IMG/VR virus record: IMGVR_UViG_2859799533_000006
DNA length: 34,130 nucleotides
Direction: 5' to 3' (one strand)
Origin: a virus
Lineage: Duplodnaviria; Heunggongvirae; Uroviricota; Caudoviricetes
In this document: positions 1 through 34,130 of the stretch, piece by piece
Position numbering within the stretch: the stretch's first letter is position 1
How the letters are laid out: the number at the start of each line of letters is the position of its first letter
The notes under the pieces: generated by a model
What the model was told of the DNA's origin: nothing
What the model saw: the letters and a program-made list of their open reading frames with translations, nothing else
Databases searched by the model: none
Position numbers and translations under genes: made by a program

Positions 1-274
1 ATGAGCAGAAAAAACCAACGTTACTCTAAAGAGTTCAAAGCCGAAGCTGTCAGAACGGTTCTTGAAAATCAACTTTCGATCAGTGAAGGCGCTTCCCGAT
101 TATCCCTTCCTGAAGGCACTTTAGGACAATGGGTTACCGCCGCCAGAAAAGGGCTCGGTACTCCTGGTTCCCGCACGGTGGCTGAACTGGAATCTGAAAT
201 TCTGCAACTGCGTAAGGCGTTAAATGAAGCTCGCCTTGAGCGAGATATATTAAAAAAAGCAACAGCGTATTTTG
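1..274 (+). pseudogene. IS3-family transposase OrfA (N-terminal HTH part), 3' end replaced by the terminus of an IS66-family element
   Basis: ORF 1..309 (MSRKNQRYSKEFKAEAVRTV...LERDILKKATAYF) has IS3-family OrfA architecture; from nt 275 the frame runs into GTAAGCG, the typical start of an IS66-family terminal repeat. No IS3-type orfB follows. Confidence 0.55.
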
Positions 275-360
275 GTAAGCGTAAACTGACCGCCGTATGT
301 AGCCATTAAGCCTGTATTGGTAACGTAGGTGCCCACCTTTTCAACTAGTGGACACCTGTT

Positions 361-780
361 ATGGAACAGAAAGCATTATCTGCAGAATCCCGCAGATCAT
401 TTTCAAATGAGTTTAAACTTCAAATGGTTAAACTGGCTTCACAACCAGGAGCCTCTGTTGCCCGTATTGCCCGGGAACACGATATCAATGATAACCTGCT
501 GTTCAAATGGCTCAGGCTCTGGCAGAACGAAGGGCGCATATCGCGGCGTCTTCCGGTAACAACCTCTTCTGACACTGGCGTTGAATTATTACCTGTGGAG
601 ATAACGCCGGATGAGCCGAAAGAACCGGTGGCTGCTCTTACTCCGTCTTTATCTACTCAGACTACAGTTAGTGCCAGCTCCTGCAAGGTGGAGTTCCGTC
701 ACGGTAACATGACGCTGGAAAATCCTTCACCAGAGCTGCTCACAGTGTTGATCCGTGAACTGACCGGGAGGGGACGATGA
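361..780 (+). CDS. IS66-family accessory protein TnpA (Orf1)
   Basis: 139-aa ORF with HTH-like segment ASQPGASVARIAREHDINDNLLFKWL; first gene of the IS66-type triad; overlaps next ORF by ATGA. Confidence 0.8.
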   Translation: MEQKALSAESRRSFSNEFKLQMVKLASQPGASVARIAREHDINDNLLFKWLRLWQNEGRISRRLPVTTSSDTGVELLPVEITPDEPKEPVAALTPSLSTQTTVSASSCKVEFRHGNMTLENPSPELLTVLIRELTGRGR

Positions 781-1127
781 TCTCACTCCCGTCAGGCACC
801 CGCATCTGGCTCGTTGCTGGGATAACCGATATGCGTAAGTCTTTCAACGGGCTGGGTGAACAGGTACAGCATGTGCTGAATGATAATCCCTTCTCCGGTC
901 ACCTGTTCATCTTCCGTGGCCGACGGGGTGACATGATTAAAATCCTGTGGGCTGATGCTGATGGTCTGTGCCTGTTCACCAGACGCCTGGAGGAAGGCCA
1001 GTTTATCTGGCCTGCTGTGCGTGACGGCAAGGTATCCATTACCCGCTAGCAACTGGCAATGCTCCTCGATAAGCTGGACTGGCGTCAGCCAAAAACATCC
1101 CGCCTTAACGCACTGACAATGTTGTAA
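777..1127 (+). pseudogene. IS66-family TnpB (Orf2) carrying an in-frame TAG at 1047..1049
   Basis: Frame from 777 reads ...GKVSITR-TAG-QLAMLLDKLDWRQPKTSRLNALTML-TAA; total about 116 codons, the usual TnpB length. Confidence 0.7.
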
Positions 1128-1157
1128 AAATGTCATGGCCGGATTATAAAAACGGCC

Positions 1158-2750
1158 ATGAATCAAAAATACCTCATTCGCATTGCAGAACTGGAATGCC
1201 AGCTCCGTCAGAAAGACCAGCAACTGAGTCTGGTTGAAGAGACGGAGGCCTTCCTGCGCTCTGCACTGGCCCGCGCCGAAGAAAAGATCGAAGAAGATGA
1301 ACGGGAAATAGAACATCTGCGGGCTCAGATAGAAAAACTGCGCCGGATGCTGTTCGGTACCCGTTCTGAAAAACTGCGTCGTGAAGTTGAACAGGCTGAG
1401 GCCCTGCTGAAACAACGCGAACAGGACAGTGATCGTTACAGTGGGCGGGAAGACGATCCGCAGGTTCCCCGCCAGTTGCGACAGTCTCGTCATCGTCGCC
1501 CGTTACCGGAGCATCTGCCCCGCGAAATAAATCGCCTGGAGCCAGAAGAAAGCTGTTGCCCGGAGTGTGGCGGTGAGCTGGATTATCTGGGGGAAGTCAG
1601 CGCAGAACAACTGGAACTGGTGAGCAGCGCTCTGAAAGTGATCCGCACAGAACGGGTAAAAAAAGCCTGTACAAAATGTGACTGCATCGTTGAAGCACCG
1701 GCACCATCCCGTCCGATAGAGCGTGGTATCGCGGGCCCGGGGTTACTTGCCCGCGTGTTAACGGGAAAATACTGCGAACACCTGCCACTGTATCGTCAGA
1801 GTGAAATTTTTGCCCGTCAGGGTGTCGAACTGAGCCGTGCATTACTCTCCAACTGGGTTGACGCGTGCTGCCAGTTAATGACGCCGCTGAATGATGCTCT
1901 GTACCGTTATGTGATGAACAGCCGCAAAGTTCACACTGATGACACACCAGTAAAAGTGCTGGCACCGGGCAGGAAGAAGGCGAAAACAGGATATATCTGG
2001 ACGTATGTCCGGGATGACAGGAATGCCGGTTCGCCAGAGCCTCCGGCGGTCTGGTTCGCCTACTCACCGGACCATCAGGGTAAACATCCGGAGCAGCACC
2101 TTAGTCCCTTCCGGGGTATCCTGCAGGCAGATGCGTTTAATGGTTACGATCGGCTGTTCAGTGCCGAACGAGAAGGCGGCGCGTTGACGGAAGCAGGATG
2201 CTGGGCTCATGCGCGGCGCAAAGTCCACGATGTATATATCAGTACCAAAAGCGCGACAGCGGAAGAAGCCCTGAAACTAATCGGTGAGCTGTACGCCATC
2301 GAGCACGAAATACGCGGGTTGCCGGTGTCTGAACGCCTGGCGGTCAGGCAAATGCAGAGTAAACCGCTACTGACTTCCCTGTATAAGCTGATGCAGGAGA
2401 AAGAACACACGTTATCGAAAAAATGCCGTCTGAGAGATGCGTTCCGGTATATCAGGAAGCACTGGGTTGCGTTGTGCAACTTCAGTGATGATGGTCTGGC
2501 TGAGGCGGATAATAATGCCGCGGAAAGAGCGCTTCGTGCAGTCTGTCTCGGAAAGAAAAACTTTATGTTCTTCGGCAGCGATCACGGTGGAGAGCGTGGT
2601 GCGCTACTGTACGGGCTGATCGGCACCTGCCGACTGAACGGTATCGATCCGGAAGCGTATCTGCGCTATATCCTGAGCGTACTGCCGGAATGGCCTTCCA
2701 ACCGTGTTGACGAACTCCTGCCATGGAACGTAGCACTCACCAATAAATAA
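1158..2750 (+). CDS. IS66-family transposase TnpC
   Basis: 530-aa ORF with N-terminal coiled-coil/leucine zipper, CPECGGEL and CTKCDC zinc-finger motifs and a C-terminal catalytic region, as in IS66-family transposases. Confidence 0.9.
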   Translation: MNQKYLIRIAELECQLRQKDQQLSLVEETEAFLRSALARAEEKIEEDEREIEHLRAQIEKLRRMLFGTRSEKLRREVEQAEALLKQREQDSDRYSGREDDPQVPRQLRQSRHRRPLPEHLPREINRLEPEESCCPECGGELDYLGEVSAEQLELVSSALKVIRTERVKKACTKCDCIVEAPAPSRPIERGIAGPGLLARVLTGKYCEHLPLYRQSEIFARQGVELSRALLSNWVDACCQLMTPLNDALYRYVMNSRKVHTDDTPVKVLAPGRKKAKTGYIWTYVRDDRNAGSPEPPAVWFAYSPDHQGKHPEQHLSPFRGILQADAFNGYDRLFSAEREGGALTEAGCWAHARRKVHDVYISTKSATAEEALKLIGELYAIEHEIRGLPVSERLAVRQMQSKPLLTSLYKLMQEKEHTLSKKCRLRDAFRYIRKHWVALCNFSDDGLAEADNNAAERALRAVCLGKKNFMFFGSDHGGERGALLYGLIGTCRLNGIDPEAYLRYILSVLPEWPSNRVDELLPWNVALTNK

Positions 2751-2840
2751 GCGTCAATACGGTGCTCCGTTGACGCTGATATGACTTTCCGTGTCAAACC
2801 GGAATCTCTAATTTTGACGATTTTCTTTTTAGGTTTAATT

Positions 2841-3023
2841 CCCTGAGGGCGACGTAGCAGTAAATCCGACGGTGAATCACGCTGATATTCGCGGGTTGGA
2901 TACCGCATTACAGAGGTCCGTCATATGAGCCTGCCACTTTCTTACGTCGCGAATCAGCTTTGTTCCGCCGTCGCCAAGCGCTAACGTGGGTTACTCTTGT
3001 ACCGGGCTACGTCGCCTTCAGGG
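2841..3023. repeat. 18-bp inverted repeat (17/18 match) closing a ~147-nt segment between IS66 tnpC and the IS110-family recombinase gene
   Basis: ccctgagggcgacgtagc (2841..2858) versus gctacgtcgccttcaggg (3006..3023); the single mismatch is a G-U pair if transcribed from the plus strand and a C-A mismatch from the minus strand. Confidence 0.7.
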
Positions 3024-3041
3024 AACTGGTTATTCTCATTT

Positions 3042-4169
3042 TTATTTGTGACATTGTGGTTGTTGTGCGACAGACATTGCTATTCGGCCCATATCCCAGA
3101 TAAAACCCGCCAGCTCACGTGCAACAGCAACAATTGTAATATTGACATTCTTTCCTTTGGCCTGAAGTTTTCGATACCTCTTACAAAGCCTGAGTTGAGC
3201 ATCCCATGCTCTGTCAATGACGGGGCGGGGTAAATTTTCCTGCCTTTTTTGTATTGCCGGACTGATGCGTGCCGGATGACGGTAACTCCACGCTGCCTCG
3301 ACCAATAGCTTTCTGGCATAGCTGTTTCCGGCTTTGGTAATGCTGCCCTGATGTCTGCTTCCACCCGATGAATATTCTGATGGCGTGATACCAAACCATG
3401 ACATCAGTTGTCGTGGATGTTCAAAACGGGTCAGATCACCCAGTTCAGAAATTAATCCAACCGCAGTAATAAACTGAATCCCTCGCATGGCTTGCAGCGC
3501 CTCTACTACCGGATACAGCCTCCATTCGGTAACGGCCTCCTTCAGGGCGGATTCCAGCCGTTCACATTGTGCCTGCCGGTCTTCTATTGTACGACGGTGT
3601 TCGTCAAAAGCTAATTGTCGCCAGGGACTTTCGAATGAGTATTTGCTGAGCCAGCGTCGGTGTGCAGGGCCCCAATCTGCTCGCCCGACATAATGGACCC
3701 CATGAACCAGAAGAAACGATTTCAGACGTTGCCTTGCATGCCGTAAATCATCGCGGGCAGATGCCCATGCCCGGGCCAAATCCCGGAATGCCTCATCTTC
3801 AATGCCGGGTACGTAGACAGCAGAAAGATCTCCTGCACGCAGTGAACGCACAAGTCTGATGGCATCACGGCGATCGGTTTTAACCCGCTCCCCCGGTTTT
3901 TTCGGGATAAGTGAGGGGGCGCAGACCATGCAGTCAAAACCGGATTTCACCAGCCGACGATAAAGTCCATAACCACAGGGCCCCGCTTCATAAACGATAC
4001 TGACCTGCGATGACTTTGACCTGAGACGTTTACAAAGATTCTGAATATCAGTAGGTGATGTGCCAATTTTACCCATCAGTTCAACAGGTTCTGAATTGAT
4101 AGCATAAGCGACAGTAATCGATTCTTTGTGAACATCTAACCCGACGTACAATGTGTTATTGTTGTTCAT
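3042..4169 (-). CDS. IS110-family transposase/recombinase
   Basis: 375 aa from MNNNNTLYVGLDVHKESITV (IS110-family N-terminal motif) with GGAGG 6 nt upstream of the ATG at 4169; the ORF track extends 16 codons further upstream to 4217. Confidence 0.85.
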   Translation of the reverse strand: MNNNNTLYVGLDVHKESITVAYAINSEPVELMGKIGTSPTDIQNLCKRLRSKSSQVSIVYEAGPCGYGLYRRLVKSGFDCMVCAPSLIPKKPGERVKTDRRDAIRLVRSLRAGDLSAVYVPGIEDEAFRDLARAWASARDDLRHARQRLKSFLLVHGVHYVGRADWGPAHRRWLSKYSFESPWRQLAFDEHRRTIEDRQAQCERLESALKEAVTEWRLYPVVEALQAMRGIQFITAVGLISELGDLTRFEHPRQLMSWFGITPSEYSSGGSRHQGSITKAGNSYARKLLVEAAWSYRHPARISPAIQKRQENLPRPVIDRAWDAQLRLCKRYRKLQAKGKNVNITIVAVARELAGFIWDMGRIAMSVAQQPQCHK

Positions 4170-4384
4170 GCTGGCCTCCGTGGTGGAAATACCGGGGTGT
4201 AGCAACAGCTCACCCATGCGGCTCTGACAACGATGTTAACCCGCGTTAAATATCCCACGTTGGCCAGCATCTGTCTCACGGAAAGTCATACTGCCTTACT
4301 ATCGTATTGATTGATCTGCATCAAATTAACGTAAAAGCAACTTCAGATAATACAAATCAGCAACACTGAATATGGGGAAACATT

Positions 4385-4585
4385 ATGTCATCAAAGAACA
4401 GAACCCGCAGAACAACAACCCGCAACATCCGATTTCCAAACCAGATGATTGAACAAATTAACATCGCTCTTGATCTGAAAGGTTCAGGAAACTTTTCAGC
4501 GTGGGTTATTGAAGCCTGCAGGAGAAGGCTGGCAACAGATGCAACGCATCTGCGCCCGGCCAGCATGACAAATAACGAGAAATGA
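4385..4585 (+). CDS. small hypothetical protein, possibly a YlcI-like prophage protein
   Basis: 66-aa ORF MSSKNRTRRTTTRNIRFPNQMIEQINIALDLKG...; family assignment from memory only. Confidence 0.35.
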   Translation: MSSKNRTRRTTTRNIRFPNQMIEQINIALDLKGSGNFSAWVIEACRRRLATDATHLRPASMTNNEK

Positions 4586-4716
4586 ACGTTCGGTTACAGG
4601 AGCAGGTACCCACTGTCCTCCAACAATATTTCATCTTCATATCCGACGGAACAAGACTTACCCTGCCGGGATGTACAGAATAACAACAGAGTGATAATTA
4701 ATTTCTGATGAAATAA

Positions 4717-5049
4717 TCAGGGTGCGGAAGGACTAAAGATAAACGTTTTCTTCACGCCTTTACACGGCCTGTCCTTCTCAAATCGCCATTTTGCCATCGC
4801 CTTTACAACCTGCTCATCAAACAGATGGTGCGGCTCTGAACGAATAAACTCAATTCGGGTGACAGTACCATCAGCACCAATATCAAACCTCACATCAACC
4901 CGTCCCTTTATATAATTTGCCGCTGCATAGGCCGGATATTGTGGTAATGCCTTAACCAACTGTCGGGGCATATCTGTTTTATGTTGCGTACAGCCCATAA
5001 CCAGAGAAGACAACAAAATAATTAACGGAAGGTTTCTTTTCATTTTCAT
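4717..5049 (-). CDS. lipoprotein with TonB C-terminal-like domain
   Basis: Signal peptide with lipobox (MKMKRNLPLIILLSSLVMGC) and the pattern PQYPAYAAANYIKGRVDVRFDIGADGTVTRIEFIRSEP...KAMAKWRF characteristic of TonB C-terminal domains. Confidence 0.6.
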   Translation of the reverse strand: MKMKRNLPLIILLSSLVMGCTQHKTDMPRQLVKALPQYPAYAAANYIKGRVDVRFDIGADGTVTRIEFIRSEPHHLFDEQVVKAMAKWRFEKDRPCKGVKKTFIFSPSAP

Positions 5050-5387
5050 TCCCGGCACAGATAAGAATAAGTCTTATTCTAACAATGCCACCCTGTCGGT
5101 CATCAATCCTCTGCTTAATGGCAACGACAATTATCCGACTTAAATCACAAATCAGACACATGACATAACAGAGCTTGCGAGGTAACACATCGTCCGGTTT
5201 CTTCCACCATCGCACCGGACCAGCGACCATGAGGGGACAACGCCGCGCTCCGTTAACGCGGTAAACCCCGGTGTGTATCGTTTTTGATTATCCCCGCACA
5301 CTCGCGCAGAGGAGTCTCCCGGTCGGGCTGCGGTCTCTGTTAATGCGGGGATACGGCGACAATACCGCGCATGGTTAATAAGGTCGC

Positions 5388-5612
5388 TCAACACACTGGC
5401 TGTAATGCAGCGGATACCATGCGGCATTTAGCGGCATTCATCGTACACTCAACGGTTAGCTCTTCATTCGTGGCATTCACCTGAAAGGTCCGGGAGTGTA
5501 ATTGCGTACATTTACCACTGAACGAACCTTCAACAAGAACACGACCACGCTGCAAAATACGGAACGGAATTGTTCCCTGAAAAGGCTTTACGGTTACCAG
5601 TAATTTCTTCAT
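5388..5612 (-). CDS. hypothetical protein downstream of Rz
   Basis: ORF with start MKKLLVTVKPFQG...; no recognisable motif. Confidence 0.3.
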   Translation of the reverse strand: MKKLLVTVKPFQGTIPFRILQRGRVLVEGSFSGKCTQLHSRTFQVNATNEELTVECTMNAAKCRMVSAALQPVC

Positions 5613-5635
5613 GCATTCTCCGGATAACAAAAATA

Positions 5636-6109
5636 CTAGTTAATACACTGAGTGCGGATATATTCCTGCGCCCCTTCCAGTTGCTTCTGCATTGTCATCA
5701 ACCGCTCTCTGAGGGTGAAATAATCCCGTTCAGCGGTGTCTGCCAGTCGGGGGCCGGTTGCATTATCCATTCCGGAGGTGCCGGTGGCTTCACGCACGGT
5801 ACCGGAGCAGGTGGCGTTGATCCGCAGGCGCTTACGACCAGCGGCAACATCAGCACGCAGAGTTTCATTTTCAGCTCTCGCATCGGCTAATTCCCTTGAG
5901 TATCTGGCATCAAGCGCAGCAACATCACGCTGGCGCTGCTGCATGTCAGTAATGGTTGCGTTTGCCAGCTCCAGCTCTCTGGCTTTTTTATCGCGCTGCG
6001 CTTTGTAGGTGATGGCGTTATCACGGTAATGGTCTGTTGCCAGCCACAGCGCACCACAGACCACCAGCAGAATAACGGTAAACGCGGAAAGCATTCGGTT
6101 TATGTTCAC
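5636..6109 (-). CDS. Rz: i-spanin Rz
   Basis: Strong similarity to lambda Rz ([15 protein letters not shown]...[25 protein letters not shown]) with N-terminal TM segment; true start may be the internal Met at 6094. Confidence 0.9.
5698..5883 (-). CDS. Rz1: o-spanin Rz1 lipoprotein, embedded in the +1 frame of Rz
   Basis: [17 protein letters not shown]...[30 protein letters not shown] matches lambda Rz1 (lipobox plus proline-rich region) and lies entirely inside Rz. Confidence 0.85.
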
Positions 6110-6237
6110 CCCAGCAGCCCCGACGAAGACAACATCATCCAGGCCATGGAAAGAAAAAGAGCAACCAGCATTAGTGAAAATGAAATGCCGACAATTACAC
6201 AGAGGATCTTCGCCAGCGTTATGAGTTTGTCTGACAT
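6106..6237 (-). CDS. small single-TM peptide upstream of Rz (speculative)
   Basis: [38 protein letters not shown]; stop overlaps the Rz start (ATGA). Overlaps the alternative ORF 6252..6434 in another frame. Confidence 0.25.
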
Positions 6238-6251
6238 GCTTAATCCTCCCT

Positions 6252-6434
6252 TCACGATTTCAACGCAATGACCAGTTTTGCCAGCCCATACAGCATCGGG
6301 GACACAGCAACACCGACCGCCACCCACTTAATGGCAAAAGCCAGTGCTCTGCTGATGTCATCAGTTACAGGCGCTTTCAGTTCAAGGCCGTTTTTCATGG
6401 TCAACCTCAACAGAATTCGTTTATACTTCGCCAT
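6252..6434 (-). CDS. small membrane protein between endolysin and Rz (speculative)
   Basis: [60 protein letters not shown] with a C-terminal hydrophobic segment. Confidence 0.25.
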
Positions 6435-6590
6435 GTTCTCCCTTGCCTTACTCAAGGTCAGAAACACAAAACCCCGCTTGGTGCCAACAAACGGGGTTTT
6501 TACTTTTATTCACTTACGTTTCGCCAGTTCGCAGGATTTCGTGTTATCCGTCCGCGTGCTCATGCCTTATTTTTCAGCAAAATATTCTGC

Positions 6591-7124
6591 TTATCTGTCG
6601 ATGTCCCAGCACGCCAGCGCACTTTCCTGGTCTCGCCGGGATACCTGACCGTAGCAATTATTTGAGCGGATACGGCAGTCTCTGCCACCGTCCTTAATCC
6701 ACCAGCGAATCGCTTCGCATGCTCCCCTGCGGTCACCAGCATTAATCCGTCTGTAAAACGTCGACGGGAAACACTTACCGGGGCCAATGTTATAGGGACA
6801 AAATGACGCGATACCCGCTTTCTGGGGTTCGGTCAGCGGCACTTTAATATTGCGCTCCACCCATGCCAGCGCCTTATCACGCTCAATGGCGTTGACCTGG
6901 TCGCATTTTTCCTTCGACAACTTCATGCCCGGGACGACAGGTTTACTATCCACCAGAATGGCACCGCGGCAGATGGTCCAGATACCCGCGCCATCACGGT
7001 ATGCCGTGGTGTGGTTACCTTCCTTTTCATCCAGAAACTGGTCGAGGATTTCAGGCGCAGGCGCACCTGCGGCAATCAGCGCCAGAACGGCAGCCGACAG
7101 GCCGTATTTGATTTTGGTGTTCAT
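6591..7124 (-). CDS. R: SAR endolysin (phage lysozyme, T4/P1/phage-21 R type)
   Basis: N-terminal signal-anchor-release domain (LSAAVLALIAAGAPAPE) followed by the catalytic E...D...T motif (EGNHTTAYRDGAGIWTICRG); partnered with a pinholin. Confidence 0.9.
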   Translation of the reverse strand: MNTKIKYGLSAAVLALIAAGAPAPEILDQFLDEKEGNHTTAYRDGAGIWTICRGAILVDSKPVVPGMKLSKEKCDQVNAIERDKALAWVERNIKVPLTEPQKAGIASFCPYNIGPGKCFPSTFYRRINAGDRRGACEAIRWWIKDGGRDCRIRSNNCYGQVSRRDQESALACWDIDR

Positions 7125-7174
7125 GGATATTTATCAGGGTTTATCGATTTCAAATCCCTGGATATGTTAAGTCT

Positions 7175-7519
7175 TCAGGCCAGCGGTGGAGTCTTCAGAG
7201 AACCCGTAATTATTCCCGGTAGTTTTCCTCTGTAGGTTATCAACACATCCTGCGCCTCTAAAATTACGGGGCGCTTTTCCGGCAACGGACCATCCCCTTC
7301 ACATAACCCGGCAGCAACATCCATGAAAAACTGCTTCGCCTGCTTTTTCGCCTCAGCTTCGTAAAACTCCAGCGTGGCATCTTCAGTACGGTCAAGACTA
7401 ATCGCCACATCTGGCAACAACAGTGACGGATACCCACCAATTTCCAGTGCCACAGTAACAGTAATCTTATTCGGGTAATTATTTATCCCTTTAACAACCA
7501 GTTCGTATTTTTTCTTCAT
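7175..7519 (-). CDS. hypothetical protein inserted between holin and endolysin genes
   Basis: 114-aa ORF MKKKYELVVKGINNYPNKITV... with GGAG 10 nt upstream of the ATG, overlapping the holin stop. Confidence 0.55.
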   Translation of the reverse strand: MKKKYELVVKGINNYPNKITVTVALEIGGYPSLLLPDVAISLDRTEDATLEFYEAEAKKQAKQFFMDVAAGLCEGDGPLPEKRPVILEAQDVLITYRGKLPGIITGSLKTPPLA

Positions 7520-7523
7520 CGCT

Positions 7524-7739
7524 TTACTCTCCCCGCGCCGCCTTACGACGGTCCTCTCTGATTTTGAAATACAGGTTAGTCAGATATGTCAGCAGCCCAA
7601 ACAACAGACTCCCCAGCACGCCTATTGCCGCCCACTGAGACGGGGAAACCCTGTCCAGCAACTGCAGGAACCAGTAGCCCGTTCCCACCGCTGACGTGGT
7701 GTATGACACACCTGTTGTGATTTTTTCCATCTGGTACAT
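7524..7739 (-). CDS. S: pinholin (phage 21 S21-like) with dual-start motif
   Basis: [71 protein letters not shown] closely matches phage 21 S; starts at Met1 and Met4 as in the antiholin/holin dual-start arrangement. Confidence 0.9.
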
Positions 7740-7815
7740 ACCCCGTCTCCCGCAATCCGGAAGCTCACAACAATATAAAGACCACCGGCACACACCGATG
7801 GTCCCTTGCGCATGC

Positions 7816-8061
7816 TTACATCATCATGTCGCTGTCAGGTGTAGGTTCACCGCCATCTGAAGCACTCCCGTCACCCGCGATACCTTCCGGCTCAGGAACC
7901 GCTGCTACGCCCAGCAGCTCATCCAGAATGGCATCCACTTCTGCATCAAGACGCGACTCAAGATTCTGGCGAAGTTTCTGTTTCAGTGCGCTCCGGACTT
8001 CTTCAGAGCGCAGGACTTCCTTCACTGCCTCTGCAGTGACCAGGGATGTGATTTCTGACAT
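7816..8061 (-). CDS. hypothetical acidic protein upstream of the lysis cassette
   Basis: [51 protein letters not shown]... with acidic C-terminus. Confidence 0.45.
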
Positions 8062-8086
8062 GGGATTTTCTCGCTGAAAGGGGTTG

Positions 8087-8269
8087 TTAAGGAGTAACGG
8101 GTTCTTCGGGTTTGCTTCCGGCTGACTGACTGGCGCTGATTTTCTCAGCGGCCCTTTTATCAATCTGCCTGCACCAGAAATCGCGCACAGCCCTGTACCC
8201 ACCCGAAAGAAGATACAGCACACAGACCGCCGTACAGAAGTACAGCATCACCTGATGAATAAATGTCAT
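8087..8269 (-). CDS. small putative membrane protein
   Basis: 60-aa ORF with hydrophobic segment MLYFCTAVCVLYLLSGGY. Confidence 0.3.
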   Translation of the reverse strand: MTFIHQVMLYFCTAVCVLYLLSGGYRAVRDFWCRQIDKRAAEKISASQSAGSKPEEPVTP

Positions 8270-8407
8270 AATTTCTTACCGTTATGGTTGACAATGAGAA
8301 TTGTTTTCATTTAAAAACCAATGTACGAAAGCATCTTTTCTTTACATTCTCCATTGGGATTACCTCCGCCAGCTTCCATTCCTGCCGCTGGCGGCTTTTT
8401 TTAGCAA

Positions 8408-10273
8408 TTATGCGGCTGCTCCAGCTTTGTTTGCTTTAACTTCCACCGTATCAATAAGTACAGGGTAGGTTTCTGCACTACCTGTAATATCCGTAATGAC
8501 AAACCTGTTGAGTCCATTAGCAGTATTGGCCCATTTCACCAGGTCAAACGCCTGTCCATCCACACCATCAAGCACCGGAGTAACATTAATGCTGTTACTG
8601 CCCTTAAATTTAAATGCAAGCGTATGCCAGTCATGGTCGAATGCGCCAAACGTGCCAAGTTCTTTTTGTTGATTAACTGTATGATGGTATGCAACATTAA
8701 TACTGGCTTTATCTGTCTGGACAAAGAAAGAACTCAGATGGCCTTCACCACCCTCACCCGGCCATTCCGCTATTCGCCAGTACAAACCAAAGGCATACTT
8801 GTTTCTGGTTGTCTCAAGATTGACGTTTTCGGGGATTTTAAACCGGACAGCAATTTCCCCGCCTTTTTCCAGTAAAAGTTTTGCCTTGTCTGCAGCAATA
8901 TCACAGTACATTGACCAGGATTTCGCGCTGTTATTTTTCTCAATTCGCAGAGCTTTATTGCCGCTGTCATCAACCAGTGTGCGTCTGCCATACATACCGT
9001 CCCAGCCATAAGGTTTCAGCTGATTGTCTGTAGCTTTTTTGGCATCGTAAAAAATTACAGACTCTGAGGTGGTAACCGGCCTGTCTGGAACAACCACCCC
9101 GGCAGTACCATTAACAAACGCAGAAGACTTACCCGCGCAGCTCAGAATCGCCGTTGCCAGACGGTCGGAAATAATCCCACGGCGAGCCCATGAACTGAAA
9201 TGGCTCGCCCTGTCCTGTGACGTCCAGGTGGCTGAGCTGTCACGCCATTTCGAACCGTAATAACCGATACCCGGAATGTCCGGGTCTTCTTCCGGTTTGT
9301 TCGTCGGCACATTCACCCCGTTCTCATCGGTCATGAACGGTACGAAATGGATATTCTTTTCCGTTTTATTTTTATAGCTGCCGTACACCGTCTGGTACGT
9401 GGATTCGTTCTTCTGCTTCCAGAAATACGTCGTGTCCCCGCATATCCAGGGAACACCGCCAGCAGAGCCACCGACGCACTGGCCTGCCATATCCGCCAGG
9501 TCTGCACGGAATTTATCAACCAGCGCACCAAACTGTGCGGCATGATTTGCCGGCGTACCGCCAAAATCAAATTCCCCCTGCATCCACACCACGGCAAACA
9601 GCACATTTTTCGGGTTCTTCTCCAGTGCCGCTTTTGTTCGACCGATAAGGTCCTTATACAGCGGCTTGTCCACACCCCAGCGGGTTGAATTCTCCGAGGC
9701 ACCACTCGCGTCACTGTATGTGCCATCAGCTCCGGTGGTGAACGCTGAACCACCACGACAGCACGGAACCAGCAGAATGCCCGCATTCGCCGGTATAAAC
9801 GGCAGCAGTTTTTTGGCGATATGCAGCCCCTGCCCCACGGTTCCGTACTGCCCCTTTGACAGGTCCGCTTTCGGATGGTTAAGACGGCTCATGTCCTGCA
9901 CATCATGCAGACAATGGTCCGCCGGAATGATGTCGTTATATTTGCATGCTGCACCGCCCGGTGTCACCGTACTGCGACGCGCCAGTTGCTTAATACGCGG
10001 GTCCGGACGGTCATATGTCCCCGGCAGCGGAAGGCCTTCACCATACGACATGCCGTTTGACTGCCCTGCCAGAACCACAACAAAGTAATACTCCGGGTTG
10101 CTGGTGGCGCTGATTACTGCACCTTCTGCTGCAATCGCCTGCATCAGAGTATAAGGGGTTATGGCCACCGGACTACCAAACGGCTGCCAGCCCTCTTTCA
10201 GTTTATGTGTCAGCTTTTCCGCAAGATCTGACGGCGACGCCGCCCTGACAACATCATAGTGTTTAAATGCCAT
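8408..10273 (-). CDS. NanS-p-type sialate O-acetylesterase (prophage-encoded)
   Basis: About 620 aa starting MAFKHYDVVRAASPSDLAEKLTHKLKEGWQPFGSPVAI (DUF1737-like N-terminus) followed by an esterase-type domain (VVLAGQSNGMSYGEG); sits where NanS-p sits downstream of stx in Stx phages. Start could also be the upstream ATG at 10288. Confidence 0.8.
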   Translation of the reverse strand: MAFKHYDVVRAASPSDLAEKLTHKLKEGWQPFGSPVAITPYTLMQAIAAEGAVISATSNPEYYFVVVLAGQSNGMSYGEGLPLPGTYDRPDPRIKQLARRSTVTPGGAACKYNDIIPADHCLHDVQDMSRLNHPKADLSKGQYGTVGQGLHIAKKLLPFIPANAGILLVPCCRGGSAFTTGADGTYSDASGASENSTRWGVDKPLYKDLIGRTKAALEKNPKNVLFAVVWMQGEFDFGGTPANHAAQFGALVDKFRADLADMAGQCVGGSAGGVPWICGDTTYFWKQKNESTYQTVYGSYKNKTEKNIHFVPFMTDENGVNVPTNKPEEDPDIPGIGYYGSKWRDSSATWTSQDRASHFSSWARRGIISDRLATAILSCAGKSSAFVNGTAGVVVPDRPVTTSESVIFYDAKKATDNQLKPYGWDGMYGRRTLVDDSGNKALRIEKNNSAKSWSMYCDIAADKAKLLLEKGGEIAVRFKIPENVNLETTRNKYAFGLYWRIAEWPGEGGEGHLSSFFVQTDKASINVAYHHTVNQQKELGTFGAFDHDWHTLAFKFKGSNSINVTPVLDGVDGQAFDLVKWANTANGLNRFVITDITGSAETYPVLIDTVEVKANKAGAAA

Positions 10274-10533
10274 GGTTCTTTCCACCATCTGAAAAATGAT
10301 TCTTTAAAATACCTGACATGTAATACAGAAAAAACACAAAACCATACCTTAAATAAAAACCTCATCATCAAGCAGATATGCATGGATAAACTACAAGACG
10401 AGATATAAACCACCCTGCATTTAAATAAACAATAAACAACATCAGAAAAATAATTCTGCTCTATGGTTTACATTCAAAAATATCATTTATACTTTTCAGA
10501 ACATCACCAGCAATGCATAAACAAGGAAACCAA

Positions 10534-10869
10534 ATGAAGTGGATTGTGATTGATACAGTTATCCAGCCATCATGCGGAATATCTTTTTCAGTCATATGGA
10601 GTAAAATAAAATTAATAATCTGGTATCAATCGGATGCTTTCTTACCTCCTGAAAGTATATTTACACTGACTCACACAGGCATCATGCTCAATAACAAAGT
10701 GCTACCTGTAACCATTTACAACGTAGTACCATTCAATAAAACATTCTGGAATTTAATCAAAAACAGCCAGGAATGCCCTACAAATACAGATAACGTATTG
10801 AATGAATGCTTTAATAACCGTTGCACTCTGCAAATATGTCCTTATGGGCTAAAACAACAAAGTCCATAA
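10534..10869 (+). CDS. hypothetical protein in AT-rich cargo slot (stx-equivalent position), opposite strand to the late operon
   Basis: [25 protein letters not shown]... with AAGGA 7 nt upstream; very AT-rich context; several Cys near the C-terminus. Confidence 0.35.
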
Positions 10870-10903
10870 GGAGTTTACTCACATCTGACAAAATCAATAT
10901 AAA

Positions 10904-10925
10904 CAGCCCCTCCGGAGAGGGGCTG
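10904..10925 (-). terminator. rho-independent terminator (minus-strand transcripts)
   Basis: 9-bp GC-rich stem cagcccctc/gaggggctg with loop cgga; on the minus strand it is followed by a U-rich tract. Confidence 0.5.
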
Positions 10926-11158
10926 GAGAGTGGCGCTATGTGCCATTGCATGGTGCCGGGTGCCTCCCGGTGAATTCAGTACCAGCACCTGAATCTGCGA
11001 TTATCCCATATACCTACTCGCTGATTGCCCCTCCGCACAGGGGGATTCACCATGCCAGTTTCTTTTAACAAACTCCCCGCAAACCAGACAACAGTCAACC
11101 GCCTGAATTGTGAGACATTTAAAAAAAAGCCCGCAAAAGCGAGCCAGGGAAAATAAGT

Positions 11159-11235
11159 GTGGCGCGTTCTACTGTATTCGAACCAGTGACCGATTGCTTA
11201 GAAGGCAATTGCTCTGTCCGGCTGAGCTAACAACG
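11159..11235 (-). tRNA. argN: tRNA-Arg (anticodon UCU)
   Basis: Reverse complement gives a cloverleaf with anticodon loop CCTTCTAAG, T-loop TTCGAAT and CCA end; one acceptor-stem and one T-stem mismatch. Confidence 0.6.
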
Positions 11236-11251
11236 CAGGATACAGATAATG

Positions 11252-11326
11252 AACCGCCTTCGGGGACCCGAACTCCGCGCAACCAGCTTCGAAGGCTGGC
11301 GCTCTTTCCTGATGAGCTAATGGCGG
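11252..11326 (-). tRNA. tRNA-Arg-like (anticodon UCG), somewhat degenerate
   Basis: Hand-folded cloverleaf: D-arm gctc/gagc, anticodon stem ccagc/gctgg with loop CTTCGAA, T-loop TTCGGGT; acceptor 6/7 and T-stem 4/5 pairs; A58 replaced by G. Confidence 0.4.
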
Positions 11327-11333
11327 TATGTGA

Positions 11334-11409
11334 TGGTGGCCCTTGCTGGATTTGAACCAGCGACCTGGCGATTATGAGTCGCTCGCTCTCACCACTGAGC
11401 TAAAGGGCC
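11334..11409 (-). tRNA. ileZ: tRNA-Ile2 (anticodon CAU, ileZ-like)
   Basis: Reverse complement GGCCCTTTAGCTCAGTGGTGAGAGCGAGCGACTCATAATCGC...GGTTCAAATCCAGCAAGGGCCACCA closely resembles E. coli tRNA-Ile2; anticodon CAT. Confidence 0.8.
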
Positions 11410-11458
11410 GGGAGCAGAATAATAATGGTGCGTAATTAATTCTGCAATCTCATCCGTT

Positions 11459-12508
11459 TCAAACGATTAAATCCTGAACTTCCCTGACTGTCTGCTCAAA
11501 ACGTCCGGTCTCCAGTTCAACGCCAATCGCACGACGCCCGAGCGCCAGTGCCGCTTTTACCGTTGAACCTGAGCCCATAAAAAAATCTGCAACCTGGTCT
11601 CCCGGACGACTGCTCGCGTTGATTATCTGCTGCAACATTTCTGCCGGTTTTTCGCACGGATGTTTCCCTGGATAGTACTGCACCGGTTTATACGTCCACA
11701 CATCGGTGTACGGCACCTGCACCGTCACACCGAAATACCTCCGCAAATTTTTATATTCACTCAGCAGTTCCATATACTGCCGGCTCAGCTCACTGTATGT
11801 GCTGACCAGTTGGTAATGGGACTTTTCCAGTTCTCTCCGCTGATGTTTCTCTTCTGCCACCCGGGCAAACAGCGACTGTAATTTCAGATAATCGCTTTCG
11901 TTCGGTAGCTGCCACTGACTGGCACTGAACCAGTGCGACACCATGTTTTTCTTTCCTGTGGCATCTGCAATCTGTTTTGCCGTTATCCCCAGGGCAGCTC
12001 GCGCATCACGAAAGTAAGCAATCAGCGGGGCCATCACATTCTGTTTCAGTACCCTGCCCTTCGCCTCATAGCCATCATCTTTCGGGCGGTACGGCCCCTG
12101 ATAATGTTCCGCGAACAGAATGCGCTCTGTGGCGGGGAAATACGCCCGCAGGCTTTCCTTGTTGCATCCGTTCCAGCGTCCGGACGGCTTCGCTCAGATA
12201 ATATGGTTCAGCACACTGAAGCGTTCACGCATCATGATTTCGATATCAGATGCCAGGCGATGACCACAGAACAGGTAAAGACTTCCGGCAGGTTTCAGCA
12301 CCCGCCAGAACTGCGCCAGACACTGCTCCAGCCACTTCAGGTAATCATCGTCGCCCTTCCACTGGTTATCCCAGCCCTCAGGCTTCACTTTAAAGTACGG
12401 CGGGTCCGTGACTATCAGGTCAACAGAATTTTCGGGTAACGACCGGATAAATTCCAGGCAGTCGGCGTTGATTAACTCACAACTGGATATTTTTACAGTA
12501 TTAAGCAT
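11459..12508 (-). pseudogene. phage DNA N6-adenine methyltransferase (DPPY motif) interrupted by an in-frame TGA at 12194..12196
   Basis: N-terminal ORF has LIVTDPPYF; reading continues in the same frame across TGA (...SVLNHII-TGA-AKPSGRWNG...KQNVMAPLIAYFRD...), about 350 codons in total. Confidence 0.8.
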
Positions 12509-12658
12509 GGATCATTAAGCCTGTCTCTGATAGGCTCATTCTGCTTTTGCGCAAAGCAGTGGGCCTGAGGTTTGCTTGTGAACCCAACGCATGAGCAGAT
12601 GGCTGGTGGGTGCCCCTAACACCCACCAGCCGCCCATTTACCACAAATAAAAAAGCCT

Positions 12659-12856
12659 TCACTGCGGAAGGCGTCTGTAACAACCGAACTGATAGTCTGC
12701 CAGACCCGCCATAACCAGCTGGGTCAGTATTAACTGGCAGCGTTCGCGTGAAAGGTAAGTATTCTGCGCTATCTCCCCGACTGTCGCCGGTTCGGTAACG
12801 CTTAATTCATTAAACACCACTCTGGCGGTTTCTGTCATATCCTGCTGTTTTAGCAT
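12659..12856 (-). CDS. small putative DNA-binding (winged-helix-like) protein between Q and the methylase
   Basis: MLKQQDMTETARVVFNELSVTEPATVGEIAQNTYLSRERCQLILTQLVMAGLADYQFGCYRRLPQ with AAGGGA RBS; HTH-like segment. Confidence 0.4.
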   Translation of the reverse strand: MLKQQDMTETARVVFNELSVTEPATVGEIAQNTYLSRERCQLILTQLVMAGLADYQFGCYRRLPQ

Positions 12857-12978
12857 GTCTTTTTCCCTTTTCCGGTTAACGTGACACACCAATAACTCTT
12901 GTCGAAAAAGCCAGCAAGCTGAAAGACAGGTATTCACCGCCACCAGCGCGTTTACTGTACTGACGCGATTTCAGTCAT

Positions 12979-12999
12979 AAAAAAACCGCCAGGCGGCGG
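12979..12999 (-). terminator. rho-independent terminator about 85 nt downstream of Q (tR'-like)
   Basis: Minus-strand hairpin ccgcc-gcct-ggcgg followed by T7; this position downstream of Q is where lambdoid tR' lies. Confidence 0.5.
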
Positions 13000-13082
13000 G
13001 GTGTAAAAAATCTTCTAACGTCAGGCATAAAACGCCCATCATTAGAGCAAATTTACCACAGATTCGGGAAAAATCAACAACA

Positions 13083-13556
13083 CTATCGCGTTACCCTCTT
13101 TAACTGCCGCTCCGCCCATGCCTCTTCAATGTCAAACCGAACCACCAACGTATCGTAAAAGCGTTTCACTGATTTTTTCCACGTATCAAGCGTGATAGCA
13201 CTCGTCACTTTGCATATGGCATTAAATGCCTCCGTTGATGGTAGTCTTTCACAGCCACGACCACCACAACGCTGGCAGTCTCTGATAACAGGCATACCAC
13301 GTTTTACCGACTCTTCACGATGAATGGCGACACCACGCCCACGGCAATCCTTACAGGCGGTGGAAACCTCACCCTTTCCGCCACACTCCGGACAGGCAAC
13401 TTTTACCACCTCCCTGACTTTTTTCCATTCTTCCCAGTAAGACGGATACACGCCTTTTGTGCACTTTGCCCACACTGGTGGCTTACCATCCGGATACTGG
13501 ATCTTGTTTGTAAAAACCTCGCTTTCAATAAATTTTTTCCGTGACAGCAGGGGCAC
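13083..13556 (-). CDS. Q: late-gene antiterminator Q (zinc-finger part); has only a GTG start and is probably the 3' part of a frameshifted longer Q gene
   Basis: CPECGGKG...CKDCRGRG zinc-finger motifs; sits upstream of tR' and the tRNA trio; no ATG start, and overlaps the upstream ORF by 154 nt. Confidence 0.6.
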   Translation of the reverse strand: MPLLSRKKFIESEVFTNKIQYPDGKPPVWAKCTKGVYPSYWEEWKKVREVVKVACPECGGKGEVSTACKDCRGRGVAIHREESVKRGMPVIRDCQRCGGRGCERLPSTEAFNAICKVTSAITLDTWKKSVKRFYDTLVVRFDIEEAWAERQLKRVTR

Positions 13557-13903
13557 TGTTTTTTGCTCGCCGCGCTACGGGCATAATCTTCAAACGCATA
13601 CGAAGCCATAATGCGCATCACTACCGGTTTTATTTCTGCCGGAAGTTTTCTCAACGCCGCCACACGATCGCACCGACTGAGTGCATAATCTGCCAGTAAT
13701 TCTGTTGCCCGCGCCCTGTCATTCATACTGATGCCCATTTTCCCCAGGAACGCAGAAAACCCCATCTCAGCCCGATTCTGTGTCATGCCCTGCGCGGCCA
13801 TCACATCAGTGATACTCAGCGCATCTTTTGACGTTGAGGCCGATGCATCGGTCAGGCTAGGGGATTTTGGGGAGTAGTATTTCGGTAAATCTTCCAGTTT
13901 CAT
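13403..13903 (-). CDS. ORF upstream of and overlapping Q; likely the N-terminal part of the same Q gene displaced by a 1-nt indel in an A6 run
   Basis: MKLEDLPKYYSPKSPSL...RIMASYAFEDYARSAASKKQ then low-plausibility tail; two A6 runs (plus-strand T6 at 13533..13538 and 13559..13564) lie at the frame switch. Confidence 0.4.
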   Translation of the reverse strand: MKLEDLPKYYSPKSPSLTDASASTSKDALSITDVMAAQGMTQNRAEMGFSAFLGKMGISMNDRARATELLADYALSRCDRVAALRKLPAEIKPVVMRIMASYAFEDYARSAASKKQCPCCHGKNLLKARFLQTRSSIRMVSHQCGQSAQKACIRLTGKNGKKSGRW

Positions 13904-14274
13904 TTTTTGACCTGCTCTTCATGCATTATGGGGTAAATCTTCACCCCCATACGTCCACCAGATACTGGCTGACCACGAACGATATTGATTTCATCAAACT
14001 GCTCATCGTCCATTAACACTCCCGCATGCGTCAGCGCATCCAGCGGTGCTTTCAGGATATTGTCCAGGTCGCGACGACGCTTATCCGGTGGCTCTGCAAT
14101 CACCTTTATCGCCAGCCTTCCGGACAGGCTTAATTTCAGCCGCTGCTGGCGAACAATAAGCGCCACAGCCCGGCGATAACGCTTTCCCTCCTCCGAGATA
14201 AAATATGTGCTGCCACGGCGTCGCCAGTAAGTGTTCACCGTCGGCGGGTAAGGTAAAACCAAATCTATGAGCAT
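13900..14274 (-). CDS. rusA: Holliday junction resolvase RusA
   Basis: 124 aa with RusA signature (LPYPPTVNTYWRRRG...DKRRRDLDNILKAPLDALTHAGVLMDDEQ). Confidence 0.9.
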   Translation of the reverse strand: MLIDLVLPYPPTVNTYWRRRGSTYFISEEGKRYRRAVALIVRQQRLKLSLSGRLAIKVIAEPPDKRRRDLDNILKAPLDALTHAGVLMDDEQFDEINIVRGQPVSGGRMGVKIYPIMHEEQVKK

Positions 14275-14286
14275 CAGTCACCTCTT

Positions 14287-15282
14287 TTACCCAAGCACGC
14301 CAGTTGCAAAGGCGTGATCAAGAAAACGAAAAATTAAATCAACCTGAGAACCATGCTTTTCTTCGAACGCCAGAGGATCCGCATGAAGCTCGTTGTGATG
14401 CTCCCGACACAGCGGTAGCGTGAAAATATCGTGAGATTTTGTCCCCATTCAGCCCTGACCATGACCAATCAGGTGATGGGGATCGTCGGCTGGCTTACCA
14501 CAACACGCACACGGCTGTGTCTTCACCCAGCGTGTGTATTTCTCGTTAACCCAGCGGCGACGTTTTGGGCGTAACATAAAAGACTCCGGCGACTCCGGAT
14601 CCACTTTCAGCGCCAGCACCTTTTTCGCCTTATCCTGGATGATGCTGGTGGCAGGAACCGAAGGCACAAGGTCACTTTCCCGGGTGACAGACGGCACAAC
14701 AGGCTTCGGTAATCTCAGTGCCTTACGGGCTGCACTTTCCGGTAAGGCATCCGCCAGGTCATTACGAATCAGCCACCAGCACAGTTCCGGCATTGTCACA
14801 ACGTGACTGTCATCAAAACCGAGATCCCGACGCACAACAGACAACACCCAGCGGGCACAGTTATCCGTTGCCATTGATTCCAGCCGTTCCGTGAACTGGT
14901 CACGGAGAAGATTGTCACAGTGCCAGCACAGACGGATTGCGCCTGGCGCGTGCCGCATTGTGGTCATGTTCTCGCTGTGCCAGTCGGAATGAGGCCACTG
15001 ACAGCCCTTTTCACGAAGTAACCAGCTCTCAAGGCATTCCACGCCACCAGCACGACGGATCACCGCCTCATGGCGGAACACGGCCCGAACGGCAGGATCA
15101 TCCGCCAGCGGTTGTGATGCTGCCGGAACGGCACCGCTGGCGAAAGATGAATAACGTTCCGGCTCAGGCTCCAGCAGGACACGCCCCTGCATAAACAGGG
15201 GCATCAGCTCTGAACCGGGCCTGAACAATACAATCCCCATTCGCGGGGCAATTTCAGGAGTCAACAATGCTCTCACGGTCAC
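14287..15282 (-). pseudogene. prophage DUF968-like protein with C-terminal HNH-like zinc motif, interrupted by an in-frame TGA at 14449..14451
   Basis: Frame reads ...CACCGKPADDPHHLIGHGQG-TGA-MGTKSHDIFTLPLCREHHNELHADPLAFEEKHG...-TAA; the Cys/His motif is split by the stop. Confidence 0.65.
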
Positions 15283-15328
15283 CTCAGCGAACGATATTGC
15301 ATGAACGCAGGAGAAAAAAATTCAGCCA

Positions 15329-15586
15329 TCACGCAGTAAACTCCTTCACCAGCGTTTCAAACTGGCTTACCTGGCCTTCCAGTTCCGCCACGCAATCCAC
15401 CAGCTCATCCACCGCCTTTTGTGTACGGTGTTTTGCCTGCAGCAGATCACGAAGCGCCGGAGTAAGCTGCTTGCGGAGCGTATCTTTTGCCACGCTCGTT
15501 TTTTCCATCTGTTCAGCACAACGAAGCATCTCCTGCGCCTGCCGACGAAGTTGTTCCGGTGAAACAGTGATTGTTCTGTTGTTCAA
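15329..15586 (-). CDS. hypothetical coiled-coil protein
   Basis: 85-aa ORF with its start overlapping the helicase gene stop (ATGA); no recognisable motif. Confidence 0.4.
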
Positions 15587-16984
15587 AATAAACGCTCCGT
15601 TTTACTGCCCGACATGCGGTTATTGCTGTATCTGCGCGGATTGCCCGGCGTCATGGGTGTGGAAAGAACCCGGGCACTCTCCTGGTCCACAGGCAGAAAA
15701 TGTCCGTTATGAAAACGCCGGTAAATGGTCCCGAGCGTGCCATTACGCTGTTTCGTGATGTTGATTTCTGCTATGCCTCTGGCCTGAGTTTCCGGGTTGT
15801 ATACCTCATCCCTGTAAAGCATCAGAATGATGTCGGCATCCGCCTCGATTTCCCCGGAGTTTTTCAGGTCCGAGTTCATTGGGCGTTTATTGGGTCTGGA
15901 TTCCACGCCGCGGGAGAGCTGGCTCAGAGCAATCAGCGGAAAACCGCCGGATTTTGCCAGGCTTTTAAGTCCCTTTGAGATTTCCCCCACCGCAAGGTCG
16001 TGACGCCCCGTACTGCGGGTTTTAATCAGGCCGAGGTAATCGACCACCACCAGCGCCGTTTCCGGGTGTTTCATCCGGTGGTGCTTCGTGGTTGCACATA
16101 TCTCATCAATGGGTCAGGTTTGCCTGGTCCACCATCCAGATATTACGCCCCGTCATTCGTCCCACGCCCTGCGAGAAACGCGCCCAGTCTTCATCTTCAA
16201 AACGGGCAACAGACTTAAGACGGGATACCGGCATTCCACCGGCAGCAGACACCATACGTTCACCAATCTGGATGTTCGCCATCTCCATGGTGAACAGAAG
16301 CACGCCATGCCCCTGCTCAGTCACCTTGTCGATGATGTCCAGCGCAAGTTCGGTTTTCCCCATCGAAGGACGGGCGGCAATGAATACCAGGTCTCCGGGC
16401 TCCATACCGCCCGTTTTTGCGTCCAGTTCATCAATACCGGTCATCAGCGCCCTGGATTTCTCCAGTCCCTGATTGCGGCATTCAACACGGTCGACCACTT
16501 CCAGAAGGACATCATCAATGTGAACCGGCTGAATGACGCCCTTTCCGGTCGACAGTGAGGCCATCATGTTCTGCACATCCTTCAGGGCATCCTCGGCTGC
16601 TTCACAGGTATACGCATCACGTAAATTCTGTAATGCTTCAGTCAGTGTTTTTTCTGCATCGCGCAGTGCGGCATTGCGCCGCAACGCTGCGACATAGTGC
16701 TCCAGTGAAGACTTCACCCAGGTTTTGCGTCCGGTGTCGGTAATCACCGGGGCAAGTTCCGGCATCTCATTGCACAGCAGTACGGGGTCAATGACGCCGG
16801 ATATGCGAGCCTGTCTGCAAATCCCCGCGTAAATATCCCGGTACTGACGCACAAAAAATACATCCGCCGGAAGTGTGGCCAGAATATCCATCACTTCCGG
16901 ATCGGCCCCACGCAGAAAAAACGCACCGATGACAGCGCCTTCCAGGTCATCGTTACGCCATGCCGGGGTGTTCTGGCTGGTCAT
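15583..16984 (-). pseudogene. DnaB-like replicative helicase, frameshifted near 16106..16116
   Basis: N-terminal ORF ends ...[14 protein letters not shown]-stop; the +1 frame continues [31 protein letters not shown]... with RecA-fold motifs ([28 protein letters not shown]); switch at a C-run. Confidence 0.8.
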
Positions 16985-17868
16985 GCGGCAACACCTCCGA
17001 TACGAGAACGGTAGCTGGGCCAGTTAAACGACAACCAGTTGCGCCCGCCATCGGTGATCCTGTCGGCAATCCGGGGACTGATGAACGCCCACAATTCTTC
17101 CGGTGAAAGATTGCTGATCAAGATAGTTGGCAAAATACCCTCATACCGGGCATTGATAATTTCCTGCAAAATGGCCATTTCAGCCGCACTGCCAAACTGA
17201 ACGCCGACTTCGTCGACAATCAGCAAATCCAGTGACGCATAATGCTCAATGACGTCATCCGCTGTTTTTTCACTGTCATTCCGCCAGCAGTTTTTCACAG
17301 CCCGGGTAAGGCGCATCACGTCGGTGATCTCCACACTGGCCAGATAGTTACGGATGATGTGTTTTGCCATTGATACCGCCAGATGATTTTTCCCGGTACC
17401 GCAACTGCCGGTCATAACAAGACTGGTACCGTTCTCCAGCATATCTGGCCAGTTCTCCGCATAGCGGCGACAGGCCGCAAGATTTCTGGCTGCGTCAGGA
17501 TTAACCTCCAGATAATTATCAAACTCGCAGTCCCGAAAACGCAGAGCAATTCCGGCGTTATCAGTCAGTTCTTCCGCCTTGAGGGACGACAGTTCCATGG
17601 TCAAATAACTGGCCTCAGCGATCAAGCAGTCAGGGCAGCATGAAATTTTTTCTCTGTCCTCGCCATTACGATCGCTCCACACCAGTATATGCGTACGATA
17701 TTTACCGTGTTTTTCGCAATATCCGCGACCTTCACGCATCAGGCAGGAACGATAAGGCCATGGCTTTTCGCCCTTCTGAGCAAATGCAATCTCTGCCCGT
17801 AACTCATCCATTCGCGCCTGTAGTCTTGTTTGTTTCTCACGTTGGTCAATCGTCATCATCGCTGTCAC
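16981..17868 (-). CDS. DnaC-like helicase loader (AAA+ ATPase)
   Basis: 295 aa with Walker A TGSCGTGKNHLA and Walker B LLIVDEVG; overlaps the helicase start. Confidence 0.85.
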   Translation of the reverse strand: MTAMMTIDQREKQTRLQARMDELRAEIAFAQKGEKPWPYRSCLMREGRGYCEKHGKYRTHILVWSDRNGEDREKISCCPDCLIAEASYLTMELSSLKAEELTDNAGIALRFRDCEFDNYLEVNPDAARNLAACRRYAENWPDMLENGTSLVMTGSCGTGKNHLAVSMAKHIIRNYLASVEITDVMRLTRAVKNCWRNDSEKTADDVIEHYASLDLLIVDEVGVQFGSAAEMAILQEIINARYEGILPTILISNLSPEELWAFISPRIADRITDGGRNWLSFNWPSYRSRIGGVAA

Positions 17869-17869
17869 C

Positions 17870-18860
17870 TCAGAATGTCAATTTGTTACTGGATTTACCG
17901 AATTTGTCAGACATGGCTCCCAGGCCAGCCAGGACATCAACCTGTCGCTGTCGCCCACCTCCGTGAGCGGCTGGCTGTTGCCAGTAATCTTCGAAGTGAC
18001 GATCGGGTCCAAAGAACGTCGCAGCCTGCTTCACGAACTGTGTGCCGGTATTTCCTGTAGCACGTACCCAGGCGGCATACCGCTTCACGCCATCAAGCAT
18101 GGTCTCCGGTTTTATTCCTTCCCTGATACGGGCTTTCCAGGCTTTGAAGGCTGCTGACTTGGAATTGCCACCAGCACGTTTGGGATATTCCTGCCAGGCC
18201 TGTTCAAATTCCGGTGAATATTCCTGTCGGGCAGAACGCGCTGGCGCAGACGCGTCAGCGGATGCATCAATAGTGTTTTTAGTCTCCGTTGTAATCTCTG
18301 TAGTAATCTCTGTATTTGTATCAACATTCGGCGTATCCCTGTTCCGTTATGACGTCGGGGGTGTTCCGTTTTAACGTAATAGCTGTATCGCTGATTGCAT
18401 TATTGCTGTTACTTTCTGGCGAAACAGAAGAAGGTGTGGTGATGGCCGCAATTGCCTGTGGGTTGATCCCGACAAACAAAATATTGCTGCATTTCACCCC
18501 ATCGAGCATTTCCACCGTGCGTAAATCCAGAGTAATAAACCCTGCATCGCGCAGACGCTTCAGCGCATCTGCGGTTTCCCTTTTCCCGAAACCAAACTGC
18601 TCAGCAAACGCCTGGTAGCTTCTTTGCAGTTTGTCGCCCTGAAAACGCTTGCGATATCCCAGCAACGCTCCGGTGTGCTCATCCCTGACCTCTGTCGGGC
18701 GGTACCAGTAAACGATCTCTGAAAGCAGAGCGATAGCCGTCGCATCCGGACGCCCACTGGGTAGTCGAATATATTTCCACCAGTTCGCAGGTGTAACATT
18801 GCCGGAAATATTAATTTGACCAATAGCCATAACTTCCGGTGTGGGGGCGTAACGGCTCAT
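17870..18860 (-). pseudogene. phage replication initiator (O-like), frameshifted near 18337 at a GGG run; contains an in-gene tandem repeat
   Basis: N-terminal ORF 18321..18860 ends ...DVITEQGYAEC-stop; the +1 frame continues DTPNVDTNTEITTEITTE...EYSPEFEQAWQEYPKRAGGNSK...MLDGVKRYAAW... to 17870; 12-bp tandem gtaatctctgta x2 at 18291..18314. Confidence 0.6.
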
Positions 18861-19156
18861 ACAACCTCCTTCCGCGGCATGAGAATTGTGTAGCCACGCG
18901 CAGGTTGTAGTCTGGCTTTTGCATCAATAGTAAGCGTTGCAATTTTTCGGATATGAAGATAACCAGCTCTTTCCAGTGCCAGGGTTTCCCTGAATATCGC
19001 TTGCTTAGAACAACAGCAGAAATCAGCAAGCACCTGATGATCAATAACTCTCTCGCCTTCACCGTCTGAAGAACCCGACATCAAAACACGCAACATAATC
19101 AGGCGCTGAATCGGGTTATCGAAAGCACATCCGCACACAAACTGAAAACAGTTCAC
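18857..19156 (-). CDS. putative HTH regulatory protein, translationally coupled to the initiator gene
   Basis: 99-aa ORF with HTH-like segment SKQAIFRETLALERAGYLHI; stop overlaps the downstream start (ATGA). Confidence 0.45.
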   Translation of the reverse strand: MNCFQFVCGCAFDNPIQRLIMLRVLMSGSSDGEGERVIDHQVLADFCCCSKQAIFRETLALERAGYLHIRKIATLTIDAKARLQPARGYTILMPRKEVV

Positions 19157-19377
19157 GCCACACCTCCCAGACGCTTAAACATTTTTCCAGACAGAAATAC
19201 CGCCAGAGGGTAACTGATGGTGTAGCTACGCCCCTGTAGTTCGCACACGACTTTCTGGCTTTCAGCGTTGACTAGGCAAACCCGCAGAACGTGACCGTTG
19301 CTGGTGGCGAACCACTGCCCCACACGGGGGCAACGGTTGTATCGGTGATACAGGGAATTAACGATGTGGCGGATCAT
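19153..19377 (-). CDS. hypothetical protein (coupled operon member)
   Basis: 74-aa ORF with ATGA overlaps on both sides. Confidence 0.4.
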   Translation of the reverse strand: MIRHIVNSLYHRYNRCPRVGQWFATSNGHVLRVCLVNAESQKVVCELQGRSYTISYPLAVFLSGKMFKRLGGVA

Positions 19378-19568
19378 GGACGCACCTCCACCGTAGTTAC
19401 GTATTTAACCGGGCTACCTTTCATTGAGATGGTTTCACACATCTCTGCCGCTTTCAGTTCCGCTGTTTTTCTGGATTTATAGCGACGGTGCCAGACAGAT
19501 ACATCCGTGCGAACTGATACATCGTTTCTGTATTCCGTAGTGGAGATGATGATTTCGTAACTAATCAT
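19374..19568 (-). CDS. hypothetical protein (coupled operon member)
   Basis: 64-aa ORF overlapping the rha stop and the next start by 4 nt. Confidence 0.4.
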   Translation of the reverse strand: MISYEIIISTTEYRNDVSVRTDVSVWHRRYKSRKTAELKAAEMCETISMKGSPVKYVTTVEVRP

Positions 19569-20116
19569 GGGCGAACCTCCTTGTCAGAACCATTCAGCCT
19601 GGAATCAACAAGTGCAGCGCCAAAAACAGCATCACCAACACGGTCGTACAGTTTGCTAGCCAGCGGAGATTCAACGGCCTTAAGCATTGGATAAAGCTGG
19701 CTTGTCCAGATTTGATGGATTTCACGCAAATGCAGGTATACGCCTCTGGCGTTTCGTGCGACAGCTGACATATCAACCGCGTCAGCACCAGATAAATTCT
19801 TCTCCATCTGGTTAAAGGCGTTGATGTATGCCTCTTTGAACCGGGCTGCACGTTTGCCAGTAAAGCCCATAGCAAGGAACGCGAAGCCATCGCGGGTGAT
19901 TTGATAGCAAGGTAGTTTGCGGCCTGTGCAATCGGTGTAATCACTGGGCTGAAAATTCAGCTCAGTGAATTCAACAGAGCACTCAAGCGTCTGGATTTTT
20001 TGAATAACGTTTTTGTGCTGCTTGCAGAAATATTCGGCAACGGCCAAAGAAGAGGTAACAGCCTTCCCATGGATAACATCAATTTTAGGGTGAGTTTGGG
20101 TAGGGGTGGTTGCCAT
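19565..20116 (-). CDS. rha: phage regulatory protein Rha family
   Basis: MATTPTQTHPKIDVIHGKAVTSSLAVAEYFCKQHKNVIQKIQTL...FTELNF...YQITRDGFAFLAMGFTGKRAARFKEAYINAFNQME matches the Rha N-terminal domain; GAGGA RBS 9 nt upstream of the ATG at 20116. Confidence 0.8.
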   Translation of the reverse strand: MATTPTQTHPKIDVIHGKAVTSSLAVAEYFCKQHKNVIQKIQTLECSVEFTELNFQPSDYTDCTGRKLPCYQITRDGFAFLAMGFTGKRAARFKEAYINAFNQMEKNLSGADAVDMSAVARNARGVYLHLREIHQIWTSQLYPMLKAVESPLASKLYDRVGDAVFGAALVDSRLNGSDKEVRP

Positions 20117-20280
20117 AGTGACATCCTCATGTGCGAATTTTGAAAACTCACCACATGGGACGCCAATCACAGAGGTGGTGAGACGTACAGGGTTGGCGTA
20201 ACCGGTCGCACATGACCCCGGCGCATCTTTCGATGCCCCTGCACGCCCCACCATAATTTGGATGTGAGGAAACGTGCGCA

Positions 20281-20303
20281 AAAAAACCGCTGAAGCGCGG
20301 TTA
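20281..20303 (-). terminator. putative rho-independent terminator upstream of rha (minus strand)
   Basis: Minus-strand hairpin aaccgcg...cgcggtt followed by T7. Confidence 0.45.
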
Positions 20304-20521
20304 TGCGCATGTGCGAATTTCAGGACGCCAATCCCGGCACCCGCTTTATAAGGTGCGGAGACAGTGTAACGTCCCGAAATTGCAGAATCAATATTTGGTC
20401 TTGAAATGATCATATAGCTGCTGATATCTTTAGAACTGTTCTTGGATGTTTCGGAGCCGTTTTATGCGAAACAGCTCCCCGTTATTGATGTTGAGTGAGC
20501 CGGGTTACTCCCGGCTTTTTT

Positions 20522-21229
20522 TCACCGCTGCCAACCAATAACCTGAAATAACCCCATTTTCGGGTGATACCAGCGAGTCCCTCGCGGTTCTGCTTCCTCC
20601 ATAACCCGATAAAAAGCAGCCATAAACGGTTCCACAGCAACAATTGCGCGACGTGACAACAATCTGTCCGGCGTCATGAACTCATGGGTGTCTGTAGGAA
20701 TTTGATAGGCGTTCACCAGATTGCGGCATTTATCATCTGACAAACCGGTTTTTGCTTTCAGTTGGCGATATCCGGCATAGCCCTCACGAATAGTGCCCTT
20801 TTTAATTTGCTCGACTGTTTCAGCAACGTGGCTGACTTTTTCTTCCACCTGAGTGATCCGTTTCTGTTGGCGAACGGCTTCAAGAGCCATCGCGGCAACC
20901 ATTTCGATTTCGCTCATTGGCTTACGGATCTGTTCTTCCAGTTCGCGCCAGCGATCTACCAGGCGAGCTGTGAATTCAGGACAGAGCTGTGCGACGACAA
21001 TGATGCTGTCGCGCTTACCTCGTTCACCTTCGAATACATACGCGCTAGAAAATCGGCGAGGCCCAAGTGATTGTTTATTCTCAATTTCCACAGTCTGTGG
21101 AAATTGGATGATTCCCTTTTTAGCCAGTGTTTCAATAGTTCTCTTAACACTATCTGGTCGGCTTCCCACCAGCTCTGCGATCTCAACGCTGGTCATGGAT
21201 GCTTTGCCGTTAAAAATTGCGGTGTTCAT
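20522..21229 (-). CDS. phage DNA-binding regulatory protein (Rha/ORF6N-like antirepressor type)
   Basis: 235 aa; N-terminal MTSVEIAELVGSRPDSVKRTIETLAKKGII HTH-like region and coiled-coil middle; first large gene of the rightward operon. Confidence 0.55.
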   Translation of the reverse strand: MNTAIFNGKASMTSVEIAELVGSRPDSVKRTIETLAKKGIIQFPQTVEIENKQSLGPRRFSSAYVFEGERGKRDSIIVVAQLCPEFTARLVDRWRELEEQIRKPMSEIEMVAAMALEAVRQQKRITQVEEKVSHVAETVEQIKKGTIREGYAGYRQLKAKTGLSDDKCRNLVNAYQIPTDTHEFMTPDRLLSRRAIVAVEPFMAAFYRVMEEAEPRGTRWYHPKMGLFQVIGWQR

Positions 21230-21453
21230 TGTTGGTCTCCTGTGGGCTTGTCATCTTCTGTATTCGCTAGCCTTGGGTGTGTATATGGAATGCTCGGATC
21301 CAGATGACAAAGAATGGCAACATCCTCCGGAACACCTCGCGTTTTCCACTTTCCAACACCTTGACTGCCACGAGGCCTTCCTTTCTTTGGGAACCTGCGA
21401 CCAATAGCGGCATTGGTTTTAAATTGAATTTTTAATATTTCATAAAGGGTCAT
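21226..21453 (-). CDS. small basic protein at the cro position (possible Cro analogue; not a typical HTH)
   Basis: 75-aa ORF divergent from the repressor gene, coupled by ATGA to the next gene; contains a basic GRPRG (AT-hook-like) segment. Confidence 0.35.
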   Translation of the reverse strand: MTLYEILKIQFKTNAAIGRRFPKKGRPRGSQGVGKWKTRGVPEDVAILCHLDPSIPYTHPRLANTEDDKPTGDQQ

Positions 21454-21564
21454 TCTTTAGTCTCACACCAGATACTTTGTTATTCAACGATGTTAACCGC
21501 GGGATTCCAAAGTATCAAGAAATTCTGTTACTTTCGTATCAACAGCCATGAGAGGAGAAGAAAA
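21454..21564. promoter_or_regulatory. divergent promoter/operator region between the repressor gene and the rightward operon
   Basis: 110-bp intergenic region with the repeated motif CAAAGTATCAA (21507..21517), an inverted partial copy gatactttg (21470..21478) and a related tactttcgtatcaac (21528..21542). Confidence 0.5.
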
Positions 21565-22221
21565 ATGAAGTCTTTAGGTGAACGTCTCATCAACGCACGG
21601 CAAAAAGCTGGGTTAACACAAGATGCGTTGGCTAAAAAAGCTGGGATCACCAGAGTTGCAATCAGTAAAGCCGAGCAAGGCCTTACAAAAAGTTTCAACG
21701 GTGACACCCTTTTTAAAGTTGCAGCTGCACTGCGGTGTTCACCGCAGTGGCTTCAGAACGGAGATGAAAAAGATAAGCATTGGGAAAATAATGTTAAGAG
21801 CTGCCCACAGAGAGACACAGCACACTCTTACCCTGTAATTAACTGGGTTCAGGCAGGATTATTCGCAACTTCTGGTGATGACTACAACATGTATGATCAG
21901 GATAATTGGAGGCATTCTGTAAAATACGCTGGTGAGAGGGGGTTCTGGCTGGAAGTGCACGGAGACTCAATGACTTCGCCCGTAGGAATAACATTTCCTG
22001 AAGGAATGTCGATCCTTGTCAACCCAGATAAAGAAGTTTTTTCAGGGTGTTACGTCATCGCCAGAAAAAAATCCACCAATGAAGCAACATTCAAAAAATA
22101 TATTTCTGACATGGGAAAGGCGTTTCTAAAGCCCCTTAATCCACAATATCCAATCATAGAAATGGACAATGATTGCGAAATAGTAGGTGTTGTGGTTGAT
22201 GCCAGGTGGGATATTTTCTGA
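21565..22221 (+). CDS. cI: CI-like repressor (HTH plus LexA/S24 peptidase domain)
   Basis: MKSLGERLINARQKAGLTQDALAKKAGITRVAISKAEQG (HTH) followed by an S24-like domain with GDSM (Ser) and a conserved Lys; GAGGAGAAG RBS. Confidence 0.85.
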   Translation: MKSLGERLINARQKAGLTQDALAKKAGITRVAISKAEQGLTKSFNGDTLFKVAAALRCSPQWLQNGDEKDKHWENNVKSCPQRDTAHSYPVINWVQAGLFATSGDDYNMYDQDNWRHSVKYAGERGFWLEVHGDSMTSPVGITFPEGMSILVNPDKEVFSGCYVIARKKSTNEATFKKYISDMGKAFLKPLNPQYPIIEMDNDCEIVGVVVDARWDIF

Positions 22222-22246
22222 CCAGACACAAAACACAAAAAGAAAC

Positions 22247-22323
22247 CAAAGTATCAAAATCACTTGCCACACCTTGACACCTTAGTTACCATAAAACAAA
22301 GTTCGTAACTGAGGTATCATCTC
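22247..22323 (+). promoter_or_regulatory. putative operator plus promoter downstream of cI
   Basis: Third copy of CAAAGTATCAA at 22247..22257, then TTGCCA-N17-TACCAT ahead of the 22324 ORF. Confidence 0.35.
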
Positions 22324-22827
22324 ATGATCAATAAAGCTACAACTCTTGACTGTCTCGAAGAACTGAAAAACCTCGGCAGCCTCATTACACTAATAGCAAA
22401 AGCAACACCTGATGCTACACTCTCTAGCGATATAGAGTCATGCGCAGGACTGGCATGGGATATGACAAATAGCATATCCAGAAAGCTATCGTCAGCAATG
22501 CTTTTACAGAACAAAAATTCTGCAATCAACAACCGTCTTCGCACCCAACGCGAAGCCTGCGGCTTAACAACCGCCGAACTCGCCAGGCTGCTCGATCTCG
22601 ATGAAGAAATTATCATCCAGTGGGAGAGCGGAGAGTATGAACCAACTATCAGTATGCTTATCCCACTGGCAAATATTCTTGGCTGCGATCCGATGTGGCT
22701 GTTAACTGGTGAGGTTACTCCTCCGGAGCAACCAAAAAGTGAGGAGCAGCAACACCATGACGCATCTCAACAAGTTTGCCCCTTATCTCGCGAAGCTCTT
22801 CTGCGGAAGAACCAATACCAATGGTGA
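22324..22827 (+). CDS. XRE-family HTH protein at the rex-equivalent position
   Basis: 167 aa; central HTH (LRTQREACGLTTAELARLLDLDEEIIIQWESGEYEPTISMLIPLANILGCDPMWLL). Confidence 0.55.
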   Translation: MINKATTLDCLEELKNLGSLITLIAKATPDATLSSDIESCAGLAWDMTNSISRKLSSAMLLQNKNSAINNRLRTQREACGLTTAELARLLDLDEEIIIQWESGEYEPTISMLIPLANILGCDPMWLLTGEVTPPEQPKSEEQQHHDASQQVCPLSREALLRKNQYQW

Positions 22828-22975
22828 CATAATCGCCGCTTCGCCCTTCAAGGTACATGCGAACATTTTTATCAATCATTGCGGAAACAGTCTCAATATG
22901 AAAACACTTCTGAGACTCGCTATATAGCAGAACATATAAGTCAGCTGAGGAAGCCATGAAAAAGTTCGAAAACAT
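22715..22975 (-). CDS. hypothetical protein (antisense/convergent; uncertain)
   Basis: 86-aa ORF with GGAGAA RBS 6 nt upstream of its ATG; overlaps the 3' end of 22324..22827 and the 5' end of 22956..23321. Confidence 0.35.
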   Translation of the reverse strand: MFSNFFMASSADLYVLLYSESQKCFHIETVSAMIDKNVRMYLEGRSGDYVTIGIGSSAEELREIRGKLVEMRHGVAAPHFLVAPEE

Positions 22976-23321
22976 AACTGTTCTCCATGTTGATGACTTT
23001 GATTATACAAACCCGGAACTTCTCCCGGAGGTTGTAAAGGCAATAGATGTTGCCGATATAGTGATTAGAGAAAAGAGAATTGTCAAAAACAGGCTCGCAT
23101 GCACTTCAGGAGCAATGACAGAAACAACCTCACAGCAAGATAATTACGAAGGCATTTGTCTGGAGCCTGATTCATTTGCGGTAAATGTTTATCATTTATT
23201 GCATGCAACACAGGTATTACATATGTCCAGTAATCACGAAACGAAAACACTCGGCAGCGAAATTCTGAGTTTTGCATGTGAGTATACAAAAGCTGCTGCC
23301 GAAAAAGAATTAGCGCAATAA
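22956..23321 (+). CDS. hypothetical protein
   Basis: 121-aa ORF MKKFENITVLHVDDFDYTNPELLPEV... with GAGGAAG RBS. Confidence 0.45.
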   Translation: MKKFENITVLHVDDFDYTNPELLPEVVKAIDVADIVIREKRIVKNRLACTSGAMTETTSQQDNYEGICLEPDSFAVNVYHLLHATQVLHMSSNHETKTLGSEILSFACEYTKAAAEKELAQ

Positions 23322-23448
23322 CAACAAATATGCCCTGAACGTTTATTGCGGTTTTATCGCCGGGGATTGTTACAACCTTAATCCGCAGGAGGCTTTATTG
23401 TGACTTTTATAAAGAATATGGCATCACACAAGACCGCTGGATTTGCCC

Positions 23449-23756
23449 CTATATTTCCAGACATCTGTTATCACTTAACCCATTACAAGCCCGCTGCCGC
23501 AGATATTCCCGTGGCGAGCGATAACCCAGCGCACTATGCGGATGCCATTCGTTATAATGCTCGAACGCCTCTGCAAGGTTCTTTGCTGCCGTTAACCCGT
23601 CTGGTTTGGGCATGATACTGATGTAGTCACGCTTTATCGTTTTCACGAAGCTCTCTGCTATTCCGTTACTCTCCGGACTCCGCACCGCCGTGTTCTTCGG
23701 TTCAAGTCCCAACATCCGGGCGAACTGGCGTGTTTCATTAGCCCGGTAGCATGAAC
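23449..23756 (-). pseudogene. insD: IS2 transposase InsD, 3' fragment
   Basis: ORF 23449..23715 encodes the InsD C-terminus ([31 protein letters not shown]...); separated from the 5' part by IS629. Confidence 0.85.
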
Positions 23757-23798
23757 TGAACCGCCCCGGGTTTCCTGGAGAGTGTTTTATCTGTGAAC

Positions 23799-24689
23799 TC
23801 AGGCTGCCAGATCATCGTTTCCGATGGAAGCATAATAAGCTTTTTCTGCTTCTGCCGGAGGAGTATGGCCCAGCCTTTCCAGCAATCGTCGATTGTTATA
23901 CCAGTCCACCCACGTGAGTGTGGCCAGTTCCACTTCTGCACGGTTTTTCCAGCTCTTACGGTGTATTACCTCCGCTTTGTAAAGACCATTGATGCTCTCC
24001 GCCATCGCGTTGTCATACGAGTCGCCTGTACTTCCTGTTGATGCCAGTAATCCGGCTTCCTTAAGCCGCTGTGTGTAGGCCAGCGATACATACTGAGAAC
24101 CTTTATCACTGTGATGGACCGTGCCGGACGGTCGACGGGCCCATAACGCCTGCTCCAGAGCATCCAGCACGAATGTCGTTTCCATGGACGATGAGACCCG
24201 CCACCCCACGATGTATCCGGCAAACACATCAATGATGAACGCCACATAGACGAAGCCCTGCCATGTGCTGACGTAAGTAAAATCAGCCACCCACAGCTGG
24301 TCAGGTCGTTCTGCCACGAACTGACGGTTTACGCGGTCGCCTGCGGCAACGGCTTTCCGGCTGATGGTCGTACGGACCTTTTTACCCCGGAGAACACCGG
24401 CAAGTCCCATAACCGCCATGAGACGTGCCACAGTGCATCTGGCCACTCTGATACCTTCCCGTAACAACTGACGCCAGACTTTACGCACACCGTATACCTG
24501 ATGATTCCCATCGTATACGCGCAGTATCTCTTTCTTCAGCCAGTCATCGCGCTGCGCACGGGCACTGCGTTTATCAGGATGATGTCGCTGTTGCTGACAG
24601 TGGTAATACGTTGACGGGGCAATATGCAGTTCACTGCATACCGGTCCGACCCCGTACAGCTTACGCAGCTTATCCAGCAGTGGCATCAC
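23799..24689 (-). CDS. IS629 transposase OrfB (DDE integrase domain)
   Basis: 296-aa ORF with the IS3-family catalytic region; overlaps orfA in the arrangement for a -1 frameshift fusion. Confidence 0.9.
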
Positions 24690-25012
24690 TTTTTCCAGAG
24701 GCGGTCGAACTCCGCCTTCGCAAAATAAGCGGAAGCCTGGCGAAGGATATCGTTACTGCGGCGCAGTTCACGATTTTCACGCTCCAGCTCTTTCAGACGC
24801 TGACGTTCAGCGGTGGTGAGCCCTCCATCACCGCCCCCGGTATCCCGCTCATGCTGGCGAACCCAGACACGCAGAGTCTCCGGCGTACAGCCAATCTTTG
24901 GAGCAATGGAACAAATTGTCGCCCATTGTGAGTCATATTCGCCCTGACTTTCCAGAACCATACGGACTGCCCGTTGACGGACTTCGGGGGAAAAACGAGT
25001 ATTTTTAGTCAT
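24686..25012 (-). CDS. IS629 transposase OrfA
   Basis: 108-aa HTH/leucine-zipper protein [22 protein letters not shown]... Confidence 0.9.
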
Positions 25013-25066
25013 CCTGTTTACCTCTTTCTCAGGAAGTTTAGTCTCCAGGATTCCCGGGGCGGTTCA

Positions 25067-25667
25067 AACCATTATCCGTCAGCCACTCCACTGGAGACGA
25101 CGGAAGATCGTTGCCGAAGCGGCGTTCCACCGCTCCCAGCATGACGTCCTGTACTGTTTCACTGTTGAAGCCGCCGGTAGTCACCGCCCAGTGCAGTGCC
25201 TCACGATCACAGCAGTCCAGCGCGAACGTGACACGCAGTCTCTCTCCGTTATCACAGCAGAACTCGAACCCGTCAGAGCACCATCGCTGATTGCTTTCTT
25301 TCACGGCCACTCTGCCTGTATGTGCCCGTTTCGATGGCGGTACAGCAGGTTTTCGCTCAAGCAACAGCGCATTCTGGCGCATGATCCGGTAAACACGTTT
25401 GGCATTGATCGCAGGCATACCATCAAGTTCTGCCTGTCTGCGAAGCAGCGCCCATACCCGACGATAACCATACGTGGGCAGCTCTCCGATAACATGGTGT
25501 ATACGGAGAAGCACATCCGTATCATCAGTGTGACGACTGCGGCGGCCATCCATCCAGTCATCGGTTCGTCTGAGAATGACGTGCAACTGCGCACGCGACA
25601 CCCGGAGACAACGGCTGACTAAGCTTACTCCCCATCCCCGGGCAATAAGGGCGCGTGCGCTATCCAC
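25067..25667 (-). pseudogene. insD: IS2 transposase InsD, 5' fragment
   Basis: ORF 25038..25667 ([21 protein letters not shown]...) runs into the IS629 end at 25066. Confidence 0.85.
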
Positions 25668-25990
25668 TTTTTTGCCCGTCCATATTCAACGGCTTCTTTG
25701 AGGAGTTCATTTTCCATCGTTTTCTTGCCGAGCAGGCGCTGGAGTTCTTTAATCTGCTTCATAGCGGCAGCAAGTTCAGAGGCAGGAACAACCTGTTCTC
25801 CGGCGGCCACAGCAGTAAGACTTCCTTCCTGGTATTGCTTACGCCAGAGAAATAACTGGCTGGCTGCTACACCATGTTGCCGGGCAACGAGGGAGACCGT
25901 CATCCCCGGTTCAAAGCTCTGCTGAACAATTGCGATCTTTTCCTGTGTGGTACGCCGTCTGCGTTTCTCCGGCCCTAAGACATCAATCAT
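25625..25990 (-). CDS. insC: IS2 transposase InsC (OrfA)
   Basis: [56 protein letters not shown]... (121 aa). Confidence 0.9.
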
Positions 25991-26164
25991 CTGTACTCCA
26001 ATGACTAGTCTAAAAACTAGTATTAAGACTATCACTTATTTAAGTGATACTGGTTGTCTGGAGATTCAGGGGGCCAGTCTAACCGCCTGCCTTATTGCAC
26101 AATACGGTGAAAATTACATGCATATTGCCTGCTTATTTCTGCGTAAAGCATACGGGAGATAATA

Positions 26165-26365
26165 ATGCATCAGAAAACAGCAGAACACGAACAAACCAGA
26201 ATATTGCTGACCATCAAAAACGGGAAAGTAATATTCATTCGCCATGTTCATGACGATGAACTTGTAGGAACTCTTTCAACATTCCTGTTTATTGCAGAAA
26301 AGGCAGGATATGACGTTATTGCACCAGCAGATGAAGATGAAGATGAAGATGAAGATGAGGAATAA
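26165..26365 (+). CDS. small protein with poly-acidic C-terminal tail
   Basis: MHQKTAEHEQTRILLTIKNGKVIFIRHVHDDELVGTLSTFLFIAEKAGYDVIAPADEDEDEDEDEE; the tail is encoded by a (GATGAA)n repeat. Confidence 0.45.
   Translation: MHQKTAEHEQTRILLTIKNGKVIFIRHVHDDELVGTLSTFLFIAEKAGYDVIAPADEDEDEDEDEE
26330..26362 (+). repeat. hexanucleotide tandem repeat (GATGAA)x4 plus GATGAG-GAA
   Basis: Read directly from the sequence at the 3' end of ORF 26165..26365. Confidence 0.9.
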
Positions 26366-26370
26366 ATATC

Positions 26371-26967
26371 ATGCAATACGATGAATTCCAGGCTGAAGCA
26401 ACAGCCAATGGTATACGAACTGGCAGTATGACGATTGATTATCACGACGCCATACGTCGTCTGGATGCCGGAGAATTCGATACTCCTAATGTGCGAGGTT
26501 TACGTATCCTTCAGTGTCTGGCGCAAGCCGACGAAGCAGGATTACTGGGTAAACTTCCGGTTGAGATGAAGGTTGCTCAGTGGCGATGGTTGTATGTGAC
26601 GACATTCATCAACGAAGAAGAAGACAAGAACGGCACAATTGATATCCTGAATGAACACGGAACAACTGAACACGGAACAACTGAACACGCCGTGGTATAT
26701 AACGGGATGTATGGGTTTATGACGATATATCCCGGCCCCATTCGATTTGCCTTACAACAGTATATTGAATGGAATTTAATTCAAAAATACGGCGAAGCTG
26801 AAGGAATGGGAAGAGCGCTGTTTCTTTATCAGAAAATGCTCACTACTTCCCCTGATAAAGGTTTCATTCTTTCAGATATGGGTCGAGAAGGGCTTGAAAT
26901 CCTTCTGGATGAAATTATTAACGAAATGAATACTCATGGCATGCAATCCGAAACAGATATTAAGTAA
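26371..26967 (+). CDS. hypothetical early-left-operon protein with internal EHGTT repeat
   Basis: 198-aa ORF starting 5 nt after the previous stop; contains a 15-bp tandem repeat encoding EHGTTEHGTTEH. Confidence 0.55.
   Translation: MQYDEFQAEATANGIRTGSMTIDYHDAIRRLDAGEFDTPNVRGLRILQCLAQADEAGLLGKLPVEMKVAQWRWLYVTTFINEEEDKNGTIDILNEHGTTEHGTTEHAVVYNGMYGFMTIYPGPIRFALQQYIEWNLIQKYGEAEGMGRALFLYQKMLTTSPDKGFILSDMGREGLEILLDEIINEMNTHGMQSETDIK
26653..26689 (+). repeat. 15-bp tandem repeat gaacacggaacaact, about 2.5 copies
   Basis: Copies at 26653..26667 and 26668..26682, partial at 26683..26689. Confidence 0.9.
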
Positions 26968-26977
26968 AAGGGACCAC

Positions 26978-27226
26978 ATGACCGTTATCGAGTATATCCA
27001 GGAAAATCCAGATTGCAGTAGAGAAGATATATCCCTCGCACTTGGAAGAAGCGCAACTTCTATCAGTAATAAATTATCACGGTTATTGTGGAATGGGTTA
27101 ATAGTACGAACTGGAGAAAAAAACAAAATGATTCTGTACTGCGTAAACAATCTGCCGTTTGGATACAGCAATCCCCTAAGTGTTATGTTCAACCAGTTAC
27201 TTAAACAGGTAAGAAATGGCAACTGA
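26978..27226 (+). CDS. small putative winged-helix DNA-binding protein
   Basis: MTVIEYIQENPDCSREDISLALGRSATSISNKLSRLLWNGLIVRTGEKNKMILY...; start chosen at the internal Met of ORF 26936..27226. Confidence 0.45.
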   Translation: MTVIEYIQENPDCSREDISLALGRSATSISNKLSRLLWNGLIVRTGEKNKMILYCVNNLPFGYSNPLSVMFNQLLKQVRNGN

Positions 27227-27533
27227 CTCACAACTAACCATAGAAACGGCCCTGAATGTCGGCCTGGCGCTCCTTGGTTATTTTTACATCGTGTTCTGCA
27301 GCGGACGGTGGCTGTCGCTGTTGTTCCTGAAAAAATGGAATAAACGCCGTAAGCAGGATGAACGCCAGAAGGCAATGAATGCGTTTTCCGAAGCCTTCGG
27401 AATTGACGGCATGGAACCAGGGGATCCAGCTCGCGCAATCAGCAGAGGGGGTGTAGTAATCCTTGTATATCGGAGTGAAGAGAAAAATGACGATCACAAA
27501 ACAACGAGTAGAAAAAATCATATATCGCCATGA
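27216..27533 (+). CDS. small membrane protein
   Basis: N-terminal TM helix LNVGLALLGYFYIVFCSGRWLSLLFL followed by a basic stretch. Confidence 0.4.
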   Translation: MATDSQLTIETALNVGLALLGYFYIVFCSGRWLSLLFLKKWNKRRKQDERQKAMNAFSEAFGIDGMEPGDPARAISRGGVVILVYRSEEKNDDHKTTSRKNHISP

Positions 27534-27801
27534 AATGGGACTGAACAGCGATGTCACTGCCGAAGAGGTTTATGACCTGGCTGTACTGGCGCTGAATTTA
27601 TCAAATATCGCAAACCTGAAGCGATACGAGCTTGATATGGATGGTTGCGACTCGTGCGGTCAGGATTGTGGCGCAGATATGACTGAAGATCCTGATGGTG
27701 ATTATGTCCTGTTTGATGACGTGGTTAAGTTGTTTGAATTTGATACAACCACTCAAAAGTTAGAAATCCCGGCAAAGGAGGCTGCCAGTGAGCAAGATTG
27801 A
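27487..27801 (+). CDS. hypothetical acidic protein with CxxC motif
   Basis: MTITKQRVEKIIYRHEMGLNSDV...DGCDSCGQDCGADMTEDPDGDYVLFDD. Confidence 0.45.
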   Translation: MTITKQRVEKIIYRHEMGLNSDVTAEEVYDLAVLALNLSNIANLKRYELDMDGCDSCGQDCGADMTEDPDGDYVLFDDVVKLFEFDTTTQKLEIPAKEAASEQD

Positions 27802-28242
27802 CTATCAGGCACTGCGCGAGGCGGCGGAACAGGCAACGCAAGATGAATGGGTAGCATATATTTTGCCGGGTCATAACGGCATTTATCCTGCGCGCACGTC
27901 TGAGGGTAGGCATTGCGGATACTTTATTGACTGGCCTGGCGTCTGTCAGGGGCGGGAGAGCATCAGCATCAGAACCTACGCAGTGAATTGCAATGACGCA
28001 TGGCTAAACACCGAAGGTGATGACATCTCCGGCTCATACGTTAAGTACAAAGACCATCAGGAAGTGGTTGCCGCTCTTGAAGCCAAGTGCGCGGCGCTGG
28101 CAGCGGAGAATGCGGGAATAAAGTCTGCAATTCCAGAATCACGGGATATTGAGGATGACAATGACAATATGGATGACGTATCTCTCGCGGAAGACTTCGG
28201 GTTCAATCATGCAATAGAACGGATGAGGAGACAGATTGAACC
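27788..28242 (+). pseudogene. Ead/Ea22-like protein, C-terminus disrupted by IS629 insertion two codons before the native stop
   Basis: MSKIDYQALREAAEQATQDEWVAY... is the Ead/Ea22-like N-terminal signature; reading across the 3-bp target duplication gives ...RMRRQID-T-stop. Confidence 0.65.
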
Positions 28243-28278
28243 GCCCCGGGTTTCCTGGAGAGTGTTTTATCTGTGAAC

Positions 28279-29169
28279 TCAGGCTGCCAGATCATCGTTT
28301 CCGATGGAAGCATAATAAGCTTTTTCTGCTTCTGCCGGAGGAGTATGGCCCAGCCTTTCCAGCAATCGTCGATTGTTATACCAGTCCACCCACGTGAGTG
28401 TGGCCAGTTCCACTTCTGCACAGTTTTTCCAGCTCTTACGGTGTATTACCTCCGCTTTGTAAAGACCATTGATGCTCTCCGCCATCGCGTTGTCATACGA
28501 GTCGCCTGTACTTCCTGTTGATGCCAGTAATCCGGCTTCCTTAAGCCGCTGTGTGTAGGCCAGCGATACATACTGAGAACCTTTATCACTGTGATGGACC
28601 GTGCCGGACGGTCGACGGGCCCATAACGCCTGCTCCAGAGCATCCAGCACGAATGTCGTTTCCATGGACGATGAGACCCGCCACCCCACGATGTATCCGG
28701 CAAACACATCAATGATGAACGCCACATAGACGAAGCCCTGCCATGTGCTGACGTAAGTAAAATCAGCCACCCACAGCTGGTCAGGTCGTTCTGCCACGAA
28801 CTGACGGTTTACGCGGTCGCCTGCGGCAACGGCTTTCCGGCTGATGGTCGTACGGACCTTTTTACCCCGGAGAACACCGGCAAGTCCCATAACCGCCATG
28901 AGACGTGCCACAGTGCATCTGGCCACTCTGATACCTTCCCGTAACAACTGACGCCAGACTTTACGCACACCGTATACCTGATGATTCCCATCGTATACGC
29001 GCAGTATCTCTTTCTTCAGCCAGTCATCGCGCTGCGCACGGGCACTGCGTTTATCAGGATGATGTCGCTGTTGCTGACAGTGGTAATACGTTGACGGGGC
29101 AATATGCAGTTCACTGCATACCGGTCCGACCCCGTACAGCTTACGCAGCTTATCCAGCAGTGGCATCAC
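28279..29169 (-). CDS. IS629 transposase OrfB
   Basis: Identical to the copy 1 OrfB except one residue (Cys for Arg in SWKNCAEVE). Confidence 0.9.
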
Positions 29170-29492
29170 TTTTTCCAGAGGCGGTCGAACTCCGCCTTCG
29201 CAAAATAAGCGGAAGCCTGGCGAAGGATATCGTTACTGCGGCGCAGTTCACGATTTTCACGCTCCAGCTCTTTCAGACGCTGACGTTCAGCGGTGGTGAG
29301 CCCTCCATCACCGCCCCCGGTATCCCGCTCATGCTGGCGAACCCAGACACGCAGAGTCTCCGGCGTACAGCCAATCTTTGGAGCAATGGAACAAATTGTC
29401 GCCCATTGTGAGTCATATTCGCCCTGACTTTCCAGAACCATACGGACTGCCCGTTGACGGACTTCGGGGGAAAAACGAGTATTTTTAGTCAT
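29166..29492 (-). CDS. IS629 transposase OrfA
   Basis: Identical to copy 1 OrfA. Confidence 0.9.
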
Positions 29493-29776
29493 CCTGTTTA
29501 CCTCTTTCTCAGGAAGTTTAGTCTCCAGGATTCCCGGGGCGGTTCAGATACCTGAAACGCCAACCACTGATGCTTTCCTGGCTGAAGTCCGGGCGCAGGG
29601 GTGGATGCTGCTATAGAAGCTGCAAAAAATCTGGTGGCCCAAGAATATGAGTGTAAGGATTTCAAAGCGGCGCAGAGTGATTGCTGTATGCACCCTAGTT
29701 CAGACCTGGTAGGGAAGGTTGAAATGACTGAGTGGTTAGTTGACTTTGCTGCCCAGCTTCGCAAAGGAGGCAATCA

Positions 29777-30313
29777 GTGAGCGAAATTAATTACCAGGCA
29801 CTGCGTGAGGTGGCGGAACGTGCAATTCCAGCAATGGAACGCCTGTTAATGTTGCCAGTTGATGATGATTTGTTAAGTGAACAGGAACTTAAAGATTACG
29901 GTGTGGATATTGATGCGCTCAATGCCTTCAAATTTCTGACCGGACCAGAAACCGTGCTGGCACTACTGGATGAACGGGAAAGAAACCAGCAATACATCAA
30001 ACGCCGCGACCAGGAGAACGAGGATATTGCGCTTACGGTTGGGAAGCTGCGCGTTGAGCTTGAAGCAGCCAAATCAAAACTCAACGAGCAGCGCGAGTAT
30101 TACGAGGGAGTTATCTCTGATGGGTGCAAGCGTATTGCTGAACTGGAAGCGCGGGAAGTTCAATTACCGACTCGCTACGACCTTCGATATGGACACCCGA
30201 TAAATGCATATGAGCGACAAGTCATGATACCTAAAGAAAATGGCAGTTGGCTTTACCTGATTGACCTAGAACACGCATTACGCGTCGCTGACATTCGCAT
30301 CAAAGGAGAGTGA
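29777..30313 (+). CDS. Ead/Ea22-like protein
   Basis: MSEINYQALREVAERAIPAMERL... shares the N-terminal signature with ORF 27788; coiled-coil middle; GGAGG RBS. Confidence 0.65.
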   Translation: MSEINYQALREVAERAIPAMERLLMLPVDDDLLSEQELKDYGVDIDALNAFKFLTGPETVLALLDERERNQQYIKRRDQENEDIALTVGKLRVELEAAKSKLNEQREYYEGVISDGCKRIAELEAREVQLPTRYDLRYGHPINAYERQVMIPKENGSWLYLIDLEHALRVADIRIKGE

Positions 30314-30314
30314 T

Positions 30315-30614
30315 ATGGCGTTAACACACCACGAACTCTGTCAGATTGCGTACAAGTTCCTTAAGCGCAACGGGTTCAAGGTTTGCTTTCATGACCGCTT
30401 TGTTGCTGTAACCAGTACCGGAGAACAGCCAGATGCTATGGGATTCAGAAATTCAGCATCATGCCTGATAGAGGCGAAGTGTTCTCGTGCTGACTTGTTG
30501 GCAGATAGAAAAAAGCGTTTCCGTAAAAATCCCTCACTTGGCATGGGCGACTGGCGATTCTTTATTAGTGAGCCGGAAATTATTTCAGTTGAGGATTTAC
30601 CTCCCGGCTGGGGA
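30315..30614 (+). pseudogene. hypothetical prophage protein interrupted by IS911 (5' part); continues at 31863..32081
   Basis: Reading across the target duplication joins ...ISVEDLPPGWG to LLHVVNGRVRKVHGW...; the second segment is ORF 31848..32081. Confidence 0.6.
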
Positions 30615-30686
30615 TGAAGTGGCACACTGAATTTGGCCACCTGAACAGAGGTGATATGCTCACCTCAGAACAACACAGGTGCTCCA

Positions 30687-31854
<1,168 letters not shown>

Positions 31855-31862
31855 CCACTTCA

Positions 31863-32081
31863 GGATTACTTCACGTTGTTAACGGAAGAGTACGGAAAGT
31901 ACATGGATGGCCCAGGGGTAATTGCTGTTGGGGTAATCCTGACGATAAGCCATTTACCGGGAATAAGCAGGTTGAATGCGATTACATGTTATCTGCATTA
32001 AGGCGCATGGAGTTGAGAGGGCACCTTAATGAAATATATGACGGTGTGATTGTTAATAAGAAAGAAGGAAACGCGGCATGA
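31863..32081 (+). pseudogene. 3' part of the IS911-interrupted hypothetical gene
   Basis: In frame with 30315..30614 across the GGA duplication. Confidence 0.55.
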
Positions 32082-33022
32082 TCACTATTACCAAAGGGCG
32101 ACTGCTGACAATCAAGCAGTGGCGCGAAACATACGGACCGGGTAGCAACGTTGTACTGCCAGCAGAAGAAGCGGAAGAACTGGCACGGATTGCACTGGCA
32201 TCATTGGAAGCAGATCCAGTTAAACGAGTTAACTCAGATCAGATGCACCGAGTCTGCTTAGAAGCTAATCGCTATTTAGATAAATATGACGCGATGGCGA
32301 AAGAGGTAAATAAGTTGCTTGGACGCATCGCCCCGCCAGCGCCAGTATTTAACGGCGAATACGGTGACGCATATCAGGGCGCTCGTGAAGACCTGTCCAT
32401 CTGGAAACGGCGAGCGCTTGAAGCTGATGAGCACGTTCGGCGACTGGAGCAAATCAATGACCACATGGTGAAAGAGGCGCAGGGAGAATCACGCATGGGC
32501 GAGCCTGTAATACGTGAGCCAGCACCGGTAGTGCCTGAAGAAGCAACTCCGGAAAACGTAGAAATGCTCTCTGGCTATGTTTCAACGTACAAATTAACCG
32601 ATAGCGAGCGCGATATTGCTGCCGAAATATGGAACGCCTGCCGCGCCGCCATGCTTCAGTCCGGAAACTTTCGGGAAAACAAGAATTCGTCAACCAATAA
32701 TTTTCGGGAAATCGCGGAAACGTCAACCAACTATCCGGCAATTCCTAGTGAGGTGTTGTCCGCAATCCTGAAGGTTGCCAGGATTCGTGCCGATTTCGAT
32801 GATTTTGACGGTGACAGGCGAGGTATCGGTGATTGTCTGGATGAGGCTGAGCAAGAGCTTATCGTTACCATTAACAAATATGCCAGTCAGTTGGCAGCAG
32901 AACCTATAGCGCCTAATGACGTTCGAGAGCAGACAGCCATTCCACAAGTTCCGGTAATTCCGGATGGTTGGATAAGCTGTAGTGAGCGAATGCCGGACGA
33001 CAGGCAGGAGGTGAATCAATGA
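32078..33022 (+). CDS. hypothetical prophage early-region protein
   Basis: 314-aa ORF overlapping the previous stop (ATGA); acidic, partly coiled-coil. Confidence 0.5.
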   Translation: MITITKGRLLTIKQWRETYGPGSNVVLPAEEAEELARIALASLEADPVKRVNSDQMHRVCLEANRYLDKYDAMAKEVNKLLGRIAPPAPVFNGEYGDAYQGAREDLSIWKRRALEADEHVRRLEQINDHMVKEAQGESRMGEPVIREPAPVVPEEATPENVEMLSGYVSTYKLTDSERDIAAEIWNACRAAMLQSGNFRENKNSSTNNFREIAETSTNYPAIPSEVLSAILKVARIRADFDDFDGDRRGIGDCLDEAEQELIVTINKYASQLAAEPIAPNDVREQTAIPQVPVIPDGWISCSERMPDDRQEVNQ

Positions 33023-33102
33023 GCTGGCCTGATGCAATCGTAACTCTGGGGGTGGTATTCGCAGCAGCGTTTGTTGTGTTCTCGATTTGTCGATGGGGAT
33101 AA
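33019..33102 (+). CDS. 27-aa hydrophobic peptide (not in the ORF track), translationally coupled to the upstream gene
   Basis: ATG overlaps the upstream TGA; GGAGGTG RBS; MSWPDAIVTLGVVFAAAFVVFSICRWG is a single predicted TM helix. Confidence 0.4.
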   Translation: MSWPDAIVTLGVVFAAAFVVFSICRWG

Positions 33103-33106
33103 CCAC

Positions 33107-33349
33107 ATGTTCGCTTTGATTCAACGCGGTCAGATATACACGGACAGAGCTGGATACCCCGTGGTGATTACTCGCATCACTGAGCACTCAGTGTTCTTTC
33201 GACGGATGGACGGACGATCCGGGCGGGTACGCATTGGTGAGTTAAACTGCCTGTTCGAACATATTGACCACCAGGAGTACCGCAAAATTCTCGCGGACAC
33301 TGAGCAGGAAAAGCACCTGAAAAAATTACGAGCCATAAAAAGGAAGTAA
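33107..33349 (+). CDS. hypothetical protein
   Basis: MFALIQRGQIYTDRAGYPVVITRITEHSVFFRRMDGRSGRVRIGELNCLFEHIDHQEYRK... Confidence 0.4.
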   Translation: MFALIQRGQIYTDRAGYPVVITRITEHSVFFRRMDGRSGRVRIGELNCLFEHIDHQEYRKILADTEQEKHLKKLRAIKRK

Positions 33350-33423
33350 AGAATGAATAAAGCATTTGGGTGATGCTGCCAACTTACTGATTTAGTGTAT
33401 GATGGTGTTTTTGAGGTGCTCCA

Positions 33424-33699
33424 GTGGCTTCTGTTTCTATCAGCTGTCCCTCCTGTTCAGCTACTGACGGGGTGGTGCGTAACGGCAAAAGCACTGCCGG
33501 ACATCAGCGCTATCTCTGCTCTCACTGCCGTAAAACATGGCAACTGCAGTTCACTTACACCGCCTCTCAACCCGGTACGCACCAGAAAATTATTGATATG
33601 GCCATGAATGGCGTTGGATGCCGGGCAACTGCACGCATTATGGGCGTTAGCCTCAACACGATTTTACGTCACTTAAAAAACTCAGGCCGCAGTCGGTAA
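33424..33699 (+). CDS. insA: IS1 protein InsA
   Basis: [43 protein letters not shown]... (91 aa, zinc finger plus HTH). Confidence 0.9.
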
Positions 33700-33743
33700 C
33701 CTCGCGCATACAGCCGGGCAGTGACGTCATCGTCTGCGCGGAA

Positions 33744-34130
33744 ATGGACGAACAGTGGGGATACGTCGGGGCTAAATCGCGCCAGCGCTGGCTGTTTTAC
33801 GCGTATGACAGGCTCCGGAAGACGGTTGTTGCGCACGTATTCGGTGAACGCACTATGGCGACGCTGGGGCGTCTTATGAGCTTGCTGTCACCCTTTGACG
33901 TGGTGATATGGATGACGGATGGCTGGCCACTGTATGAATCCCGCCTGAAGGGAAAGCTGCACGTAATCAGCAAGCGATATACGCAGCGAATTGAGCGGCA
34001 TAACCTGAATCTGAGGCAGCACCTGGCACGGCTGGGACGGCTGGGACGGAAGTCGCTGTCGTTCTCAAAATCGGTGGAGCTGCATGACAAAGTCATCGGG
34101 CATTATCTGAACATAAAACACTATCAATAA
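33744..34130 (+). CDS. insB: IS1 InsB (expressed as InsAB' by programmed -1 frameshift)
   Basis: [44 protein letters not shown]...; stop at the last three bases of the window. Confidence 0.85.

What the first reader, a model, noticed from the sequence alone, without database searches (positions are those of the whole stretch)
2751..4384. IS110-family recombinase flanked by structured non-coding DNA: candidate bridge (guide) RNA locus
The recombinase gene (3042..4169) has the IS110-family N-terminal motif. IS110-family elements are known to encode a structured non-coding RNA in a non-coding end that base-pairs with target and donor DNA. Here there are about 290 bp downstream (2751..3041) and about 215 bp upstream (4170..4384) of the gene, and the downstream region holds an 18-bp near-perfect inverted repeat enclosing about 147 nt. 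The element also abuts the right end of the IS66-family element, consistent with IS110-family targeting of other IS ends.
Basis: partly seen in the sequence, partly recalled or inferred. Interest (0 to 1): 0.6.

Follow-up and report, generated by a model that had tools for sequence, protein, structure and literature searches.

The report
ISSso6 insertion sequence with guide RNA
This is an intact copy of the known insertion sequence ISSso6, whose downstream non-coding end encodes a bridge/seek-type guide RNA that matches the tip of the neighbouring IS66-family element, where the copy sits; it is a clear example of a known mechanism, not a new one.

Summary
Window 2778-4296 is an intact copy of ISSso6 (IS110 family, IS1111 group). 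Durrant et al. 2024 already list it as having a predicted bridge RNA in its right end.

The RNA lies only in the flank downstream of the gene (window 2837-3027, minus strand). A covariance model built only from Burkholderiaceae relatives hits it at 200.9 bits.

Two short segments in one internal loop covary with the DNA flanking each family member. G1 (2977-2985) is the reverse complement of the core plus the right flank. G2 (2941-2945) is identical to the left flank plus the core. Neither association was reached in 20000 permutations.

Copies and two empty sites define the target as GTA-AG-CGYYAAC, which is the tip of the IS66-family terminal repeat. The copy therefore sits inside that repeat, not merely next to it.

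The upstream flank is a 125-nt 5' UTR followed by prophage DNA, not a guide RNA. Transcription, RNA-protein binding and the donor-binding half remain inferred or only partly decoded. Interest is low to moderate.

The parts
2778..4296 (-). ISSso6 proper with one copy of the 2-bp core (1519 bp). The core CT (AG in gene orientation) is present at 2776-2777 and at 4295-4296.
   Evidence: Constant part shared by more than 20 copies in different contexts. Two empty sites (L009, L010) show ...GCG-CT-TAC... uninterrupted.
3042..4169 (-). Recombinase/transposase gene, 375 aa, with a DEDD RuvC-like N-terminal domain and a C-terminal Tnp domain carrying the SG motif (GITPSEYSSGG).
   Evidence: Pfam and NCBIfam hits. 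Distant match to the IS621 transposase structure 8wt6 (E 2e-5), with query YSSGGS aligned to IS621 YESGSS. Identical protein in many assemblies.
2837..3027 (-). Predicted bridge/seek RNA, about 190 nt: a long outer stem enclosing a three-way junction.
   Evidence: Model R1, built without the window sequence, scores 200.9 bits (E 4e-52) on the minus strand and 32.6 bits on the plus strand. In the consensus structure 98.5% of cells are paired, 8 pairs show compensatory changes, and 0 of 500 shuffles reach this.
2839..2858 (-). Its partner is 3006-3025.
3006..3025 (-). 5' arm of the RNA's outer stem.
2977..2985 (-). Guide G1 (RNA GUUAGCGCU), on the 5' strand of the target-binding internal loop. 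It is complementary to the core plus the right flank in gene orientation (AG-CGCTAAC, with the IS66 repeat reading AG-CGTCAAC). It corresponds to the long left-target guide of IS621 if the site is read with a CT core.
   Evidence: Across 31 distinct guide/flank combinations, own-flank pairing averages 6.26 of 9 against 3.28 for other members' flanks, with 0 of 20000 permutations reaching this. Positions 1-7 are informative. Mutual information is up to 1.86 bits.
2941..2945 (-). Guide G2 (RNA GUAAG), on the 3' strand of the same loop. It is identical to the left flank plus core (GTA-AG), so it pairs with the bottom strand. It corresponds to the short right-target guide of IS621.
   Evidence: For the three bases next to the core, own versus other flanks match at 0.88/0.92/0.67 against 0.50/0.39/0.29, with 0 of 20000 permutations reaching this. 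The closing stem shows a compensatory change, CCGC/GCGG to CCAC/GUGG.
2879..2888 (-). AUAUCAG (2882-2888) is identical to the right-end tip plus core, so it is a candidate donor guide. The following CGU (2879-2881) matches the target base(s) next to the core, like the IS621 'handshake' guide.
   Evidence: Direct reading of the sequence. The first base after CAG follows the first flank base in 19 of 21 family members, by hand count from the alignment, with mutual information 0.9 bit. The handshake concept is from PMC11208158.
2780..2793 (.). Subterminal inverted repeat, right-end copy (TATGACTTTCCGTG on the plus strand).
   Evidence: 14 of 14 complementary to 4277-4290. Conserved across the family.
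4277..4290 (.). Subterminal inverted repeat, left-end copy.
4170..4294 (-). Left end, which is the 5' UTR of the recombinase gene. The stem 4262-4268 / 4170-4176 pairs GCUGGCC with GGCCAGC next to the GGAGG ribosome-binding site and the AUG. It is not a guide RNA.
   Evidence: Fold z = -2.2 only. The sequence is conserved in the family but shows no covariation with flanks or with G1. No R1 hit.
2751..2777 (+). Inner part of the right terminal inverted repeat of the IS66-family element (...CGGTGCTCCGTTGACG-CT). This is the long half of the ISSso6 target.
   Evidence: IS66-family matches in E. coli genomes end at 2777/2785. Reading of the sequence.
4297..4299 (+). TAC, the last 3 bp of the IS66-family repeat tip (GTA in gene orientation), separated from the rest of the repeat by ISSso6. 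This is the short half of the target.
   Evidence: Empty sites. Two copies have ATA here instead of GTA, showing that these bases are flank and not IS.
2792..2797 (-). TTGACA, conserved in the family, 14 nt from the right-end tip. It is a candidate -35 box of a promoter that would form when the ends are joined in a circle (TTGACA-17 nt-CAGTAT).
   Evidence: Sequence and family alignment. This is inference by analogy with ISEc11/ISEc21 (PMC11187229) and was not tested.

Best explanation
Window 2778-4296 is an intact copy of ISSso6, an IS1111-group member of the IS110 family, read on the minus strand.

Layout: a 125-nt left end serves as the 5' UTR. It is followed by a 375-aa DEDD/Ser recombinase gene and a 264-nt right end.

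RNA: the right end encodes an RNA of about 190 nt (2837-3027). A long outer stem encloses an internal loop that carries two guides. [quoted passage not shown] Target: together the guides specify about 10 bp, GTA-AG-CGYYA(AC). A second region carries AUAUCAG, which equals the right-end tip plus core. It is followed by target-matching bases, as in the handshake guide of IS621.

Inferred mechanism: the recombinase loaded with this RNA aligns the circularised element's joined ends with the target. It then exchanges strands at the 2-bp core. This inserts the element without any duplication other than the core.

Why it sits here: the tip of IS66-family terminal repeats (GTAAGCGTCAACGG) matches the guides. 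That is why this copy sits 5 bp inside the right repeat of the neighbouring IS66-family element.

Shown here: element identity and ends, the target, the conserved fold, and guide-target covariation. Inferred: that the RNA is made, is bound by the recombinase and is required, and how the donor ends are read.
For: Identity:
- RefSeq annotates identical copies as 'IS110-like element ISSso6 family transposase'.
- The ISfinder ISSso6 protein printed in the supplement of PMC11187229 matches the window protein over the stretch shown.

Ends and target:
- More than 20 copies share exactly 2778-4296 plus flanking CT...CT-TAC.
- Empty sites L009 and L010 read ...CAGCG-CT-TACATG... and ...TTAGCG-CT-TACAGC....

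IS1111-type architecture:
- A 14-bp perfect subterminal repeat, a short left end and a long right end.

RNA:
- 80 related loci (71-81% aa identity, Burkholderiaceae) have the same layout.
- A model built from 43 of them, without the window, hits 2837-3027 on the minus strand at 200.9 bits, and hits nothing in the upstream flank.
- The structure has 98.5% of cells paired, 8 pairs with compensatory changes and 0 of 500 shuffles reaching this.
- Many G-U pairs exist only on the gene-sense strand (cols 2/205, 18/190, 42/110, 162/174).

Guides:
- G1 and G2 are the variable islands in an otherwise 81% identical RNA, and they follow each member's own flanks.
- Neither association was reached in 20000 permutations. 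Mutual information reaches 1.86 bits.
- The order, with the top-strand match 5' of the bottom-strand match, is the one reported for IS1111-family seekRNAs (PMC11187229).

Prior prediction:
- Durrant et al. list ISSso6 with a predicted bridge RNA in the right end.
Against: - There are no expression data. Transcription, processing, RNA ends and recombinase binding are all untested.
- No sigma-70-like promoter was found just upstream of the RNA, so it would have to come from read-through or processing of the recombinase mRNA, or from a junction promoter.
- The IS66 repeat in this window matches G1 imperfectly: AGCGTCAAC against the ideal AGCGCTAAC, giving one G:T wobble and one A:C mismatch.
- One group of copies (L006-L008) sits at GTAAG|TGAATG, a poor G1 match.
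- The guide for the left-end tip was not found, and the donor ends are too conserved to give covariation.
- Rfam 15 has no matching family, so there is no independent curated model.
Confidence: 0.88

Rival explanations
1. The conserved right end acts as DNA, not RNA. It would be a protein-binding or hairpin-forming transposon end, and the matches to the flanks would be by-products of insertion such as target capture or duplication.
For: The region is an inverted repeat, so both strands fold well (z -4.2 and -4.9). No transcript evidence is available here.
Against: - G1 lies about 200 nt inside the element and is the reverse complement of the flank. G2 is a direct copy of the other flank. Both sit in one internal loop closed by a stem with compensatory changes.
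- Frequent G-U pairs fit only the gene-sense strand.
- The model scores 200.9 bits on the minus strand against 32.6 on the plus strand.
- Related elements were shown experimentally to use such an RNA (PMC11187229, PMC11208160).
Confidence: 0.04
2. The guide RNA is encoded in the upstream flank (4170-4384), as in IS110-group elements such as IS621, and the downstream structure is a terminator or stabiliser.
For: The upstream flank is conserved in the family and contains a stem.
Against: - Only 4170-4296 belongs to the element.
- Its fold is marginal (z -2.2, and 8 of 200 shuffles fold as well).
- It shows no covariation with the flanks.
- Its stem pairs with the ribosome-binding region, as expected for a 5' UTR.
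- All the covariation with the target maps to the downstream RNA.
Confidence: 0.03
3. This copy is an inactive relic. Its position next to the IS66-family element reflects IS-rich junk DNA or recombination between IS copies, not guided insertion.
For: The surrounding region is rearranged. The IS66-family element lacks a matching 8-bp duplication, with a truncated IS3-family gene on its left.
Against: - The gene is intact and identical to the protein found in many assemblies. Up to 13-16 places match per genome, which implies recent activity.
- Both junctions are exactly those expected for insertion into GTAAG|CGTCAACGG. The same kind of repeat tip is occupied independently in other genomes (L002, L003, L018).
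Confidence: 0.05

Closest known systems
IS1111-group seekRNA elements (ISEc11, ISPa11, ISKpn4, ISPst6; Siddiquee et al. 2024, PMC11187229)
   Same: Subterminal inverted repeats, a short left end and a long non-coding region downstream of the gene. The RNA has a top-strand-complementary segment 5' of a bottom-strand-complementary segment, and the two overlap at the insertion point. Insertion is site-specific with no real duplication.
   Different: The recombinase is longer (375 aa against the 330-350 aa given for the tight IS1111 cluster) and only about 22% identical to most listed family members. The target is different. The conserved RNA is about 190 nt, against the 82-96 nt reported for the predominant short seekRNAs. 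No experiments exist for ISSso6.
IS621 bridge RNA (Durrant et al. 2024, PMC11208160; Hiraizumi et al. 2024, PMC11208158)
   Same: An internal loop has a long guide on its 5' strand (7 nt including the core here; 9 in IS621) and a short guide on its 3' strand (5 nt including the core). Both guides include a 2-bp core, which reads CT when the site is oriented by the guides. A donor guide is followed by target-matching 'handshake' bases. The recombinase is a DEDD plus Ser enzyme.
   Different: The RNA lies downstream of the gene, in the right end. Relative to the polarity of the recombination site, the gene-plus-RNA cassette is inverted. The subterminal repeat is 14 bp rather than 2-3 bp. The recombinase is only remotely similar (E 2e-5 over 92 aa). 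The second donor guide was not identified here.
IS4321/IS5075 (IS1111 group; Partridge & Hall 2003, cited in PMC11208160) and ISEc21 (PMC11187229)
   Same: These IS110-family elements have natural targets inside other mobile elements: the terminal repeats of Tn21-family transposons, and the DDE codons of IS3-family transposases.
   Different: ISSso6 is aimed at the tip of IS66-family terminal repeats (GTAAG|CG...). I did not find this stated in the papers I could search.

Membership tests
IS110 family, IS1111 group (ISfinder definition) | DEDD (RuvC-like) N-terminal catalytic domain | tested here: met
   PF01548 at 2.6e-11 and NF033542 at 273.7 bits against a cut-off of 140. The motifs LDVHK, YEAG and DRRDA are visible in the translation.
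IS110 family, IS1111 group (ISfinder definition) | C-terminal Tnp domain with the G(L)-P----S/T-G motif | tested here: met
   PF02371 at 8.2e-24. GITPSEYSSGG is present, and query YSSGGS aligns with IS621 YESGSS, the stretch I take to contain the catalytic serine, in 8wt6.
IS110 family, IS1111 group (ISfinder definition) | Subterminal inverted repeats of 7-17 bp with short terminal extensions | tested here: met
   14 of 14 bp at 2780-2793 / 4277-4290. The extensions beyond the repeats are 2 and 4 nt plus the core.
IS110 family, IS1111 group (ISfinder definition) | Long non-coding region downstream of the gene and a short one upstream | tested here: met
   264 nt (2778-3041) against 125 nt (4170-4294). 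The same holds in 80 relatives.
IS110 family, IS1111 group (ISfinder definition) | Sequence-specific insertion without target duplication | tested here: met
   About a dozen distinct E. coli sites share GTA-AG-CG... Two empty sites show that only the 2-bp core is repeated.
ISSso6 (the named element) | Same element as the ISfinder entry | tested here: met
   RefSeq product name on 99.9% identical copies. The ISfinder ISSso6 protein in the supplement of PMC11187229 matches over the roughly 100 aa shown. The ISfinder DNA record itself was not available.
Bridge RNA / seekRNA | Conserved structured RNA gene in a non-coding end | tested here: met
   R1 hit of 200.9 bits. 8 pairs show compensatory changes, 98.5% of cells are paired and 0 of 500 shuffles reach this. 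This is computational evidence only.
Bridge RNA / seekRNA | Two guide segments in one loop that pair with opposite strands of the target and overlap at the core | tested here: met
   G1 and G2 covary with each member's own flanks, with 0 of 20000 permutations reaching this for either guide.
Bridge RNA / seekRNA | Second loop with two guides for the joined element ends (donor) | tested here: inconclusive
   AUAUCAG equals the right-end tip plus core, and a handshake-like base follows it. No guide for the left-end tip was found, and the ends are nearly invariant, so there is no covariation to test.
Bridge RNA / seekRNA | RNA is expressed, binds the recombinase and is required for transposition; changing the guides retargets the element | not testable with these tools
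   Needs RNA-seq, RNP purification and transposition assays.
Rfam families | Match to a curated covariance model | tested here: not met
   No hit at the gathering threshold in the window. At E<=10 the only hit in 2600-4700 was a chance match to a eukaryotic lncRNA model.

The most novel reading that the evidence does not exclude
The ISSso6 clade may use a hybrid recognition mode that differs from IS621. RNA guides would read the target and only one side of the donor (right-end tip plus handshake bases). The 14-bp subterminal repeats and the left-end tip would be read by the protein. The gene-plus-RNA cassette would be inverted relative to the polarity of the recombination site.

In addition, the DNA that encodes the guides mimics target and donor, and it appears to be used as a recombination site. 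That would explain the partial tandem duplications of the right end in L016, L017 and L095. Such events could be a route by which guide modules are duplicated or exchanged.
Probability: 0.2. Interest if true: 0.5.

Novelty: already known. Interest (0 to 1): 0.3.

Why it matters
It shows that a reader working from raw sequence can recognise a real RNA-guided recombinase locus.

The follow-up gives an explicit, testable decoding for one catalogued but uncharacterised element:
- which bases are the guides;
- what roughly 10-bp site they specify;
- that the natural prey is the tip of IS66-family terminal repeats, making this a mobile element aimed at another mobile element.

The 80-member clade with naturally reprogrammed guides is a ready-made comparative data set for IS1111-type bridge RNAs, which are less studied than IS621. 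It does not change current understanding of the mechanism.

Tried and rejected
- Rfam scans, at the gathering threshold on the whole window and at E<=10 on 2600-4700, gave nothing relevant.
- Exact k-mer matching between the non-coding regions and the target or donor was too crude and mostly found the subterminal repeats. The guides only became clear from the family alignment.
- I first suspected that CAUAUGAC / GGCAG (2922-2935 region) were donor guides. I rejected this because GGCAGGCUCA is invariant while the left-end tip varies (G/T/A). The following hexamer varies without tracking the flanks, the left end or the right end.
- UACUGC (2857-2862) as a left-end guide is unproven. It lies at the base of the outer stem and does not change when the left-end tip changes.
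- A 14-nt complementarity between the left end and the G1 region (repeat I6) suggested 5' UTR-guide pairing. The left-end sequence does not covary with G1 in the family, and the compensatory change of the loop-closing stem is internal to the RNA, so I rejected it.
- Hits H65-H70, which match only from query base 204, turned out to be truncated, frameshifted relics next to IS3 remnants and gave no information.
- The empty-site search for the CaiF/porin insertion (L006) found no uninterrupted site.
- The promoter scan found no convincing promoter for the RNA.
Full report
**1. What is there**

The minus-strand ORF 3042..4169 encodes a 375-aa protein. It carries the N-terminal DEDD_Tnp_IS110 domain (PF01548, 2.6e-11) and the C-terminal Transposase_20 domain (PF02371, 8.2e-24). 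It also passes the NCBIfam equivalog 'IS110 family RNA-guided transposase' at 273.7 bits against a cut-off of 140. It is remotely similar to the solved IS621 and ISCro4 recombinases (E 2e-5). The query's YSSGGS aligns with IS621's YESGSS, the stretch I take to contain the catalytic serine.

To the left lies an IS66-family tnpC (1158..2750). To the right lies a YlcI/YnfO-type prophage gene (4385..4585). Its arms are 2839-2858 and 3006-3025, 20 nt, 19/20 complementary, with 147 nt between them. The downstream flank folds far better than shuffled sequence (z -4.2).

**2. Identity and exact ends**

Megablast against complete E. coli genomes finds 51 records with near full-length copies, annotated 'IS110-like element ISSso6 family transposase'. 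The ISfinder ISSso6 protein printed in the supplement of Siddiquee et al. matches the window protein over the stretch shown. The identical protein is encoded in many assemblies, several times per genome.

Comparing copies in different contexts shows a constant block. On the window plus strand it reads ...CT|GATATGACTTTCCGTG ... CACGGAAAGTCATACTGC|CT-TAC. Two uninterrupted sites, in a sopA pseudogene and upstream of nhaA, read ...CAGCG-CT-TACATG... and ...TTAGCG-CT-TACAGC....

The element with one core copy is therefore 2778-4296 (1519 bp). The dinucleotide CT (AG in gene orientation) is present on both sides, and TAC at 4297-4299 is target, not IS. Two copies with ATA instead of GTA at that place confirm this.

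A perfect 14-bp subterminal inverted repeat (2780-2793 / 4277-4290), a short left end (125 nt) and a long right end (264 nt) give the IS1111-group architecture.

**3. The target**

In gene orientation, about a dozen distinct E. coli sites read GTA-AG-CG(C/T)(C/T)AAC... The IS66-family terminal repeat begins GTAAGCGTCAACGGAGCACCG. In the window this repeat is split. Its inner part ends at 2777 and its last three bases are at 4297-4299.

So ISSso6 sits inside the right repeat of the IS66-family element, 5 bp from its tip. Other genomes have independent insertions in variant IS66 tips (L002, L003), and also in the left repeat of this kind of element (L018). The equivalent left tip in the window (275-286, GTAAGCGTAAAC) is unoccupied.

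**4. A family with naturally different guides**

A scan of one genome per species returned 80 loci encoding recombinases 71-81% identical to ISSso6. All are in Burkholderiaceae. They share the subterminal repeat, the end lengths and the junction form nnn-AG|KCAGTATGAC...GTCATATC|AR-nnn.

Their downstream regions align over about 190 nt at 81% mean column identity. The main variable stretches are two short islands, together with the inner hairpin between them and a hexamer discussed in section 5.
- **Island G1** follows the conserved AACCCGCG. In each member it is the reverse complement of that member's core plus right flank.
- **Island G2** precedes AUAGCGGCAGGCUCA. It is identical to that member's left flank plus AG.

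I tested this by permutation on 31 distinct G1/flank combinations and 24 distinct G2/flank combinations.

| Guide | Own flank | Other members' flanks | Permutations reaching observed |
|---|---|---|---|
| G1, paired positions of 9 | 6.26 | 3.28 | 0 of 20000 |
| G2, identity at the 3 bases next to the core | 0.88 / 0.92 / 0.67 | 0.50 / 0.39 / 0.29 | 0 of 20000 |

For G1 the signal is confined to the core and the next five bases. An unbiased mutual-information scan of all RNA columns against the end and flank positions recovers exactly these columns, with a top value of 1.86 bits.

In ISSso6, G1 is GUUAGCGCU (window 2977-2985) and G2 is GUAAG (2941-2945). G1 is perfectly complementary to the nhaA-proximal site AGCGCTAAC. 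It pairs with the IS66 tip AGCGTCAAC with one G:T wobble and one mismatch.

**5. Structure**

RNAalifold on 44 sequences gives the following:
- an arm in which a stem (CCGC/GCGG) closes an internal loop holding G1 on the 5' strand and G2 on the 3' strand, with a hairpin between them;
- a small invariant hairpin (GCGG...CCGC), followed by AUAUCAG.

Overall, 98.5% of cells are paired. Eight pairs show compensatory changes, against 3.7 +/- 1.2 in shuffles (0 of 500 reach it). Slid controls drop to 31-42% paired.

The loop-closing stem changes from CCGC/GCGG to CCAC/GUGG in ISSso6 and three relatives. Frequent G-U pairs fit only the gene-sense strand.

A covariance model built from the 43 relatives alone hits window 2837-3027 on the minus strand at 200.9 bits (E 4e-52). 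It scores 32.6 bits on the other strand and hits nothing in the upstream flank.

**6. Comparison with the known mechanism**

[quoted passage not shown] A second loop reads the donor in the same way (PMC11208160). 'Handshake' bases next to the core-pairing part of each loop pair with the other DNA after strand exchange (PMC11208158).

Siddiquee et al. report that in IS1111-family seekRNAs the top-strand match lies 5' of the bottom-strand match, the reverse of the IS110 type. ISSso6 fits this. G1 (top-strand match) is 5' of G2 (bottom-strand match).

If the site is oriented by the guides, the core reads CT as in IS621. G1 is then the long 'left target guide' and G2 the short 'right target guide'. 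The gene-plus-RNA cassette is inverted relative to that polarity.

AUAUCAG (2882-2888) equals the right-end tip plus core. The next base follows the first flank base in 19 of 21 members by hand count, with mutual information 0.9 bit. This is what a donor guide followed by a handshake guide would look like.

I could not find the guide for the left-end tip, which varies G/T/A with no corresponding change in the RNA. The variable hexamer at 2922-2927 also remains unexplained.

**7. The upstream flank**

Only 4170-4296 belongs to the element. It is conserved in the family. Its main stem pairs GCUGGCC with GGCCAGC, next to the GGAGG ribosome-binding site and the start codon. This suggests translational control. 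It shows no covariation with the flanks or with G1. The rest, 4297-4384, is the IS66 tip and prophage DNA.

**8. What is shown and what is inferred**

- **Shown computationally:** element identity, exact ends, target consensus, a conserved strand-specific fold, and guide-target covariation.
- **Inferred from established work on ISEc11, ISPa11, ISKpn4, ISEc21 and IS621:** the RNA is made, loads onto the recombinase, bridges the circular donor junction and the target, and directs strand exchange at the core.

No convincing promoter precedes the RNA. A conserved TTGACA 14 nt from the right-end tip would give TTGACA-17-CAGTAT after circle formation, but this is untested.

**9. Novelty**

ISSso6 is an ISfinder element. 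Durrant et al. already list it as IS1111-group with the predicted bridge RNA in the right end. The kind of system and its membership are therefore known.

What I did not find in the searchable literature is the explicit decoding of its guides, its preference for IS66-family repeat tips, and the Burkholderiaceae clade with naturally reprogrammed guides. These are useful details, not a new principle.

**Verdict:** Novelty is 'already known', and interest is low to moderate.

Noticed in passing
window 275-286 (+): GTAAG|CGTAAAC is the tip of the left terminal repeat of the same IS66-family element. It is an unoccupied ISSso6-type site. The equivalent site is occupied by ISSso6 in another E. coli genome (L018).
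   Followed up: partly
window 1-274, 267-274 and 4300-4307: The IS66-family element has no matching 8-bp target duplication (GTATTTTG against TATCGTAT). Its left neighbour is a truncated IS3-family orfA and its right neighbour is prophage DNA, so the region has been rearranged, probably by recombination between IS copies.
   Followed up: no
L016:2080-2300, L017:2080-2260, L095 (end of the non-coding region): Some copies carry a partial tandem duplication of the right end. The normal tip ...CATATCAG is joined to an internal point just after G1's core (GTTAG|CGCTTGG), just after G2 (GAAAG|TGGCAGG), or after the internal ATATCAG. The guide-coding DNA mimics target and donor and seems to be used as a recombination site.
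   Followed up: partly
L023-L102: All 80 closest relatives of the ISSso6 recombinase (71-81% aa identity) in the one-genome-per-species collection are from Burkholderiaceae (Paraburkholderia, Caballeronia, Cupriavidus). This suggests that the enterobacterial element came from, or is shared with, that lineage.
   Followed up: no
window 4170-4176 with 4262-4268 (minus strand): A conserved 5' UTR stem pairs GCUGGCC with GGCCAGC immediately next to the GGAGG ribosome-binding site and the AUG of the recombinase gene. This may be translational repression of read-through transcripts.
   Followed up: partly
window 2792-2797 (minus strand): TTGACA, conserved throughout the family, lies 14 nt from the right-end tip. 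Joining the ends in a circle would create TTGACA-17 nt-CAGTAT, a candidate junction promoter like those reported for ISEc11 and ISEc21.
   Followed up: no
L023-L102 junctions: In the family, the dinucleotide at the left junction is AG, matching the end of G2, in all but two atypical loci. The dinucleotide at the right junction is AA, AG or GG and follows the 3' end of G1 (UU, CU or CC). The two core copies therefore need not be identical.
   Followed up: partly
L006-L008 (and hits H57-H62): One group of ISSso6 copies (about 98.4% identical, with a frameshifted gene) sits between a CaiF/GrlA regulator gene and a porin gene at GTAAG|TGAATG. This is a poor match to G1, and no empty site was found. 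It may be an off-target or an old insertion.
   Followed up: partly
window 10895-11409, 20171-20356, 24615-24731, 29095-29211: Other Rfam hits in the window are STnc100, three tRNAs, C4 antisense RNA, isrK, and two identical ALIL pseudoknots (IS3-family frameshift elements). They fit a lambdoid prophage carrying several IS copies.
   Followed up: no

Follow-up and report, generated by a model that had tools for sequence, protein, structure and literature searches.

The window, by which we mean the whole 34,130-nucleotide stretch of DNA analyzed here, carries its lysis genes on the minus strand, and among them lies a 114-codon open reading frame (ORF; 7175..7519, ATG start, TGA stop). On one side of this ORF is the gene for a 71-residue S21-type class II pinholin, S (7524-7739, minus), the product of which matches PF04971, 'Bacteriophage P21 holin S' (E 9e-33), as well as phrog_9876 and phrog_20, annotated as holin; the dual start Met1/Met4 (MYQM) can be read from its translation. 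On the other side is R (6591-7124, minus), which encodes a 177-residue SAR-type endolysin of the lysozyme family (PF00959, E 2.8e-24; phrog_7, annotated as endolysin) with the Gly/Ala-rich N-terminus and E-x8-D-x5-T triad of SAR endolysins, again as read from the translation. A terminator-like hairpin with a 13-bp stem followed by a T run lies directly 3′ of R (6468-6500, minus), and two small single-transmembrane (TM) ORFs of 60 residues (6252-6434, minus; phrog_1115) and 44 residues (6106-6240, minus; phrog_4906) precede the i-spanin gene Rz (5636-6109, minus; PF03245, E 7e-50), within which the o-spanin gene Rz1 is embedded (5698-5883, minus; PF06085, E 1.5e-19). Upstream of the holin gene are two further small ORFs, DUF826 (7816-8061, minus; PF05696, E 3e-44) and, upstream of that, DUF1378 (8087-8269, minus; PF07125, E 1e-35), giving a minus-strand transcription order of DUF1378, DUF826, S21 holin, the 114-codon ORF, R, the two single-TM ORFs and Rz/Rz1. 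A P21-family class II holin, a SAR-like lysozyme and Rz with an embedded Rz1 together mark this as an S21-type pinholin/SAR-endolysin cassette.

The first-pass annotation had placed a 114-residue ORF between the pinholin and the SAR endolysin as a gene additional to the archetypal S-R-Rz order. We confirm the position of the ORF, and S21-type cassettes in which S directly abuts R do exist, in line with the reading as an extra gene; the orientation requires correction, as all of the lysis genes are on the minus strand. The length of the ORF is by itself unremarkable, since the window contains 53 ORFs of at least 110 residues. We regard it as a real gene because its product matches DUF1327 (153 bits), because the N-terminal module of the family (module A, below) has a dN/dS of 0.25, and because the K-12 homologue has been produced recombinantly (PMC13232886).

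A profile search, suggested in the first-pass annotation, places the ORF in an annotated family, DUF1327/YdfR (PF07041; E 2.4e-45, 153.1 bits against a cutoff of 25, covering model positions 1-92 of 93), with a further match to phrog_406 (E 4e-64) and none to any NCBIfam model. The family core residues YEL.VKG ... R.E...LEFYEA are present in the window protein and in K-12 YdfR, and the invariant columns of the alignment are Y5, L7, V9, K10, G11, K18, R44, E46 and L50-E54. The gene also occupies the position characteristic of the family, directly downstream of a PF04971 holin gene and upstream of a lysozyme gene, so that sequence and synteny agree throughout, and on this basis we are nearly certain that the ORF belongs to YdfR/DUF1327. 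The exact 114-residue protein is found on at least 999 public contigs, and the RefSeq label for these proteins is "YdfR family protein".

The rarity implied by the first-pass annotation is not borne out: the same slot is occupied in K-12 Qin, H-19B, Stx2a_WGPS2, mEp460 and Evi, and E. coli prophages show the same S-YdfR-R arrangement. The members in mEp460 and Evi are only 41-57% identical and yet start 4 nt past the holin stop, before R. In the Qin cryptic prophage of K-12, YdfR (b1555, P76160) belongs to the same Pfam family, PF07041, and is encoded in the order essQ (S21-type holin)-ydfR-rrrQ (lysozyme)-rzpQ/rzoQ, with ydfR 4 nt past the holin stop as in the window. The two proteins are 47% identical over residues 1-74 and differ at the C-terminus, where the 103-residue K-12 protein has a helical tail and the window protein a conserved segment (module B, below); moreover, K-12 ydfR overlaps the start of rrrQ, whereas the window has a 50-nt spacer lacking a Shine-Dalgarno (SD) sequence before R. 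Phage H-19B has an unannotated ORF between S and R (AF034975, 16464-16805) the product of which is 97% identical to the window protein, and a 97% identical 'YdfR family protein' is encoded at the same place in Stx2a_WGPS2, BP-4795 and dozens of Stx1a- and Stx2c-converting phages. The window shares with the H-19B/Stx2a_WGPS2-type phages the gene order esterase, DUF1378, DUF826, S, YdfR, R and then Rz, but they are stx carriers and frequently have Ant as the gene separating R from Rz, whereas the window has no stx and has the two small TM ORFs there. Since this gene, its family and the S-YdfR-R arrangement can all be found in the databases and in the K-12 annotation, they are already known, and the window gene is an ordinary, previously annotated member of the YdfR family. 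The ORF is thus widespread between S and R in related phages, the finding that the first-pass annotation had named as one that would refute its reading if joined to a known function; YdfR is not known to act in lysis.

The S-ydfR junction reads, on the minus strand, GCG CGG GGA GAG TAA agcg ATG, which places the ydfR start codon 4 nt past the holin stop. The first-pass annotation had given the ORF its own ribosome-binding site overlapping the holin stop; the strong site is there, with the SD sequence GGGGAGAG (7534-7527, minus; duplex −8.5 kcal/mol), and it lies within the final two sense codons of S, immediately before the stop rather than across it. R, by contrast, follows a 50-nt AU-rich leader without an SD (7125..7174, minus; duplex +0.6 kcal/mol), the 3′ part of which (CCTGATAAATATCC) recurs in most DUF1327-occupied cassettes. 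A comparison of R upstream regions across loci (L005-L084) finds an SD-less, AU-rich leader before R in all slot-occupied cassettes examined, the commonest one in occupied cassettes being ..CCTGATAAATATCCATG. The holin-terminal SD GGGGAGAG serves R when the slot is empty and the slot gene when it is occupied, and the SD:anti-SD energies are accordingly −8.5 kcal/mol for ydfR, −8.5 kcal/mol for R in the direct cassettes and +0.6 kcal/mol for R in the window. Because occupation of the slot moves R off the holin-terminal SD and onto an SD-less leader, endolysin translation should fall, and we suggest that slot occupancy may lower translation of R in cis. A candidate hairpin in the 50-nt leader was dropped, as it is no better than in shuffled sequence (z 0.20).

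A crude consensus scan of the minus strand between 5400 and 8500 finds no sigma-70-like promoter for ydfR or R, and the gaps on either side of ydfR are free of terminator-like hairpins. From S to R only one such hairpin is seen, a weak 6-bp stem within the coding sequence of ydfR (7439-7424); of the two strongest, one is 5′ of S and the other 3′ of R. With neither a promoter nor a terminator of its own, ydfR would be part of the late lysis transcript; co-expression at lysis, as proposed in the first-pass annotation, is the natural reading of the 4-nt spacing, the strong SD and the lack of a promoter-like site of its own. Classical morons bring their own transcription signals, and strict moron status was ruled out for ydfR on the same crude consensus scan, which shows no promoter of its own and no flanking terminator.

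How often the slot is occupied was surveyed in several collections. Public phage records include 434 that encode an S21-type holin and 101 that encode a DUF1327 protein. An IMG/VR set of 80 loci with a holin at least 97% identical to that of the window contains 71 with both S and R; these cassette loci are not independent samples, so that the fractions are descriptive only. DUF1327 occupies the slot in 48 of the 71, and its ATG lies 4 nt past the holin stop in all except two of these; in 12 of the 71 a slot of 600-1100 nt lacks DUF1327, and in 10-11 it is empty, S abutting R with a holin 99-100% identical. The survey of S21-type cassettes proposed in the first-pass annotation therefore recovers the same insert in many close relatives, with a slot that is otherwise varied or empty. 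Outside this set, Stx2a_F723, phage cdtI and a Klebsiella phage have S21 cassettes free of an insert. The S-R junction is thus a variable slot that holds DUF1327, holds other cargo or is empty. No co-variation signal is seen between YdfR alleles and holin or endolysin alleles, as the holin stays 97-100% identical whatever the slot holds.

DNA matching the ORF is present in 3159 of 5426 complete E. coli genomes, in 1258 of them over at least 80% of the ORF and at up to 8 places per genome. The family is small (51 clusters at 50% identity in a set of 1.84 billion representative sequences, and 274 clusters at 90% identity), and a one-genome-per-species collection contains DUF1327 only in Escherichia coli, E. 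ruysiae, E. albertii, Shigella and two contigs from metagenome-assembled genomes (MAGs). These two contigs, one in a Veillonella parvula MAG (L089) and one in a Bacillota MAG (L091), encode proteins 46-47% identical to the query over residues 1-74, the same value as for L088, L090 and L092 from E. coli, E. ruysiae and Shigella, and are probably Escherichia contamination of the bins. The YdfR family appears to be confined to Escherichia and Shigella.

Several further observations concern the contents of the slot. About 12 same-holin cassettes (L014, L019, L020, L037, L040, L064, L075, L082 and others) have in place of DUF1327 a 185-residue protein with a coiled-coil segment followed by a C-terminal domain of ≈120 residues (phrog_36381 and phrog_26186), and both of these modules are also found fused behind DUF1327 in forms of 296 residues. 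An opposite-strand ORF apparently lies between the DUF1327 gene and R in phage Evi (L093, 2744-3040, annotated as hypothetical), and a possible second one was glimpsed in the alignment in L007, at ≈3750-4050. Gene calls of 173-187 residues join holin (PF04971) and DUF1327 in a single frame (P0010, P0067, P0085 and P0089, with 13 sequences in P0067); either artefacts (a frameshift, a sequencing error) or genuine fusions of holin and YdfR could account for them.

Alignment of the slot genes resolves them into four modules. Module A (residues 1-72; 7304..7519, minus) is the DUF1327 core, modeled as three β-strands and a long helix, and by alignment it appears to match the K-12 YdfR region with reported binding to RNase E 1-597. 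Module B (residues 73-114; 7178..7303, minus), with the consensus PEKRPxILEAQxVxITYxGKLPGxITGSLKTPP, is strongly conserved and predicted to be disordered. Module C, the coiled-coil segment, and module D, the C-terminal domain of ≈120 residues, are found in other slot genes and are absent from the window. The modules combine as A+B in 114-116 residues, which is the form of the window and is found on both deep A alleles; as A+B+C′ in 176-183 residues (phrog_2091); as A+B+C+D in 296-297 residues (phrog_1085); as C+D alone in 185 residues; and as C+B, with module B on a different N-terminus (P0151). Module A is also joined to other tails in proteins of 103-104 residues, the K-12 type, and in one locus (L005) a C+D gene is followed by a separate 75-residue gene of module A only. 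Every PHROG among the slot modules is annotated as function unknown.

The two deep A alleles (KKKYELVV... versus TQNYELIV...) differ with dN 0.43 and dS 1.74 (dN/dS 0.25), whereas module B is near-identical at the DNA level between these divergent alleles (dS 0.05-0.2), and this combination of deep A alleles with near-identical module B DNA is a signature of mosaic recombination. Among close alleles, pairwise dN/dS is mostly 0.4-0.9, on small counts. Variants of 169-196 residues with an internal tandem duplication within module A (P0001 and P0002) are further evidence of recombinational instability in ydfR.

DNA alignment of the window with a 176-residue form (L007) and a 296-residue form (L006) reveals an apparent deletion junction at 7175..7190 (minus). 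L007 shares modules A and B with the window almost base for base, and the long forms (phrog_2091, phrog_1085) run on into the coiled-coil C and the ≈120-residue D, neither of which the window has. The window follows L007 up to ..GAAGAC(T/G)CCACC and then jumps ≈470 bp to ..CCCACCACTGGCGGGCTGAAGACTTAACATATCC; beyond ..AAGACTCCACC, the next bases of the window match a segment found ≈470 bp later in the 176-residue form, and this yields the ..TPPLA end of the protein. Given the match up to the junction and the jump that follows, the simplest reading is that of a deletion derivative, and the 114-residue form looks like the product of a ≈470-bp microhomology-mediated deletion from longer mosaic forms in which A and B were kept.

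The window protein is predicted to be soluble; it has a mildly acidic computed pI of 5.5 and lacks any hydrophobic stretch (maximum 19-residue Kyte-Doolittle mean 1.18), and these properties point to a cytoplasmic location. An AlphaFold2 model built on a 27-sequence alignment gives residues 1-73 as three strands and a long helix (β-β-β-α) with pLDDT 72-90, and the tail, residues 73-114, with pLDDT below 50 despite its strong sequence conservation. The N-terminal fold recurs in a single-sequence model of the long form; the model of the 287-residue long form P0121, made without an alignment, has pLDDT 48. No solved structure in the PDB matches by sequence, with either the single protein or the profile, and Foldseek finds nothing significant in the PDB or BFVD; candidate comparisons for the arrangement are the dsRBD and HicB-like β-β-β-α RNA-binding folds. 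Two classes were ruled out: a known defence protein, as none of the 5027 defence models of PADLOC-DB 2.0 matches at E ≤ 0.1, and a membrane-acting antiholin or releasin (RI, Mu releasin, LysA-type), as there is no TM or signal/SAR segment.

The functional data found come from a single study, on K-12 YdfR (RNA Biol 2026; PMC13232886). There, a two-hybrid screen baited with RNase G yielded a YdfR 1-72 fragment that interacts preferentially with the N-terminal, catalytic half of RNase E; for the full-length protein, Rne1-597 was the sole partner to give a two-hybrid signal (PMC13232886). Strep-YdfR co-purified Rne1-598 and also a DNase-resistant nucleic acid, which the authors caution could be RNA carried by a contaminating protein, and YdfR overproduction changed few transcripts and left growth unaffected (PMC13232886). 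The 47% identity between the window and K-12 proteins spans the region reported to bind RNase E (residues 1-74). In the literature, a search for 'ydfR' finds no lysis-related study, and 'DUF1327' turns up in a single paper, in passing. An envelope-integrity link is cited for ydfR (ref. 79 of PMC13232886); ydfR does not appear in the main text of PMC3879167, and an insertion in ydfR that drives the downstream lysozyme gene rrrQ could be the source of such a phenotype.

Our preferred reading, held tentatively and at somewhat less than even confidence, is that the window YdfR is a late-expressed cytoplasmic accessory factor that binds RNase E and/or RNA. As judged from the gene geometry, ydfR would be transcribed on the late transcript together with the lysis genes, with translation starting from the strong holin-terminal SD, yielding a small cytoplasmic accessory protein of Escherichia/Shigella lambdoid prophages that is encoded in the S-R slot. 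By analogy with the homologue, its N-terminal β-β-β-α domain would bind host RNase E at the catalytic half of that enzyme and/or bind RNA, making YdfR a late-expressed modulator of RNA turnover and not a membrane-acting lysis protein; the 114-residue form would be a two-module (A+B) derivative of the longer mosaics, and occupancy of the slot would shift R onto the SD-less leader, with less endolysin translated. Comparison shows YdfR to be dispensable for lysis as such, since cassettes with near-identical S and R lack ydfR. Several points count against the RNase E reading: two-hybrid screens yield false positives, the data all come from the K-12 homologue, a role at RNase E alone leaves the strict tie of the gene to the S-R junction unexplained, and the frequent truncated forms are also compatible with weak constraint on ydfR.

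Other readings give more weight to the position of the gene. The mycobacteriophage Ms6 Gp1 is a small cytoplasmic protein, encoded beside a Sec-exported endolysin, that assists endolysin delivery. YdfR, small, acidic, cytoplasmic and encoded directly upstream of a Sec-dependent endolysin, could by the same logic be a chaperone-like helper that keeps nascent R export-competent or limits its premature release, but the matches that would favour it rank no higher than many unrelated folds, near-identical R genes function in YdfR-free cassettes, and the long-form slots put several hundred bases, and sometimes an opposite-strand ORF, between YdfR and R, so we consider such a role highly improbable. 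T4 RIII, a cytoplasmic antiholin cofactor, is the model for an alternative in which YdfR regulates pinholin timing, binding the short cytoplasmic tail, which is basic, or the N-terminus of S21 to delay or sharpen triggering and being made in a fixed ratio with S21 through translational coupling. The strict linkage to PF04971 holins in all cases examined, including members only 41-57% identical, the stop-4 nt-ATG geometry with its shared SD, and the acidic pI of YdfR (5.5) set against the basic pI of the holin tail (10.3) would all be accounted for. We nonetheless judge a timing regulator unlikely: 100% identical holins are paired with A alleles ≈50% divergent, with unrelated C+D cargo or with nothing, and so give no sign of co-adaptation; no antiholin proved homologous to YdfR or significantly similar to it in structure; and the sole experimental data point to RNase E and RNA (PMC13232886).

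The polymorphism of the slot invites two further readings that place less weight on lysis. If the S-R junction were simply a tolerated recombination site, its contents could be exchangeable cargo unrelated to lysis, with an anti-defence, host-takeover or exclusion function, as would fit the presence/absence polymorphism, the alternative 185-residue C+D proteins, the shuffling of modules A to D into several different combinations and orders, and the very narrow host range, Escherichia and Shigella only. Against this, the only feature between S and R resembling a transcription signal is the weak intragenic hairpin at 7439-7424, there being no promoter-like site of the gene's own, and none of the 5027 defence-system models matches; we regard cargo as rather unlikely in a form separate from our preferred reading, with which it overlaps in that an RNase E binder would itself be a host-takeover function. 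A decaying remnant, without a function of its own and kept for the translation signals and spacing of the cassette, is suggested by the resemblance of the 114-residue form to a ≈470-bp deletion derivative of longer forms, by the many truncated, duplicated or fused variants, by the pairwise dN/dS of 0.4-0.9 among close alleles, and by a host prophage riddled with IS elements. This we find improbable, given that an identical 114-residue protein occurs on at least 999 contigs, that forms of 114-116 residues exist on both deep A alleles, that module A retains a dN/dS of 0.25 at a dS of 1.7 and module B a nearly invariant protein sequence, and that the K-12 protein is stable and binds partners (PMC13232886).

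The RNase E/RNA reading can be extended to the slot as a whole, in a form that we put forward only as a speculation and consider doubtful: the S-R junction would be a dedicated recombination-prone slot that combines an RNase E-docking N-terminal domain, variable outputs in modules B, C and D, and lowered translation of the SAR endolysin. If true, this would add a previously unrecognised post-transcriptional layer over late expression, lysis and, in Stx phages, toxin release.

T4 Srd, T7 gp0.7 and phiKZ Dip are phage products that bind host RNase E and reshape RNA decay during infection. They would work like YdfR if the RNase E lead is right, but are products of early or middle genes, whereas YdfR is encoded in a late lysis cassette, and no sequence or structural relationship to these three proteins was found. 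Mu releasin acts at the membrane, unlike YdfR, which has no TM segment. Like YdfR, both T4 RIII and Mu gp25 releasin, as accessory lysis regulators, are products of non-canonical extra genes in or next to a lysis cassette, and the Mu gene also accompanies a SAR endolysin (PMC9239132); neither has homology to YdfR.

These findings bear on a cassette that releases phage and, in Stx1 and Stx2c phages, Shiga toxin, and on an ORF with DNA matches in over half of the complete E. coli genomes. If YdfR acts late on RNase E or RNA, or if the slot tunes endolysin translation, the pinholin/SAR-endolysin pathway would gain a new regulator, and with it a simple genetic handle in the form of slots that are empty, A+B or long. 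To what was already annotated, the present analysis adds a census of the slot, its modular mosaic, a probable origin of the 114-residue form by deletion, and the displacement of the SD.

The surrounding gene content is that of an stx-less lambdoid prophage of the E. coli type, as judged from the sequence. The Q antiterminator gene (13083-13556) is followed in transcription order by three tRNA genes (Met/Ile-like CAT, Arg TCG and Arg TCT; 11160-11409, minus), an STnc100 sRNA match (10895-11084, minus), the gene for a 626-residue NanS-p-like SASA esterase with the domain order DUF1737-SASA-DUF6645 (8408-10288, minus), and the lysis cassette. The layout between 8408 and 11409 is Stx-phage-like, but no stx gene is seen, and the gap between STnc100 and the esterase gene is ≈600 bp. 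A second variable slot lies between R and Rz (6106-6434, minus), holding here the phrog_1115 and phrog_4906 ORFs, both with strong SDs, and in Stx phages the Ant antirepressor gene; the E. coli counterpart of the phrog_1115 ORF is annotated as hypothetical. Distal to Rz, where related prophages have terminase genes, are an IS66-family transposase gene (1158-2750, plus) and an IS110-family transposase gene (3042-4217, minus), and the prophage is probably defective. Two identical IS3-family copies are found 4480 bp apart (23757-24056 and 28237-28536), with rve ORFs at 23799-24689 and 28279-29169 and ALIL matches at 24615-24731 and 29095-29211; a third, partial rve ORF lies at 25038-25667, Ead/Ea22-like genes are found between and after the copies, and the pair may form a composite arrangement. 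C4 antisense RNA (20171-20258) and the Hfq-binding sRNA isrK (20280-20356) have adjoining Rfam matches on the minus strand, at a site that in a related prophage lies near Rha-type regulator genes.

Follow-up and report, generated by a model that had tools for sequence, protein, structure and literature searches.

When a lambdoid prophage carries no toxin genes between its tRNA genes and its NanS-p esterase gene, what does it carry there, and does this cargo occupy the site that stxAB occupies in Stx phages? The question is raised by a 34,130-nucleotide stretch of DNA from a virus of the Caudoviricetes (IMG/VR record IMGVR_UViG_2859799533_000006), which we analyzed at its full length and refer to as the window. 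An initial annotation, made from the sequence alone, proposed the gene order Q, methylase, three tRNAs, cargo, NanS-p esterase, and lysis genes, and described the cargo as about 870 bp of AT-rich DNA in a "Stx-equivalent slot" that contained a plus-strand ORF of 112 amino acids, a terminator, and no Stx-like ORF.

Results

Gene Order and Composition of the tRNA-to-Esterase Interval

Pfam and ARAGORN searches bore out the proposed gene order, with every element on the minus strand except the plus-strand cargo ORF. The positions of the features discussed below are collected in Table 1. The phage tRNAs have the anticodons CAT, TCG, and TCT, and the tRNA region is 89.6% identical in the window and in the Stx2 phage 933W. 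The esterase start at 10273 agrees with both the RefSeq CDS and the 933W CDS (an alternative ATG lies upstream at 10288), and the tRNA-to-esterase interval is therefore taken as 10274..11159. The prophage is in decay: it contains IS66, IS110, and two IS3-family copies, and the head and tail genes are absent to the left of Rz.

Table 1. Positions of the features of the window that are discussed in the text
Feature	Position	Strand	Evidence and remarks
NanS-p-type sialate O-acetylesterase	8408..10273	-	Pfam DUF1737 + SASA + DUF6645; left border of the slot
iraL module	10274..10903	+	630 bp, 33% GC; bounded by the nanS-p start and the hairpin that terminates STnc100
Putative sigma-70 promoter of iraL	10467..10493	+	Hexamers read directly in the sequence, spaced as expected from the homology-mapped TSS
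Predicted iraL TSS and 33-nt 5' UTR	10501..10533	+	CFT073 5'-RACE sequence mapped by homology
iraL CDS	10534..10869	+	111-aa RssB anti-adaptor, IraM/IraL family
STnc100-family sRNA	10895..11084	-	Rfam RF02076; convergent with iraL
STnc100 terminator hairpin	10904..10925	-	Terminator scan; 9-bp stem, 7 GC pairs, T-rich minus-strand tail
Empty stxAB junction (true stx-equivalent site)	11117..11127		Alignment to Stx2 phage 933W
tRNA-operon intrinsic terminator	11128..11145	-	Terminator scan; 7-bp stem, then T7 run
tRNA cluster, ileZ-argN-argO type (Ile2/Met-CAT, Arg, Arg)	11160..11409	-	ARAGORN and Rfam
N6/N4 DNA methylase	12508..11459	-	PF01555; in-frame premature stop
Q	13556..13083	-	Pfam Antiterm PF03589
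P21-type holin, lysozyme, Rz		-	Lysis genes

The description of the slot as AT-rich applies to its left 620 bp (10274..10894, 33% GC) and not to 10895..11158 (51.5% GC; the window as a whole has 50% GC). A tblastn search of the whole window with Stx1A, Stx2A, and Stx2B gave a best E value of 1.2, in agreement with the absence of a Stx-like ORF. Two small plus-strand ORFs (10940..11068 and 11025..11156) gave no family hits and overlap an STnc100-family sRNA gene on the opposite strand, which the initial annotation had overlooked. A "hypothetical protein" pseudo-CDS that RefSeq places in the GC-rich part of the interval is most likely spurious.

The Cargo Gene Is Very Probably iraL

The cargo ORF contains five Cys codons and has its own ribosome-binding site, as had been proposed (Shine-Dalgarno sequence AAGGA at 10523..10527, 6 nt ahead of the ATG at 10534); its product is 111 amino acids long, with a stop codon making up the 112th position. 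All 111 residues are identical to those of IraL from E. coli CFT073 (WP_000871291.1, RefSeq C_RS06710; locus c1429, formerly ycgW [PMC12890032]), and so the ORF is not uncharacterised cargo. The nucleotide alignment of the two coding sequences shows one visible synonymous difference, and the gene falls within iraL as delimited by at least 95% identity to the entire coding sequence of the CFT073 gene (PMC4045071).

Profile and structure searches of the protein, which the initial annotation had suggested, identified the same family. The NCBIfam model NF007393 ("anti-adapter protein IraM"), which represents the IraM/IraL/RssC anti-adaptor family, matched the iraL product with 162 bits (curated cut-off 121), aligning residues 1–110 with profile positions 1–113 of 114. 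A Pfam scan of the ORF returned no families, as this family is covered by NCBIfam only. In a phmmer search, residues 1–78 matched the crystallized IraM fragment (PDB 8twd_A, E = 9.1e-32), and this sequence-level homology predicts that IraL has the PmrD-like β-barrel core seen in the IraM-RssB structure. IraL, IraM, and one Citrobacter homolog have a conserved C-terminal tail, Cys4 + ICPYGL. We consider it very probable that the ORF is iraL, here a moron expressed in lysogeny and located in the late region of a lambdoid prophage that is in decay. iraL was published in 2014 (PMC4045071), and what it does and how widely it occurs are likewise on record in the literature. RefSeq (PGAP) gives every copy the name "anti-adapter protein IraM," which for the window gene is correct at the family level and inexact as a gene name.

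Promoter and Leader of iraL

The putative iraL promoter has a −35 element TTTACA (10467..10472) and a −10 element TATACT (10488..10493), and the stretch from one to the other is identical to CFT073 in the alignment. A generic promoter scan did not report it because the two elements are separated by a spacer of 15 nt. In 7 of 71 iraL loci the −35 element reads TTTATA, a variant that is consistent with the −35 point mutation remarked on for iraL2 of JJ1886 (PMC4045071).

The 5' end of CFT073 iraL mRNA has been defined by 5'-RACE as ACATCACCAGCAAGGCATAAACAAGGAAACCA (PMC4045071), and this sequence agrees with window 10501..10532 at 31 of 32 bases. The sole mismatch, T for G at 10514 (+14), creates an upstream in-frame ATG at 10513 and gives rise to a 118-aa ORF in the program-made list; T at this position is a minority allele (5 of 65 loci). 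A CFT073 iraL fragment with the sequence from −100 to +33 was enough for complementation (PMC4045071), and across these positions the window has one further difference, A for G at −1. The promoter and leader, with the mapped TSS included, are at least 96% identical to those of CFT073 iraL. We infer that the window gene is transcribed from 10501 and translated from the ATG at 10534, and iraL appears to be a genuine cargo gene that has its own promoter and is independently transcribed. Its expression, and the binding of RssB and stabilization of RpoS by its product, are predicted by virtue of identity from the results obtained with CFT073 and S. sonnei; silencing in the source strain is possible because the prophage is degraded (IS elements and a premature stop in the methylase gene).

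Predicted Function of the Window Copy

[quoted passage not shown] Deletion of iraL lowers log-phase σS in CFT073 and in Shigella sonnei, the half-life of σS is approximately 5 min in the wild type and approximately 2.5 min in an iraL mutant, and σS is raised in K-12 carrying iraL with its native promoter (PMC4045071). [quoted passage not shown] The window protein retains all five cluster I residues, and it is identical at three of the five cluster II residues (with T13S and L75I) and at two of the four cluster III residues (with H63N and I64V). This pattern fits the finding that IraL binds RssB by the N-terminal domain only (PMC4045071).

In the window, as in CFT073, a σ70-type promoter of its own would drive iraL in exponential growth. 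IraL would bind to the adaptor RssB at its N-terminal receiver domain, and bound RssB would no longer deliver RpoS to ClpXP, with the result that the half-life of RpoS in log phase would be approximately doubled and the general stress response raised. To judge from sequence identity, transcription of the gene would run antisense to the Q-dependent late operon and converge on the STnc100-family sRNA gene. The capacity of IraL to raise RpoS in growing cells has led to its proposed role in niche adaptation in uropathogenic E. coli and Shigella, and because of this capacity the window copy is probably a functional host-fitness gene on a prophage remnant.

stxAB and iraL Use Different Sites

A comparison of the slot across related prophages, also suggested at the outset, separated the site of iraL from that of stx. 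In 933W the tRNAs are followed by a terminator, stx2A and stx2B, STnc100, AsxR on the opposite strand, and nanS-p; in record L005, stx2AB occupies 2410..3744, STnc100 3778..3983, and AsxR 3985..4037 (minus strand), and nanS-p extends from 4190. Window 11122..11560 aligned with 933W 2409..1970, and window 11027..11117 aligned with 933W 3835..3745. These flanking alignments map the 1.3-kb stx2AB cassette to a point between window positions 11117 and 11127, at which nothing separates the tRNA terminator from the 5' flank of STnc100. The terminator itself aligns with 933W L005 2386..2409, which is annotated as "terminator upstream of the stx genes." The stx site has other contents elsewhere: approximately 35 extra nt in PPwrbA, and an insert of approximately 640 bp with a DUF3927 ORF in CFT073. 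Among iraL-bearing viral contigs, the stx junction was empty in 18 and had an insert of approximately 660–690 bp in 49.

Homology of the window to 933W, PPwrbA, and a Stx1 phage ends at 10274, at the start of nanS-p, and restarts at 10905, at the STnc100 hairpin. The 630-bp iraL module between these points takes the place of a segment of approximately 206–232 bp in the three phages, a segment that includes a terminator in the antisense orientation and, in 933W, AsxR. In 933W and in the Stx1 phage, the gene that follows directly 3' of stx2B or stx1B, respectively, belongs to the STnc100 family. The window cargo is located 3' of STnc100 and not between the tRNA terminator (or pR'-tR') and STnc100, and it does not have the co-directionality with the late operon that would let Q antitermination drive its expression, being on the plus strand when Q, the tRNAs, nanS-p, and the lysis genes are read from the minus strand. 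We conclude that there are two cargo sites in the tRNA-to-esterase interval, divided by the STnc100-family sRNA gene. The first is used by stxAB, which is co-directional; the second is used by iraL, which is antisense and takes the position that AsxR has in Stx2a phages. The idea of a Stx-equivalent slot therefore holds for the interval as a whole, which carries stxAB in Stx phages, but not for the insertion site or the strand.

In a convenience sample of 80 STnc100-bearing viral stretches, the second site contained iraL in 24 and AsxR-type sequence in 15, and the remaining stretches had a short form of the site or extra tandem copies of STnc100. The longer classes of this site (763 and 1188 nt) were considered as new cargo and rejected, since they contain only extra tandem STnc100 copies. 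An stx gene was found upstream of STnc100 in three of the 80 stretches, none of which had iraL. No stx gene is adjacent to the iraL copy of STEC388, an STEC genome, and within the sampled loci stx and iraL never occurred on one element. In the literature that we searched, we found no paper that states the existence of two cargo sites, the empty stx site, or the equivalence of iraL and AsxR. These anatomical additions are modest and descriptive, and they open no new question.

The STnc100-Family sRNA Gene Converges on iraL

The sRNA gene matched RF02076 with 126.9 bits (gathering score 47) over model positions 1–206 of 206, which assigns it to the STnc100 family. RNAs of this family correspond to the Hfq-binding sRNAs EcOnc27/EcOnc42, which lie immediately 3' of stx2B and stx1B in EHEC (PMC12711010, PMC7547250), and are related to PasD, which is located just ahead of the esterase gene (bioRxiv 10.64898/2026.05.13.724894). 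The terminator that had been attributed to the cargo ORF belongs to the sRNA: the minus strand carries the T-tract, the scan lists the hairpin for that strand alone, and the hairpin is the terminal helix of the Rfam STnc100 model. The hairpin lies 35 nt beyond the iraL stop codon. The plus strand past it reads GGAGAGTGGCGC / GGAGAGTGG and has no U-tract, and for iraL the hairpin is possibly a weak stop.

The distance from the iraL stop codon to the STnc100 3' end was 25 nt in all 80 of 80 loci. The predicted duplex between STnc100 and the 5' UTR or start region of iraL was no more stable than those of mononucleotide shuffles (z = +0.7; 231 of 300 shuffles were at least as good). A search for insertion signatures, in the form of direct and inverted repeats flanking the module, gave only short, chance-level matches.

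We have considered the proposition, which we regard as doubtful, that iraL and the convergent STnc100 gene make up one fixed regulatory unit in which late antisense transcription on induction switches off the stabilization of RpoS. According to this proposition, Q-antiterminated late transcripts would run antisense through iraL when the prophage is induced, and read-through of iraL into the sRNA gene might make an additional contribution to the switch-off. Lysogeny and the tuning of the host stress response would in this way be coupled; more generally, lambdoid prophages would use the few hundred bp near the stx site as a hot spot for collecting host-directed regulators, with the StxS sRNA and the IraL protein as two independent boosters of RpoS.

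Distribution of the iraL Module

Of 5426 complete E. coli genomes, 1446 carry the module, whole or in part, mostly at 95% identity or more, and 1428 carry it with at least 80% coverage. There are up to three copies per genome, nearly all of them chromosomal. IMG/VR contains 253 related stretches, and the 80 listed all encode a protein that is 100% identical; the module is also present in four deposited phage records. Species-representative genomes yielded only seven loci, from Escherichia (E. albertii has the module), Shigella, and one Citrobacter, a diversity that is too small for evolutionary inference.

Discussion

Alternative Explanations for the Cargo Gene

One alternative is that the window gene is an IraM of the K-12 type, controlled by PhoP/PhoQ, induced by Mg2+ starvation, and clamping both domains of RssB. 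The PGAP label, the fact that the sole NCBIfam match is the IraM subfamily model, and the alignment of the 78 N-terminal residues with the IraM crystal chain are all consistent with this reading. However, the window protein and K-12 IraM share just 62% of their amino acids (58.9% is the published value for IraL and IraM [PMC4045071]) and 71% of nucleotides, far from the identity of at least 95% to K-12 iraM, coupled with a PhoP-regulated upstream region, that defines iraM proper. Homology is confined to the CDS, and no STnc100 gene lies beside K-12 iraM. Furthermore, iraL and iraM form non-overlapping groups at 95% identity or more, with different promoters, induction, and interactions with RssB (PMC4045071), and the promoter of the window gene, inspected by eye, seems to have a single GGTTTA half-site in place of a PhoP direct repeat. 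We consider it highly improbable that the gene is a K-12-type iraM. A deletion scar of lost stxAB, with the ORF as a chance or decaying reading frame that has no function, might be expected in a prophage as degraded as this one (IS66, IS110, two IS3-family copies, absence of head and tail genes to the left of Rz, the stop in the methylase gene) and with an empty stx site. The evidence against a scar is such that it has almost no probability and is effectively refuted: the seamless empty junction recurs in 18 of the 70 viral contigs that have both iraL and the tRNA flank, tblastn detected no Stx remnants, the protein is invariant in the 80 of 80 viral contigs listed and is found in roughly one in four E. 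coli genomes, the ORF is a member of a curated family for which a structure has been solved, and its function has been established by published genetics and biochemistry (PMC4045071).

It is also conceivable that IraL acts for the phage, besides or instead of acting on RssB, by targeting another response regulator (as PmrD targets PmrA) or by tuning the choice between lysis and lysogeny. IraM resembles only PmrD among PDB entries (PMC10844676), iraL is fixed beside phage regulatory sRNAs at the constant distance described above, and the C-terminal tail is conserved in IraL, IraM, and the Citrobacter homolog. Nevertheless, the demonstrated interaction with RssB and effect on RpoS already explain why the gene is retained, and its persistence in remnants that are incapable of lytic growth, such as those of the window and CFT073, points to a benefit at the level of the host. 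A phage-directed role is therefore very unlikely, and we favor the identification of the cargo as iraL acting through RssB.

Comparison with Known Systems

The closest counterpart of the window locus is that of CFT073, where iraL lies in a prophage or genomic island inserted in potB (PMC4045071). The two proteins are 100% identical and the promoters and 5' UTRs nearly so, the leader SNPs being the A at −1 and the T at +14 that creates the upstream ATG. Both loci have the order tRNA Ile-Arg-Arg, STnc100, antisense iraL, nanS-p, and holin. They differ in that nanS-p is full-length in the window and a truncated remnant in CFT073, in that the interval between Q and the tRNAs contains the methylase gene in the window and IS200 in CFT073, and in that the DUF3927 insert of CFT073 between the tRNAs and STnc100 is absent from the window.

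IraM of K-12 (b1160; PDB 8TWD, PMC10844676) is of the same family and length class, and it has the Cys4 + ICPYGLK tail in common with IraL. The flanks of K-12 iraM are those of e14/icdC, without STnc100, tRNAs, or nanS-p nearby, and the idea that K-12 iraM is a relic of the window slot was rejected because these three elements and any flank homology are absent there. The proteins also differ in their regulation, with iraM responding to Mg2+ starvation and iraL being active in log phase, and in their contacts with RssB, which involve both domains in the case of IraM and the N-terminal domain only in the case of IraL (PMC4045071, PMC10844676).

The stxAB moron of 933W and of the Stx1 phage (AP005153) is, like iraL, accessory cargo of the interval between Q and the lysis genes, on the same backbone. 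The tRNAs, terminator, STnc100, and nanS-p of the window are homologous to those of Stx phages, and no more than approximately 250 bp separates iraL from the point of stx insertion. The two cargoes are unrelated in sequence, and whereas stx is 5' of STnc100, co-directional with the late operon, and Q-dependent, iraL is 3' of STnc100, antisense, and equipped with its own promoter. A more exact positional counterpart of iraL is AsxR (Rfam RF02703) of Stx2a phages, which is likewise located between the STnc100 terminator and the start of nanS-p, antisense and convergent. AsxR, a 53-nt non-coding RNA, does not resemble the iraL module in sequence, and the window has no Rfam match to it at E ≤ 1.

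The StxS sRNA (PMC7547250) resembles IraL in being a product of the late region of a lambdoid phage that is expressed in lysogeny and raises RpoS. They act at different steps, as base pairing by StxS, an RNA, activates the translation of rpoS, whereas the IraL protein prevents proteolysis of RpoS. The StxS locus, unlike iraL, is at pR'-tR' just after Q; the link between the two is conceptual only.

A decayed prophage with an intact iraL gene

The prophage of the window is full of IS elements (361..4217 and 23799..29211). IS66-family and IS110-family genes occupy the region where head and tail genes would be expected, and the homology of the window with the best E. coli prophages stops near 23437. 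The prophage is a decayed one, Shigella- or EHEC-like, in which iraL, encoding the RssB anti-adaptor IraL, is intact. Codon 104 of the DNA methyltransferase gene is followed by a premature in-frame stop; when an intact 350-aa orthologue was compared with the window by tblastn, a single HSP (93% identical) spanned the stop, and the gene is probably a pseudogene. An ORF with a TonB C-terminal domain is an accessory gene that is unusual at its position downstream of Rz.

Features of the prophage
Feature	Position	Strand	Remarks
IS66-family genes	361..2750		Left of lysis genes
IS110-family transposase	4217..3042		Left of lysis genes
113-aa ORF downstream of Rz	4717..5058	minus	TonB C-terminal domain, TIGR01352, 55 bits
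IraL C-terminal tail, residues 80..107	10771..10854		Four cysteines (C81, C92, C97, C102) and ICPYGL motif
DNA methyltransferase gene	11459..12508	minus	Between Q and tRNAs
GC-rich hairpin	12980..13040	minus	CCCCGCCGCCTGGCGG, then T-run; directly downstream of Q
C4 antisense RNA and isrK	20171..20356	minus	Rfam hits, side by side
IS3-family element, two copies	24615..24731 and 29095..29211		Positions are those of the ALIL frameshift pseudoknots

Variation in the leader, the protein, and the gene family

With T in place of G at 10514, position +14 of the iraL transcript, the leader gains an upstream ATG in frame with the coding sequence (10513..10515); this ATG lies only 12 nt from the transcription start site and has no Shine-Dalgarno sequence. 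This T is the minority allele, found at five of 65 loci. The cysteines of the C-terminal tail and the ICPYGL motif are kept in IraL, in the related K-12 anti-adaptor IraM, and in a Citrobacter homologue (54% identical), and the tail region is absent from crystallised IraM, having been removed for the structure. Bound metal or disulfide bonds may stabilise this cysteine tail of IraL.

The integrity and copy number of the iraM family differ among lineages: one of the species-representative genomes, that of the E. coli-like strain ECGI0523 (comparison locus L095, 4001..4160), has a frameshifted iraM, and a Shigella flexneri genome (L091/L092) has the gene in duplicate. STnc100-family sRNA genes are in tandem in some prophages, with two to four copies (E. 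albertii locus L089, 4362..5019; IMG/VR loci L100, L107, and L111), and these arrays sit between the tRNAs or the stx site and nanS-p.

Resemblance to known RNA modules

An Rfam search gave no match for the hairpin region downstream of Q. The hairpin looks like a pR'-tR' unit, from which a short RNA like 6S or StxS (the sRNA of Stx phages) is predicted in the lysogen. In the early region, Rfam scores of 75 bits for C4 antisense RNA and 62 bits for isrK suggest that the adjacent pair could form an antirepressor-immunity RNA module of the P1/P7 or Gifsy type.

Follow-up and report, generated by a model that had tools for sequence, protein, structure and literature searches.

A TGA at the conserved Trp105 codon as a probable inherited nonsense lesion in an M.EcoGII-type adenine methylase gene of a defective lambdoid prophage

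The locus described here lies in a 34,130-nt stretch of viral DNA (IMG/VR record IMGVR_UViG_2859799533_000006), which is called the window below. The gene order runs from an antiterminator through a 65-aa ORF to an adenine methyltransferase gene, and from there through tRNA(CAU) and two tRNA-Arg genes to an IraM-like gene, a SASA/NanS-type esterase and the lysis genes. The same order is found at a chromosomal locus of E. coli O104:H4 (L014) and at loci L001-L003. The features of the window on which our analysis is built are the following:

11459-12508, minus strand: whole methyltransferase frame by conceptual translation, 349 codons plus a terminal TGA, with PF01555 matches on both fragments
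12194-12196, minus strand: premature TGA at codon 105 (plus-strand 'tca'); Trp (TGG) in orthologues
12197-12508, minus strand: N-terminal fragment of 104 sense codons; motif IV (DPPY) present, AdoMet-binding motif I absent
11459-12193, minus strand: predicted untranslated remainder, codons 106-349 plus stop, with the rest of the Rossmann domain, the target-recognition domain and motif I
11160-11409, minus strand: three prophage tRNA genes with anticodons CAT (tRNA-Ile in orthologous loci), TCG (Arg) and TCT (Arg), directly downstream of the methylase
12655-12672: terminator-like hairpin and T-run after the 65-aa ORF, from a consensus-based scan
12986-12999, minus strand: terminator-like hairpin and T-run just downstream of the antiterminator gene, from the same kind of scan
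13083-13903, minus strand: late antiterminator (Pfam Antiterm; 273 aa when intact), its tblastn match split over two frames
14287-15282, minus strand: DUF968 gene, two adjacent same-frame ORFs (277 and 53 aa) across an in-frame stop
15583-16984, minus strand: DnaB-type helicase, split into ORFs of 292 and 163 aa
361-4217 region, left end: IS66 element (tnpA/tnpB/tnpC), with a 530-aa transposase at 1158-2750
3042-4217, left end: IS110-like ISSso6 transposase
23753-25066 and 28235-29548, minus strand: two IS3-family copies of 1.3 kb, IS629-like, in the same orientation, each with ORFs of 108 and 296 aa

Conceptual translation of the minus strand from 12508 to 11459 yields one frame with exactly one internal stop. 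An earlier note on this DNA had described a DPPY methylase of about 350 codons, open in one frame but for a TGA at 12194-12196, and this description is borne out. The residues around the stop read ...RERFSVLNHII*AKPSGRWNGCNKES... (...SVLNHII*AKPSGRWNG...), and the stop codon is embedded in the nucleotide context CAUAUUAUC-UGA-GCGAAG (AUC-UGA-GCG). The altered base is window position 12194, a C-to-T change on the plus strand that corresponds to a G-to-A transition on the coding strand. In the ORF list, the gene appears as a 104-aa ORF (12194-12508) and a 192-aa ORF with a GTG start (11459-12037), both in the same frame. The DPPY motif comprises residues 35-38 (12395-12406) and the sequence FMGSG residues 310-314 (11567-11581). 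This order of motifs, with motif IV (DPPY) at the N-terminus, the target-recognition domain in the center and motif I (FxGxG) at the C-terminus, fits the beta-class of methyltransferases. The Pfam family N6_N4_Mtase (PF01555; curated cut-off of 26.7 bits) matches the N-terminal fragment with 51.9 bits and the part behind the stop with 87.3 bits, while an intact orthologue scores 150.6 bits. The first in-frame start behind the stop lies 53 codons further on, at GTG158/ATG159 (12032-12037), and is followed by ATG189 (11942-11944), from which gene callers predict an ORF of 161 aa. In the window allele the frame behind the stop stays open for 244 codons, which means either that the lesion is evolutionarily young or that this test is underpowered.

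Homologues of the gene were detected by megablast in 1,978 of 5,426 complete E. coli genomes. The best E. coli match is 98.6% identical and consists of an uninterrupted 1050-nt gene annotated as 'DNA-methyltransferase', followed by tRNA-Ile. When 91 nt of the window are aligned with three intact orthologues from E. coli, they depart from all three at a single base, the last one of codon 105, where the orthologues read TGG and the window reads TGA; the mutation is thus a G-to-A transition on the coding strand. Position 105 is a tryptophan in 46 of 46 intact alleles, drawn from E. coli and IMG/VR loci and encoding 26 distinct proteins, and the tryptophan of this 'IIW' sequence is also conserved in the distant, structurally solved beta-class methyltransferases M.RsrI and 9c3u/8urk. 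Furthermore, 935 E. coli records contain an exact 61-mer with TGG at this codon. The TGG-to-TGA nonsense change that the earlier note had proposed is in agreement with the three aligned orthologues, the intact alleles and the 61-mer records, and the alignment with intact homologues that it had suggested as a check leaves a difference of one base.

The gene belongs to a family that has been characterised in detail. M.EcoGI and M.EcoGII are non-specific adenine DNA (and RNA) methyltransferases encoded by prophages of E. coli O104:H4 C227-11; they are 349-aa beta-class enzymes, and M.EcoGI is a near-twin of M.EcoGII (Murray et al. 2018, PMC5778455). M.EcoGII methylates adenine whatever the surrounding sequence and is silent in normal growth, and its constitutive expression is harmful and leaves cells sick (PMC5778455). 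According to an AlphaFold-based model, its Rossmann catalytic domain is formed by residues 1-134 and 260-349, its target-recognition domain by residues 160-237 and its dimer interface by residues 97-110 and 116-140 (PMC11551740). Beta-class enzymes are thought to be active as dimers only (PMC7544214). The translated frame of the window shares ~331 of 349 residues (about 95%) with the published M.EcoGII sequence, which we took from a machine-read supplement (file 5 of PMC11551740), so that OCR accounts for a few of the mismatches. Identity to the E. coli O104:H4 chromosomal copy amounts to 325 of 349 residues (93%). Like M.EcoGII and M.EcoGI, the gene has 349 codons and the order DPPY, target-recognition domain and FxGxG, and is flanked by the late antiterminator on one side and by the Ile/Arg/Arg tRNA genes on the other. 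It differs from both in having TGA instead of TGG at codon 105, so that the 104-aa fragment alone is expected, and in the replacements D61E, H157N and G225R at otherwise invariant positions. A functional member of the M.EcoGI/M.EcoGII family should have an uninterrupted frame for the whole enzyme; because of the TGA at codon 105, we file the locus as a pseudogene of this family and not as a functional member.

Among phage records, the nearest relatives are Stx2-converting phages, phage 1720a-02 and phiP27, with 83-92% nucleotide identity. In these Stx2-converting and lambdoid phages (Escherichia phage 1720a-02, Stx2a_WGPS2, phiP27), a homologous methylase gene is followed by the same tRNA gene, and phage 1720a-02 has been named as a relative of M.EcoGII (PMC5778455). 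Annotation describes their copies as intact genes, and the TGA 61-mer is absent from all of them, whereas the prophage of the window is defective. The term 'Stx-type prophage', used in the earlier note, is fair as a description of kind given that the closest phage records are Stx2-converting phages; the element at hand is defective.

We then asked how widely the TGA allele is distributed. The exact 104-aa product was found in 148 index blocks of a public assembly collection and on 134 contigs from NCBI and Logan assemblies. Positions 6194-18508 of the window are 100% identical over 12,315 nt to CP026866.1 (GCA_002949955.1). NCBI and UniRef attach the name Shigella boydii to proteins identical to those of this 4.68-Mb contig, and the species name used here rests on these protein names and not on the CP026866.1 record itself. 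Two complete genomes, CP026866.1 and CP026867.1, contain the TGA in two different prophages each, and the antiterminators of the two prophages are unrelated (Pfam Antiterm versus Phage_antitermQ). The second prophage, located ~0.8 Mb away (CP026866.1 1051337-1063651, L005; CP026867.1 920686-933000, L007), has the same W105* allele and also carries a PF05869 Dam-type methylase gene. An exact search with the TGA 61-mer gave no match in the 5,426 complete E. coli genomes and none in phage records. In IMG/VR, an exact 42-mer identified 4 contigs with TGA and at least 120 with TGG. An exact 42-mer had no match among the GTDB species-representative genomes, presumably because Shigella is merged into E. 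coli in GTDB. A literature search with CP026866, CP026867, their GCA identifiers and a peptide string returned no match. Judging from these counts, the TGA allele is rare outside the Shigella boydii-type group.

Comparison of the carriers points to a single origin of the allele, as every TGA allele has a private G at nt 183 of the gene (D61E) that is absent from all intact alleles. L004 and L005, the two prophage copies of one genome, show no difference between nt -10 and nt +468 of the gene; they differ at 12 sites in the preceding 330 nt and at 6 sites further into the gene. At two loci from other strains (L008 and L009), gene haplotype and flank haplotype are swapped; this exchange between strains indicates recombination between co-resident prophages. 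Moreover, L011 and L013 join a TGA-bearing 5' part to a 3' part that resembles intact E. coli alleles. From these patterns we infer that the mutation probably arose once and was then redistributed by the mosaic recombination usual among lambdoid prophages. The linked TGA and D61E are a handy lineage marker and illustrate the exchange of alleles between co-resident prophages.

The neighbourhood of the gene shows further damage. In an alignment with intact copies, the antiterminator has lost one nucleotide from an A-run (A7 to A6), which shifts its frame. E. coli UM146 and DEC3D/DEC3F also have named products of the same antiterminator cluster that are cut short at 166 aa, and the A-run may be a recurrent slippage site. 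Because the two terminator-like hairpins lie between the antiterminator and the methylase, transcription of the latter likely depends on antitermination. In addition to the split DUF968 and helicase genes, the window contains four IS elements, namely IS66, the IS110-like ISSso6 and the two IS3-family copies. Compared with a third copy in L006, both IS3-family copies have the same 5 mismatches (99.6% identity), and each gives a full-score match to the Rfam ALIL frameshifting pseudoknot; judged by their matches to the third copy, the two are probably near-identical to each other. The pair brackets ~3.2 kb of prophage DNA. IS66 and ISSso6 lie beyond the lysis genes, where related E. coli prophages have their terminase genes.

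Further lesions are present in other copies of the methylase gene itself. One TGA allele (L011, 2347-3400) is disrupted a second time, by a +1 frameshift that falls in a T-run within FxGxG, and unrelated frameshifts occur in 3 of ~50 TGG-bearing IMG/VR copies (L021, L053 and L124). Apart from the stop, the private changes of the TGA clade are D61E, H157N and G225R, all three nonsynonymous and at positions invariant in intact alleles, while 28 of the 60 private changes among intact alleles are nonsynonymous and 32 synonymous. This difference is suggestive of relaxed constraint in the TGA clade, although with three substitutions it is not significant (roughly p = 0.1). The TGA therefore has the marks of a nonsense pseudogene: it is one step away from a sense codon, it is seen across assemblies, and more lesions are present in the gene and its neighbours. 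Pseudogene formation and IS expansion are part of reductive genome evolution in Shigella. The locus resembles this pattern, as an accessory gene with a nonsense mutation is surrounded here by genes that are frameshifted or split and by several IS elements. Compared with the usual Shigella pseudogenes nothing is unusual, the one extra detail being that the same null allele is present in two prophages of one genome.

Several other explanations of the TGA were weighed against this reading, two of which the earlier note had itself named as ways in which it could fail: a read error at this base, and natural termination of the homologues here with a separate downstream gene. If the true base were a G and the gene intact, a sequencing or assembly error would take just the form that we see, a single-base difference from the orthologues. 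Yet the site is outside any homopolymer, 134 contigs of independently made assemblies, from NCBI and Logan, have the identical 104-aa product, and the TGA is present twice per genome, at different loci, in two complete genomes as well as on four IMG/VR contigs, every carrier sharing the linked private SNP at nt 183. The exact-protein look-ups and the IMG/VR pattern scan effectively refute an error, the chance of which we consider negligible. Hardly more credible is a natural two-subunit methyltransferase, in which the 104-aa N-terminal fragment and a separately initiated C-terminal fragment form an active enzyme. Both pieces retain Pfam matches, and the downstream 161-aa ORF is preceded by an AGGA-like sequence 9 nt before its ATG. 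The C-terminal fragment, however, can start at codon 158 at the earliest and would lack at least residues 105-157, which cover part of the Rossmann core (1-134) and of the dimer interface (97-110, 116-140). The split form was found in none of the 5,426 E. coli genomes and in no phage record; it is one base apart from the intact form, and its relatives are single 349-codon genes. All stop-bearing copies represent one D61E-linked allele rather than homologues that terminate naturally at this point, and with no start codon between the stop and codon 158 we reject a two-subunit enzyme.

Somewhat less improbable, but still very unlikely, is a programmed recoding of the UGA, either as selenocysteine or as tryptophan through readthrough or a suppressor tRNA, which would give a full-length and perhaps attenuated methylase. 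UGA is a leaky stop codon in enterobacteria, where tRNA-Trp reads it at a low level as a near-cognate codon. The 244 open codons downstream in the window allele and the persistence of the allele across numerous genomes, and not in one prophage alone, are consistent with such a recoding. As constitutive M.EcoGII is deleterious (PMC5778455), an attenuated form could in principle be tolerated or favoured. Against this, no SECIS-like structure was detected: an Rfam scan of 500 nt around the UGA, with E values up to 10, gave no match near the site and one unrelated hit at chance level, and shuffled sequences fold as well as the 71 nt that begin shortly before the UGA and run downstream (z = -0.29). 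On the grounds of this permissive scan and the folding comparison, selenocysteine insertion or another structured recoding was rejected. The 46 intact alleles have Trp at position 105, and not Cys or Sec. The sole tRNAs of the element have the anticodons CAU, UCG and UCU, none of which could read UGA, and a suppressor among these adjacent phage tRNAs was rejected as well. Further points against recoding are that the gene's own terminator is also TGA, that the upstream antiterminator is frameshifted, that one carrier (L011) has the second frameshift in motif I, and that private substitutions behind the stop affect invariant residues. Nothing suggests that readthrough of this UGA is programmed.

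We therefore regard the TGA as very probably real and inherited, a W105* nonsense mutation by which an M.EcoGII-type methylase gene became a pseudogene through ordinary decay. The gene is carried by a lambdoid prophage that is itself defective, within a genome of the Shigella boydii type. In this scenario, a G-to-A transition would have converted the conserved Trp105 codon from TGG to TGA, and translation would end after 104 residues. The fragment would keep the catalytic DPPY motif, but half of its Rossmann domain would be missing, as would the target-recognition domain and the FxGxG motif that binds AdoMet. Because of these losses, an active enzyme is most probably not made and loss of activity is the expected outcome, as far as can be judged from the sequence. 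Even with a restart at codon 158 or later, residues 105-157 are not supplied by any product. Low-level readthrough of the UGA could possibly yield traces of full-length protein. The gene sits in the late operon of an IS-riddled, defective prophage whose antiterminator is itself frameshifted, and for this reason the lesion in the methylase would be part of ordinary prophage decay. Descent, together with recombination among the lambdoid prophages that share a genome, would have spread the allele within the lineage.

A selective version of this history is conceivable, since a promiscuous M.EcoGII-type methylase would be harmful if its expression were leaky. Here, W105* would have been selected as a null allele after the control of the late genes had decayed, and would have been copied by recombination into both co-resident prophages; in a variant of this idea, weak UGA readthrough may keep a trace of activity. 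The facts behind it are the presence of the same allele in two prophages per genome and the shuffling of gene and flank haplotypes between strains. Hitch-hiking and ordinary recombination between prophages also account for both facts, and we consider it unlikely that the null allele was favoured.

Returning to ordinary decay as the preferred reading, the feature is an ordinary pseudogene of a well-characterised family and of a kind already known. Its significance is small; it is mildly notable in that the same null allele occurs in both lambdoid prophages and that the enzyme concerned is harmful when mis-expressed. The Shigella boydii-type lineage would have lost the M.EcoGII-type non-specific adenine methylase in both lambdoid prophages, and methylome studies of such strains should for that reason not expect prophage-derived promiscuous m6A. 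The 104-aa and 161-aa ORFs should be annotated together as one pseudogene.

Some minor features of the window were noted in passing. The first phage tRNA (11334-11409, minus strand) is called Met (CAT) by ARAGORN and is annotated as tRNA-Ile, of the ileZ type, in the orthologous E. coli and Stx-phage loci; it is presumably lysidine-modified. The tRNA cluster and a terminator-like hairpin behind it are closely followed by a strong Rfam match to the sRNA STnc100 (126.9 bits; 10895-11084, minus strand), which adjoins an IraM/PmrD-like ORF at 10513-10869 on the plus strand. A CI-like S24 repressor is encoded at 21490-22221 on the plus strand. Finally, Rfam matches to the C4 antisense RNA (75 bits) and to isrK (62 bits) at 20171-20356 on the minus strand lie directly upstream of an Ash/Rha-domain ORF (19565-20413), an arrangement that resembles an antirepressor control module of the P1/P7 or Gifsy type.

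Follow-up and report, generated by a model that had tools for sequence, protein, structure and literature searches.

The question raised by this locus is whether the antiterminator Q region of a tailed-phage sequence encodes two proteins or one broken one and, if it is broken, whether the break is a genuine mutation. The stretch analysed (IMG/VR record IMGVR_UViG_2859799533_000006, 34,130 nt, below called the window) carries two overlapping reading frames at this place. A preliminary description had left two options for them, a Q pseudogene or a sequencing artefact. The evidence presented here makes it very probable that this lambda-type Q, part of a degraded lambdoid prophage in Shigella boydii, is a true pseudogene that has lost its function.

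Organization of the Q locus

All features that had been described for the locus were seen on the minus strand: two frames, the upstream ORF (N-part) and the zinc-finger Q ORF (C-part), overlap by 154 nt (13403-13556; Table 1). The C-part lacks an ATG start, as was noted earlier; the earliest ATG in its frame is codon 88, and no Shine-Dalgarno motif or ribosome-binding site was found at its GTG. A TAG at 13575-13577 shuts the C-part frame upstream and any join of the frames is therefore confined to 13403-13574. The same stop codon explains why the interval in the preliminary description ended at 13577. Two A6 runs lie within the possible join interval. According to a prefix/suffix computation, the N-part consists of 123 native residues followed by a 43-aa out-of-frame tail, and the C-part of 6 non-native codons followed by 151 native residues. 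The native residues of the N-part comprise the equivalent of residues 1-113 of the lambda protein (Qλ) plus the first CxxC, and the native stretch of the C-part contains three CxxCxGxG motifs and the second half of the Q body. The overlap is not a chance arrangement, because each ORF alone matches PF03589 and the joined product aligns end to end with one 273-aa protein that thousands of genomes encode.

Table 1. Position of the Q pseudogene and associated features in the window.
Feature	Position	Strand	Remarks
Whole Q antiterminator pseudogene	13083..13903	-	821 nt, compared with 822 nt (273 aa) in intact homologues
N-part ORF	13403..13903	-	166 aa, ATG start; ORF listing and direct reading
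C-part ORF	13083..13556	-	157 aa, GTG start; ORF listing and direct reading
First A6 run, unchanged	13559..13564	-	A6 in intact genes too; not the lesion
A6 run, site of the 1-nt deletion	13533..13538	-	A7 in intact genes; frame changes after Lys123
PR'-like late promoter and sigma-dependent pause element (putative)	13038..13077	-	Just after the Q stop codon; alignment with lambda PR'
PR'-like -35, TTGATT	13072-13077	-	Alignment with lambda PR'
PR'-like -10, TAAATT	13050-13055	-	Alignment with lambda PR'
-10-like pause element, AATGAT	13038-13043	-	Alignment with lambda PR'
Intrinsic terminator (predicted)	12978..12999	-	CCGCCGCCTGGCGG then T run; terminator scan; ca. 50 nt downstream of the PR'-like start
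IS-bearing segments	361-4217, 23753-26035, 28235-29548, 31177-31854, 33744-34130		IS66, IS110, IS3 copies and fragments, IS1

Intact relatives and family membership

A megablast comparison of the 871-nt region with 5,426 complete E. coli genomes showed that 80% or more of it is present in 2,478 of them. Among the 2,498 matching records, the 39 full-length matches listed are uniformly 872 nt long, one base more than the query. The listed E. coli matches are annotated as one 822-nt 'antitermination protein' with RusA adjoining. Q is a single 822-nt CDS of 273 aa in both NCCP15648 and O157:H7 (Z1836), and isolated phages also carry the long Q as one ORF, for example Escherichia phage Evi with 96.7% protein identity at 100% coverage. 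The comparison with Q proteins of about 250-270 aa that had been proposed at the outset thus gives a single 273-aa Q in the homologues, whereas the window has lost 1 nt, in agreement with the first of the two options, a Q pseudogene. The homologues do not encode two distinct proteins, and there is no unrelated gene upstream of the GTG.

A two-gene arrangement, with the N-part and C-part as separate functional proteins, might be suggested by the output of gene callers, which give two ORFs that each match PF03589. The listed homologues, however, are a single CDS, apart from a few that are marked 'frameshifted'. Furthermore, the N-part ends in the 43-aa out-of-frame tail, the C-part has no ATG start but a GTG that is not preceded by a ribosome-binding site, and the Q body needs segments of both halves (PMC9388147). 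We consider the chance that the locus encodes two working proteins to be close to nil.

The repaired protein matches PF03589 ('Antiterm') with an E-value of 2e-49 and 166 bits (cut-off 26.7), and the separate ORFs match with E-values of 2.6e-22 (N-part) and 8.2e-28 (C-part). The match of the repaired protein with Qλ (PDB 7UBM) has an E-value of 1.2e-38. In this alignment residues 1-113 of Qλ pair with residues 1-113 and residues 116-207 pair with residues 182-273 of the repaired protein; the CKDC (184) and CQRC (210) motifs are located within the block aligned to the zinc-ribbon region of Qλ. The alignment thus extends across the torus segment, both body halves and the zinc-ribbon CxxC pairs. 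As is typical of the Q family, the gene directly precedes a PR'-like late promoter, which has a -10-like pause element and is followed by a terminator. What the window copy lacks is one uninterrupted frame for the whole protein, due to the 1-nt deletion. Since its reading frame is interrupted, we classify the window Q as a pseudogene of the PF03589 family and not as a functional member.

Lambda Q (PDB 4MO1, 7UBJ-7UBN; PF03589) belongs to the same family and occupies the matching genomic place, downstream of the nin/RusA region and followed by a PR'-like promoter, a pause element and a terminator. It has CRDC and a CxRC where the repaired window protein has CKDC and CQRC. Lambda Q is 207 aa long, whereas the intact form of the window-type protein has 273 aa, with a 68-aa insertion where the arm begins (residues 114-181) that carries two extra CxxCxGxG motifs. 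The window copy differs from lambda Q additionally by being frameshifted. With the insertion (window ca. 13360-13565, minus strand) the repaired Q has four CxxCxGxG motifs, at residues 117, 171, 184 and 210, and shows a weak match to the DnaJ central domain (E 2.7e-6), which is below the Pfam cut-off. A solved structure that covers the 68-aa insertion was not found. The long form of Q is common; it occurs in ca. 46% of complete E. coli genomes and in some Stx2 phages.

The intact 273-aa long-arm Q is represented by WP_000762880.1 (NCCP15648), WP_000762904.1 (O157:H7) and the protein of phage Evi. The intact Q gene of NCCP15648 is 99.4% identical to the window at the DNA level. The copies of NCCP15648 and O157:H7 share their neighbours with the window, namely DUF968, RusA, Q, a 65-aa ORF, the methyltransferase and tRNAs. 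The long-arm copies have an A7 tract and a single open frame, whereas the window has A6 and two overlapping frames.

Site and nature of the lesion

The relatives read CACGG-AAAAAAA-TTTATT where the window reads CACGG-AAAAAA-TTTATT, and this is the sole gap in a three-way alignment. The change from A7 to A6 is also the only net indel over 3.4 kb in comparison with strain NCCP15648. Among the fetched loci, the lesion tract is A7 in all 34 full-length intact (822-nt) copies. The preliminary description had proposed that the frames join at either of the two A6 runs. This was correct for the second run, which is A7 in homologues, but not for the first, which is also A6 in intact genes (33 of the 34 fetched copies; in the 34th it did not match the search pattern). 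A join at the first run was ruled out on this ground. In a single case, protein P0002 of one read-set contig, it is the first run that has lost a base and reads A5.

Apart from the indel, the window Q differs by one SNP from its nearest intact allele, which is present in L028, an IMG/VR contig. The lesion consists of the loss of one A from an A7 homopolymer, for which replication slippage is the most plausible cause. A ribosome that starts at the native ATG is predicted to leave the Q frame after Lys123, to read 43 unrelated codons and to stop at the N-part stop codon (13403-13405).

Evidence that the deletion is genuine

A look-up of the exact 166-aa N-part product retrieved two complete genomes (CP026866.1 and CP026867.1) and two drafts (LPTS01000149 and LPTH01000267), along with read-set assemblies known from at least 20 samples and from 5 samples. 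Over 16.5 kb, the window and CP026866.1 do not differ in a single base (100% identity). Six further loci of the lineage (L004-L009) all have A6, with a Q gene that is identical throughout. The exact proteins of the window carry the name Shigella boydii in their sources.

If the break were a sequencing or assembly artefact, Q would be intact in the real genome, with A7, and the homopolymer would have been miscalled. A 1-nt homopolymer change is indeed a classic type of error. CP026866.1, the assembly of the window itself, also departs from close relatives by single homopolymer bases at two other places, 18337 and 18357; these disrupt an ORF that has its full 330 aa in CP026867.1 and LPTS01000149. 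Some indels may thus be specific to the CP026866.1 assembly. Against this, the identical A6 is present in two complete genomes, two drafts and at least 25 independent read-set samples, and neighbouring genes are inactivated by base substitutions, which are not a product of homopolymer errors. The occurrence of the same A6 allele in many independent assemblies leads us to reject the artefact, the second option of the preliminary description, as highly improbable. The Q deletion is genuine, and both the lesion and its distribution over the lineage are direct observations.

The region around the two other homopolymer differences showed several changes relative to L028: C6 to C5 at 18357, G4 to G3 at 18337, and a 12-nt tandem duplication at 18291-18302. 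The minus-strand ORF at 18321-18860 is split into 179 and 76 aa in the genome of the window, compared with 330 aa in CP026867.1 and LPTS01000149. Either mutations of this strain or errors of the CP026866.1 assembly may account for the differences in 18291-18357.

PR'-like late promoter and predicted terminator downstream of Q

Alignment with lambda PR' revealed a putative late promoter with a pause element immediately behind the Q stop codon (Table 1). The core GGTAAATTTG..TC.AA.GATGGG is common to the window and lambda PR'. A consensus promoter scan did not call this promoter, and its assignment therefore rests on the lambda alignment. The sequence of the -35/-10 spacer, which in lambda is the location of the Q-binding element, is not conserved in the window. 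The terminator at 12978..12999 would be the barrier for Q to override. Two SNPs (minus strand) were noted in this region. The pause element reads AATGAT in the window and AACGAT in NCCP15648 and lambda due to a SNP at 13041, and at 12985 the window has a T after the terminator stem where NCCP15648 and L028 have a G, making the T run longer.

Predicted effect on Q function

The Qλ structures show a torus (residues 1-44) inserted into the RNA-exit channel, a DNA-binding body of four helices to which residues 61-113 and 153-207 contribute, and a zinc-ribbon arm of residues 114-152 (PMC9388147). Mapped on the Qλ alignment, the break after residue 123 separates the two body halves and takes the zinc-ribbon arm from the N-part. 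The N-part product would retain the torus segment and, of the four-helix body, the first half, but neither the arm nor the second body half. The C-part has no credible start signal and its product would be devoid of the torus and the first body half. Because the break splits the body halves and removes the zinc-ribbon arm, neither fragment should work: neither is expected to bind the Q-binding element or to load onto RNA polymerase. From these structure-function data on Qλ we infer that antitermination is lost. Transcripts from the PR'-like promoter, which like the pause element and terminator has been retained, should then end at the terminator (12986-12999), leaving the downstream tRNAs, methyltransferase, esterase and lysis cassette without Q-dependent read-through. 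The Q gene itself shows no secondary decay as a sign of long-term disuse, being one SNP away from the nearest intact allele.

Functional Q could still be formed if the frames were reconnected by -1 frameshifting on A_AAA_AAT or by transcriptional slippage on the A6 run. The 0-frame sequence GG[A AAA AAT] fits the slippery pattern X XXY YYZ, and the native protein would be restored exactly by a -1 shift. Slippage of transcription at long A/T runs is known in Shigella, but efficient slippage generally needs 8-9 or more A's and only six are present here. More than 99% of the homologues are A7 and in frame; the split arrangement is derived and not conserved. The 93 nt downstream fold with -20.6 kcal/mol (z -0.52), which is no better than shuffled sequences, and there is no Shine-Dalgarno-like stimulator within 20 nt upstream. 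Of the features that mark a programmed -1 frameshift, the locus thus has the slippery heptamer in the 0 frame, and neither a stimulatory structure or SD-like element nor a conserved two-frame layout. Programmed frameshifting was ruled out for lack of a downstream structure and conservation of the split arrangement. The prophage is also otherwise defective, and we regard a Q kept functional by recoding as highly unlikely. It is possible that a trace of full-length Q would arise via a -1 shift on A_AAA_AAT, judging from the heptamer.

Recurrence of the deletion

A 48-nt query was built to seed only on A6 alleles. It detected A6 in two of the 5,426 complete E. coli genomes, MLI104K2 and UM146. 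In IMG/VR, 2 contigs have A6 and 73 have A7, and overall the A6 (OFF) alleles make up ca. 0.1-3% of the copies. The exact A6 pattern gave zero matches in a collection of species-representative genomes. The same break was also found in an O157-type background (P0005). Each A6 lineage is 0-1 SNP away from an A7 allele and 2-5 SNPs away from other A6 lineages. The proximity to A7 alleles and the small number of A6 copies show that the Q deletion is recurrent but rare.

In UM146 (UM146_RS25440) and MLI104K2 (NL420_RS13955) the lesion is identical to that of the window, with an 821-nt gene and the same A6 tract, and PGAP, the annotation pipeline of NCBI, already marks both genes as 'frameshifted'. 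The events in these two strains are independent of that in the window, as they occurred on slightly different alleles, and unlike in the window the neighbouring DUF968 and methyltransferase genes are intact.

Repeated loss of the same base could point to a contingency switch, in which the A7 tract toggles Q reversibly between ON and OFF as a form of regulated bet-hedging. The same A7 to A6 deletion indeed occurred independently in at least three backgrounds; there is the additional O157-type background (P0005), and in P0002 the deletion is in the other run. However, the OFF state is rare (2 of 5,426 complete E. coli genomes, compared with 2,478 that hold the gene, and 2 versus 73 IMG/VR contigs), and seven bases are short for a contingency tract. 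Moreover, all sampled copies of the S. boydii lineage are A6, with no mixture of lengths. The frequent ON/OFF length variation among close relatives that characterizes a phase-variable locus was not seen. The switch was rejected because OFF alleles are too rare, and we rate it as exceedingly unlikely. A looser version, in which the A7 tract, located where the Q arm begins, is a mutational hot spot (at least 3-4 A7 to A6 events) that acts as a crude and occasionally reversible OFF switch for the late genes, and slippage leak would leave the S. boydii Q attenuated and not dead, is also very unlikely. A genuine loss-of-function mutation that recurs at low frequency is the explanation that we adopt.

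Decay of the prophage and order of events

Several other genes of the prophage are broken, all on the minus strand. The DUF968 gene (14287-15282) has a GGA (Gly) to TGA change at 14449-14451 that splits it into 277 and 53 aa. In the DNA methyltransferase gene (11459-12508) the TGG codon of Trp105 has become TGA at 12194-12196, which splits a 349-aa N6/N4 enzyme. The DnaB-like helicase gene (15583-16984) has a frameshift at ca. 16074-16106, giving pieces of 292 and 163 aa. The exact 104-aa fragment of the methyltransferase is found on 134 contigs, and the 292-aa helicase fragment, named 'helicase [Shigella boydii]', on 131 contigs. The IS load is heavy, with transposases of the IS66, IS110, IS3 (two identical copies) and IS1 families in the window. 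Beyond the lysis cassette, no head or tail genes were seen in the window.

The closest copy with an intact Q, L028, is colinear with window positions 10619-23756 at 99.3% identity. It contains both the DUF968 stop codon and the helicase frameshift, whereas codon 105 of its methyltransferase is TGG and its Q tract is A7. Since L028 has these two lesions and an intact Q, the Q deletion is a late step that followed the DUF968 stop and the helicase frameshift. A late date fits the contig counts: the exact Q N-part protein is recorded on 6-11 contigs, far below the 131-134 for the fragments of the helicase and the methyltransferase. These lower counts suggest that the Q lesion is younger than the other two and that it may be fixed in only a sub-lineage.

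Some further observations concern the surroundings of these genes. The IS3 copy at 23753-25066 is absent from L028, and one IS3 copy apparently lies between two Ead/Ea22-like ORFs (27788-28276 and 29777-30313). Downstream of the methyltransferase a cluster of three tRNAs (11160-11409, minus strand) has a CAT anticodon, Arg-TCG and Arg-TCT; the CAT-anticodon tRNA is called Met in the window and is annotated as tRNA-Ile in RefSeq relatives. This is the usual late-region cluster of this type of lambdoid prophage.

Decay of genes in cryptic prophages is a general phenomenon in E. coli K-12 and Shigella. Like the window, such prophages lose their genes step by step through frameshifts, nonsense codons and IS insertions and retain the immunity and early regions. 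The window has nothing distinctive in this respect and is one more example.

Implications

The Q locus is a biologically ordinary pseudogene of a known family. In annotations, its pair of overlapping ORFs should appear as a single frameshifted pseudogene of Q and not as two genes, and the lesion provides one dated step in the decay of a cryptic prophage of Shigella boydii. The tRNA cluster, the esterase and the lysis cassette are predicted to be no longer under Q-dependent transcription. That unrelated E. coli lineages have suffered the same deletion marks the A7 tract as a weak spot of this variant of Q.

Follow-up and report, generated by a model that had tools for sequence, protein, structure and literature searches.

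Is the in-frame TGA that interrupts a DUF968-like gene of this prophage the mark of a dead gene, the boundary of a divided but working one, a recoded codon or an error in the record? We addressed this question in a stretch of 34,130 nucleotides (IMG/VR record IMGVR_UViG_2859799533_000006; hereafter the window, meaning the whole stretch that was analysed), for which a preliminary description had reported a stop at positions 14449–14451 inside a gene with an HNH motif. The gene is very probably an ordinary nonsense pseudogene, in which one G→T transversion turned the Gly276 codon of a lambdoid-prophage DUF968/YdfU-like gene from GGA into TGA.

A premature stop codon divides a DUF968 gene

Translation of the minus strand from 15282 to 14284 yields one frame with one internal stop, reading ...CACCGKPADDPHHLIGHGQG, stop, MGTKSHDIFTLPLCREHHNELHADPLAFEEKHGSQVDLIFRFLDHAFATGVLG, stop, and so bears out the in-frame TGA at 14449–14451, which appears on the plus strand as 'tca' at the same positions. 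Ahead of this TGA, the ORF measures 277 amino acids (aa) if it is begun at the GTG at 15282 and 275 aa if it is begun at the GTG at 15276, the latter being the start annotated by PGAP in intact DUF968 homologues. In the translation of the window, 275 codons precede the TGA and 53 come after it. The 53-aa ORF opens with an ATG immediately 3′ of the TGA, this ATG being the codon of the ancestral Met277, and an AGGG sits four bases upstream of the TGA. The layout is as follows.

15276 to 14287, minus strand: DUF968 (YdfU-like) pseudogene with an in-frame TGA inside it
14452–15276, minus strand: N-terminal 275 codons of the pseudogene, ending ...CACCGKPADDPHHLIGHGQG; PF06147, 169.6 bits
14449–14451, minus strand: premature TGA replacing GGA (Gly276), from alignment with intact homologues
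14290–14448, minus strand: last 53 codons of the pseudogene as a separate ORF (MGTKSHDIFTLPLCREHHNELH...); PF06147, 77.9 bits
14287–14289, minus strand: natural TAA stop of the DUF968 gene

The match of the upstream piece to the Pfam profile DUF968 extends over profile positions 2–120 and that of the downstream 53-aa piece (E = 1.2e-21) over positions 122–171, so that the proposed DUF968 identity of the gene holds for both pieces; each exceeds the gathering score of 27.8 bits, an intact E. coli orthologue scores 264.3 bits, and the premature stop falls exactly at profile position 121. Because the two pieces match DUF968 separately, they are not a chance pair of ORFs. The frame of the domain is interrupted in the window by the TGA at codon 276, at which 20 of 20 relatives have glycine, and, judged by its sequence, the window copy is a pseudogene of the DUF968 family and not an intact member. 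The 53-aa ORF was also considered as an independent small gene, a reading that we rejected because it covers DUF968 positions 122–171 and, in every intact relative, runs on from the upstream part without a break.

By megablast, 3,357 of 5,426 complete E. coli genomes contain the gene, the highest identity being 98.1%; it is annotated there as 'DUF968 domain-containing protein' and in some records as ydfU. The intact E. coli copies are 990-nt genes that stand in the order helicase, small ORF, DUF968, RusA and Q. The same nin-region context, with rusA and Q beside DUF968, is present in the window, and Stx-converting phages carry an equal module. RusA and Q have been noted before as neighbours of group 7 (DUF968/DUF1364) members (PMC5714182).

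One substitution at an invariant glycine codon

When the window gene is set against two intact E. coli orthologues (loci L001 and L002; 98.1% and 94.4% identity), codon 276 differs by a single base, GGA→TGA. On the coding strand this is G→T, at window base 14451, and all 162 of the 162 bases after the stop match the closest intact relative. The preliminary description had allowed for the possibility that the last 53 codons lie outside the protein; alignment with intact homologues showed the opposite, as these are 329–330 aa long, have glycine at the position of the stop codon and continue with the same 53 residues.

Gly276 is invariant in 20 of 20 intact homologues of 329–330 aa, from E. coli, Salmonella, Phytobacter, Citrobacter and others, and the residues T279, K280, H282, D283, P288, L289, C290, R291, H294, E296, L297 and H298 are invariant in the same 20. 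A scan with a degenerate DNA pattern, using one genome per species, gave 21 loci representing at least nine genera, in which codon 276 reads GGA (13 loci), GGG (five), GGT (two) or GGC (one) and is a stop in none. The genera with a Gly codon are Escherichia, Salmonella, Citrobacter, Phytobacter, Kosakonia, Pantoea, Pectobacterium, Serratia and Xenorhabdus, and synonymous variation surrounds the Gly276 codon across the 21 representative genomes. An exact-pattern scan of species-representative genomes for the TGA allele returned no match. It follows from these comparisons that the 53 codons are part of the protein, that purifying selection acts on the glycine and that the TGA arose secondarily as a nonsense mutation; one G-to-T substitution accounts for the stop.

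The stop falls within the predicted HNH motif

The claim that the stop splits a Cys/His motif holds good: the residues that are invariant among intact homologues comprise C256, C258, C259, H267 and H268 upstream of it and C290, H294 and H298 downstream. The conserved residues expected of an HNH finger are present (a histidine at the end of the first strand, His/Asn metal ligands on the helix and flanking cysteines as zinc ligands), here carried on two ORFs. The TGA thus separates the CxCC/HH half of a putative HNH zinc-finger motif from its C..HH..H half, and motif and model suggest that the presumed sites for zinc and for the catalytic metal are cut apart by it. DUF968 proteins have been described as having a C-terminal zinc-finger HNH motif (PMC4118853), and DUF968 has been placed together with DUF1364 (YbcO, PDB 3g27) in His-Me finger (HNH) group 7 (PMC5714182).

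An AF2 model of an intact homologue with 94% identity (mean pLDDT 66) places a strand at 265–269, a loop at 270–284, a strand at 285–289 and a helix at 291–299, the loop being floppy and of low confidence. When this modest model was compared with the PDB by Foldseek, the top matches were HNH proteins (P1 Ref 3plw, Cap5 and ScoMcrA), all non-significant with E values of 0.57 or worse. The Pfam family HNHc_6 scored 22.2 bits, under its cut-off of 26.6, and a profile-versus-PDB search gave YbcO (3g27) as a marginal match over residues 258–311 (E = 0.52). For a ββα-metal fold, these results are no more than suggestive.

Translation of the window allele would end after 275 residues. The N-terminal domain would remain in the product, as would the cysteines of the CxCC motif and the HH on β-strand 1; β-strand 2 and the helix (TK.HD...PLCR.HH.ELH) would be lost, and with them the remaining zinc and metal ligands. 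As judged from the motif and the modest structure model, the predicted nuclease site would be unable to form; from the AF2 layout and the published assignment of the family to His-Me group 7, we infer a loss of the predicted nuclease function.

The N-terminal half of the protein holds a second invariant Cys/His cluster, CQWPH..H...LCWHCD, at DUF968 residues ~92–124 (window ~14905–15003, minus strand) and outside the Pfam coverage. AF2 gives this cluster a strand-strand-helix arrangement (104–109, 112–117 and 118–124) with pLDDT values of ~80–90, and it may be a second zinc-binding module or a degenerate His-Me-like one.

The TGA allele is shared by many assemblies of one lineage

The exact 275-aa product occurs on at least 20 contigs, and eight loci that differ from one another elsewhere (99.4–100% identity) have one and the same 993-nt gene, TGA included. 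One of the contigs, CP026866.1, is 100% identical to window positions 4449–25276, so the window derives from that genome or from one almost the same, and we take the CP0267xx–CP0268xx accession series to be Shigella reference genomes. The 275-aa product itself has been deposited as SPZ87804.1, 'bacteriophage protein [Shigella boydii]'. When a 61-mer around the TGA was searched against the 5,426 complete E. coli genomes, none of the 1,541 matching records was perfect, the best having one mismatch.

This distribution bears on the reading that the stop is a sequencing or assembly error in a single record. The change is a single base, and resequencing had been suggested, both of which would suit an error; against it, the same base recurs in separate assemblies, on at least 20 contigs, several of them closed chromosomes with differences from the window at other sites. 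With an identical allele in many independent assemblies, we regard an error as excluded for all practical purposes. The distribution indicates that the TGA is an old lesion, fixed in its lineage.

Re-initiation and recoding as alternatives

Some features speak for a functional split gene. UGA–AUG re-initiation could supply 275-aa and 53-aa chains that rebuild a working or regulated HNH module, the stop and start codons being adjacent (UGAAUG) with AGGG just upstream, and the break falls in what the model represents as a low-confidence surface loop between two β-strands; alternatively, the 275-aa product could be kept as a nuclease-dead DNA-binding protein. The downstream codons, moreover, are intact in all carriers. 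However, neither sequence element is new: Met277, of which the ATG is the codon, is ancestral and almost invariant, and the conserved GQG accounts for the AGGG. Because all copies of the TGA allele are identical, the intact downstream codons are uninformative on selection. The allele is also restricted to one lineage and absent from the 5,426 complete E. coli genomes, and the phage-essential neighbours helicase and Q are broken too. We consider a functional split gene very improbable, and we give similarly little credence to a gene that is not dead, whether because its two chains reconstitute the HNH finger or because the 275-aa protein is retained since an active nuclease harms the lysogen; the idea of a harmful nuclease is hinted at by the many independent breakages in other prophages.

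Programmed recoding of the UGA, whether to selenocysteine or through efficient read-through, draws on the presence of an in-frame UGA, the Sec codon, within a Cys/His-rich metal site. Yet the homologues have glycine at this position, with Cys or TGA in none of the 41 sequences examined, the flanking sequence is the same as in intact alleles, and the RNA after the UGA folds with −13.9 kcal/mol (z = +0.99), a value that 173 of 200 shuffles equal or better. RNA folding against these shuffles gave no SECIS-type hairpin downstream of the UGA, and an Rfam scan of the region after it matched no family. A selenocysteine or read-through signal was rejected on the strength of the folding and the Rfam scan, and the chance that the codon is recoded seems to us vanishingly small.

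The preferred reading of a plain nonsense pseudogene leaves room for minor products. From the adjacent ATG and AGGG, a 53-aa peptide could arise by re-initiation. Among the stop codons of enterobacteria, UGA is the leakiest, and traces of a full-length G276W protein made by spontaneous UGA read-through are possible and would be incidental. The 53 downstream codons are undamaged and every carrier has the same gene, so these sequences do not in themselves directly indicate relaxed selection on the DUF968 gene.

Independent breakage of DUF968 genes in other prophages

About 316 contigs have the identical 53-aa C-terminal ORF as a gene call of its own. We looked at ten such lone-ORF loci, which were chosen for being broken and from which no loss rate can therefore be derived; the TGA allele is present at two of them (L012, which is CP026866.1, and L014). 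At the other eight (L011, L013 and L015–L020, from E. coli and Shigella prophages), DUF968 is broken by mutually different lesions, namely a 5-bp duplication, −1, +1 and −2 frameshifts and two IS insertions. The independently broken copies show in total five different frameshifts and two IS insertions, and wherever the eight loci were aligned, codon 276 is still GGA. The differences among the lesions led us to reject a common, perhaps programmed, frameshift as the source of the lone 53-aa ORF.

Neighbouring prophage genes are decaying too

The proposal that the gene is interrupted within a broader pattern of decay gains support from lesions in neighbouring genes, several of them within one operon with DUF968. 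The genes with features called in the window are as follows.

11459–12508, minus strand: phage DNA N6/N4 methyltransferase, with TGG→TGA (W105 to stop) at 12194–12196
13083–13903, minus strand: antiterminator Q, split into ORFs of 166 aa and 157 aa, with one A lost near 13532
13900–14274, minus strand: rusA (Holliday-junction resolvase family; PF05866 RusA), 13 nt after the natural DUF968 stop
15583–16984, minus strand: DnaB-type replicative helicase, split into 292 aa and 163 aa, with an extra C at 16113

The helicase +1 frameshift is common to all eight TGA-carrying loci and is therefore about as old as the TGA. The Q −1 frameshift and the W105 stop of the methylase are found in only a subset of the eight: Q is intact at 273 aa in some sister strains, and the methylase is intact at 349 aa in L005, L006 and L009 and broken elsewhere in the gene in L008. 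An upstream hypothetical gene at 17870–18860 has lost one G near 18336 (a −1 frameshift); as this gene and Q are intact in some sister strains, their lesions are younger. The DnaC/IstB-like ATPase gene (16981–17868, minus strand) has an in-frame deletion of 21 nt (seven codons) at ~17812, relative to E. coli AR_0372. The preliminary description had counted the DUF968 stop as the third in-frame stop in a phage or IS gene of the window; this stands at least in part, in that the methylase TGG→TGA is another such stop, and the remaining phage-gene lesions that we found are frameshifts.

A phage without helicase and Q can neither replicate nor express its late genes, as lambdoid biology dictates. 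With both genes broken, one would expect the nin-region genes to be free of selection by now. We propose that the DUF968 nonsense mutation arose in an ancestor of the Shigella lineage, together with the helicase frameshift or near to it in time, and that it would then have been inherited vertically in a prophage no longer under selection, in which more frameshifts, another nonsense mutation and insertions of IS elements would accumulate.

The IS load of the window is heavy. IS-related segments lie at 361–2750, 3042–4217, 23753–25066, 25067–26606, 28235–29548, 31177–31854 and 33368–34130 of the window, and they include IS66-family and IS110-family transposases, several IS3-family ones, an integrase-core fragment and an IS1-like end. 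Two of the IS3-family copies, ~1.31 kb each, are near-identical, and another IS3-family element adjoins one of them. In sister strains, the sequence at 25067 is joined directly to ~23756, so the IS3 copy at 23753–25066 is a recent insertion in this strain.

The prophage also holds a PmrD-family ORF (PF11183; 10534–10869, plus strand), which is called as 111 aa at the identical locus L004 and lies between the methylase gene and a SASA/DUF1737 gene, on the strand opposite to its neighbours.

Significance and relation to known systems

In annotation, the 275-aa and 53-aa ORFs should be joined into a single pseudogene instead of standing as two 'bacteriophage proteins'. Both are already in public records as separate entries, and there is no new mechanism here. 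The nested lesions offer a handful of markers by which lineages of this Shigella prophage can be told apart, and their nesting, with the helicase frameshift and the TGA in all carriers and the Q and methylase lesions in a subset, shows that the prophage has long been dead. Beyond annotation, the finding matters little.

Among known proteins, the DUF1364 protein YbcO of prophage DLP12, a member of His-Me finger group 7 in the scheme of Jablonska et al. 2017, shares with the DUF968 protein a weak motif, C..HH..G.GTK..D...C..CH.E, which spans exactly the region that the stop splits, with a similarity below significance (E = 0.52). YbcO is a single domain of 96 aa, whereas the DUF968 protein has an extra N-terminal part of 250 aa. 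YdfU of the Qin prophage and the DUF968 proteins of lambdoid prophages belong to the same family and are 329–330 aa long when intact; the YdfU- and Stx-type DUF968 genes occupy the same place, between the replication genes and rusA–Q, and the intact E. coli copies are 94–98% identical to the window gene. Unlike YdfU and its relatives, the window copy has a TGA at codon 276, and its last 53 residues cannot be made in the same chain.

Pseudogenes are a general and well-known phenomenon in Shigella and in the cryptic prophages of E. coli. The window prophage is likewise marked by nonsense mutations, frameshifts, IS insertions and lineage-nested lesions, and it is no different in kind from these other decayed prophages.

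Follow-up and report, generated by a model that had tools for sequence, protein, structure and literature searches.

A broken phage replication initiator and a conserved tandem 12-mer in its linker-coding DNA, a candidate in-gene origin

Why does a phage replication initiator change reading frame in mid-gene, and what is the short tandem repeat that lies beside the break? These questions are raised by IMG/VR record IMGVR_UViG_2859799533_000006, a 34,130-nt stretch of Caudoviricetes DNA (hereafter the window), where a first-pass annotation had joined two open reading frames into one frameshifted initiator and had suggested that a neighbouring 12-bp repeat coincides with origin iterons. The DNA involved is a replication module, now dead, of a lambdoid prophage that has decayed and is riddled with IS elements. 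Taking all the evidence together, we consider it probable that this module contains a twice-broken initiator whose linker DNA holds an in-gene origin, composed of iterons and a 12-mer core.

The initiator gene and its two deletions

The gene in question is a phage replication-initiator pseudogene of the replisome-organiser type (17870..18860, minus strand), which is 991 nt long here and derives from an ancestral coding sequence of 993 nt and 330 aa. Its first part, ORF A (18321..18860, minus strand, 179 aa), encodes an N-terminal winged-helix domain, part of a linker and an out-of-frame tail, DVITEQGYAEC, that ends at a TGA at 18323-18321 on the minus strand. The remainder, which keeps to the ancestral frame of the C-terminus (17870..18336, minus strand), encodes the rest of the linker, including the peptide TEITTEIT, followed by the C-domain. 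This second frame is open from just past a TAA (18349-18347) to 17870 and reads ...DTNTEITTEITTETKN... / ...RNRDTPNVDTNTEITTEITTETKNTIDAS..., with no start codon in the downstream gene part before 18100.

Comparison with relatives established the identity of the gene. Close relatives in complete E. coli genomes (L001 and L002 among them) carry a single 993-bp, 330-aa CDS at the place of the initiator, the uninterrupted ORF is found in more than 220 complete E. coli genomes, and the intact protein matches phrog_270 ('replication initiation protein') from end to end (residues 2-329, E 5e-78). On these comparisons, ORF A and the downstream frame are the two parts of one broken initiator gene, as the first-pass annotation had proposed; the contrary case of two independent genes fails on the single ORF of those genomes. 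Weaker matches linked the intact protein to PHROG 'O-like' families (phrog_391, 6e-7; phrog_678, 8e-5). Searches of Pfam with either half of the broken gene and of NCBIfam with the intact protein returned no match, and the N-terminal domain had no profile match to the lambda O family (Pfam Phage_rep_O), to which the gene was not assigned. A profile search against PDB sequences gave nothing beyond a marginal GntR-type helix-turn-helix match, while a fold search placed the N-domain among generic winged helices and picked out no specific initiator family.

An AlphaFold model of the intact initiator, built from 62 homologues, predicts a confident N-terminal domain (residues 1-145; a winged helix with an inserted beta hairpin), a disordered linker that includes TEITTEIT (146-211; pLDDT <50) and a confident, helical C-domain (212-299). 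Over residues 213-330 the protein shows 100% identity to the C-terminus of the 'replication protein O' from Escherichia phage PhiR49_2; in Stx phages identity is 92%, and the matching C-domain there comes after a different N-domain. The C-terminal domain appears to be swapped as a module with other initiators. The initiator is followed by genes for a DnaC/IstB-like loader and then a DnaB-like helicase. At its other end, a 99-aa ORF on the minus strand (18857-19156) overlaps the initiator start. It resembles the N-terminal portion of phrog_4617 ('replication initiation protein'; E 2e-29), has a weak O-like match too, and may encode another small winged-helix protein belonging to the replication module. 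Downstream of the array, the linker of two E. coli relatives (L007 and L091) is without 6 nt, GCGCCA (Ala-Pro), equivalent to window positions 18238-18247, which represents a second in-frame length polymorphism of the linker.

Alignment to intact relatives revealed two bases missing from the window gene. Deletion 1, the primary frameshift, shortens a run of six C on the coding strand to five (plus-strand G5, 18357..18361), where intact genes have six; deletion 2 shortens a coding-strand run of four G to three (plus-strand CCC, 18337..18339), where all relatives have four. The ancestral reading between them (RRHNGTG) occupies the third frame here, so that the ancestral ...KRNTPRRHNGTGDTPNVDTNTEITTEIT... 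runs through all three frames in the window. The GGG run that had been named as the point of the frame switch is therefore one of two lesions, and the other, the C run at 18357-18361, lies outside the region originally described; a single shift joining the two frames is confined to 18346-18324, which accounts for the choice of the GGG run.

The two deletions differ in their distribution. Neither occurs in any of the 222 complete E. coli genomes with the region, in which the best identity, 98.5%, corresponds to two gaps, and the exact 179-aa ORF A protein is found on one contig only in the whole collection, CP026866.1. The C-run deletion is common to a sister assembly, CP026797.1 (L092), and to separate assemblies (L093-L098), five of which are Logan assemblies of SRA runs and the other another genome; alone, this deletion is also found in a cluster of 21 protein variants. 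CP026797.1 is 99.76% identical to the window and over 5.75 kb differs from it by one SNP, an intact G4 run and a single 12-mer copy where the window has two. The G-run deletion is confined to the window assembly, being absent from CP026797.1 and from every other relative. Because the C-run deletion is present in the sister assembly and in separate Logan assemblies, it is real and inherited, and the initiator is therefore broken whatever the state of the G run. By its distribution, the C-run deletion would be the older, inherited lesion, and the G-run deletion would have arisen later, in an already dead gene, or else reflect an assembly error.

Signs of decay extend well beyond the initiator. 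The DnaC/IstB-like helicase loader (16981..17868, minus strand) has lost, in frame and near 17792, one of the two copies of a 21-bp direct repeat found in relatives (7 aa), and the DnaB-like replicative helicase (15583..16984, minus strand), one 466-aa protein in relatives, is split into 292 and 163 aa by a 1-bp insertion (GG to GGG, 16111-16113); both changes are common to CP026797.1. Genes for antiterminator Q, a DUF968 protein and a DNA methyltransferase (13403-13903, 14449-15282 and 11459-12037) are apparently shortened relative to a related prophage, with homopolymer indels at 13533, 12864 and 11648. An IS66-family transposase, an IS110-family transposase and IS3-type ORFs lie at 1158-2750, 3042-4217, 23799-24689, 25038-25667 and 28279-29169, the IS3-type (rve) ORFs comprising two of equal length (296 aa) with the same Pfam domains plus a truncated third. 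Several stretches of the window have matches in thousands of chromosomes and plasmids of E. coli. The late-regulatory region also contains three tRNA genes (Arg-tct, Arg-tcg and Met/Ile-cat; 11160-11409), as it does in related prophages.

Could the gene nonetheless be intact, and its frameshift a homopolymer artefact of sequencing or assembly? Both lesions are 1-bp homopolymer losses, about nine homopolymer indels separate the window from one relative over ~17 kb, and both the single-contig occurrence of the 179-aa product and the private G-run loss point the same way. The C-run deletion, however, is present in the sister genome and in the separate assemblies, including those five built by Logan from SRA runs, as is the helicase frameshift in the sister genome, and an intact gene is very unlikely. 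We give even less credence to the idea that both ORFs are functional, whether through programmed ribosomal frameshifting, as independent genes or as a homopolymer phase-variable switch. Several other frameshifted alleles of the initiator exist in public data, and the C5 allele is present in backgrounds 4-5% apart, which could mean recurrence at a hot spot; but homologues have a single ORF and do not conserve the two-frame layout, no Rfam frameshift element was found at the break site, and the ancestral protein would need two separate shifts. The late start codon at 18100, runs of six and four bases that are short for phase variation, and the broken helicase next door also speak against functional ORFs. 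The initiator frameshift is ordinary prophage decay, that is, pseudogenisation.

The 12-mer array and its conservation

The repeat beside the break is an exact one: GTAATCTCTGTA occurs as two tandem copies (18291-18302 and 18303-18314), the only exact copies in the 34-kb window, in an arrangement well beyond chance. On the minus strand the array (18283..18314) reads TACAGAGATTAC twice (18314..18291), followed by a degenerate third unit, AACGGAGACTAA, and Tandem Repeats Finder extends the tandem over the same interval with 2.7 copies. The description of an in-gene 12-bp tandem repeat encoding TEITTEIT in the second frame was accurate. Copy number in close relatives is 1, 2, 3 or 5; a search for degenerate copies found, besides the third unit, a two-mismatch match (10/12), TACAGCTATTAC, at 18376..18387 on the minus strand, which may be due to chance; and the array is the most AT-rich part of the gene (GC 0.35-0.38, with the minimum at 18260-18349, versus ~0.52 for the gene). 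At 62-65% AT, this stretch is modest in the window; across the family, the mean is 68-72% AT over the 45 nt from the array start, versus 47-53% just upstream. Over 18283-18387 there was no Rfam match, and single-strand folding gave no stable structure (z = +0.61), with the array unpaired. DnaA boxes and IHF sites were considered by eye and rejected, as the sequences do not fit.

In protein alignments, the pattern T-x-T-E-x-T-T persists amid an otherwise variable linker in homologues down to ~40% identity, which come from Salmonella, Serratia, Yersinia, Proteus, Arsenophonus and Marinomonas. Using two N-domain peptides as the only bait, we collected 80 loci from a species-level genome collection, spanning Proteobacteria, Firmicutes, Cyanobacteria, Chloroflexota, Rickettsiales and others. 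Across these loci the motif DNA is nearly identical, with the form (A/T)AT ACA GAG A(T/A)T ACT ACA (G/A)AG A(T/A)T AC(T/A). Scanning both strands of ~0.9 Mb for matches of at least 19/25, we found the motif in 64 of the 80 loci, only at 476-690 nt into the gene and on the gene strand, and nowhere else; the other 16 homologues have no good match. The first-pass annotation had named a repeat that is absent from homologues, or variable in them without pattern, as the outcome that would count against it, and the distant homologues reveal the opposite, a repeat in a fixed place.

Codon choice distinguishes selection on the DNA from selection on the peptide. Among 32 non-redundant lineages with less than 70% N-domain identity, and with expectations taken from each gene's own codon usage, the motif threonines are encoded by ACA in 31/32 cases at one position (11.4 expected) and in 20/20 at another (7.7 expected), and by ACT in 18/27 (5.0 expected); glutamate is encoded by GAG in 21/22 (7.8 expected), lysine by AAG in 8/8 (3.2 expected) and isoleucine by ATT in 15/15 (6.9 expected). 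Invariant N-domain residues in the same loci served as a control and use random codons (Tyr, 15 TAC and 17 TAT; Arg, five codons; Pro, four), which implies that synonymous sites are saturated and that the motif is held at the nucleotide level. Some loci even translate the motif DNA in another frame, as YREYNRD or DRDY. By this codon evidence, the 12-mer is constrained as a nucleic acid rather than as a peptide. Low mid-gene variability among E. coli alleles (~3% versus ~15% in the flanks) was set aside as evidence of constraint, since mosaic recombination could produce such a pattern. The recognition helix of the winged-helix domain varies among lineages that keep the 12-mer, with no simple pairing, and only one small clade, with LRQ instead of LQR in this helix, has a degenerate motif.

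The motif is also widespread beyond the loci found by bait. At least 120 IMG/VR contigs match ATACAGAGAWTACTACAGAGAWTAC exactly, where ~0.001 would be expected by chance, and among the 80 IMG/VR loci listed the longest ORF over the motif is mostly ~280-390 aa, being shorter where cut or broken. It occurs in 128 sequenced phages, whose hosts or names include Acinetobacter, Bacillus, Staphylococcus, Klebsiella, Stx phages, Pseudomonas, Erwinia, Xanthomonas, Vibrio, Geobacillus and Synechococcus; in the annotated phage matches listed, it lies under genes called initiator, 'O', DnaD-like or replisome organiser, with few exceptions. Overall, the 12-mer ranges from Enterobacterales to Firmicutes, Acinetobacter, Rickettsiales and cyanobacteria. 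Carriers belong to at least two N-domain families, the second of which (PHROGs 9773 and 678, 'replication initiation O-like') has its own iterons, often palindromic and 23 bp apart, followed directly by the same array. In one member of this second family (L102, an IMG/VR contig with a 302-aa ORF), an HNH endonuclease domain lies between the winged helix and the array. A search of full-text literature found no paper printing the motif or the peptides TEITTEIT and TENTTENT, only unrelated primer matches; the older subscription literature on phage origins was outside its scope.

Iteron-like boxes and a candidate origin

Upstream of the array lie repeats of a different kind. Box 1 (18362..18377, minus strand; coding strand ACGTTAAAACGGAACA), which the degenerate 12-mer at 18376..18387 abuts, is 14/16 identical to box 2 (18340..18355, minus strand; coding strand ACGTCATAACGGAACA) and is read in a different frame, the shared DNA encoding TLKRNT in box 1 and RHNGT in box 2. 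A weak possible third box, ATACGCCGAAT (18326..18336, minus strand), follows 22 nt after box 2 and 21 nt before the array and shares a TACG core only, so the window contains just two clear boxes plus this one. The two clear boxes are spaced by 23 nt in intact genes and by 22 nt in the window. Both deletions sit in the homopolymer spacers, one after box 1 and one after box 2, and the presumed origin spacing is therefore also 1 bp shorter at each. Together, array and boxes correspond to residues 160-195, within the low-confidence linker (pLDDT <50) between the two confident domains.

Such boxes are a general feature of the family. In the 170 nt before the array, the 32 lineages yielded 81 direct-repeat diagonals, versus 5 and 13 in equal-length controls from the N-domain and the downstream region. 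Repeat spacings cluster at 22-23 nt (28 cases), 44-46 nt (29), 66-69 nt (11) and 89-90 nt (6) and are uniform modulo 3, out of codon phase, which indicates repeats of DNA rather than of peptide. In Xenorhabdus, for example, TACGTTGAA occurs at offsets 68, 90 and 134, with the middle copy in another frame. The direct repeats always precede the 12-mer array at intervals of ~22-23 bp, and their sequence is lineage-specific; from the sequences compared, the family would combine lineage-specific iterons with a universal 12-mer array. The suggestion that the repeat coincides with origin iterons holds in part: the 12-mer does belong to an apparent in-gene origin, but it is probably not itself an iteron, and the iteron-like elements are the boxes at 18377..18340.

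These observations are most consistent with linker-coding DNA that carries the phage replication origin, a reading suggested by a layout like that of ori-lambda and of SPP1 oriL, both of them proven origins. The two or three lineage-specific boxes, 22-23 bp apart, would be iterons presumably bound by the winged-helix domain. The tandem array of TACAGAGATTAC that comes after them would take the place of an AT-rich unwinding tract, serving as the core of duplex opening or helicase entry and acting either through some conserved region of the initiator or through a host factor that is universal. Recruitment of the adjacent DnaC-like loader and DnaB-like helicase would presumably fall to the C-domain. 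The analysis demonstrates what the gene is, its two deletions, the constraint on the nucleotides, and the spacing and position of the repeats; binding, unwinding and origin activity we infer from layout and conservation. In the window, this initiator was inactivated by the inherited loss from the C6 run and later lost a base from the G4 run, unless the latter loss is an assembly error.

Two other accounts of the array were weighed against an origin. In one, the 12-mer is a TEIT peptide repeat made by slippage in a flexible linker, neutral or selected as protein, with no role as DNA. Copy number changes in in-frame steps of 12 nt, T-x-T-E-x-T-T is invariant in protein alignments and most loci use the same reading frame, all as a peptide repeat would have it; but its synonymous positions are fixed across the 32 deeply diverged lineages, whereas codon use is random at invariant residues elsewhere, GAG and AAG are retained even in AT-rich Firmicutes, some loci read the motif DNA in another frame, and the peptide falls within a predicted disordered segment. 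A purely peptide repeat is thus very improbable. Somewhat more credible, though still unlikely, is a nucleotide-level role other than an origin, either an mRNA signal or a junction for the exchange of N-terminal (specificity) and C-terminal (loader-recruiting) modules. The array is always on the transcribed strand of a gene, and the 'O' gene of the Stx1a-converting phage Stx1_132418 joins another N-domain and other iterons to the same C-domain, with identity beginning after the array. The RNA version has against it the lack of an Rfam match and of a stable fold (z = +0.6), with the array unpaired; the junction version leaves the adjacent 22-23 bp repeats unexplained, and phyla incapable of homologous exchange still conserve the motif. 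Against both stands the layout of iterons plus AT-rich DNA, which matches that of proven origins (PMC7466680, PMC6316719).

An exchange junction is compatible with an origin and may be an additional role of the same DNA. In Stx1_132418 (L219, CDS 1049-1957), identity to the window gene starts right after the array (18283-18314), and the N-domain and iterons upstream of it are unrelated to those of the window gene; by this alignment, the array marks a module-exchange boundary between the two genes. We advance only tentatively, as a possibility short of even odds, the broader proposal that the ATACAGAGAWTAC-TACAGAGAWTAC tandem 12-mer is a previously undescribed, phylum-spanning origin core, placed after lineage-specific iterons in winged-helix replisome organisers that Pfam does not model, and acting both as a duplex-opening or helicase-entry site and as a module-swap junction. 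If true, sequence on its own would suffice to find the origins of hundreds of temperate phages and prophages, among them Stx, Staphylococcus, Bacillus, Acinetobacter and Klebsiella phages, whose initiators have no Pfam family. It is unusual for a ~25-nt DNA motif within a coding region to stay constant from phylum to phylum, and its constancy points to a shared, uncharacterised recognition step in the initiation of phage replication; the array would also explain why these initiator genes are mosaic exactly at the linker. As a nucleotide element that is pan-bacterial, and not a local iteron, the 12-mer would be more interesting than was first proposed.

Comparison with known systems

Origins within initiator genes are already known, and the features of lambda- and SPP1-type in-gene origins, namely a position within the initiator gene, spaced iterons and an adjoining AT-rich region, are all found here. 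Several RepA_N origins also lie inside repA. In bacterial oriC, AT-rich 13-mers or DnaA-trios come directly after the initiator-binding sites, where the duplex opens; the array resembles these by position only, as a short tandem repeat after initiator sites, and differs in sequence and in class of initiator. RepA_N initiators (pSK41, pTZ2162 and PLE RepA) bind iterons through a winged-helix, DnaD-like N-terminal domain and have a host-specific C-terminal domain (PMC7145576). The window initiator likewise has a predicted winged-helix N-terminal domain but, unlike these proteins, has no Pfam RepA_N match.

The likeness to ori-lambda is closer. To our knowledge, a 12-mer conserved across phyla is not a feature of ori-lambda, and the window family differs in having such a tandem instead of an AT-rich tract. 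The partners of the window initiator are a DnaC-like loader and a phage DnaB-like helicase rather than lambda P, and its N-domain is without a Pfam match and hence does not match Phage_rep_O. In contrast, its C-terminal domain is 92-100% identical to that of proteins annotated 'O' in Stx phages and PhiR49_2. Ori-lambda lies in mid-gene O and consists of iterons plus an AT-rich tract, the difference between four and six iterons adding 13 aa to O (PMC7466680). As proposed for the window, the origin occupies linker-coding DNA between an N-terminal DNA-binding and a C-terminal recruiting domain, with direct repeats about two helical turns apart that vary in number in frame and are followed by the AT-rich tract in the direction of transcription (PMC7466680, PMC6022878).

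SPP1 oriL offers the second parallel. It lies inside gene 38 and combines direct repeats with an AT-rich unwinding element, in a system of the replisome organiser gp38, the gp39 loader and the gp40 DnaB-type helicase (PMC6316719). The window appears to share this three-gene module of organiser, loader and DnaB-type helicase and, by analogy, an origin within the organiser gene, where direct repeats, known in SPP1 to be bound by the organiser, adjoin the AT-rich element. In keeping with this parallel, a Bacillus phage homologue of the window N-domain is annotated 'replisome organizer and ori-binding protein'.

What the first reader, a model, noticed from the sequence alone, without database searches (positions are those of the whole stretch)
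22247..23437. Uncharacterised cargo at the rex-equivalent position downstream of cI
Directly downstream of the repressor, where lambda carries rexAB and other phages carry exclusion or defence genes, are an XRE-type HTH protein with an extra N-terminal domain, a 121-aa protein and an overlapping antisense ORF with a strong RBS. The block is preceded by a repressor-operator-like motif and then cut by IS2.
Basis: partly seen in the sequence, partly recalled or inferred. Interest (0 to 1): 0.55.

Follow-up and report, generated by a model that had tools for sequence, protein, structure and literature searches.

The report
Early-left regulatory genes of phiP27-like prophage
The stretch after the prophage repressor gene is not a rex-like defence cargo but the operator-controlled start of the phage's leftward early operon, holding a DNA-binding regulator and two small proteins that are conserved but of unknown function.

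Summary
The window is a phiP27-like lambdoid prophage, and the three ORFs are phiP27 L10, L09 and L08.

The 102 bp between cI and the HTH gene share the exact 12-mer CCAAAGTATCAA with the cI/cro region and hold a promoter-like site. Heteroimmune relatives show the same pattern with their own motifs. The block therefore lies behind oL/pL, at lambda's N position. The rex slot, between cI and oL, is empty.

- **L10** is a single-HTH deletion form of a family that usually has a variable N-domain plus two tandem XRE HTHs. The N-domain type follows the cI type; the HTH is shared across immunities.
- **L09**, the antisense ORF, is a real gene under purifying selection. It belongs to a large unnamed family of small proteins.
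- **L08** is a real two-domain protein. Its N-domain forms a divergent gene pair with L09-like genes, from Escherichia to a Pirellula genome. Its C-terminal helical hairpin is a paralogue of L10-family N-domains.

There is no defence, N, CII or solved-structure match. IS2 (carrying a nested IS3-family element) lies 116 bp past L08 and cuts only a 37-aa ORF. The most likely role is early regulation; the mechanism is inferred, not shown.

The parts
22246..22257 (+). Operator-like site CCAAAGTATCAA (putative oL half-site for the adjacent cI)
   Evidence: It is an exact 12-nt copy of 21507-21518 in the cI/cro region, and its 9-nt core occurs as a reverse complement at 21471-21479. The two direct copies are the only exact copies of CAAAGTATCAA in the window. 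The related motif AGTATCAA is kept at the same place in the 85%-identical Stx1 phage L005.
22264..22292 (+). pL-like sigma-70 promoter candidate, TTGCCA-17 nt-TACCAT. A TTGACACC half-site (22274-22281) lies within it, and a GAGGTATCAT half-site (22311-22320) lies just before the L10 start codon.
   Evidence: The consensus scan scores it 9 of 12. Both hexamers are conserved in L005. Heteroimmune relatives carry TTGACA-17/18-TAATAT or TAACAT at the same place. Function is inferred, not shown.
22324..22827 (+). L10 homologue, a 167-aa XRE-family regulator. N-domain aa 1-66 (22324-22521), HTH aa 68-130 (22525-22713), non-conserved tail aa 131-167 (22714-22824).
   Evidence: Pfam HTH_3, and phrog_4739 over the full length. 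It aligns best to the P22 C2 and 434 repressor DNA-binding domains. The family alignment shows that most members have two HTHs and that this form joins HTH1 to the end of HTH2 at CDPMWLLTG. It is under purifying selection, with differences 24/16/51 by codon position against L005. The tail frame is broken in L008.
22715..22975 (-). L09 homologue, an 86-aa small protein encoded antisense to the operon. RBS GGAGAA at 22986-22981 and a TATAAT at 23007-23002.
   Evidence: Codon-position bias 16/12/36 and an intact ORF at 77% aa identity in L008. Homologues occur in Escherichia, Salmonella and Citrobacter. A profile search finds 325 representative clusters. The AlphaFold2 model has a beta-beta-alpha-beta-alpha core with pLDDT about 88. 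phrog_6104 matches. The TATAAT reads TATAAC in L008, so the promoter is uncertain.
22956..23321 (+). L08 homologue, a 121-aa two-domain protein. N-domain aa 1-47 (22956-23096), disordered linker, C-terminal helical hairpin aa 66-121 (23151-23318).
   Evidence: Full-length homologues at 44-66% identity keep both halves. In L010 and L011 homology starts exactly at its ATG, which overlaps the HTH gene's stop codon. AlphaFold2 predicts helices 71-89 and 94-120 with pLDDT 80-92. The C-domain is homologous to L10-family N-domain types B, D and C (hhalign 97%, 96%, 87%). The N-domain has the IVI..G..IVKNRL motif shared with the divergent partners of L09-like genes.
23400..23437 (+). First 12-13 codons of a 37-aa ORF (GTG start, AGGAGG RBS) that IS2 truncates
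   Evidence: The intact 37-aa ORF is present in L001, L003, L005 and L108.
23438..26081 (-). IS2 carrying a nested 1310-bp IS3-family element at 23757-25066. Target duplication ACCGC at 23433-23437 and 26082-26086.
   Evidence: Alignment to the uninterrupted prophage L001. A 99.9%-identical second copy of the nested element lies at 28237-29546. Rfam ALIL frameshift pseudoknots lie in both copies. InsC/InsD-like and IS3-type ORFs are present. The names IS2 and IS629 come from my own recollection of their terminal repeats and ORF sequences.

Best explanation
This is the immediate-early, repressor-controlled start of the leftward (pL-type) operon of a phiP27-like lambdoid prophage, a group that lacks N, cII and cIII.

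Proposed sequence of events:
1. In the lysogen, cI binds operator half-sites at 22246-22320 and shuts a promoter at about 22264-22292.
2. When repression is lifted, the first product is L10, an XRE-family DNA-binding protein.
3. The L10 HTH is nearly identical in heteroimmune phages, so it should recognise a site these phages share.
4. The L10 N-terminal domain belongs to the immunity module.
5. I infer that L10 is the early transcription regulator that takes over part of the decision-making role N/cII/cIII have in lambda.
6. L08 follows in the same operon. Its C-terminal two-helix hairpin is a paralogue of the N-domains of many L10-family regulators. It most plausibly associates with such domains and modulates them, as SinI does with SinR.
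7. The L08 N-domain is the conserved partner of L09.
8. L09 is read from the opposite strand and head-on against pL, so its expression should be inversely coupled to pL activity.

Shown here: the gene reality, domain architecture, homologies, operator sharing and synteny.
Inferred: DNA binding by L10, any protein-protein contacts, and the timing of L09 expression.
For: - Operator and promoter: three immunity groups each share 8-13-nt motifs between their own cI/cro region and the region between cI and the HTH gene. Several also have consensus promoters there, and one has a terminator after cI.
- Synteny: the order cI, HTH gene, small genes, ea22, xis, int holds in E. coli prophages, phiP27, PhiR49_2, ASU11, Stx1/Stx2 phages and a Pantoea prophage.
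- No N, CII or CIII was found by phmmer in about 90 loci that carry L10. A lambdoid with both N and CII (L094) lacks L10.
- L10 is under purifying selection. The family architecture is N-domain plus one or two HTHs.
- Each cI cluster goes with one N-domain cluster, apart from one cI2 locus with the related type N6 and the related cluster cI5, which shares type N2 with cI2. The HTH1-coding DNA stays 92-94% identical across immunity types.
- The L08 C-domain is homologous to L10 N-domain types B, D and C. It is a confident helical hairpin. It also occurs as a stand-alone 66-aa gene directly after the two-HTH regulators of Stx phages.
- The L09/L08N pair is conserved, with overlapping or abutting divergent start codons, in Escherichia, Pantoea, a Pirellula genome and metagenomic contigs.
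- One protein fuses an L09-like domain to an XRE HTH.
Against: - No DNA target for L10 was identified.
- The window's own type-A N-domain shows no detectable sequence homology to the L08 hairpin.
- The L08 hairpin type does not co-vary with the neighbouring L10 N-domain type. L107 combines a type-A L10 with a type-D-like L08 hairpin. This weakens a cognate SinI/SinR-type pairing.
- The link between N-domain type and cI type can be explained by physical linkage alone.
- L10 length varies from 120 to 242 aa within one immunity type, and the second HTH is usually lost. The protein may therefore tolerate much damage.
- No terminator separates cI from L10 in this window, so read-through from pRM in the lysogen is not excluded.
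- The TATAAT upstream of L09 is not conserved in L008.
- No experimental literature on these genes was found.
Confidence: 0.5

Rival explanations
1. A lysogen-expressed exclusion or defence moron. L09, with or without L08 and L10, would be expressed from the prophage and abort or exclude superinfecting phages. The early-expressed L08 N-domain would act as the phage's own antidote, as Esc does for SieB in P22.
For: - L09 is oriented against pL, has its own strong RBS and a TATAAT upstream, and is present in some related prophages and absent from others.
- It forms a conserved two-gene pair with the L08 N-domain.
- No terminator separates cI from the block in this window.
Against: - PADLOC gives only generic HTH hits for L10, one weak chance-level hit (Cas11a, E=0.03) for L09 and nothing for L08.
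- L09 is a soluble 86-aa protein with no enzymatic or membrane signature.
- L09-like genes also sit co-directionally behind replication helicase genes, which is not moron-like.
- L10 and L08 lie behind an operator and promoter and belong to the backbone.
Confidence: 0.2
2. An SOS-independent induction module of the TF-smORF type (Silpe et al. 2023, PMC10432266). The XRE factor L10 would activate the counter-oriented small gene L09, whose product would inactivate cI.
For: - An XRE transcription factor lies next to a counter-oriented small ORF, close to cI.
- The published logic is a TF that activates a small protein which inactivates cI.
- One protein fuses an L09-like domain to an XRE HTH.
Against: - L10 and L09 are convergent, with overlapping 3' ends. 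The published modules are divergent.
- Full-length L09 (tblastn aa 1-86; 100% identical in PhiR49_2) occurs with at least four different cI types, and a 77%-identical form with a fifth. A cognate antirepressor would be expected to vary with cI.
- L10 itself sits behind cI-type operators.
- L09-like genes also occur directly after N in a phage with no L10.
Confidence: 0.1
3. L09 and the L08 N-domain form a toxin-antitoxin-like or addiction pair unrelated to phage regulation. On this view L10 is an ordinary autoregulator.
For: - It is a conserved pair of two small proteins found across distant phyla on mobile elements.
- The L08 N-domain is predicted with low confidence on its own, as expected for a partner-dependent fold.
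Against: - The genes are divergent rather than in one operon.
- There is no similarity to any TA family in Pfam or NCBIfam.
- About half of the remote L09-like genes examined have no such partner.
Confidence: 0.1
4. Decaying remnants in a defective prophage, in which the ORFs no longer function.
For: - The prophage carries IS2, a nested IS3-family element and a second copy of that element.
- L10 lacks the second HTH and reads through into antisense L09 sequence.
Against: - L10 and L09 show purifying selection.
- The same 167-aa L10 form is the commonest in its immunity group, 31 of 64 loci, and also occurs in uninterrupted prophages.
- All three ORFs are intact.
Confidence: 0.05

Closest known systems
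phiP27 ORFs L10, L09, L08 (NC_003356; PHROGs 4739, 6104, 5451)
   Same: Direct homologues in the same order and orientation downstream of the same cI type. Nucleotide identity is 96% over the aligned 91% of the 21454-23437 query.
   Different: In phiP27, L10 is the 138-aa form. L09 is disrupted after about 36 aa by an insertion or replacement of about 360 bp. All three are annotated 'unknown' there.
Lambda N / pL immediate-early position
   Same: L10 is the first gene after an operator-controlled leftward promoter that reads towards xis and int.
   Different: L10 is an XRE HTH DNA-binding protein with no arginine-rich motif and no N_peptide match. An antitermination function is not implied.
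Lambda rexAB / HK022 nun type lysogen-expressed exclusion genes next to cI
   Same: The genes are adjacent to cI on the same strand.
   Different: The rex genes lie between cI and oL and are co-transcribed with cI. Here nothing lies between cI and the operator motif. There is also no sequence similarity.
SinR/SinI (Bacillus): an XRE regulator and a small antagonist homologous to its oligomerisation domain
   Same: The family combines an XRE HTH with a helical oligomerisation-type domain. The adjacent small gene's hairpin is a paralogue of that domain in L10-family types B, C and D.
   Different: The helical domain is N-terminal rather than C-terminal. There is no sequence relation to SinI or SinR. 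The window's own type-A N-domain is not detectably related to L08. Hairpin type does not co-vary with the neighbouring regulator. No interaction has been tested.
TF-smORF prophage induction modules (Silpe et al., Nature 2023, PMC10432266)
   Same: An XRE-type TF and a counter-oriented small protein gene lie close to cI.
   Different: The arrangement is convergent rather than divergent. L09 is not cI-type specific. The TF sits behind cI-type operators.

Membership tests
XRE / Cro-C1 HTH family (Pfam PF01381) | Five-helix HTH_3 domain scoring above the gathering threshold | tested here: met
   HTH_3 scores 43.3 bits against a cut-off of 23, at aa 72-126. It aligns to the P22 C2 and 434 repressor DNA-binding domains.
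L10 tandem-HTH family (phrog_4739 / phrog_4836) | Variable N-domain followed by two XRE HTH domains, encoded directly downstream of cI | tested here: inconclusive
   Position and HTH1 are met. phrog_4739 matches over the full length at E=3.6e-99. Only one hybrid HTH is present, because HTH2 is deleted.
Lambda Rex (RexA/RexB) slot | Genes located between cI and oL/pL and co-transcribed with cI | tested here: not met
   The operator motif starts 24 bp after the cI stop codon, and the genes lie beyond it. Transcription itself was not tested.
Lambda Rex (RexA/RexB) slot | Sequence similarity to RexA/RexB or any catalogued defence protein | tested here: not met
   PADLOC gives only generic HTH hits for L10, one weak chance-level hit (Cas11a, E=0.03) for L09 and none for L08.
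Lambda N antiterminator | N_peptide / arginine-rich motif | tested here: not met
   There is no Pfam N_peptide or N36 hit. phmmer with lambda N and the L094 N finds nothing in loci that carry L10.
Lambda CII (Pfam PF05269) | Phage_CII domain | tested here: not met
   Pfam does not report PF05269 and phmmer is negative. Only the PHROG label 'CII-like regulator' applies to the HTH part.
SinR/SinI-type regulator-antagonist pair | Antagonist homologous to the regulator's oligomerisation domain | tested here: inconclusive
   Met for L10-family types B, D and C (hhalign 97%, 96%, 87%). Not met for the window's own type A, with probability below 1%.
SinR/SinI-type regulator-antagonist pair | Direct heteromer that blocks DNA binding | not testable with these tools
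   No multimer prediction or experiment was available.
TF-smORF induction module | TF and small ORF divergently transcribed, with the small protein inactivating the cognate cI | tested here: not met
   The orientation is convergent. L09 is shared by several different cI types. Inactivation of cI is not testable here.
GIY-YIG nuclease fold (considered for L09) | GIY and YIG motifs with catalytic Arg, Glu and Asn, and a significant fold match | tested here: not met
IS2 | Terminal inverted repeat, InsC/InsD ORFs and a 5-bp target duplication | tested here: met
   The ACCGC duplication and precise junctions are seen against L001. The ORFs are present. The identity of the repeat rests on my own recollection.

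The most novel reading that the evidence does not exclude
The early-left region encodes a combinatorial interaction network that has not been described before. The helical-hairpin domain occurs both fused to the HTH regulator and as free copies: the L08 C-domain, the 66-aa genes of Stx phages, and further paralogues downstream in relatives. The free copy carried here resembles the N-domain of heteroimmune phages (type B) rather than the resident type A. It could therefore act as a decoy that poisons the early regulator of competing phages, which would be a new kind of inter-phage interference. In parallel, L09 and the L08 N-domain would be a new two-protein effector and antidote pair, conserved from enterobacteria to planctomycetes.
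Probability: 0.15. Interest if true: 0.7.

Novelty: new variant of a known kind. Interest (0 to 1): 0.42.

Why it matters
A large group of E. coli, Shigella and Stx-converting prophages lacks N, cII and cIII. How they take the lysis-lysogeny decision is not known. This block holds the first genes expressed leftward after derepression in that group, so it is the obvious place to look for the missing regulators.

The analysis turns three 'hypothetical proteins' into testable objects:
- an immunity-linked N-domain fused to a cross-immunity HTH;
- free paralogues of that N-domain;
- a widespread, unnamed small-protein family (L09-like, 325 representative clusters) with a conserved divergent partner.

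If the hairpin copies or the L09/L08N pair mediate interference between co-resident prophages, that would bear on Stx-phage induction in polylysogens.

Tried and rejected
- Profile-profile comparison of the whole L08 and L10 alignments gave nothing, because the L10 alignment mixes N-domain types. Splitting by type gave the significant matches.
- Cognate-pair test: I asked whether the L08 hairpin type follows the neighbouring L10 N-domain type. It does not, so the strict SinI/SinR reading was down-weighted.
- L08 fold search returned only generic helical hairpins.
- The afdb50 library was not available.
A narrower alignment gave only two loci, both informative.
- Pfam, NCBIfam and PHROGs on L09-like and L08N-like relatives and on their neighbours found no named family.
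- Cluster names are only 'helix-turn-helix domain-containing' or 'hypothetical'.
- Literature searches on phiP27 L10, genes downstream of cI, and tandem HTH proteins in prophages found no study of these genes.
- No conserved L09 promoter emerged from comparing upstream regions of distant homologues.
- With up to 2 mismatches allowed, the operator 11-mer is not enriched across the window (12 matches against 9.9 expected). Only the exact copies are informative.

Full report
**Context.** The window is a lambdoid prophage of the phiP27 type.
- The interval 18001-23437 aligns to an uninterrupted E. coli prophage (strain SF-088, locus L001) at 95.8% identity. The block itself (22222-23437) is 99.6% identical.
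- It aligns to phage phiP27 at 96%.
- In these relatives the window's + strand reads cI, an HTH gene, small genes, ea22-like genes, xis and int, next to yecE. The window's + strand therefore corresponds to lambda's leftward direction.
- The three ORFs of the finding are phiP27 L10 (HTH), L09 (antisense) and L08. They match PHROGs 4739, 6104 and 5451, all of unknown function.

**Observation.** Everything described is present.
- L10 is at 22324-22827, with a Pfam HTH_3 domain at aa 72-126 and about 66 unassigned N-terminal residues.
- L08 is at 22956-23321.
- L09 is at 22715-22975 on the minus strand, with GGAGAA five nt before its ATG.
- The operator-like motif CCAAAGTATCAA at 22246-22257 is an exact copy of 21507-21518 between cI and the cro-position gene. 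Its 9-nt core occurs as a reverse complement at 21471-21479.
- The two direct copies are the only exact copies of the 11-mer in the 34 kb window.
- IS2 begins at 23438 with a 5-bp duplication (ACCGC). It carries a nested 1310-bp IS3-family element at 23757-25066.
- IS2 lies 116 bp beyond the L08 stop codon. It cuts a 37-aa ORF, not the three genes.

**Position: behind oL/pL, not the rex slot.**
- I compared six loci falling into three groups of related operator motifs.
- In each, the region between cI and the HTH gene shares 8-13-nt motifs with that phage's own cI/cro intergenic region:
  - AAAGTATCAA-type in the window and in Stx1 phage L005;
  - AAATCAAGT-type in PhiR49_2, phi467 and Stx2 phage L007;
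  - another set in ASU11.
- The second group has TTGACA-17/18-TAATAT or TAACAT promoters there. PhiR49_2 also has an intrinsic terminator right after cI.
- In the window, a TTGCCA-17-TACCAT promoter candidate (22264-22292) is conserved in L005.
- Only 24 bp separate the cI stop codon from the first operator copy. Nothing occupies the lambda rex position, and L10 is at the N position.
- No terminator follows cI in this window, so read-through from pRM cannot be excluded.

**L10.**
- A database search found 164 relatives, nearly all from E. coli prophages.
- Most are 216-247 aa and have a variable N-domain plus two tandem XRE HTH domains.
- The 167-aa form joins HTH1 to the end of HTH2 at the shared CDPMWLLTG motif, then runs into a tail that is the antisense of L09.
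- That tail is not conserved, and its frame is broken in L008.
- The N-domain plus HTH1 is under purifying selection: differences fall 24/16/51 by codon position against L005.
- Across 89 loci, each cI cluster goes with one N-domain cluster. The exceptions are one cI2 locus with the related type N6, and the related cluster cI5, which shares type N2 with cI2.
- L10 length varies from 120 to 242 aa.
- HTH1 stays 85-95% identical in protein, and 92-94% identical in DNA, across immunity types. Similarity to heteroimmune phages begins at the first HTH codon.
- The N-domain is therefore part of the immunity module, and the HTH is a shared module. Physical linkage alone could explain this.
- None of about 90 loci that carry L10 encodes a lambda-type N, CII or CIII detectable by phmmer. 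A lambdoid contig with both N and CII (L094) has no L10.

**L09.**
- Against an 88%-identical relative (L008), 64 differences fall 16/12/36 on L09 codon positions. The ORF stays intact at 77% aa identity.
- Homologues of 58-97% identity occur in Escherichia, Salmonella and Citrobacter.
- A profile search of 1.8 billion representative proteins found 325 clusters with E<=1e-3.
- Those inspected are small proteins sharing V..(Y/W)S.SQ.CFHIET...N...DY, and none of nine small members scanned has a Pfam family.
- AlphaFold2 gives a beta-beta-alpha-beta-alpha core with pLDDT about 88.
- One family member fuses the L09-like domain to an XRE HTH.
- L09 is present in some related prophages and absent from others. 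Some relatives join L10 directly to L08 with overlapping stop and start codons. Stx phages lack L09, and phiP27 has it disrupted.

**L08.**
- Full-length homologues down to 44% identity conserve both halves. PGAP's 68-aa call is therefore too short.
- The C-terminal half is a confident two-helix hairpin, and the N-domain is modelled weakly.
- The hairpin is homologous to the N-domains of L10-family types B, D and C (hhalign 97%, 96% and 87%; blastp 42-57% identity). It is not detectably homologous to the window's own type A.
- The hairpin also exists as a separate 66-aa gene after the two-HTH regulators of Stx phages. It is a separate gene in Pantoea too.
- Further free paralogues lie downstream in some relatives.
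- Hairpin type does not track the neighbouring L10 N-domain type.
- The L08 N-domain (motif IVI..G..IVKNRL) is the divergent neighbour of L09-like genes, with overlapping or abutting start codons. This pairing is seen in Escherichia, Pantoea, a Citrobacter/Salmonella-like contig, an N-bearing lambdoid, two metagenomic contigs and a Pirellula genome.
- Other L09-like genes lack this partner and follow helicase genes instead.
- L08 in the window is therefore a fusion of the L09-partner domain and an L10-N-domain paralogue.

**Interpretation.**
- The best-supported reading is an operator-controlled early regulatory module in a phage group that lacks N, cII and cIII. L10 would be the early DNA-binding regulator, and L08 and L09 would be modulators (confidence about 0.5).
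- Protein contacts, the L10 target site and the timing of L09 expression are all inferred.
- Four rivals are less supported but not excluded:
  - a lysogen-expressed exclusion system centred on L09;
  - a TF-smORF induction module;
  - a toxin-antitoxin-like pair;
  - decay in a defective prophage.
- No defence homology was found, and no literature on these genes was found.

**Verdict.** The 'rex-equivalent cargo' reading is only partly supported. The genes were already catalogued as hypothetical ORFs of phiP27. What is new here is the domain relationships and the conserved L09/L08N pair. Interest is moderate.

Noticed in passing
window 20171-20258 (-) and 20280-20356 (-): There are Rfam hits to the C4 antisense RNA (75 bits) and to isrK (62 bits). 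Both lie inside the 5' part of the 282-aa Ash/Rha-type ORF at 19565-20413. This suggests a P1/P7-style c4-controlled antirepressor unit in the rightward operon, and that the ORF's real start may lie further downstream.
   Followed up: no
window 23438-26081 and 28237-29546: IS2 carries a nested 1310-bp IS3-family element at 23757-25066; I recall it as IS629. A 99.9%-identical second copy interrupts the early-left operon further down. Together they separate pL from xis and int, so the prophage is probably unable to excise normally.
   Followed up: partly
window 23400-23437 (continues in L001 at 13180-13293): A 37-aa ORF with a GTG start and an AGGAGG RBS is conserved in relatives (MTFIKNMASHKTACLIAQYGENYMHIACLFLRKAYGR). 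This is the gene IS2 actually cuts.
   Followed up: partly
window 22537-22700, compared with L003-L011: The HTH1-coding DNA of L10 is 92-94% identical between otherwise heteroimmune phages. It marks the left boundary of the immunity module, so it looks like a recurrent recombination junction.
   Followed up: partly
L097 2771-3268 (protein P0192): A 165-aa protein fuses an L09-like domain to an XRE HTH. It lies next to an integrase and IS91-type transposase genes on a metagenomic contig.
   Followed up: no
L094 1047-1836: In a classical lambdoid that has N, Cro, CII and O, the L09-like/L08N-like divergent pair sits directly after N. Only 11 bp separate the two start codons.
   Followed up: partly
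L107 2265-2651; L092 1385-1781 and 2195-2581: Further free-standing proteins resembling L10-family N-domains (helical hairpins) lie downstream of L08 in relatives. The hairpin domain may therefore be multi-copy in the early-left operon.
   Followed up: no
window 21226-21453 (-): The cro-position gene (75 aa, phrog_4749) has no Pfam HTH hit. Its counterparts in other immunity types are annotated as YdaS/Cro-like. The nature of Cro in this immunity type is open.
   Followed up: no
window 10895-11409 (-): An STnc100 sRNA (127 bits) and three tRNA genes lie near the late-region antiterminator, as in the SF-088 prophage.
   Followed up: no
window 26165-26365 (+): The first gene after IS2 encodes a 66-aa protein with an acidic DEDEDEDEDEE tail. 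It matches phrog_340 and weakly matches the C-terminal parts of PHROG 'anti-repressor' families.
   Followed up: no

What the first reader, a model, noticed from the sequence alone, without database searches (positions are those of the whole stretch)
26165..26967. Early-left gene pair: poly-acidic-tailed small protein plus a repeat-containing 198-aa protein
A 66-aa protein ending in DEDEDEDEDEE is followed 5 nt later by a 198-aa protein carrying an EHGTT repeat. Highly acidic small proteins from phage early regions are often DNA mimics or anti-restriction factors, and the repeats are slippage-prone.
Basis: inference. Interest (0 to 1): 0.5.

Follow-up and report, generated by a model that had tools for sequence, protein, structure and literature searches.

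The report
Two uncharacterised prophage early genes
Two real but uncharacterised early genes of a decaying lambda-like prophage in Shigella boydii; their eye-catching repeats are recent replication-slippage products, and the larger protein is a distant relative of a small protein encoded beside the primase gene of satellite phage P4.

Summary
Both ORFs exist as described: 26165-26365 (66 aa) and 26371-26967 (198 aa), on the + strand, with good ribosome-binding sites and dN/dS of 0.09-0.45. The repeats are real but are not family features.

- **Acidic tail.** It is a (GATGAA)n microsatellite. n is 2, 3, 5, 6 or 9 in E. coli prophages that are otherwise almost identical. More distant homologues (phiP27, Fels-1, Klebsiella phages) have no such tail.
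- **EHGTT repeat.** It is a 15-nt duplication carried by the Shigella boydii protein variant. It was absent from all 122 matching complete E. coli genomes and lies in a low-confidence loop of the model.

Neither protein matches any Pfam, NCBIfam, PADLOC or PDB entry. The 198-aa model is confident (pTM 0.80) but has no structural neighbour.

Profile comparison links its core to P4 ORF106 (DUF5375) and to PHROG 1737. I recall ORF106 as Cnr, which regulates copy number by binding the replication initiator.

The small gene always lies next to a gene of this superfamily.

In this window an IS2::IS629 insertion separates the pair from the upstream part of the operon.

The DNA-mimic or anti-restriction reading has no support. 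My best guess, at low confidence, is a pair of acidic protein-binding modulators, possibly of replication. Interest is low to moderate.

The parts
26165..26365 (+). Small gene (66 aa), PHROG 340. Conserved beta-hairpin plus helix core (residues 12-46), followed by a disordered acidic tail.
   Evidence: ORF. PHROG 340 at E 3.6e-23. AF2 gives strands 12-18 and 21-28 and helix 37-46, with pLDDT about 80-85 in the core and 53-68 in the tail. dN/dS 0.22-0.45. SD GGGAGA just upstream.
26329..26358 (+). In-frame hexanucleotide microsatellite (GATGAA)n that encodes the (DE)n tail. There are 5 units here.
   Evidence: TRF: period 6, 5.0 copies, 100 % matches. n = 2, 3, 5, 6 or 9 in near-identical E. 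coli prophages. The resulting proteins of 60, 62, 64, 66, 68 and 74 aa are on record.
26356..26360 (+). Shine-Dalgarno GAGGA for the 198-aa gene, embedded in the last codons of the small gene.
   Evidence: Sequence ...GATGAGGAATAAATATCATG. The repeat units are added upstream of it, so its distance to the ATG does not change with n.
26371..26967 (+). Large gene (198 aa), PHROG 1515. An acidic alpha/beta protein with no Pfam domain and no structural neighbour. Its core is remotely related to P4 ORF106 (DUF5375) and to PHROG 1737.
26652..26689 (+). 15-nt tandem duplication (TGAACACGGAACAAC x2.5) that gives EHGTT-EHGTT-EH. It is carried by the Shigella boydii protein variant.
   Evidence: TRF. All other homologues have 1.5 copies, a 7-nt direct repeat that could template slippage. 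0 of 122 E. coli genomes with the region carry the duplication. The exact 198-aa protein is named only from S. boydii, on 39 contigs. Residues 100-103 have pLDDT below 50.
26936..27226 (+). Downstream winged-helix (MarR-like) gene. The ORF, counted from its first ATG, overlaps the 3' end of the 198-aa gene by 32 nt.
   Evidence: HTH_24 and MarR_2 hits, PHROG 1687. Annotated as an 84-aa MarR family regulator in Stx phages. The family-wide C-terminal P-V-x-H of the large protein is missing in this clade, which ends ...GMQSETDIK.
23438..26081 (.). IS insertion (IS2 interrupted by IS629), absent from phage PhiR49_2. It splits a 37-aa ORF and separates the gene pair from the upstream part of the operon.
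   Evidence: Window 22537-23437 aligns to L001 5087-5987, and window 26082-27836 aligns to L001 5983-7710. The 5-bp overlap fits a target duplication. The 1310-bp element 23757-25066 recurs at 28237-29546 at 99.9 % identity. Transposase ORFs and the ALIL frameshift pseudoknot at 24615-24731. The IS names are from my own knowledge of the sequences.
21490..22221 (+). CI-type repressor (HTH plus S24 peptidase), which marks the immunity region upstream of the operon.
   Evidence: Pfam HTH_3 and Peptidase_S24. Synteny with PhiR49_2.

Best explanation
These are two accessory early genes of the leftward operon of lambdoid and HK97-like temperate phages of Enterobacteriaceae. They are separable but habitually linked.

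Shown here:
- The small protein (PHROG 340) has a core of about 35 residues, a beta-hairpin plus a helix. In one E. coli/Shigella clade it is followed by a disordered acidic tail. The tail length drifts by slippage of an in-frame GATGAA microsatellite.
- The large protein (PHROG 1515) is an acidic alpha/beta protein. Its helix carrying the WRW motif, together with its C-terminal helix-helix-hairpin-helix domain, is remotely homologous to P4 ORF106 (DUF5375) and to PHROG 1737.
- The small gene always lies directly next to a gene of this superfamily, overlapping it or a few bases away.

Inferred:
- From memory, P4 ORF106 is Cnr, which does not bind DNA itself but binds the DNA-binding domain of the P4 alpha initiator to limit replication. 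By analogy with Cnr, the large protein most likely works by binding another protein. The target may be a replication initiator or primase-helicase of the phage itself, of a satellite or of a competing element.
- The small protein is probably its partner or adaptor.
- The two repeats lie in disordered or loop regions and are probably near-neutral length polymorphisms rather than the functional core.
- In this S. boydii prophage the pair is cut off from the upstream part of the operon by IS2::IS629 and may no longer be expressed normally.
For: Context:
- The genes lie in the early-left operon.
- Both are under purifying selection.

Repeats:
- The tail is not conserved.
- Repeat number varies on near-identical backgrounds.
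- The EHGTT duplication is carried by the S. boydii variant and lies in a low-pLDDT loop.

Large protein:
- The family is consistently acidic, with median pI 4.8 and net charge -12, and has no HTH or other DNA-binding domain.
- A7 against DUF5375 by hhalign gives score 34.2, probability 58-61 %, E 1e-4 over 93 columns. The reversed template scores 16.3 and ten column shuffles score 8-14.
- In the reverse search with a DUF5375 HMM, the top 18 of 2643 sequences are all large-family members.
- Both families end in P-[VT]-x-H at the very C-terminus.
- PHROG 1737 proteins match profile positions 136-201 of the large family, at E 2e-5 to 6e-4.
- In satellite-like islands the large-protein homologue sits 1-3 genes upstream of a primase-helicase gene.

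Linkage of the two genes:
- In 34 of 38 phage records that hold either gene, both are present.
- In 9 of 9 distinct loci the small gene abuts a large or PHROG-1737 gene.

Cnr: PMC8628076 states that the P4 cnr gene lies between epsilon and alpha and controls plasmid copy number.
Against: - The homology to DUF5375 is remote. The Pfam DUF5375 model does not hit any large-family member at E <= 0.5, and hhalign probability is only about 60 %.
- That ORF106 is cnr, and the Cnr-alpha binding mechanism, come from my memory of Terzano et al. 1994 and Ziegelin et al. 1997. Neither paper could be read here.
- This prophage replicates with O and DnaC-type proteins, not an alpha-type primase. No cognate target is therefore evident in cis.
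- The window's copy lacks the conserved C-terminal P-V-x-H motif.
- The large protein occurs without the small one in all four satellite-like or other contexts examined, so the partnership is not obligatory.
- No interaction or phenotype was tested.
Confidence: 0.3

Rival explanations
1. The small acidic-tailed protein is a DNA mimic or anti-restriction (anti-defence) factor, perhaps acting together with the large protein.
For: - The genes lie in an early operon of a temperate phage, among rapidly shuffled small genes. This is the sort of place where anti-defence genes are found (general knowledge).
- Both proteins are acidic.
- Neither has any assigned function, so the idea is not excluded.
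Against: - The poly-acidic tail is clade-specific and variable in length. It is absent from the phiP27, Fels-1, Klebsiella and EKP1 homologues.
- The conserved core is a hairpin plus helix of about 35 residues, with no extended acidic surface.
- There are no hits to Pfam, NCBIfam, PADLOC or PDB families, including the known anti-restriction folds.
- Large-family members also occur in satellite-like islands next to replication genes.
Confidence: 0.1
2. A toxin-antitoxin or abortive-infection pair, with a small labile acidic antitoxin upstream of a larger toxin.
For: - A small gene lies 5 nt upstream of a larger one, and the larger gene's ribosome-binding site lies inside the small gene's last codons.
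- The small protein has a disordered C-terminus.
- ParE-like small genes occur in the same operons of related phages.
Against: - The large gene occurs without the small one in L006-L013 and in AsXd-1.
- The small gene occurs without the large one in Fels-1.
- In Klebsiella phages three other genes separate the two.
- Frameshifted small-gene variants exist in databases.
- PADLOC gives no hit, and no enzymatic or toxin domain was found.
Confidence: 0.05
3. The small protein is a free-standing copy of a C-terminal domain of Bro/Ant-type anti-repressors, and it modulates the lysis-lysogeny switch.
For: - There are weak profile hits to the C-terminal parts of two PHROG families annotated as anti-repressor: phrog_4792 positions 199-240 of 268 at E 5.6e-6, and phrog_2379 positions 127-175 of 187 at E 6e-4.
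- ORF6N, AntA or Rha-type genes lie nearby in several related operons.
Against: - There is no detectable similarity to the Ant, Rha/Ash or Roi-like proteins of this prophage or of an Stx phage, nor to an adjacent ORF6N protein.
- The repressor here has an S24 autocleavage domain, so induction needs no anti-repressor.
- PHROG labels are annotations, not tested functions.
Confidence: 0.1
4. In this particular genome the pair is a decaying remnant with no current function, in an IS-ridden defective prophage.
For: - IS2::IS629 is inserted 83 bp upstream. A second IS629 truncates the Ea22-like gene downstream, and there are further transposase genes at 30651-31854.
- The large protein has a loop duplication carried by the S. 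boydii variant and lacks the family's C-terminal motif.
- Many frameshifted alleles of both genes exist in databases.
Against: - Both reading frames are intact, with good ribosome-binding sites.
- The same allele without the duplication is found on at least 1000 contigs, including the ST131 lineage.
- dN/dS against an Stx-phage allele is 0.23-0.40.
- An IS end can supply an outward promoter (general knowledge, not tested here).
Confidence: 0.3

Closest known systems
P4 ORF106 (Pfam DUF5375), which I recall as Cnr, the copy-number regulator that binds the alpha primase-helicase-initiator
   Same: - Profile-profile similarity covers the helix with the W/Y-R-R/W motif and the C-terminal domain of about 65 residues (E 1e-4, clean controls).
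- Both families end in P-[VT]-x-H.
- Both are encoded in early operons of mobile elements.
- In satellite-like islands the large-family gene lies just upstream of the primase gene, as ORF106 does in P4.
   Different: - The large protein is about 200 aa against 106 aa. It has an extra N-terminal domain of about 60 residues and a beta-hairpin insert at residues 88-120.
- It does not reach the Pfam DUF5375 threshold.
- Here it sits in a lambdoid leftward operon, far from the O and DnaC-type replication genes.
- The window copy has lost the terminal motif.
- Binding to an initiator is untested.
PHROG 1737 (proteins of about 120 aa with unknown function, in HK97-like, Klebsiella and Fels-1 early-left operons)
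   Same: - It shares the C-terminal domain of about 65 residues with the large family (E 2e-5 to 6e-4; hhalign E 3.5e-4).
- It is encoded immediately upstream of the small-protein gene in Fels-1, Klebsiella P18-100, CharmingMan and EKP1.
   Different: - It is shorter, with a different N-terminus and no terminal P-V-x-H.
- It is absent from this window. The 121-aa protein at 22956-23321 is unrelated, belonging to PHROG 5451.
Acidic DNA-mimic anti-restriction proteins such as T7 Ocr, ArdA and T7 gp5.9
   Same: These are small, acidic proteins expressed early from a mobile element.
   Different: - In those proteins the acidity lies on a conserved folded surface. Here it is a disordered tail of variable length that most of the family lacks.
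- There is no sequence or fold match.
Coding microsatellites (simple-sequence length polymorphism, as in bacterial contingency loci)
   Same: This is a perfect short tandem repeat whose copy number (2-9) differs among otherwise identical alleles.
   Different: The unit is 6 nt, so changes never shift the reading frame. It varies protein length and does not act as an on/off switch. It leaves the downstream ribosome-binding site in place.

Membership tests
DUF5375 / P4 ORF106 (Cnr-like) | Match to the Pfam PF17345 model above its threshold | tested here: not met
   P4 ORF106 scores 209 bits. The window protein, its C-terminal fragment and 46 family members give no DUF5375 hit at E <= 0.5-1.
DUF5375 / P4 ORF106 (Cnr-like) | Remote (profile-profile) homology of the core | tested here: met
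   hhalign score 34.2, probability 58-61 %, E 1e-4, 61-93 columns. The reversed template scores 16.3 and ten column shuffles score 8-14. In the reverse hmmsearch the top 18 of 2643 sequences are all large-family members. This is moderate strength, not proof.
DUF5375 / P4 ORF106 (Cnr-like) | C-terminal P-[VT]-x-H end | tested here: not met
   The motif is present in nearly all large-family members and in all 15 DUF5375 sequences. The window protein ends ...GMQSETDIK and close E. coli alleles end ...GMPEGQ.
DUF5375 / P4 ORF106 (Cnr-like) | Gene directly upstream of an alpha-type primase-helicase gene | tested here: not met
   In the window the gene lies in the leftward operon, and the replication genes are of the O and DnaC type on the other arm. 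Distant family members do lie 1-3 genes upstream of a primase gene.
DUF5375 / P4 ORF106 (Cnr-like) | Binds the initiator's DNA-binding domain and limits replication | not testable with these tools
   This needs interaction and replication assays. The mechanism itself is recalled from Ziegelin et al. 1997, which could not be read here.
DNA-mimic / anti-restriction proteins | Sequence or fold match to a known family (Ocr, ArdA, ArdB/KlcA, gp5.9, Arn and others) | tested here: not met
DNA-mimic / anti-restriction proteins | Conserved, structured, strongly negative surface | tested here: not met
   The acidity of the small protein sits in a disordered tail that is absent from distant homologues. 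Family median net charge is -5, and the phiP27 copy has net charge 0.
DNA-mimic / anti-restriction proteins | Relief of restriction or defence in vivo | not testable with these tools
   This needs plating assays.
Type II toxin-antitoxin pair | Obligate co-occurrence and adjacency of the two genes | tested here: not met
   The large gene occurs without the small one in L006-L013 and L017. The small gene occurs without the large one in Fels-1. Three genes separate them in Klebsiella phages.
DUF905 (YkfF-like), suggested by a UniRef name on a Klebsiella homologue | Match to PF06006, or profile similarity to YkfF | tested here: not met
   YkfF hits PF06006 at 4e-43. None of 37 small-family members does. 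hhalign probability is 0.2 %.
Anti-repressor C-terminal domain (PHROG 4792 / 2379) | Significant profile match, and similarity to actual Ant-type proteins | tested here: inconclusive
   PHROG hits at E 5.6e-6 and 6e-4. No similarity to four Ant, Rha, Roi or ORF6N proteins from these loci.
Phase-variable contingency locus | Repeat-number change switches the reading frame or a promoter on and off | tested here: not met
   The units are 6 nt and 15 nt, so all observed variants stay in frame. The downstream SD-to-ATG distance does not change.

The most novel reading that the evidence does not exclude
The 198-aa family, PHROG 1737 and P4 Cnr (DUF5375) form one superfamily of acidic proteins that bind replication initiators, with the small hairpin-helix protein as their partner.

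On this reading, lambdoid and HK97-like helper phages carry them in their leftward operon to interfere with the primase-helicase of resident satellites (P4-like or PICI-like) or of rival phages. That would make them an anti-satellite or inter-element replication weapon. The tail microsatellite would tune partner affinity.
Probability: 0.08. Interest if true: 0.65.

Novelty: new variant of a known kind. Interest (0 to 1): 0.3.

Why it matters
As submitted, the finding is mostly ordinary. It describes two hypothetical prophage genes whose striking repeats are recent slippage products and carry no functional signal.

Three by-products of the check may be useful to phage biologists.

1. **A link to P4 ORF106.** PHROG 1515, an orphan family present in Stx-converting and ST131 prophages, now has a testable remote link to P4 ORF106 (DUF5375). 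I recall ORF106 as the copy-number regulator Cnr. The family also has a paralogue in the same operons, PHROG 1737.
2. **A candidate protein partnership.** The small protein is always encoded next to a member of that superfamily, which suggests the two proteins interact.
3. **A natural series of tail-length variants.** The GATGAA tract gives proteins of 60-74 aa on an otherwise identical background, which makes tail function easy to test.

If the Cnr-like mechanism holds, these genes would be replication modulators, or weapons used between mobile elements, and not anti-restriction factors.

Tried and rejected
- **Database searches for both proteins.** Pfam, NCBIfam and PADLOC gave nothing above noise. 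PDB searches with single sequences and with family profiles found only chance hits.
- **Bacillus phage hits.** The '>=99 % identical' hits are 31-nt matches of the GAAGAT repeat to an SSB acidic tail and are irrelevant.
- **DUF905 / YkfF link.** A UniRef label suggested it. I rejected it.
- **Similarity of the small protein to nearby proteins.** There is none to the Ant, Rha/Ash, Roi and ORF6N proteins tested.
- **The window's 121-aa protein at 22956-23321.** Its size and position suggested a PHROG 1737 equivalent, but it is unrelated, belonging to PHROG 5451.
- **Other P4 proteins.** P4 epsilon, ORF151, cI and ORF88 show no similarity to either family.
- **Species-representative genomes.** Scanning with the large-family alignment failed. 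One alignment had no usable conserved stretch, and the other gave no confirmed locus.
- **Literature.** Searches for PHROG numbers, protein accessions and DUF5375 found nothing relevant. The original cnr papers are not held.
- **RNA and inverted repeats.** No Rfam family and no inverted repeat lies in 26082-27300.
- **Promoter and terminator scan.** It was not enriched over shuffled sequence.
Full report
**1. The observation**

The first is 26165-26365 (66 aa, ending DEDEDEDEDEE). The second is 26371-26967 (198 aa, carrying EHGTT-EHGTT-EH), starting 5 nt after the first stops.

Tandem Repeats Finder reports a perfect 6-nt array (5.0 copies, 26329-26358) and a perfect 15-nt array (2.5 copies, 26652-26689).

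Each gene has a Shine-Dalgarno sequence. That of the second gene (GAGGA, 26356-26360) lies inside the last acidic codons of the first.

Both are real coding genes. Homologues stay 40-65 % identical in protein while synonymous sites are saturated, and dN/dS is 0.09-0.45.

No Rfam family and no inverted repeat lies in the region.

**2. Context**

The window is an IS-ridden lambdoid prophage. The exact 198-aa protein is on record only from Shigella boydii, on 39 contigs.

The nearest phage is Escherichia phage PhiR49_2, which is 98 % identical over 26082-27836. Its gene order is cro< cI> HTH protein> 121-aa> 37-aa> small> large> (winged-helix) DUF4752> ... Ea22 ... xis int. The same block occurs in many Stx1- and Stx2-converting phages. 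It was found in 203 of 5426 complete E. coli genomes, always on the chromosome. 'Early-left pair' is therefore correct.

In the window, 23438-26081 is an insertion relative to PhiR49_2. I recognise the elements as IS2 interrupted by IS629. The 1310-bp element recurs at 28237-29546, and a 5-bp overlap of the flanks fits a target duplication. The insertion splits the 37-aa ORF and ends 83 bp before the small gene. The second IS629 copy truncates the Ea22-like gene.

**3. The repeats are slippage products, not family features**

*Acidic tail*
- Most E. coli homologues of the small protein have 60 aa and end ...PADEDEE. Versions of 62, 64, 66, 68 and 74 aa also exist.
- I fetched five E. coli alleles plus PhiR49_2 and aligned them with the window. 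(GATGAA)n has n = 2, 3, 5, 6 or 9.
- Over the rest of the roughly 770 nt the sequences differ by only 0-2 substitutions. All five E. coli alleles encode the identical downstream protein WP_001199104.1.
- That is recurrent, recent, in-frame slippage.
- More distant homologues lack the DE tail altogether: phiP27 L07, Fels-1 STM0898.2n, the Klebsiella prophage proteins of 84 aa, CharmingMan and EKP1.

*EHGTT repeat*
- Every other homologue has a single unit (193 or 190 aa).
- All 122 E. coli genomes that match the 91-nt region span 76 nt, one unit fewer.
- Single-copy alleles already contain TGAACAC...TGAACAC, a 7-nt direct repeat that can template the duplication.
- In the structure model the duplicated residues fall in a loop with pLDDT below 50.

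**4. The small protein**

- *Family.* It belongs to PHROG 340, of unknown function.
- *Conserved core.* The motif is R-V-L-L-x-I-E-N-G-x-V-I ... D-D-E ... F ... A-G.
- *Model.* AlphaFold2 with 37 sequences gives a beta-hairpin (12-28) plus one helix (37-46) at pLDDT 80-85. The termini are disordered. So small an element probably needs a partner or a dimer; that is inference.
- *Anti-repressor lead.* Weak PHROG hits to the C-terminal parts of two families labelled 'anti-repressor' (E 5.6e-6 and 6e-4) could not be backed by comparison with real Ant-type proteins.
- *DUF905 lead.* A UniRef 'DUF905' label on a Klebsiella homologue is not supported.

**5. The large protein**

- *Family.* It belongs to PHROG 1515, of unknown function.
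- *Model.* The AlphaFold2 model is confident (pLDDT 82.5, pTM 0.80). It has an N-terminal beta-meander with helices, a long helix (64-87), a beta-hairpin insert, and a C-terminal helix-helix-hairpin-helix unit (121-188).
- *Family size.* A profile search of 1.84 billion representative proteins found 101 relatives. Almost all are stand-alone proteins of 190-220 aa without Pfam domains.
- *Charge.* The family is consistently acidic, with median pI 4.8 and net charge -12.
- *Conserved motifs.* They include W-R-W-[LIV]-V-A..F, N-G, Y-P..R, L-S..G-R..L..L-H-D and a terminal P-[VT]-x-H.
- *This clade.* The window's clade has lost the terminal motif, at the junction with the overlapping winged-helix gene.

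**6. Relatives of the large protein**

- The family profile weakly hits PHROG 1737 proteins of about 120 aa in the same operons of Klebsiella, HK97-like and Fels-1 phages. The match covers the C-terminal 65 residues at E 2e-5 to 6e-4.
- It also hits P4 ORF106, which is Pfam DUF5375.
- With a 15-sequence DUF5375 alignment built from species-representative genomes, hhalign gives score 34.2, probability 58 %, E 1e-4 over 93 columns. Large-protein residues 64-183 align with ORF106 residues 7-100, skipping the hairpin insert.
- Controls are clean. The reversed template scores 16.3 and ten column-shuffled templates score 8-14. In the reverse direction a DUF5375 HMM ranks 18 large-family members ahead of every one of about 2580 unrelated ORFs.
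- Both families end in P-[VT]-x-H.
- I therefore regard remote homology as likely. Membership of DUF5375 in the Pfam sense fails.

PMC8628076 states that P4's cnr gene lies between epsilon and alpha, belongs to a family present in 90 % of P4-like elements, and controls plasmid copy number. Two further points come from my memory of Terzano et al. 1994 and Ziegelin et al. 1997, which are not held here. One is that cnr is ORF106. The other is that Cnr binds the DNA-binding domain of the alpha protein and not DNA.

**7. Linkage of the two genes**

Among phage records, 34 hold the small gene and 36 the large one by tblastn. HMM searches add the small gene in CharmingMan and EKP1, so 34 of 38 records hold both.

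The pair is nevertheless separable:
- Klebsiella phages have three genes between them.
- Fels-1 has only the small gene.
- Satellite-like islands (with AlpA, Ash or AntA, and a primase-helicase) and another lambdoid lineage have only the large one. There it is preceded by unrelated genes: proteins of 59 and 75 aa, a ParE-like protein and an ORF6N protein.
- In the satellite-like islands the large gene lies 1-3 genes upstream of the primase gene.

One regularity stands out. In all nine distinct loci with the small gene, it abuts a gene of the large or PHROG-1737 superfamily. It lies either directly upstream of the large gene or directly downstream of PHROG 1737, with overlapping or nearly touching stop and start codons. 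In Aeromonas phage AsXd-1 the small gene has been deleted, which fuses its tail to the PHROG 1737 protein.

**8. Interpretation**

*Shown*
- These are two conserved accessory early genes.
- A hypervariable in-frame microsatellite encodes a non-conserved tail.
- A loop duplication is carried by the S. boydii variant.
- The large protein has an orphan fold with a probable remote link to DUF5375 and PHROG 1737.
- The small gene is consistently adjacent to that superfamily.

*Inferred*
- Both act by protein-protein binding and not on DNA.
- By analogy with Cnr, the target could be a replication initiator or primase-helicase, of the phage or of a competing element.
- The small protein is a partner or adaptor.

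I put about 0.3 on this mechanism.

The DNA-mimic or anti-restriction idea rests on a feature that most of the family lacks, and no test here supports it (about 0.1). It is not excluded experimentally.

*Other rivals*
- A toxin-antitoxin reading is contradicted by the separability of the genes.
- In this S. boydii prophage the pair may also be poorly expressed or decaying. The signs are the IS insertion upstream, the lost C-terminal motif and the loop duplication.

**9. Verdict**

Its value lies in the testable Cnr/DUF5375 link and the candidate partnership between the two proteins, not in the repeats.

Noticed in passing
window 23438-26081 and 28237-29546: IS2 interrupted by IS629 is inserted into a 37-aa ORF of the early-left operon. 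A second IS629 copy, 99.9 % identical, truncates the Ea22-like gene at 27788-28276. The IS3-family ALIL frameshift pseudoknot is detected at 24615-24731. The prophage is clearly degenerate.
   Followed up: partly
window 30651-31854: Another IS3-family transposase pair (HTH_Tnp_1, then rve) lies further down the same operon, between a second Ea22-like gene (29777-30313) and a DUF551-containing ORF.
   Followed up: no
window 26936-27226, against the 3' end of 26371-26967: The MarR-like winged-helix ORF overlaps the end of the 198-aa gene by 32 nt. In this clade the family-wide C-terminal P-V-x-H of the large protein is replaced (...GMQSETDIK or ...GMPEGQ). This suggests a mosaic recombination junction inside the gene's last codons.
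   Followed up: partly
L016 2370-3001, L017 2346-2986, L006 708-932: In related phages a ParE-like protein of 73-74 aa (PF24732, E 2.5e-18) lies between the small and large genes or just upstream of the large gene. In CharmingMan and AsXd-1 it is followed by a conserved basic protein of 137-140 aa. This may be a separate toxin-antitoxin-like module.
   Followed up: no
L017 (Aeromonas phage AsXd-1) 1967-2374: The PHROG 1737 protein here is 135 aa and ends ...GSYSDTNS, the C-terminal tail of the Klebsiella/CharmingMan small protein. The small gene seems to have been deleted, fusing its tail to the upstream gene.
   Followed up: partly
L018 (record named Elizabethkingia phage EKP1): This phage carries an enterobacterial-style early-left operon with homologues of the small protein, the large protein and PHROG 1737, together with DinI and PrtN-like genes. 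That is odd for a Bacteroidota host, so the host assignment may be doubtful.
   Followed up: no
L007 5652-5879 and L010: Satellite-like islands with a large-family gene also carry a 75-aa ORF between it and the primase gene. PMC8628076 mentions an uncharacterised 75-aa family between epsilon and alpha in 61 % of P4-like elements. I did not check whether it is the same family.
   Followed up: no
(database alleles): Many database alleles of both genes are frameshifted or truncated (for example P0016, P0027, P0031-P0035, P0055-P0061). This fits frequent decay of these accessory genes in resident prophages.
   Followed up: no
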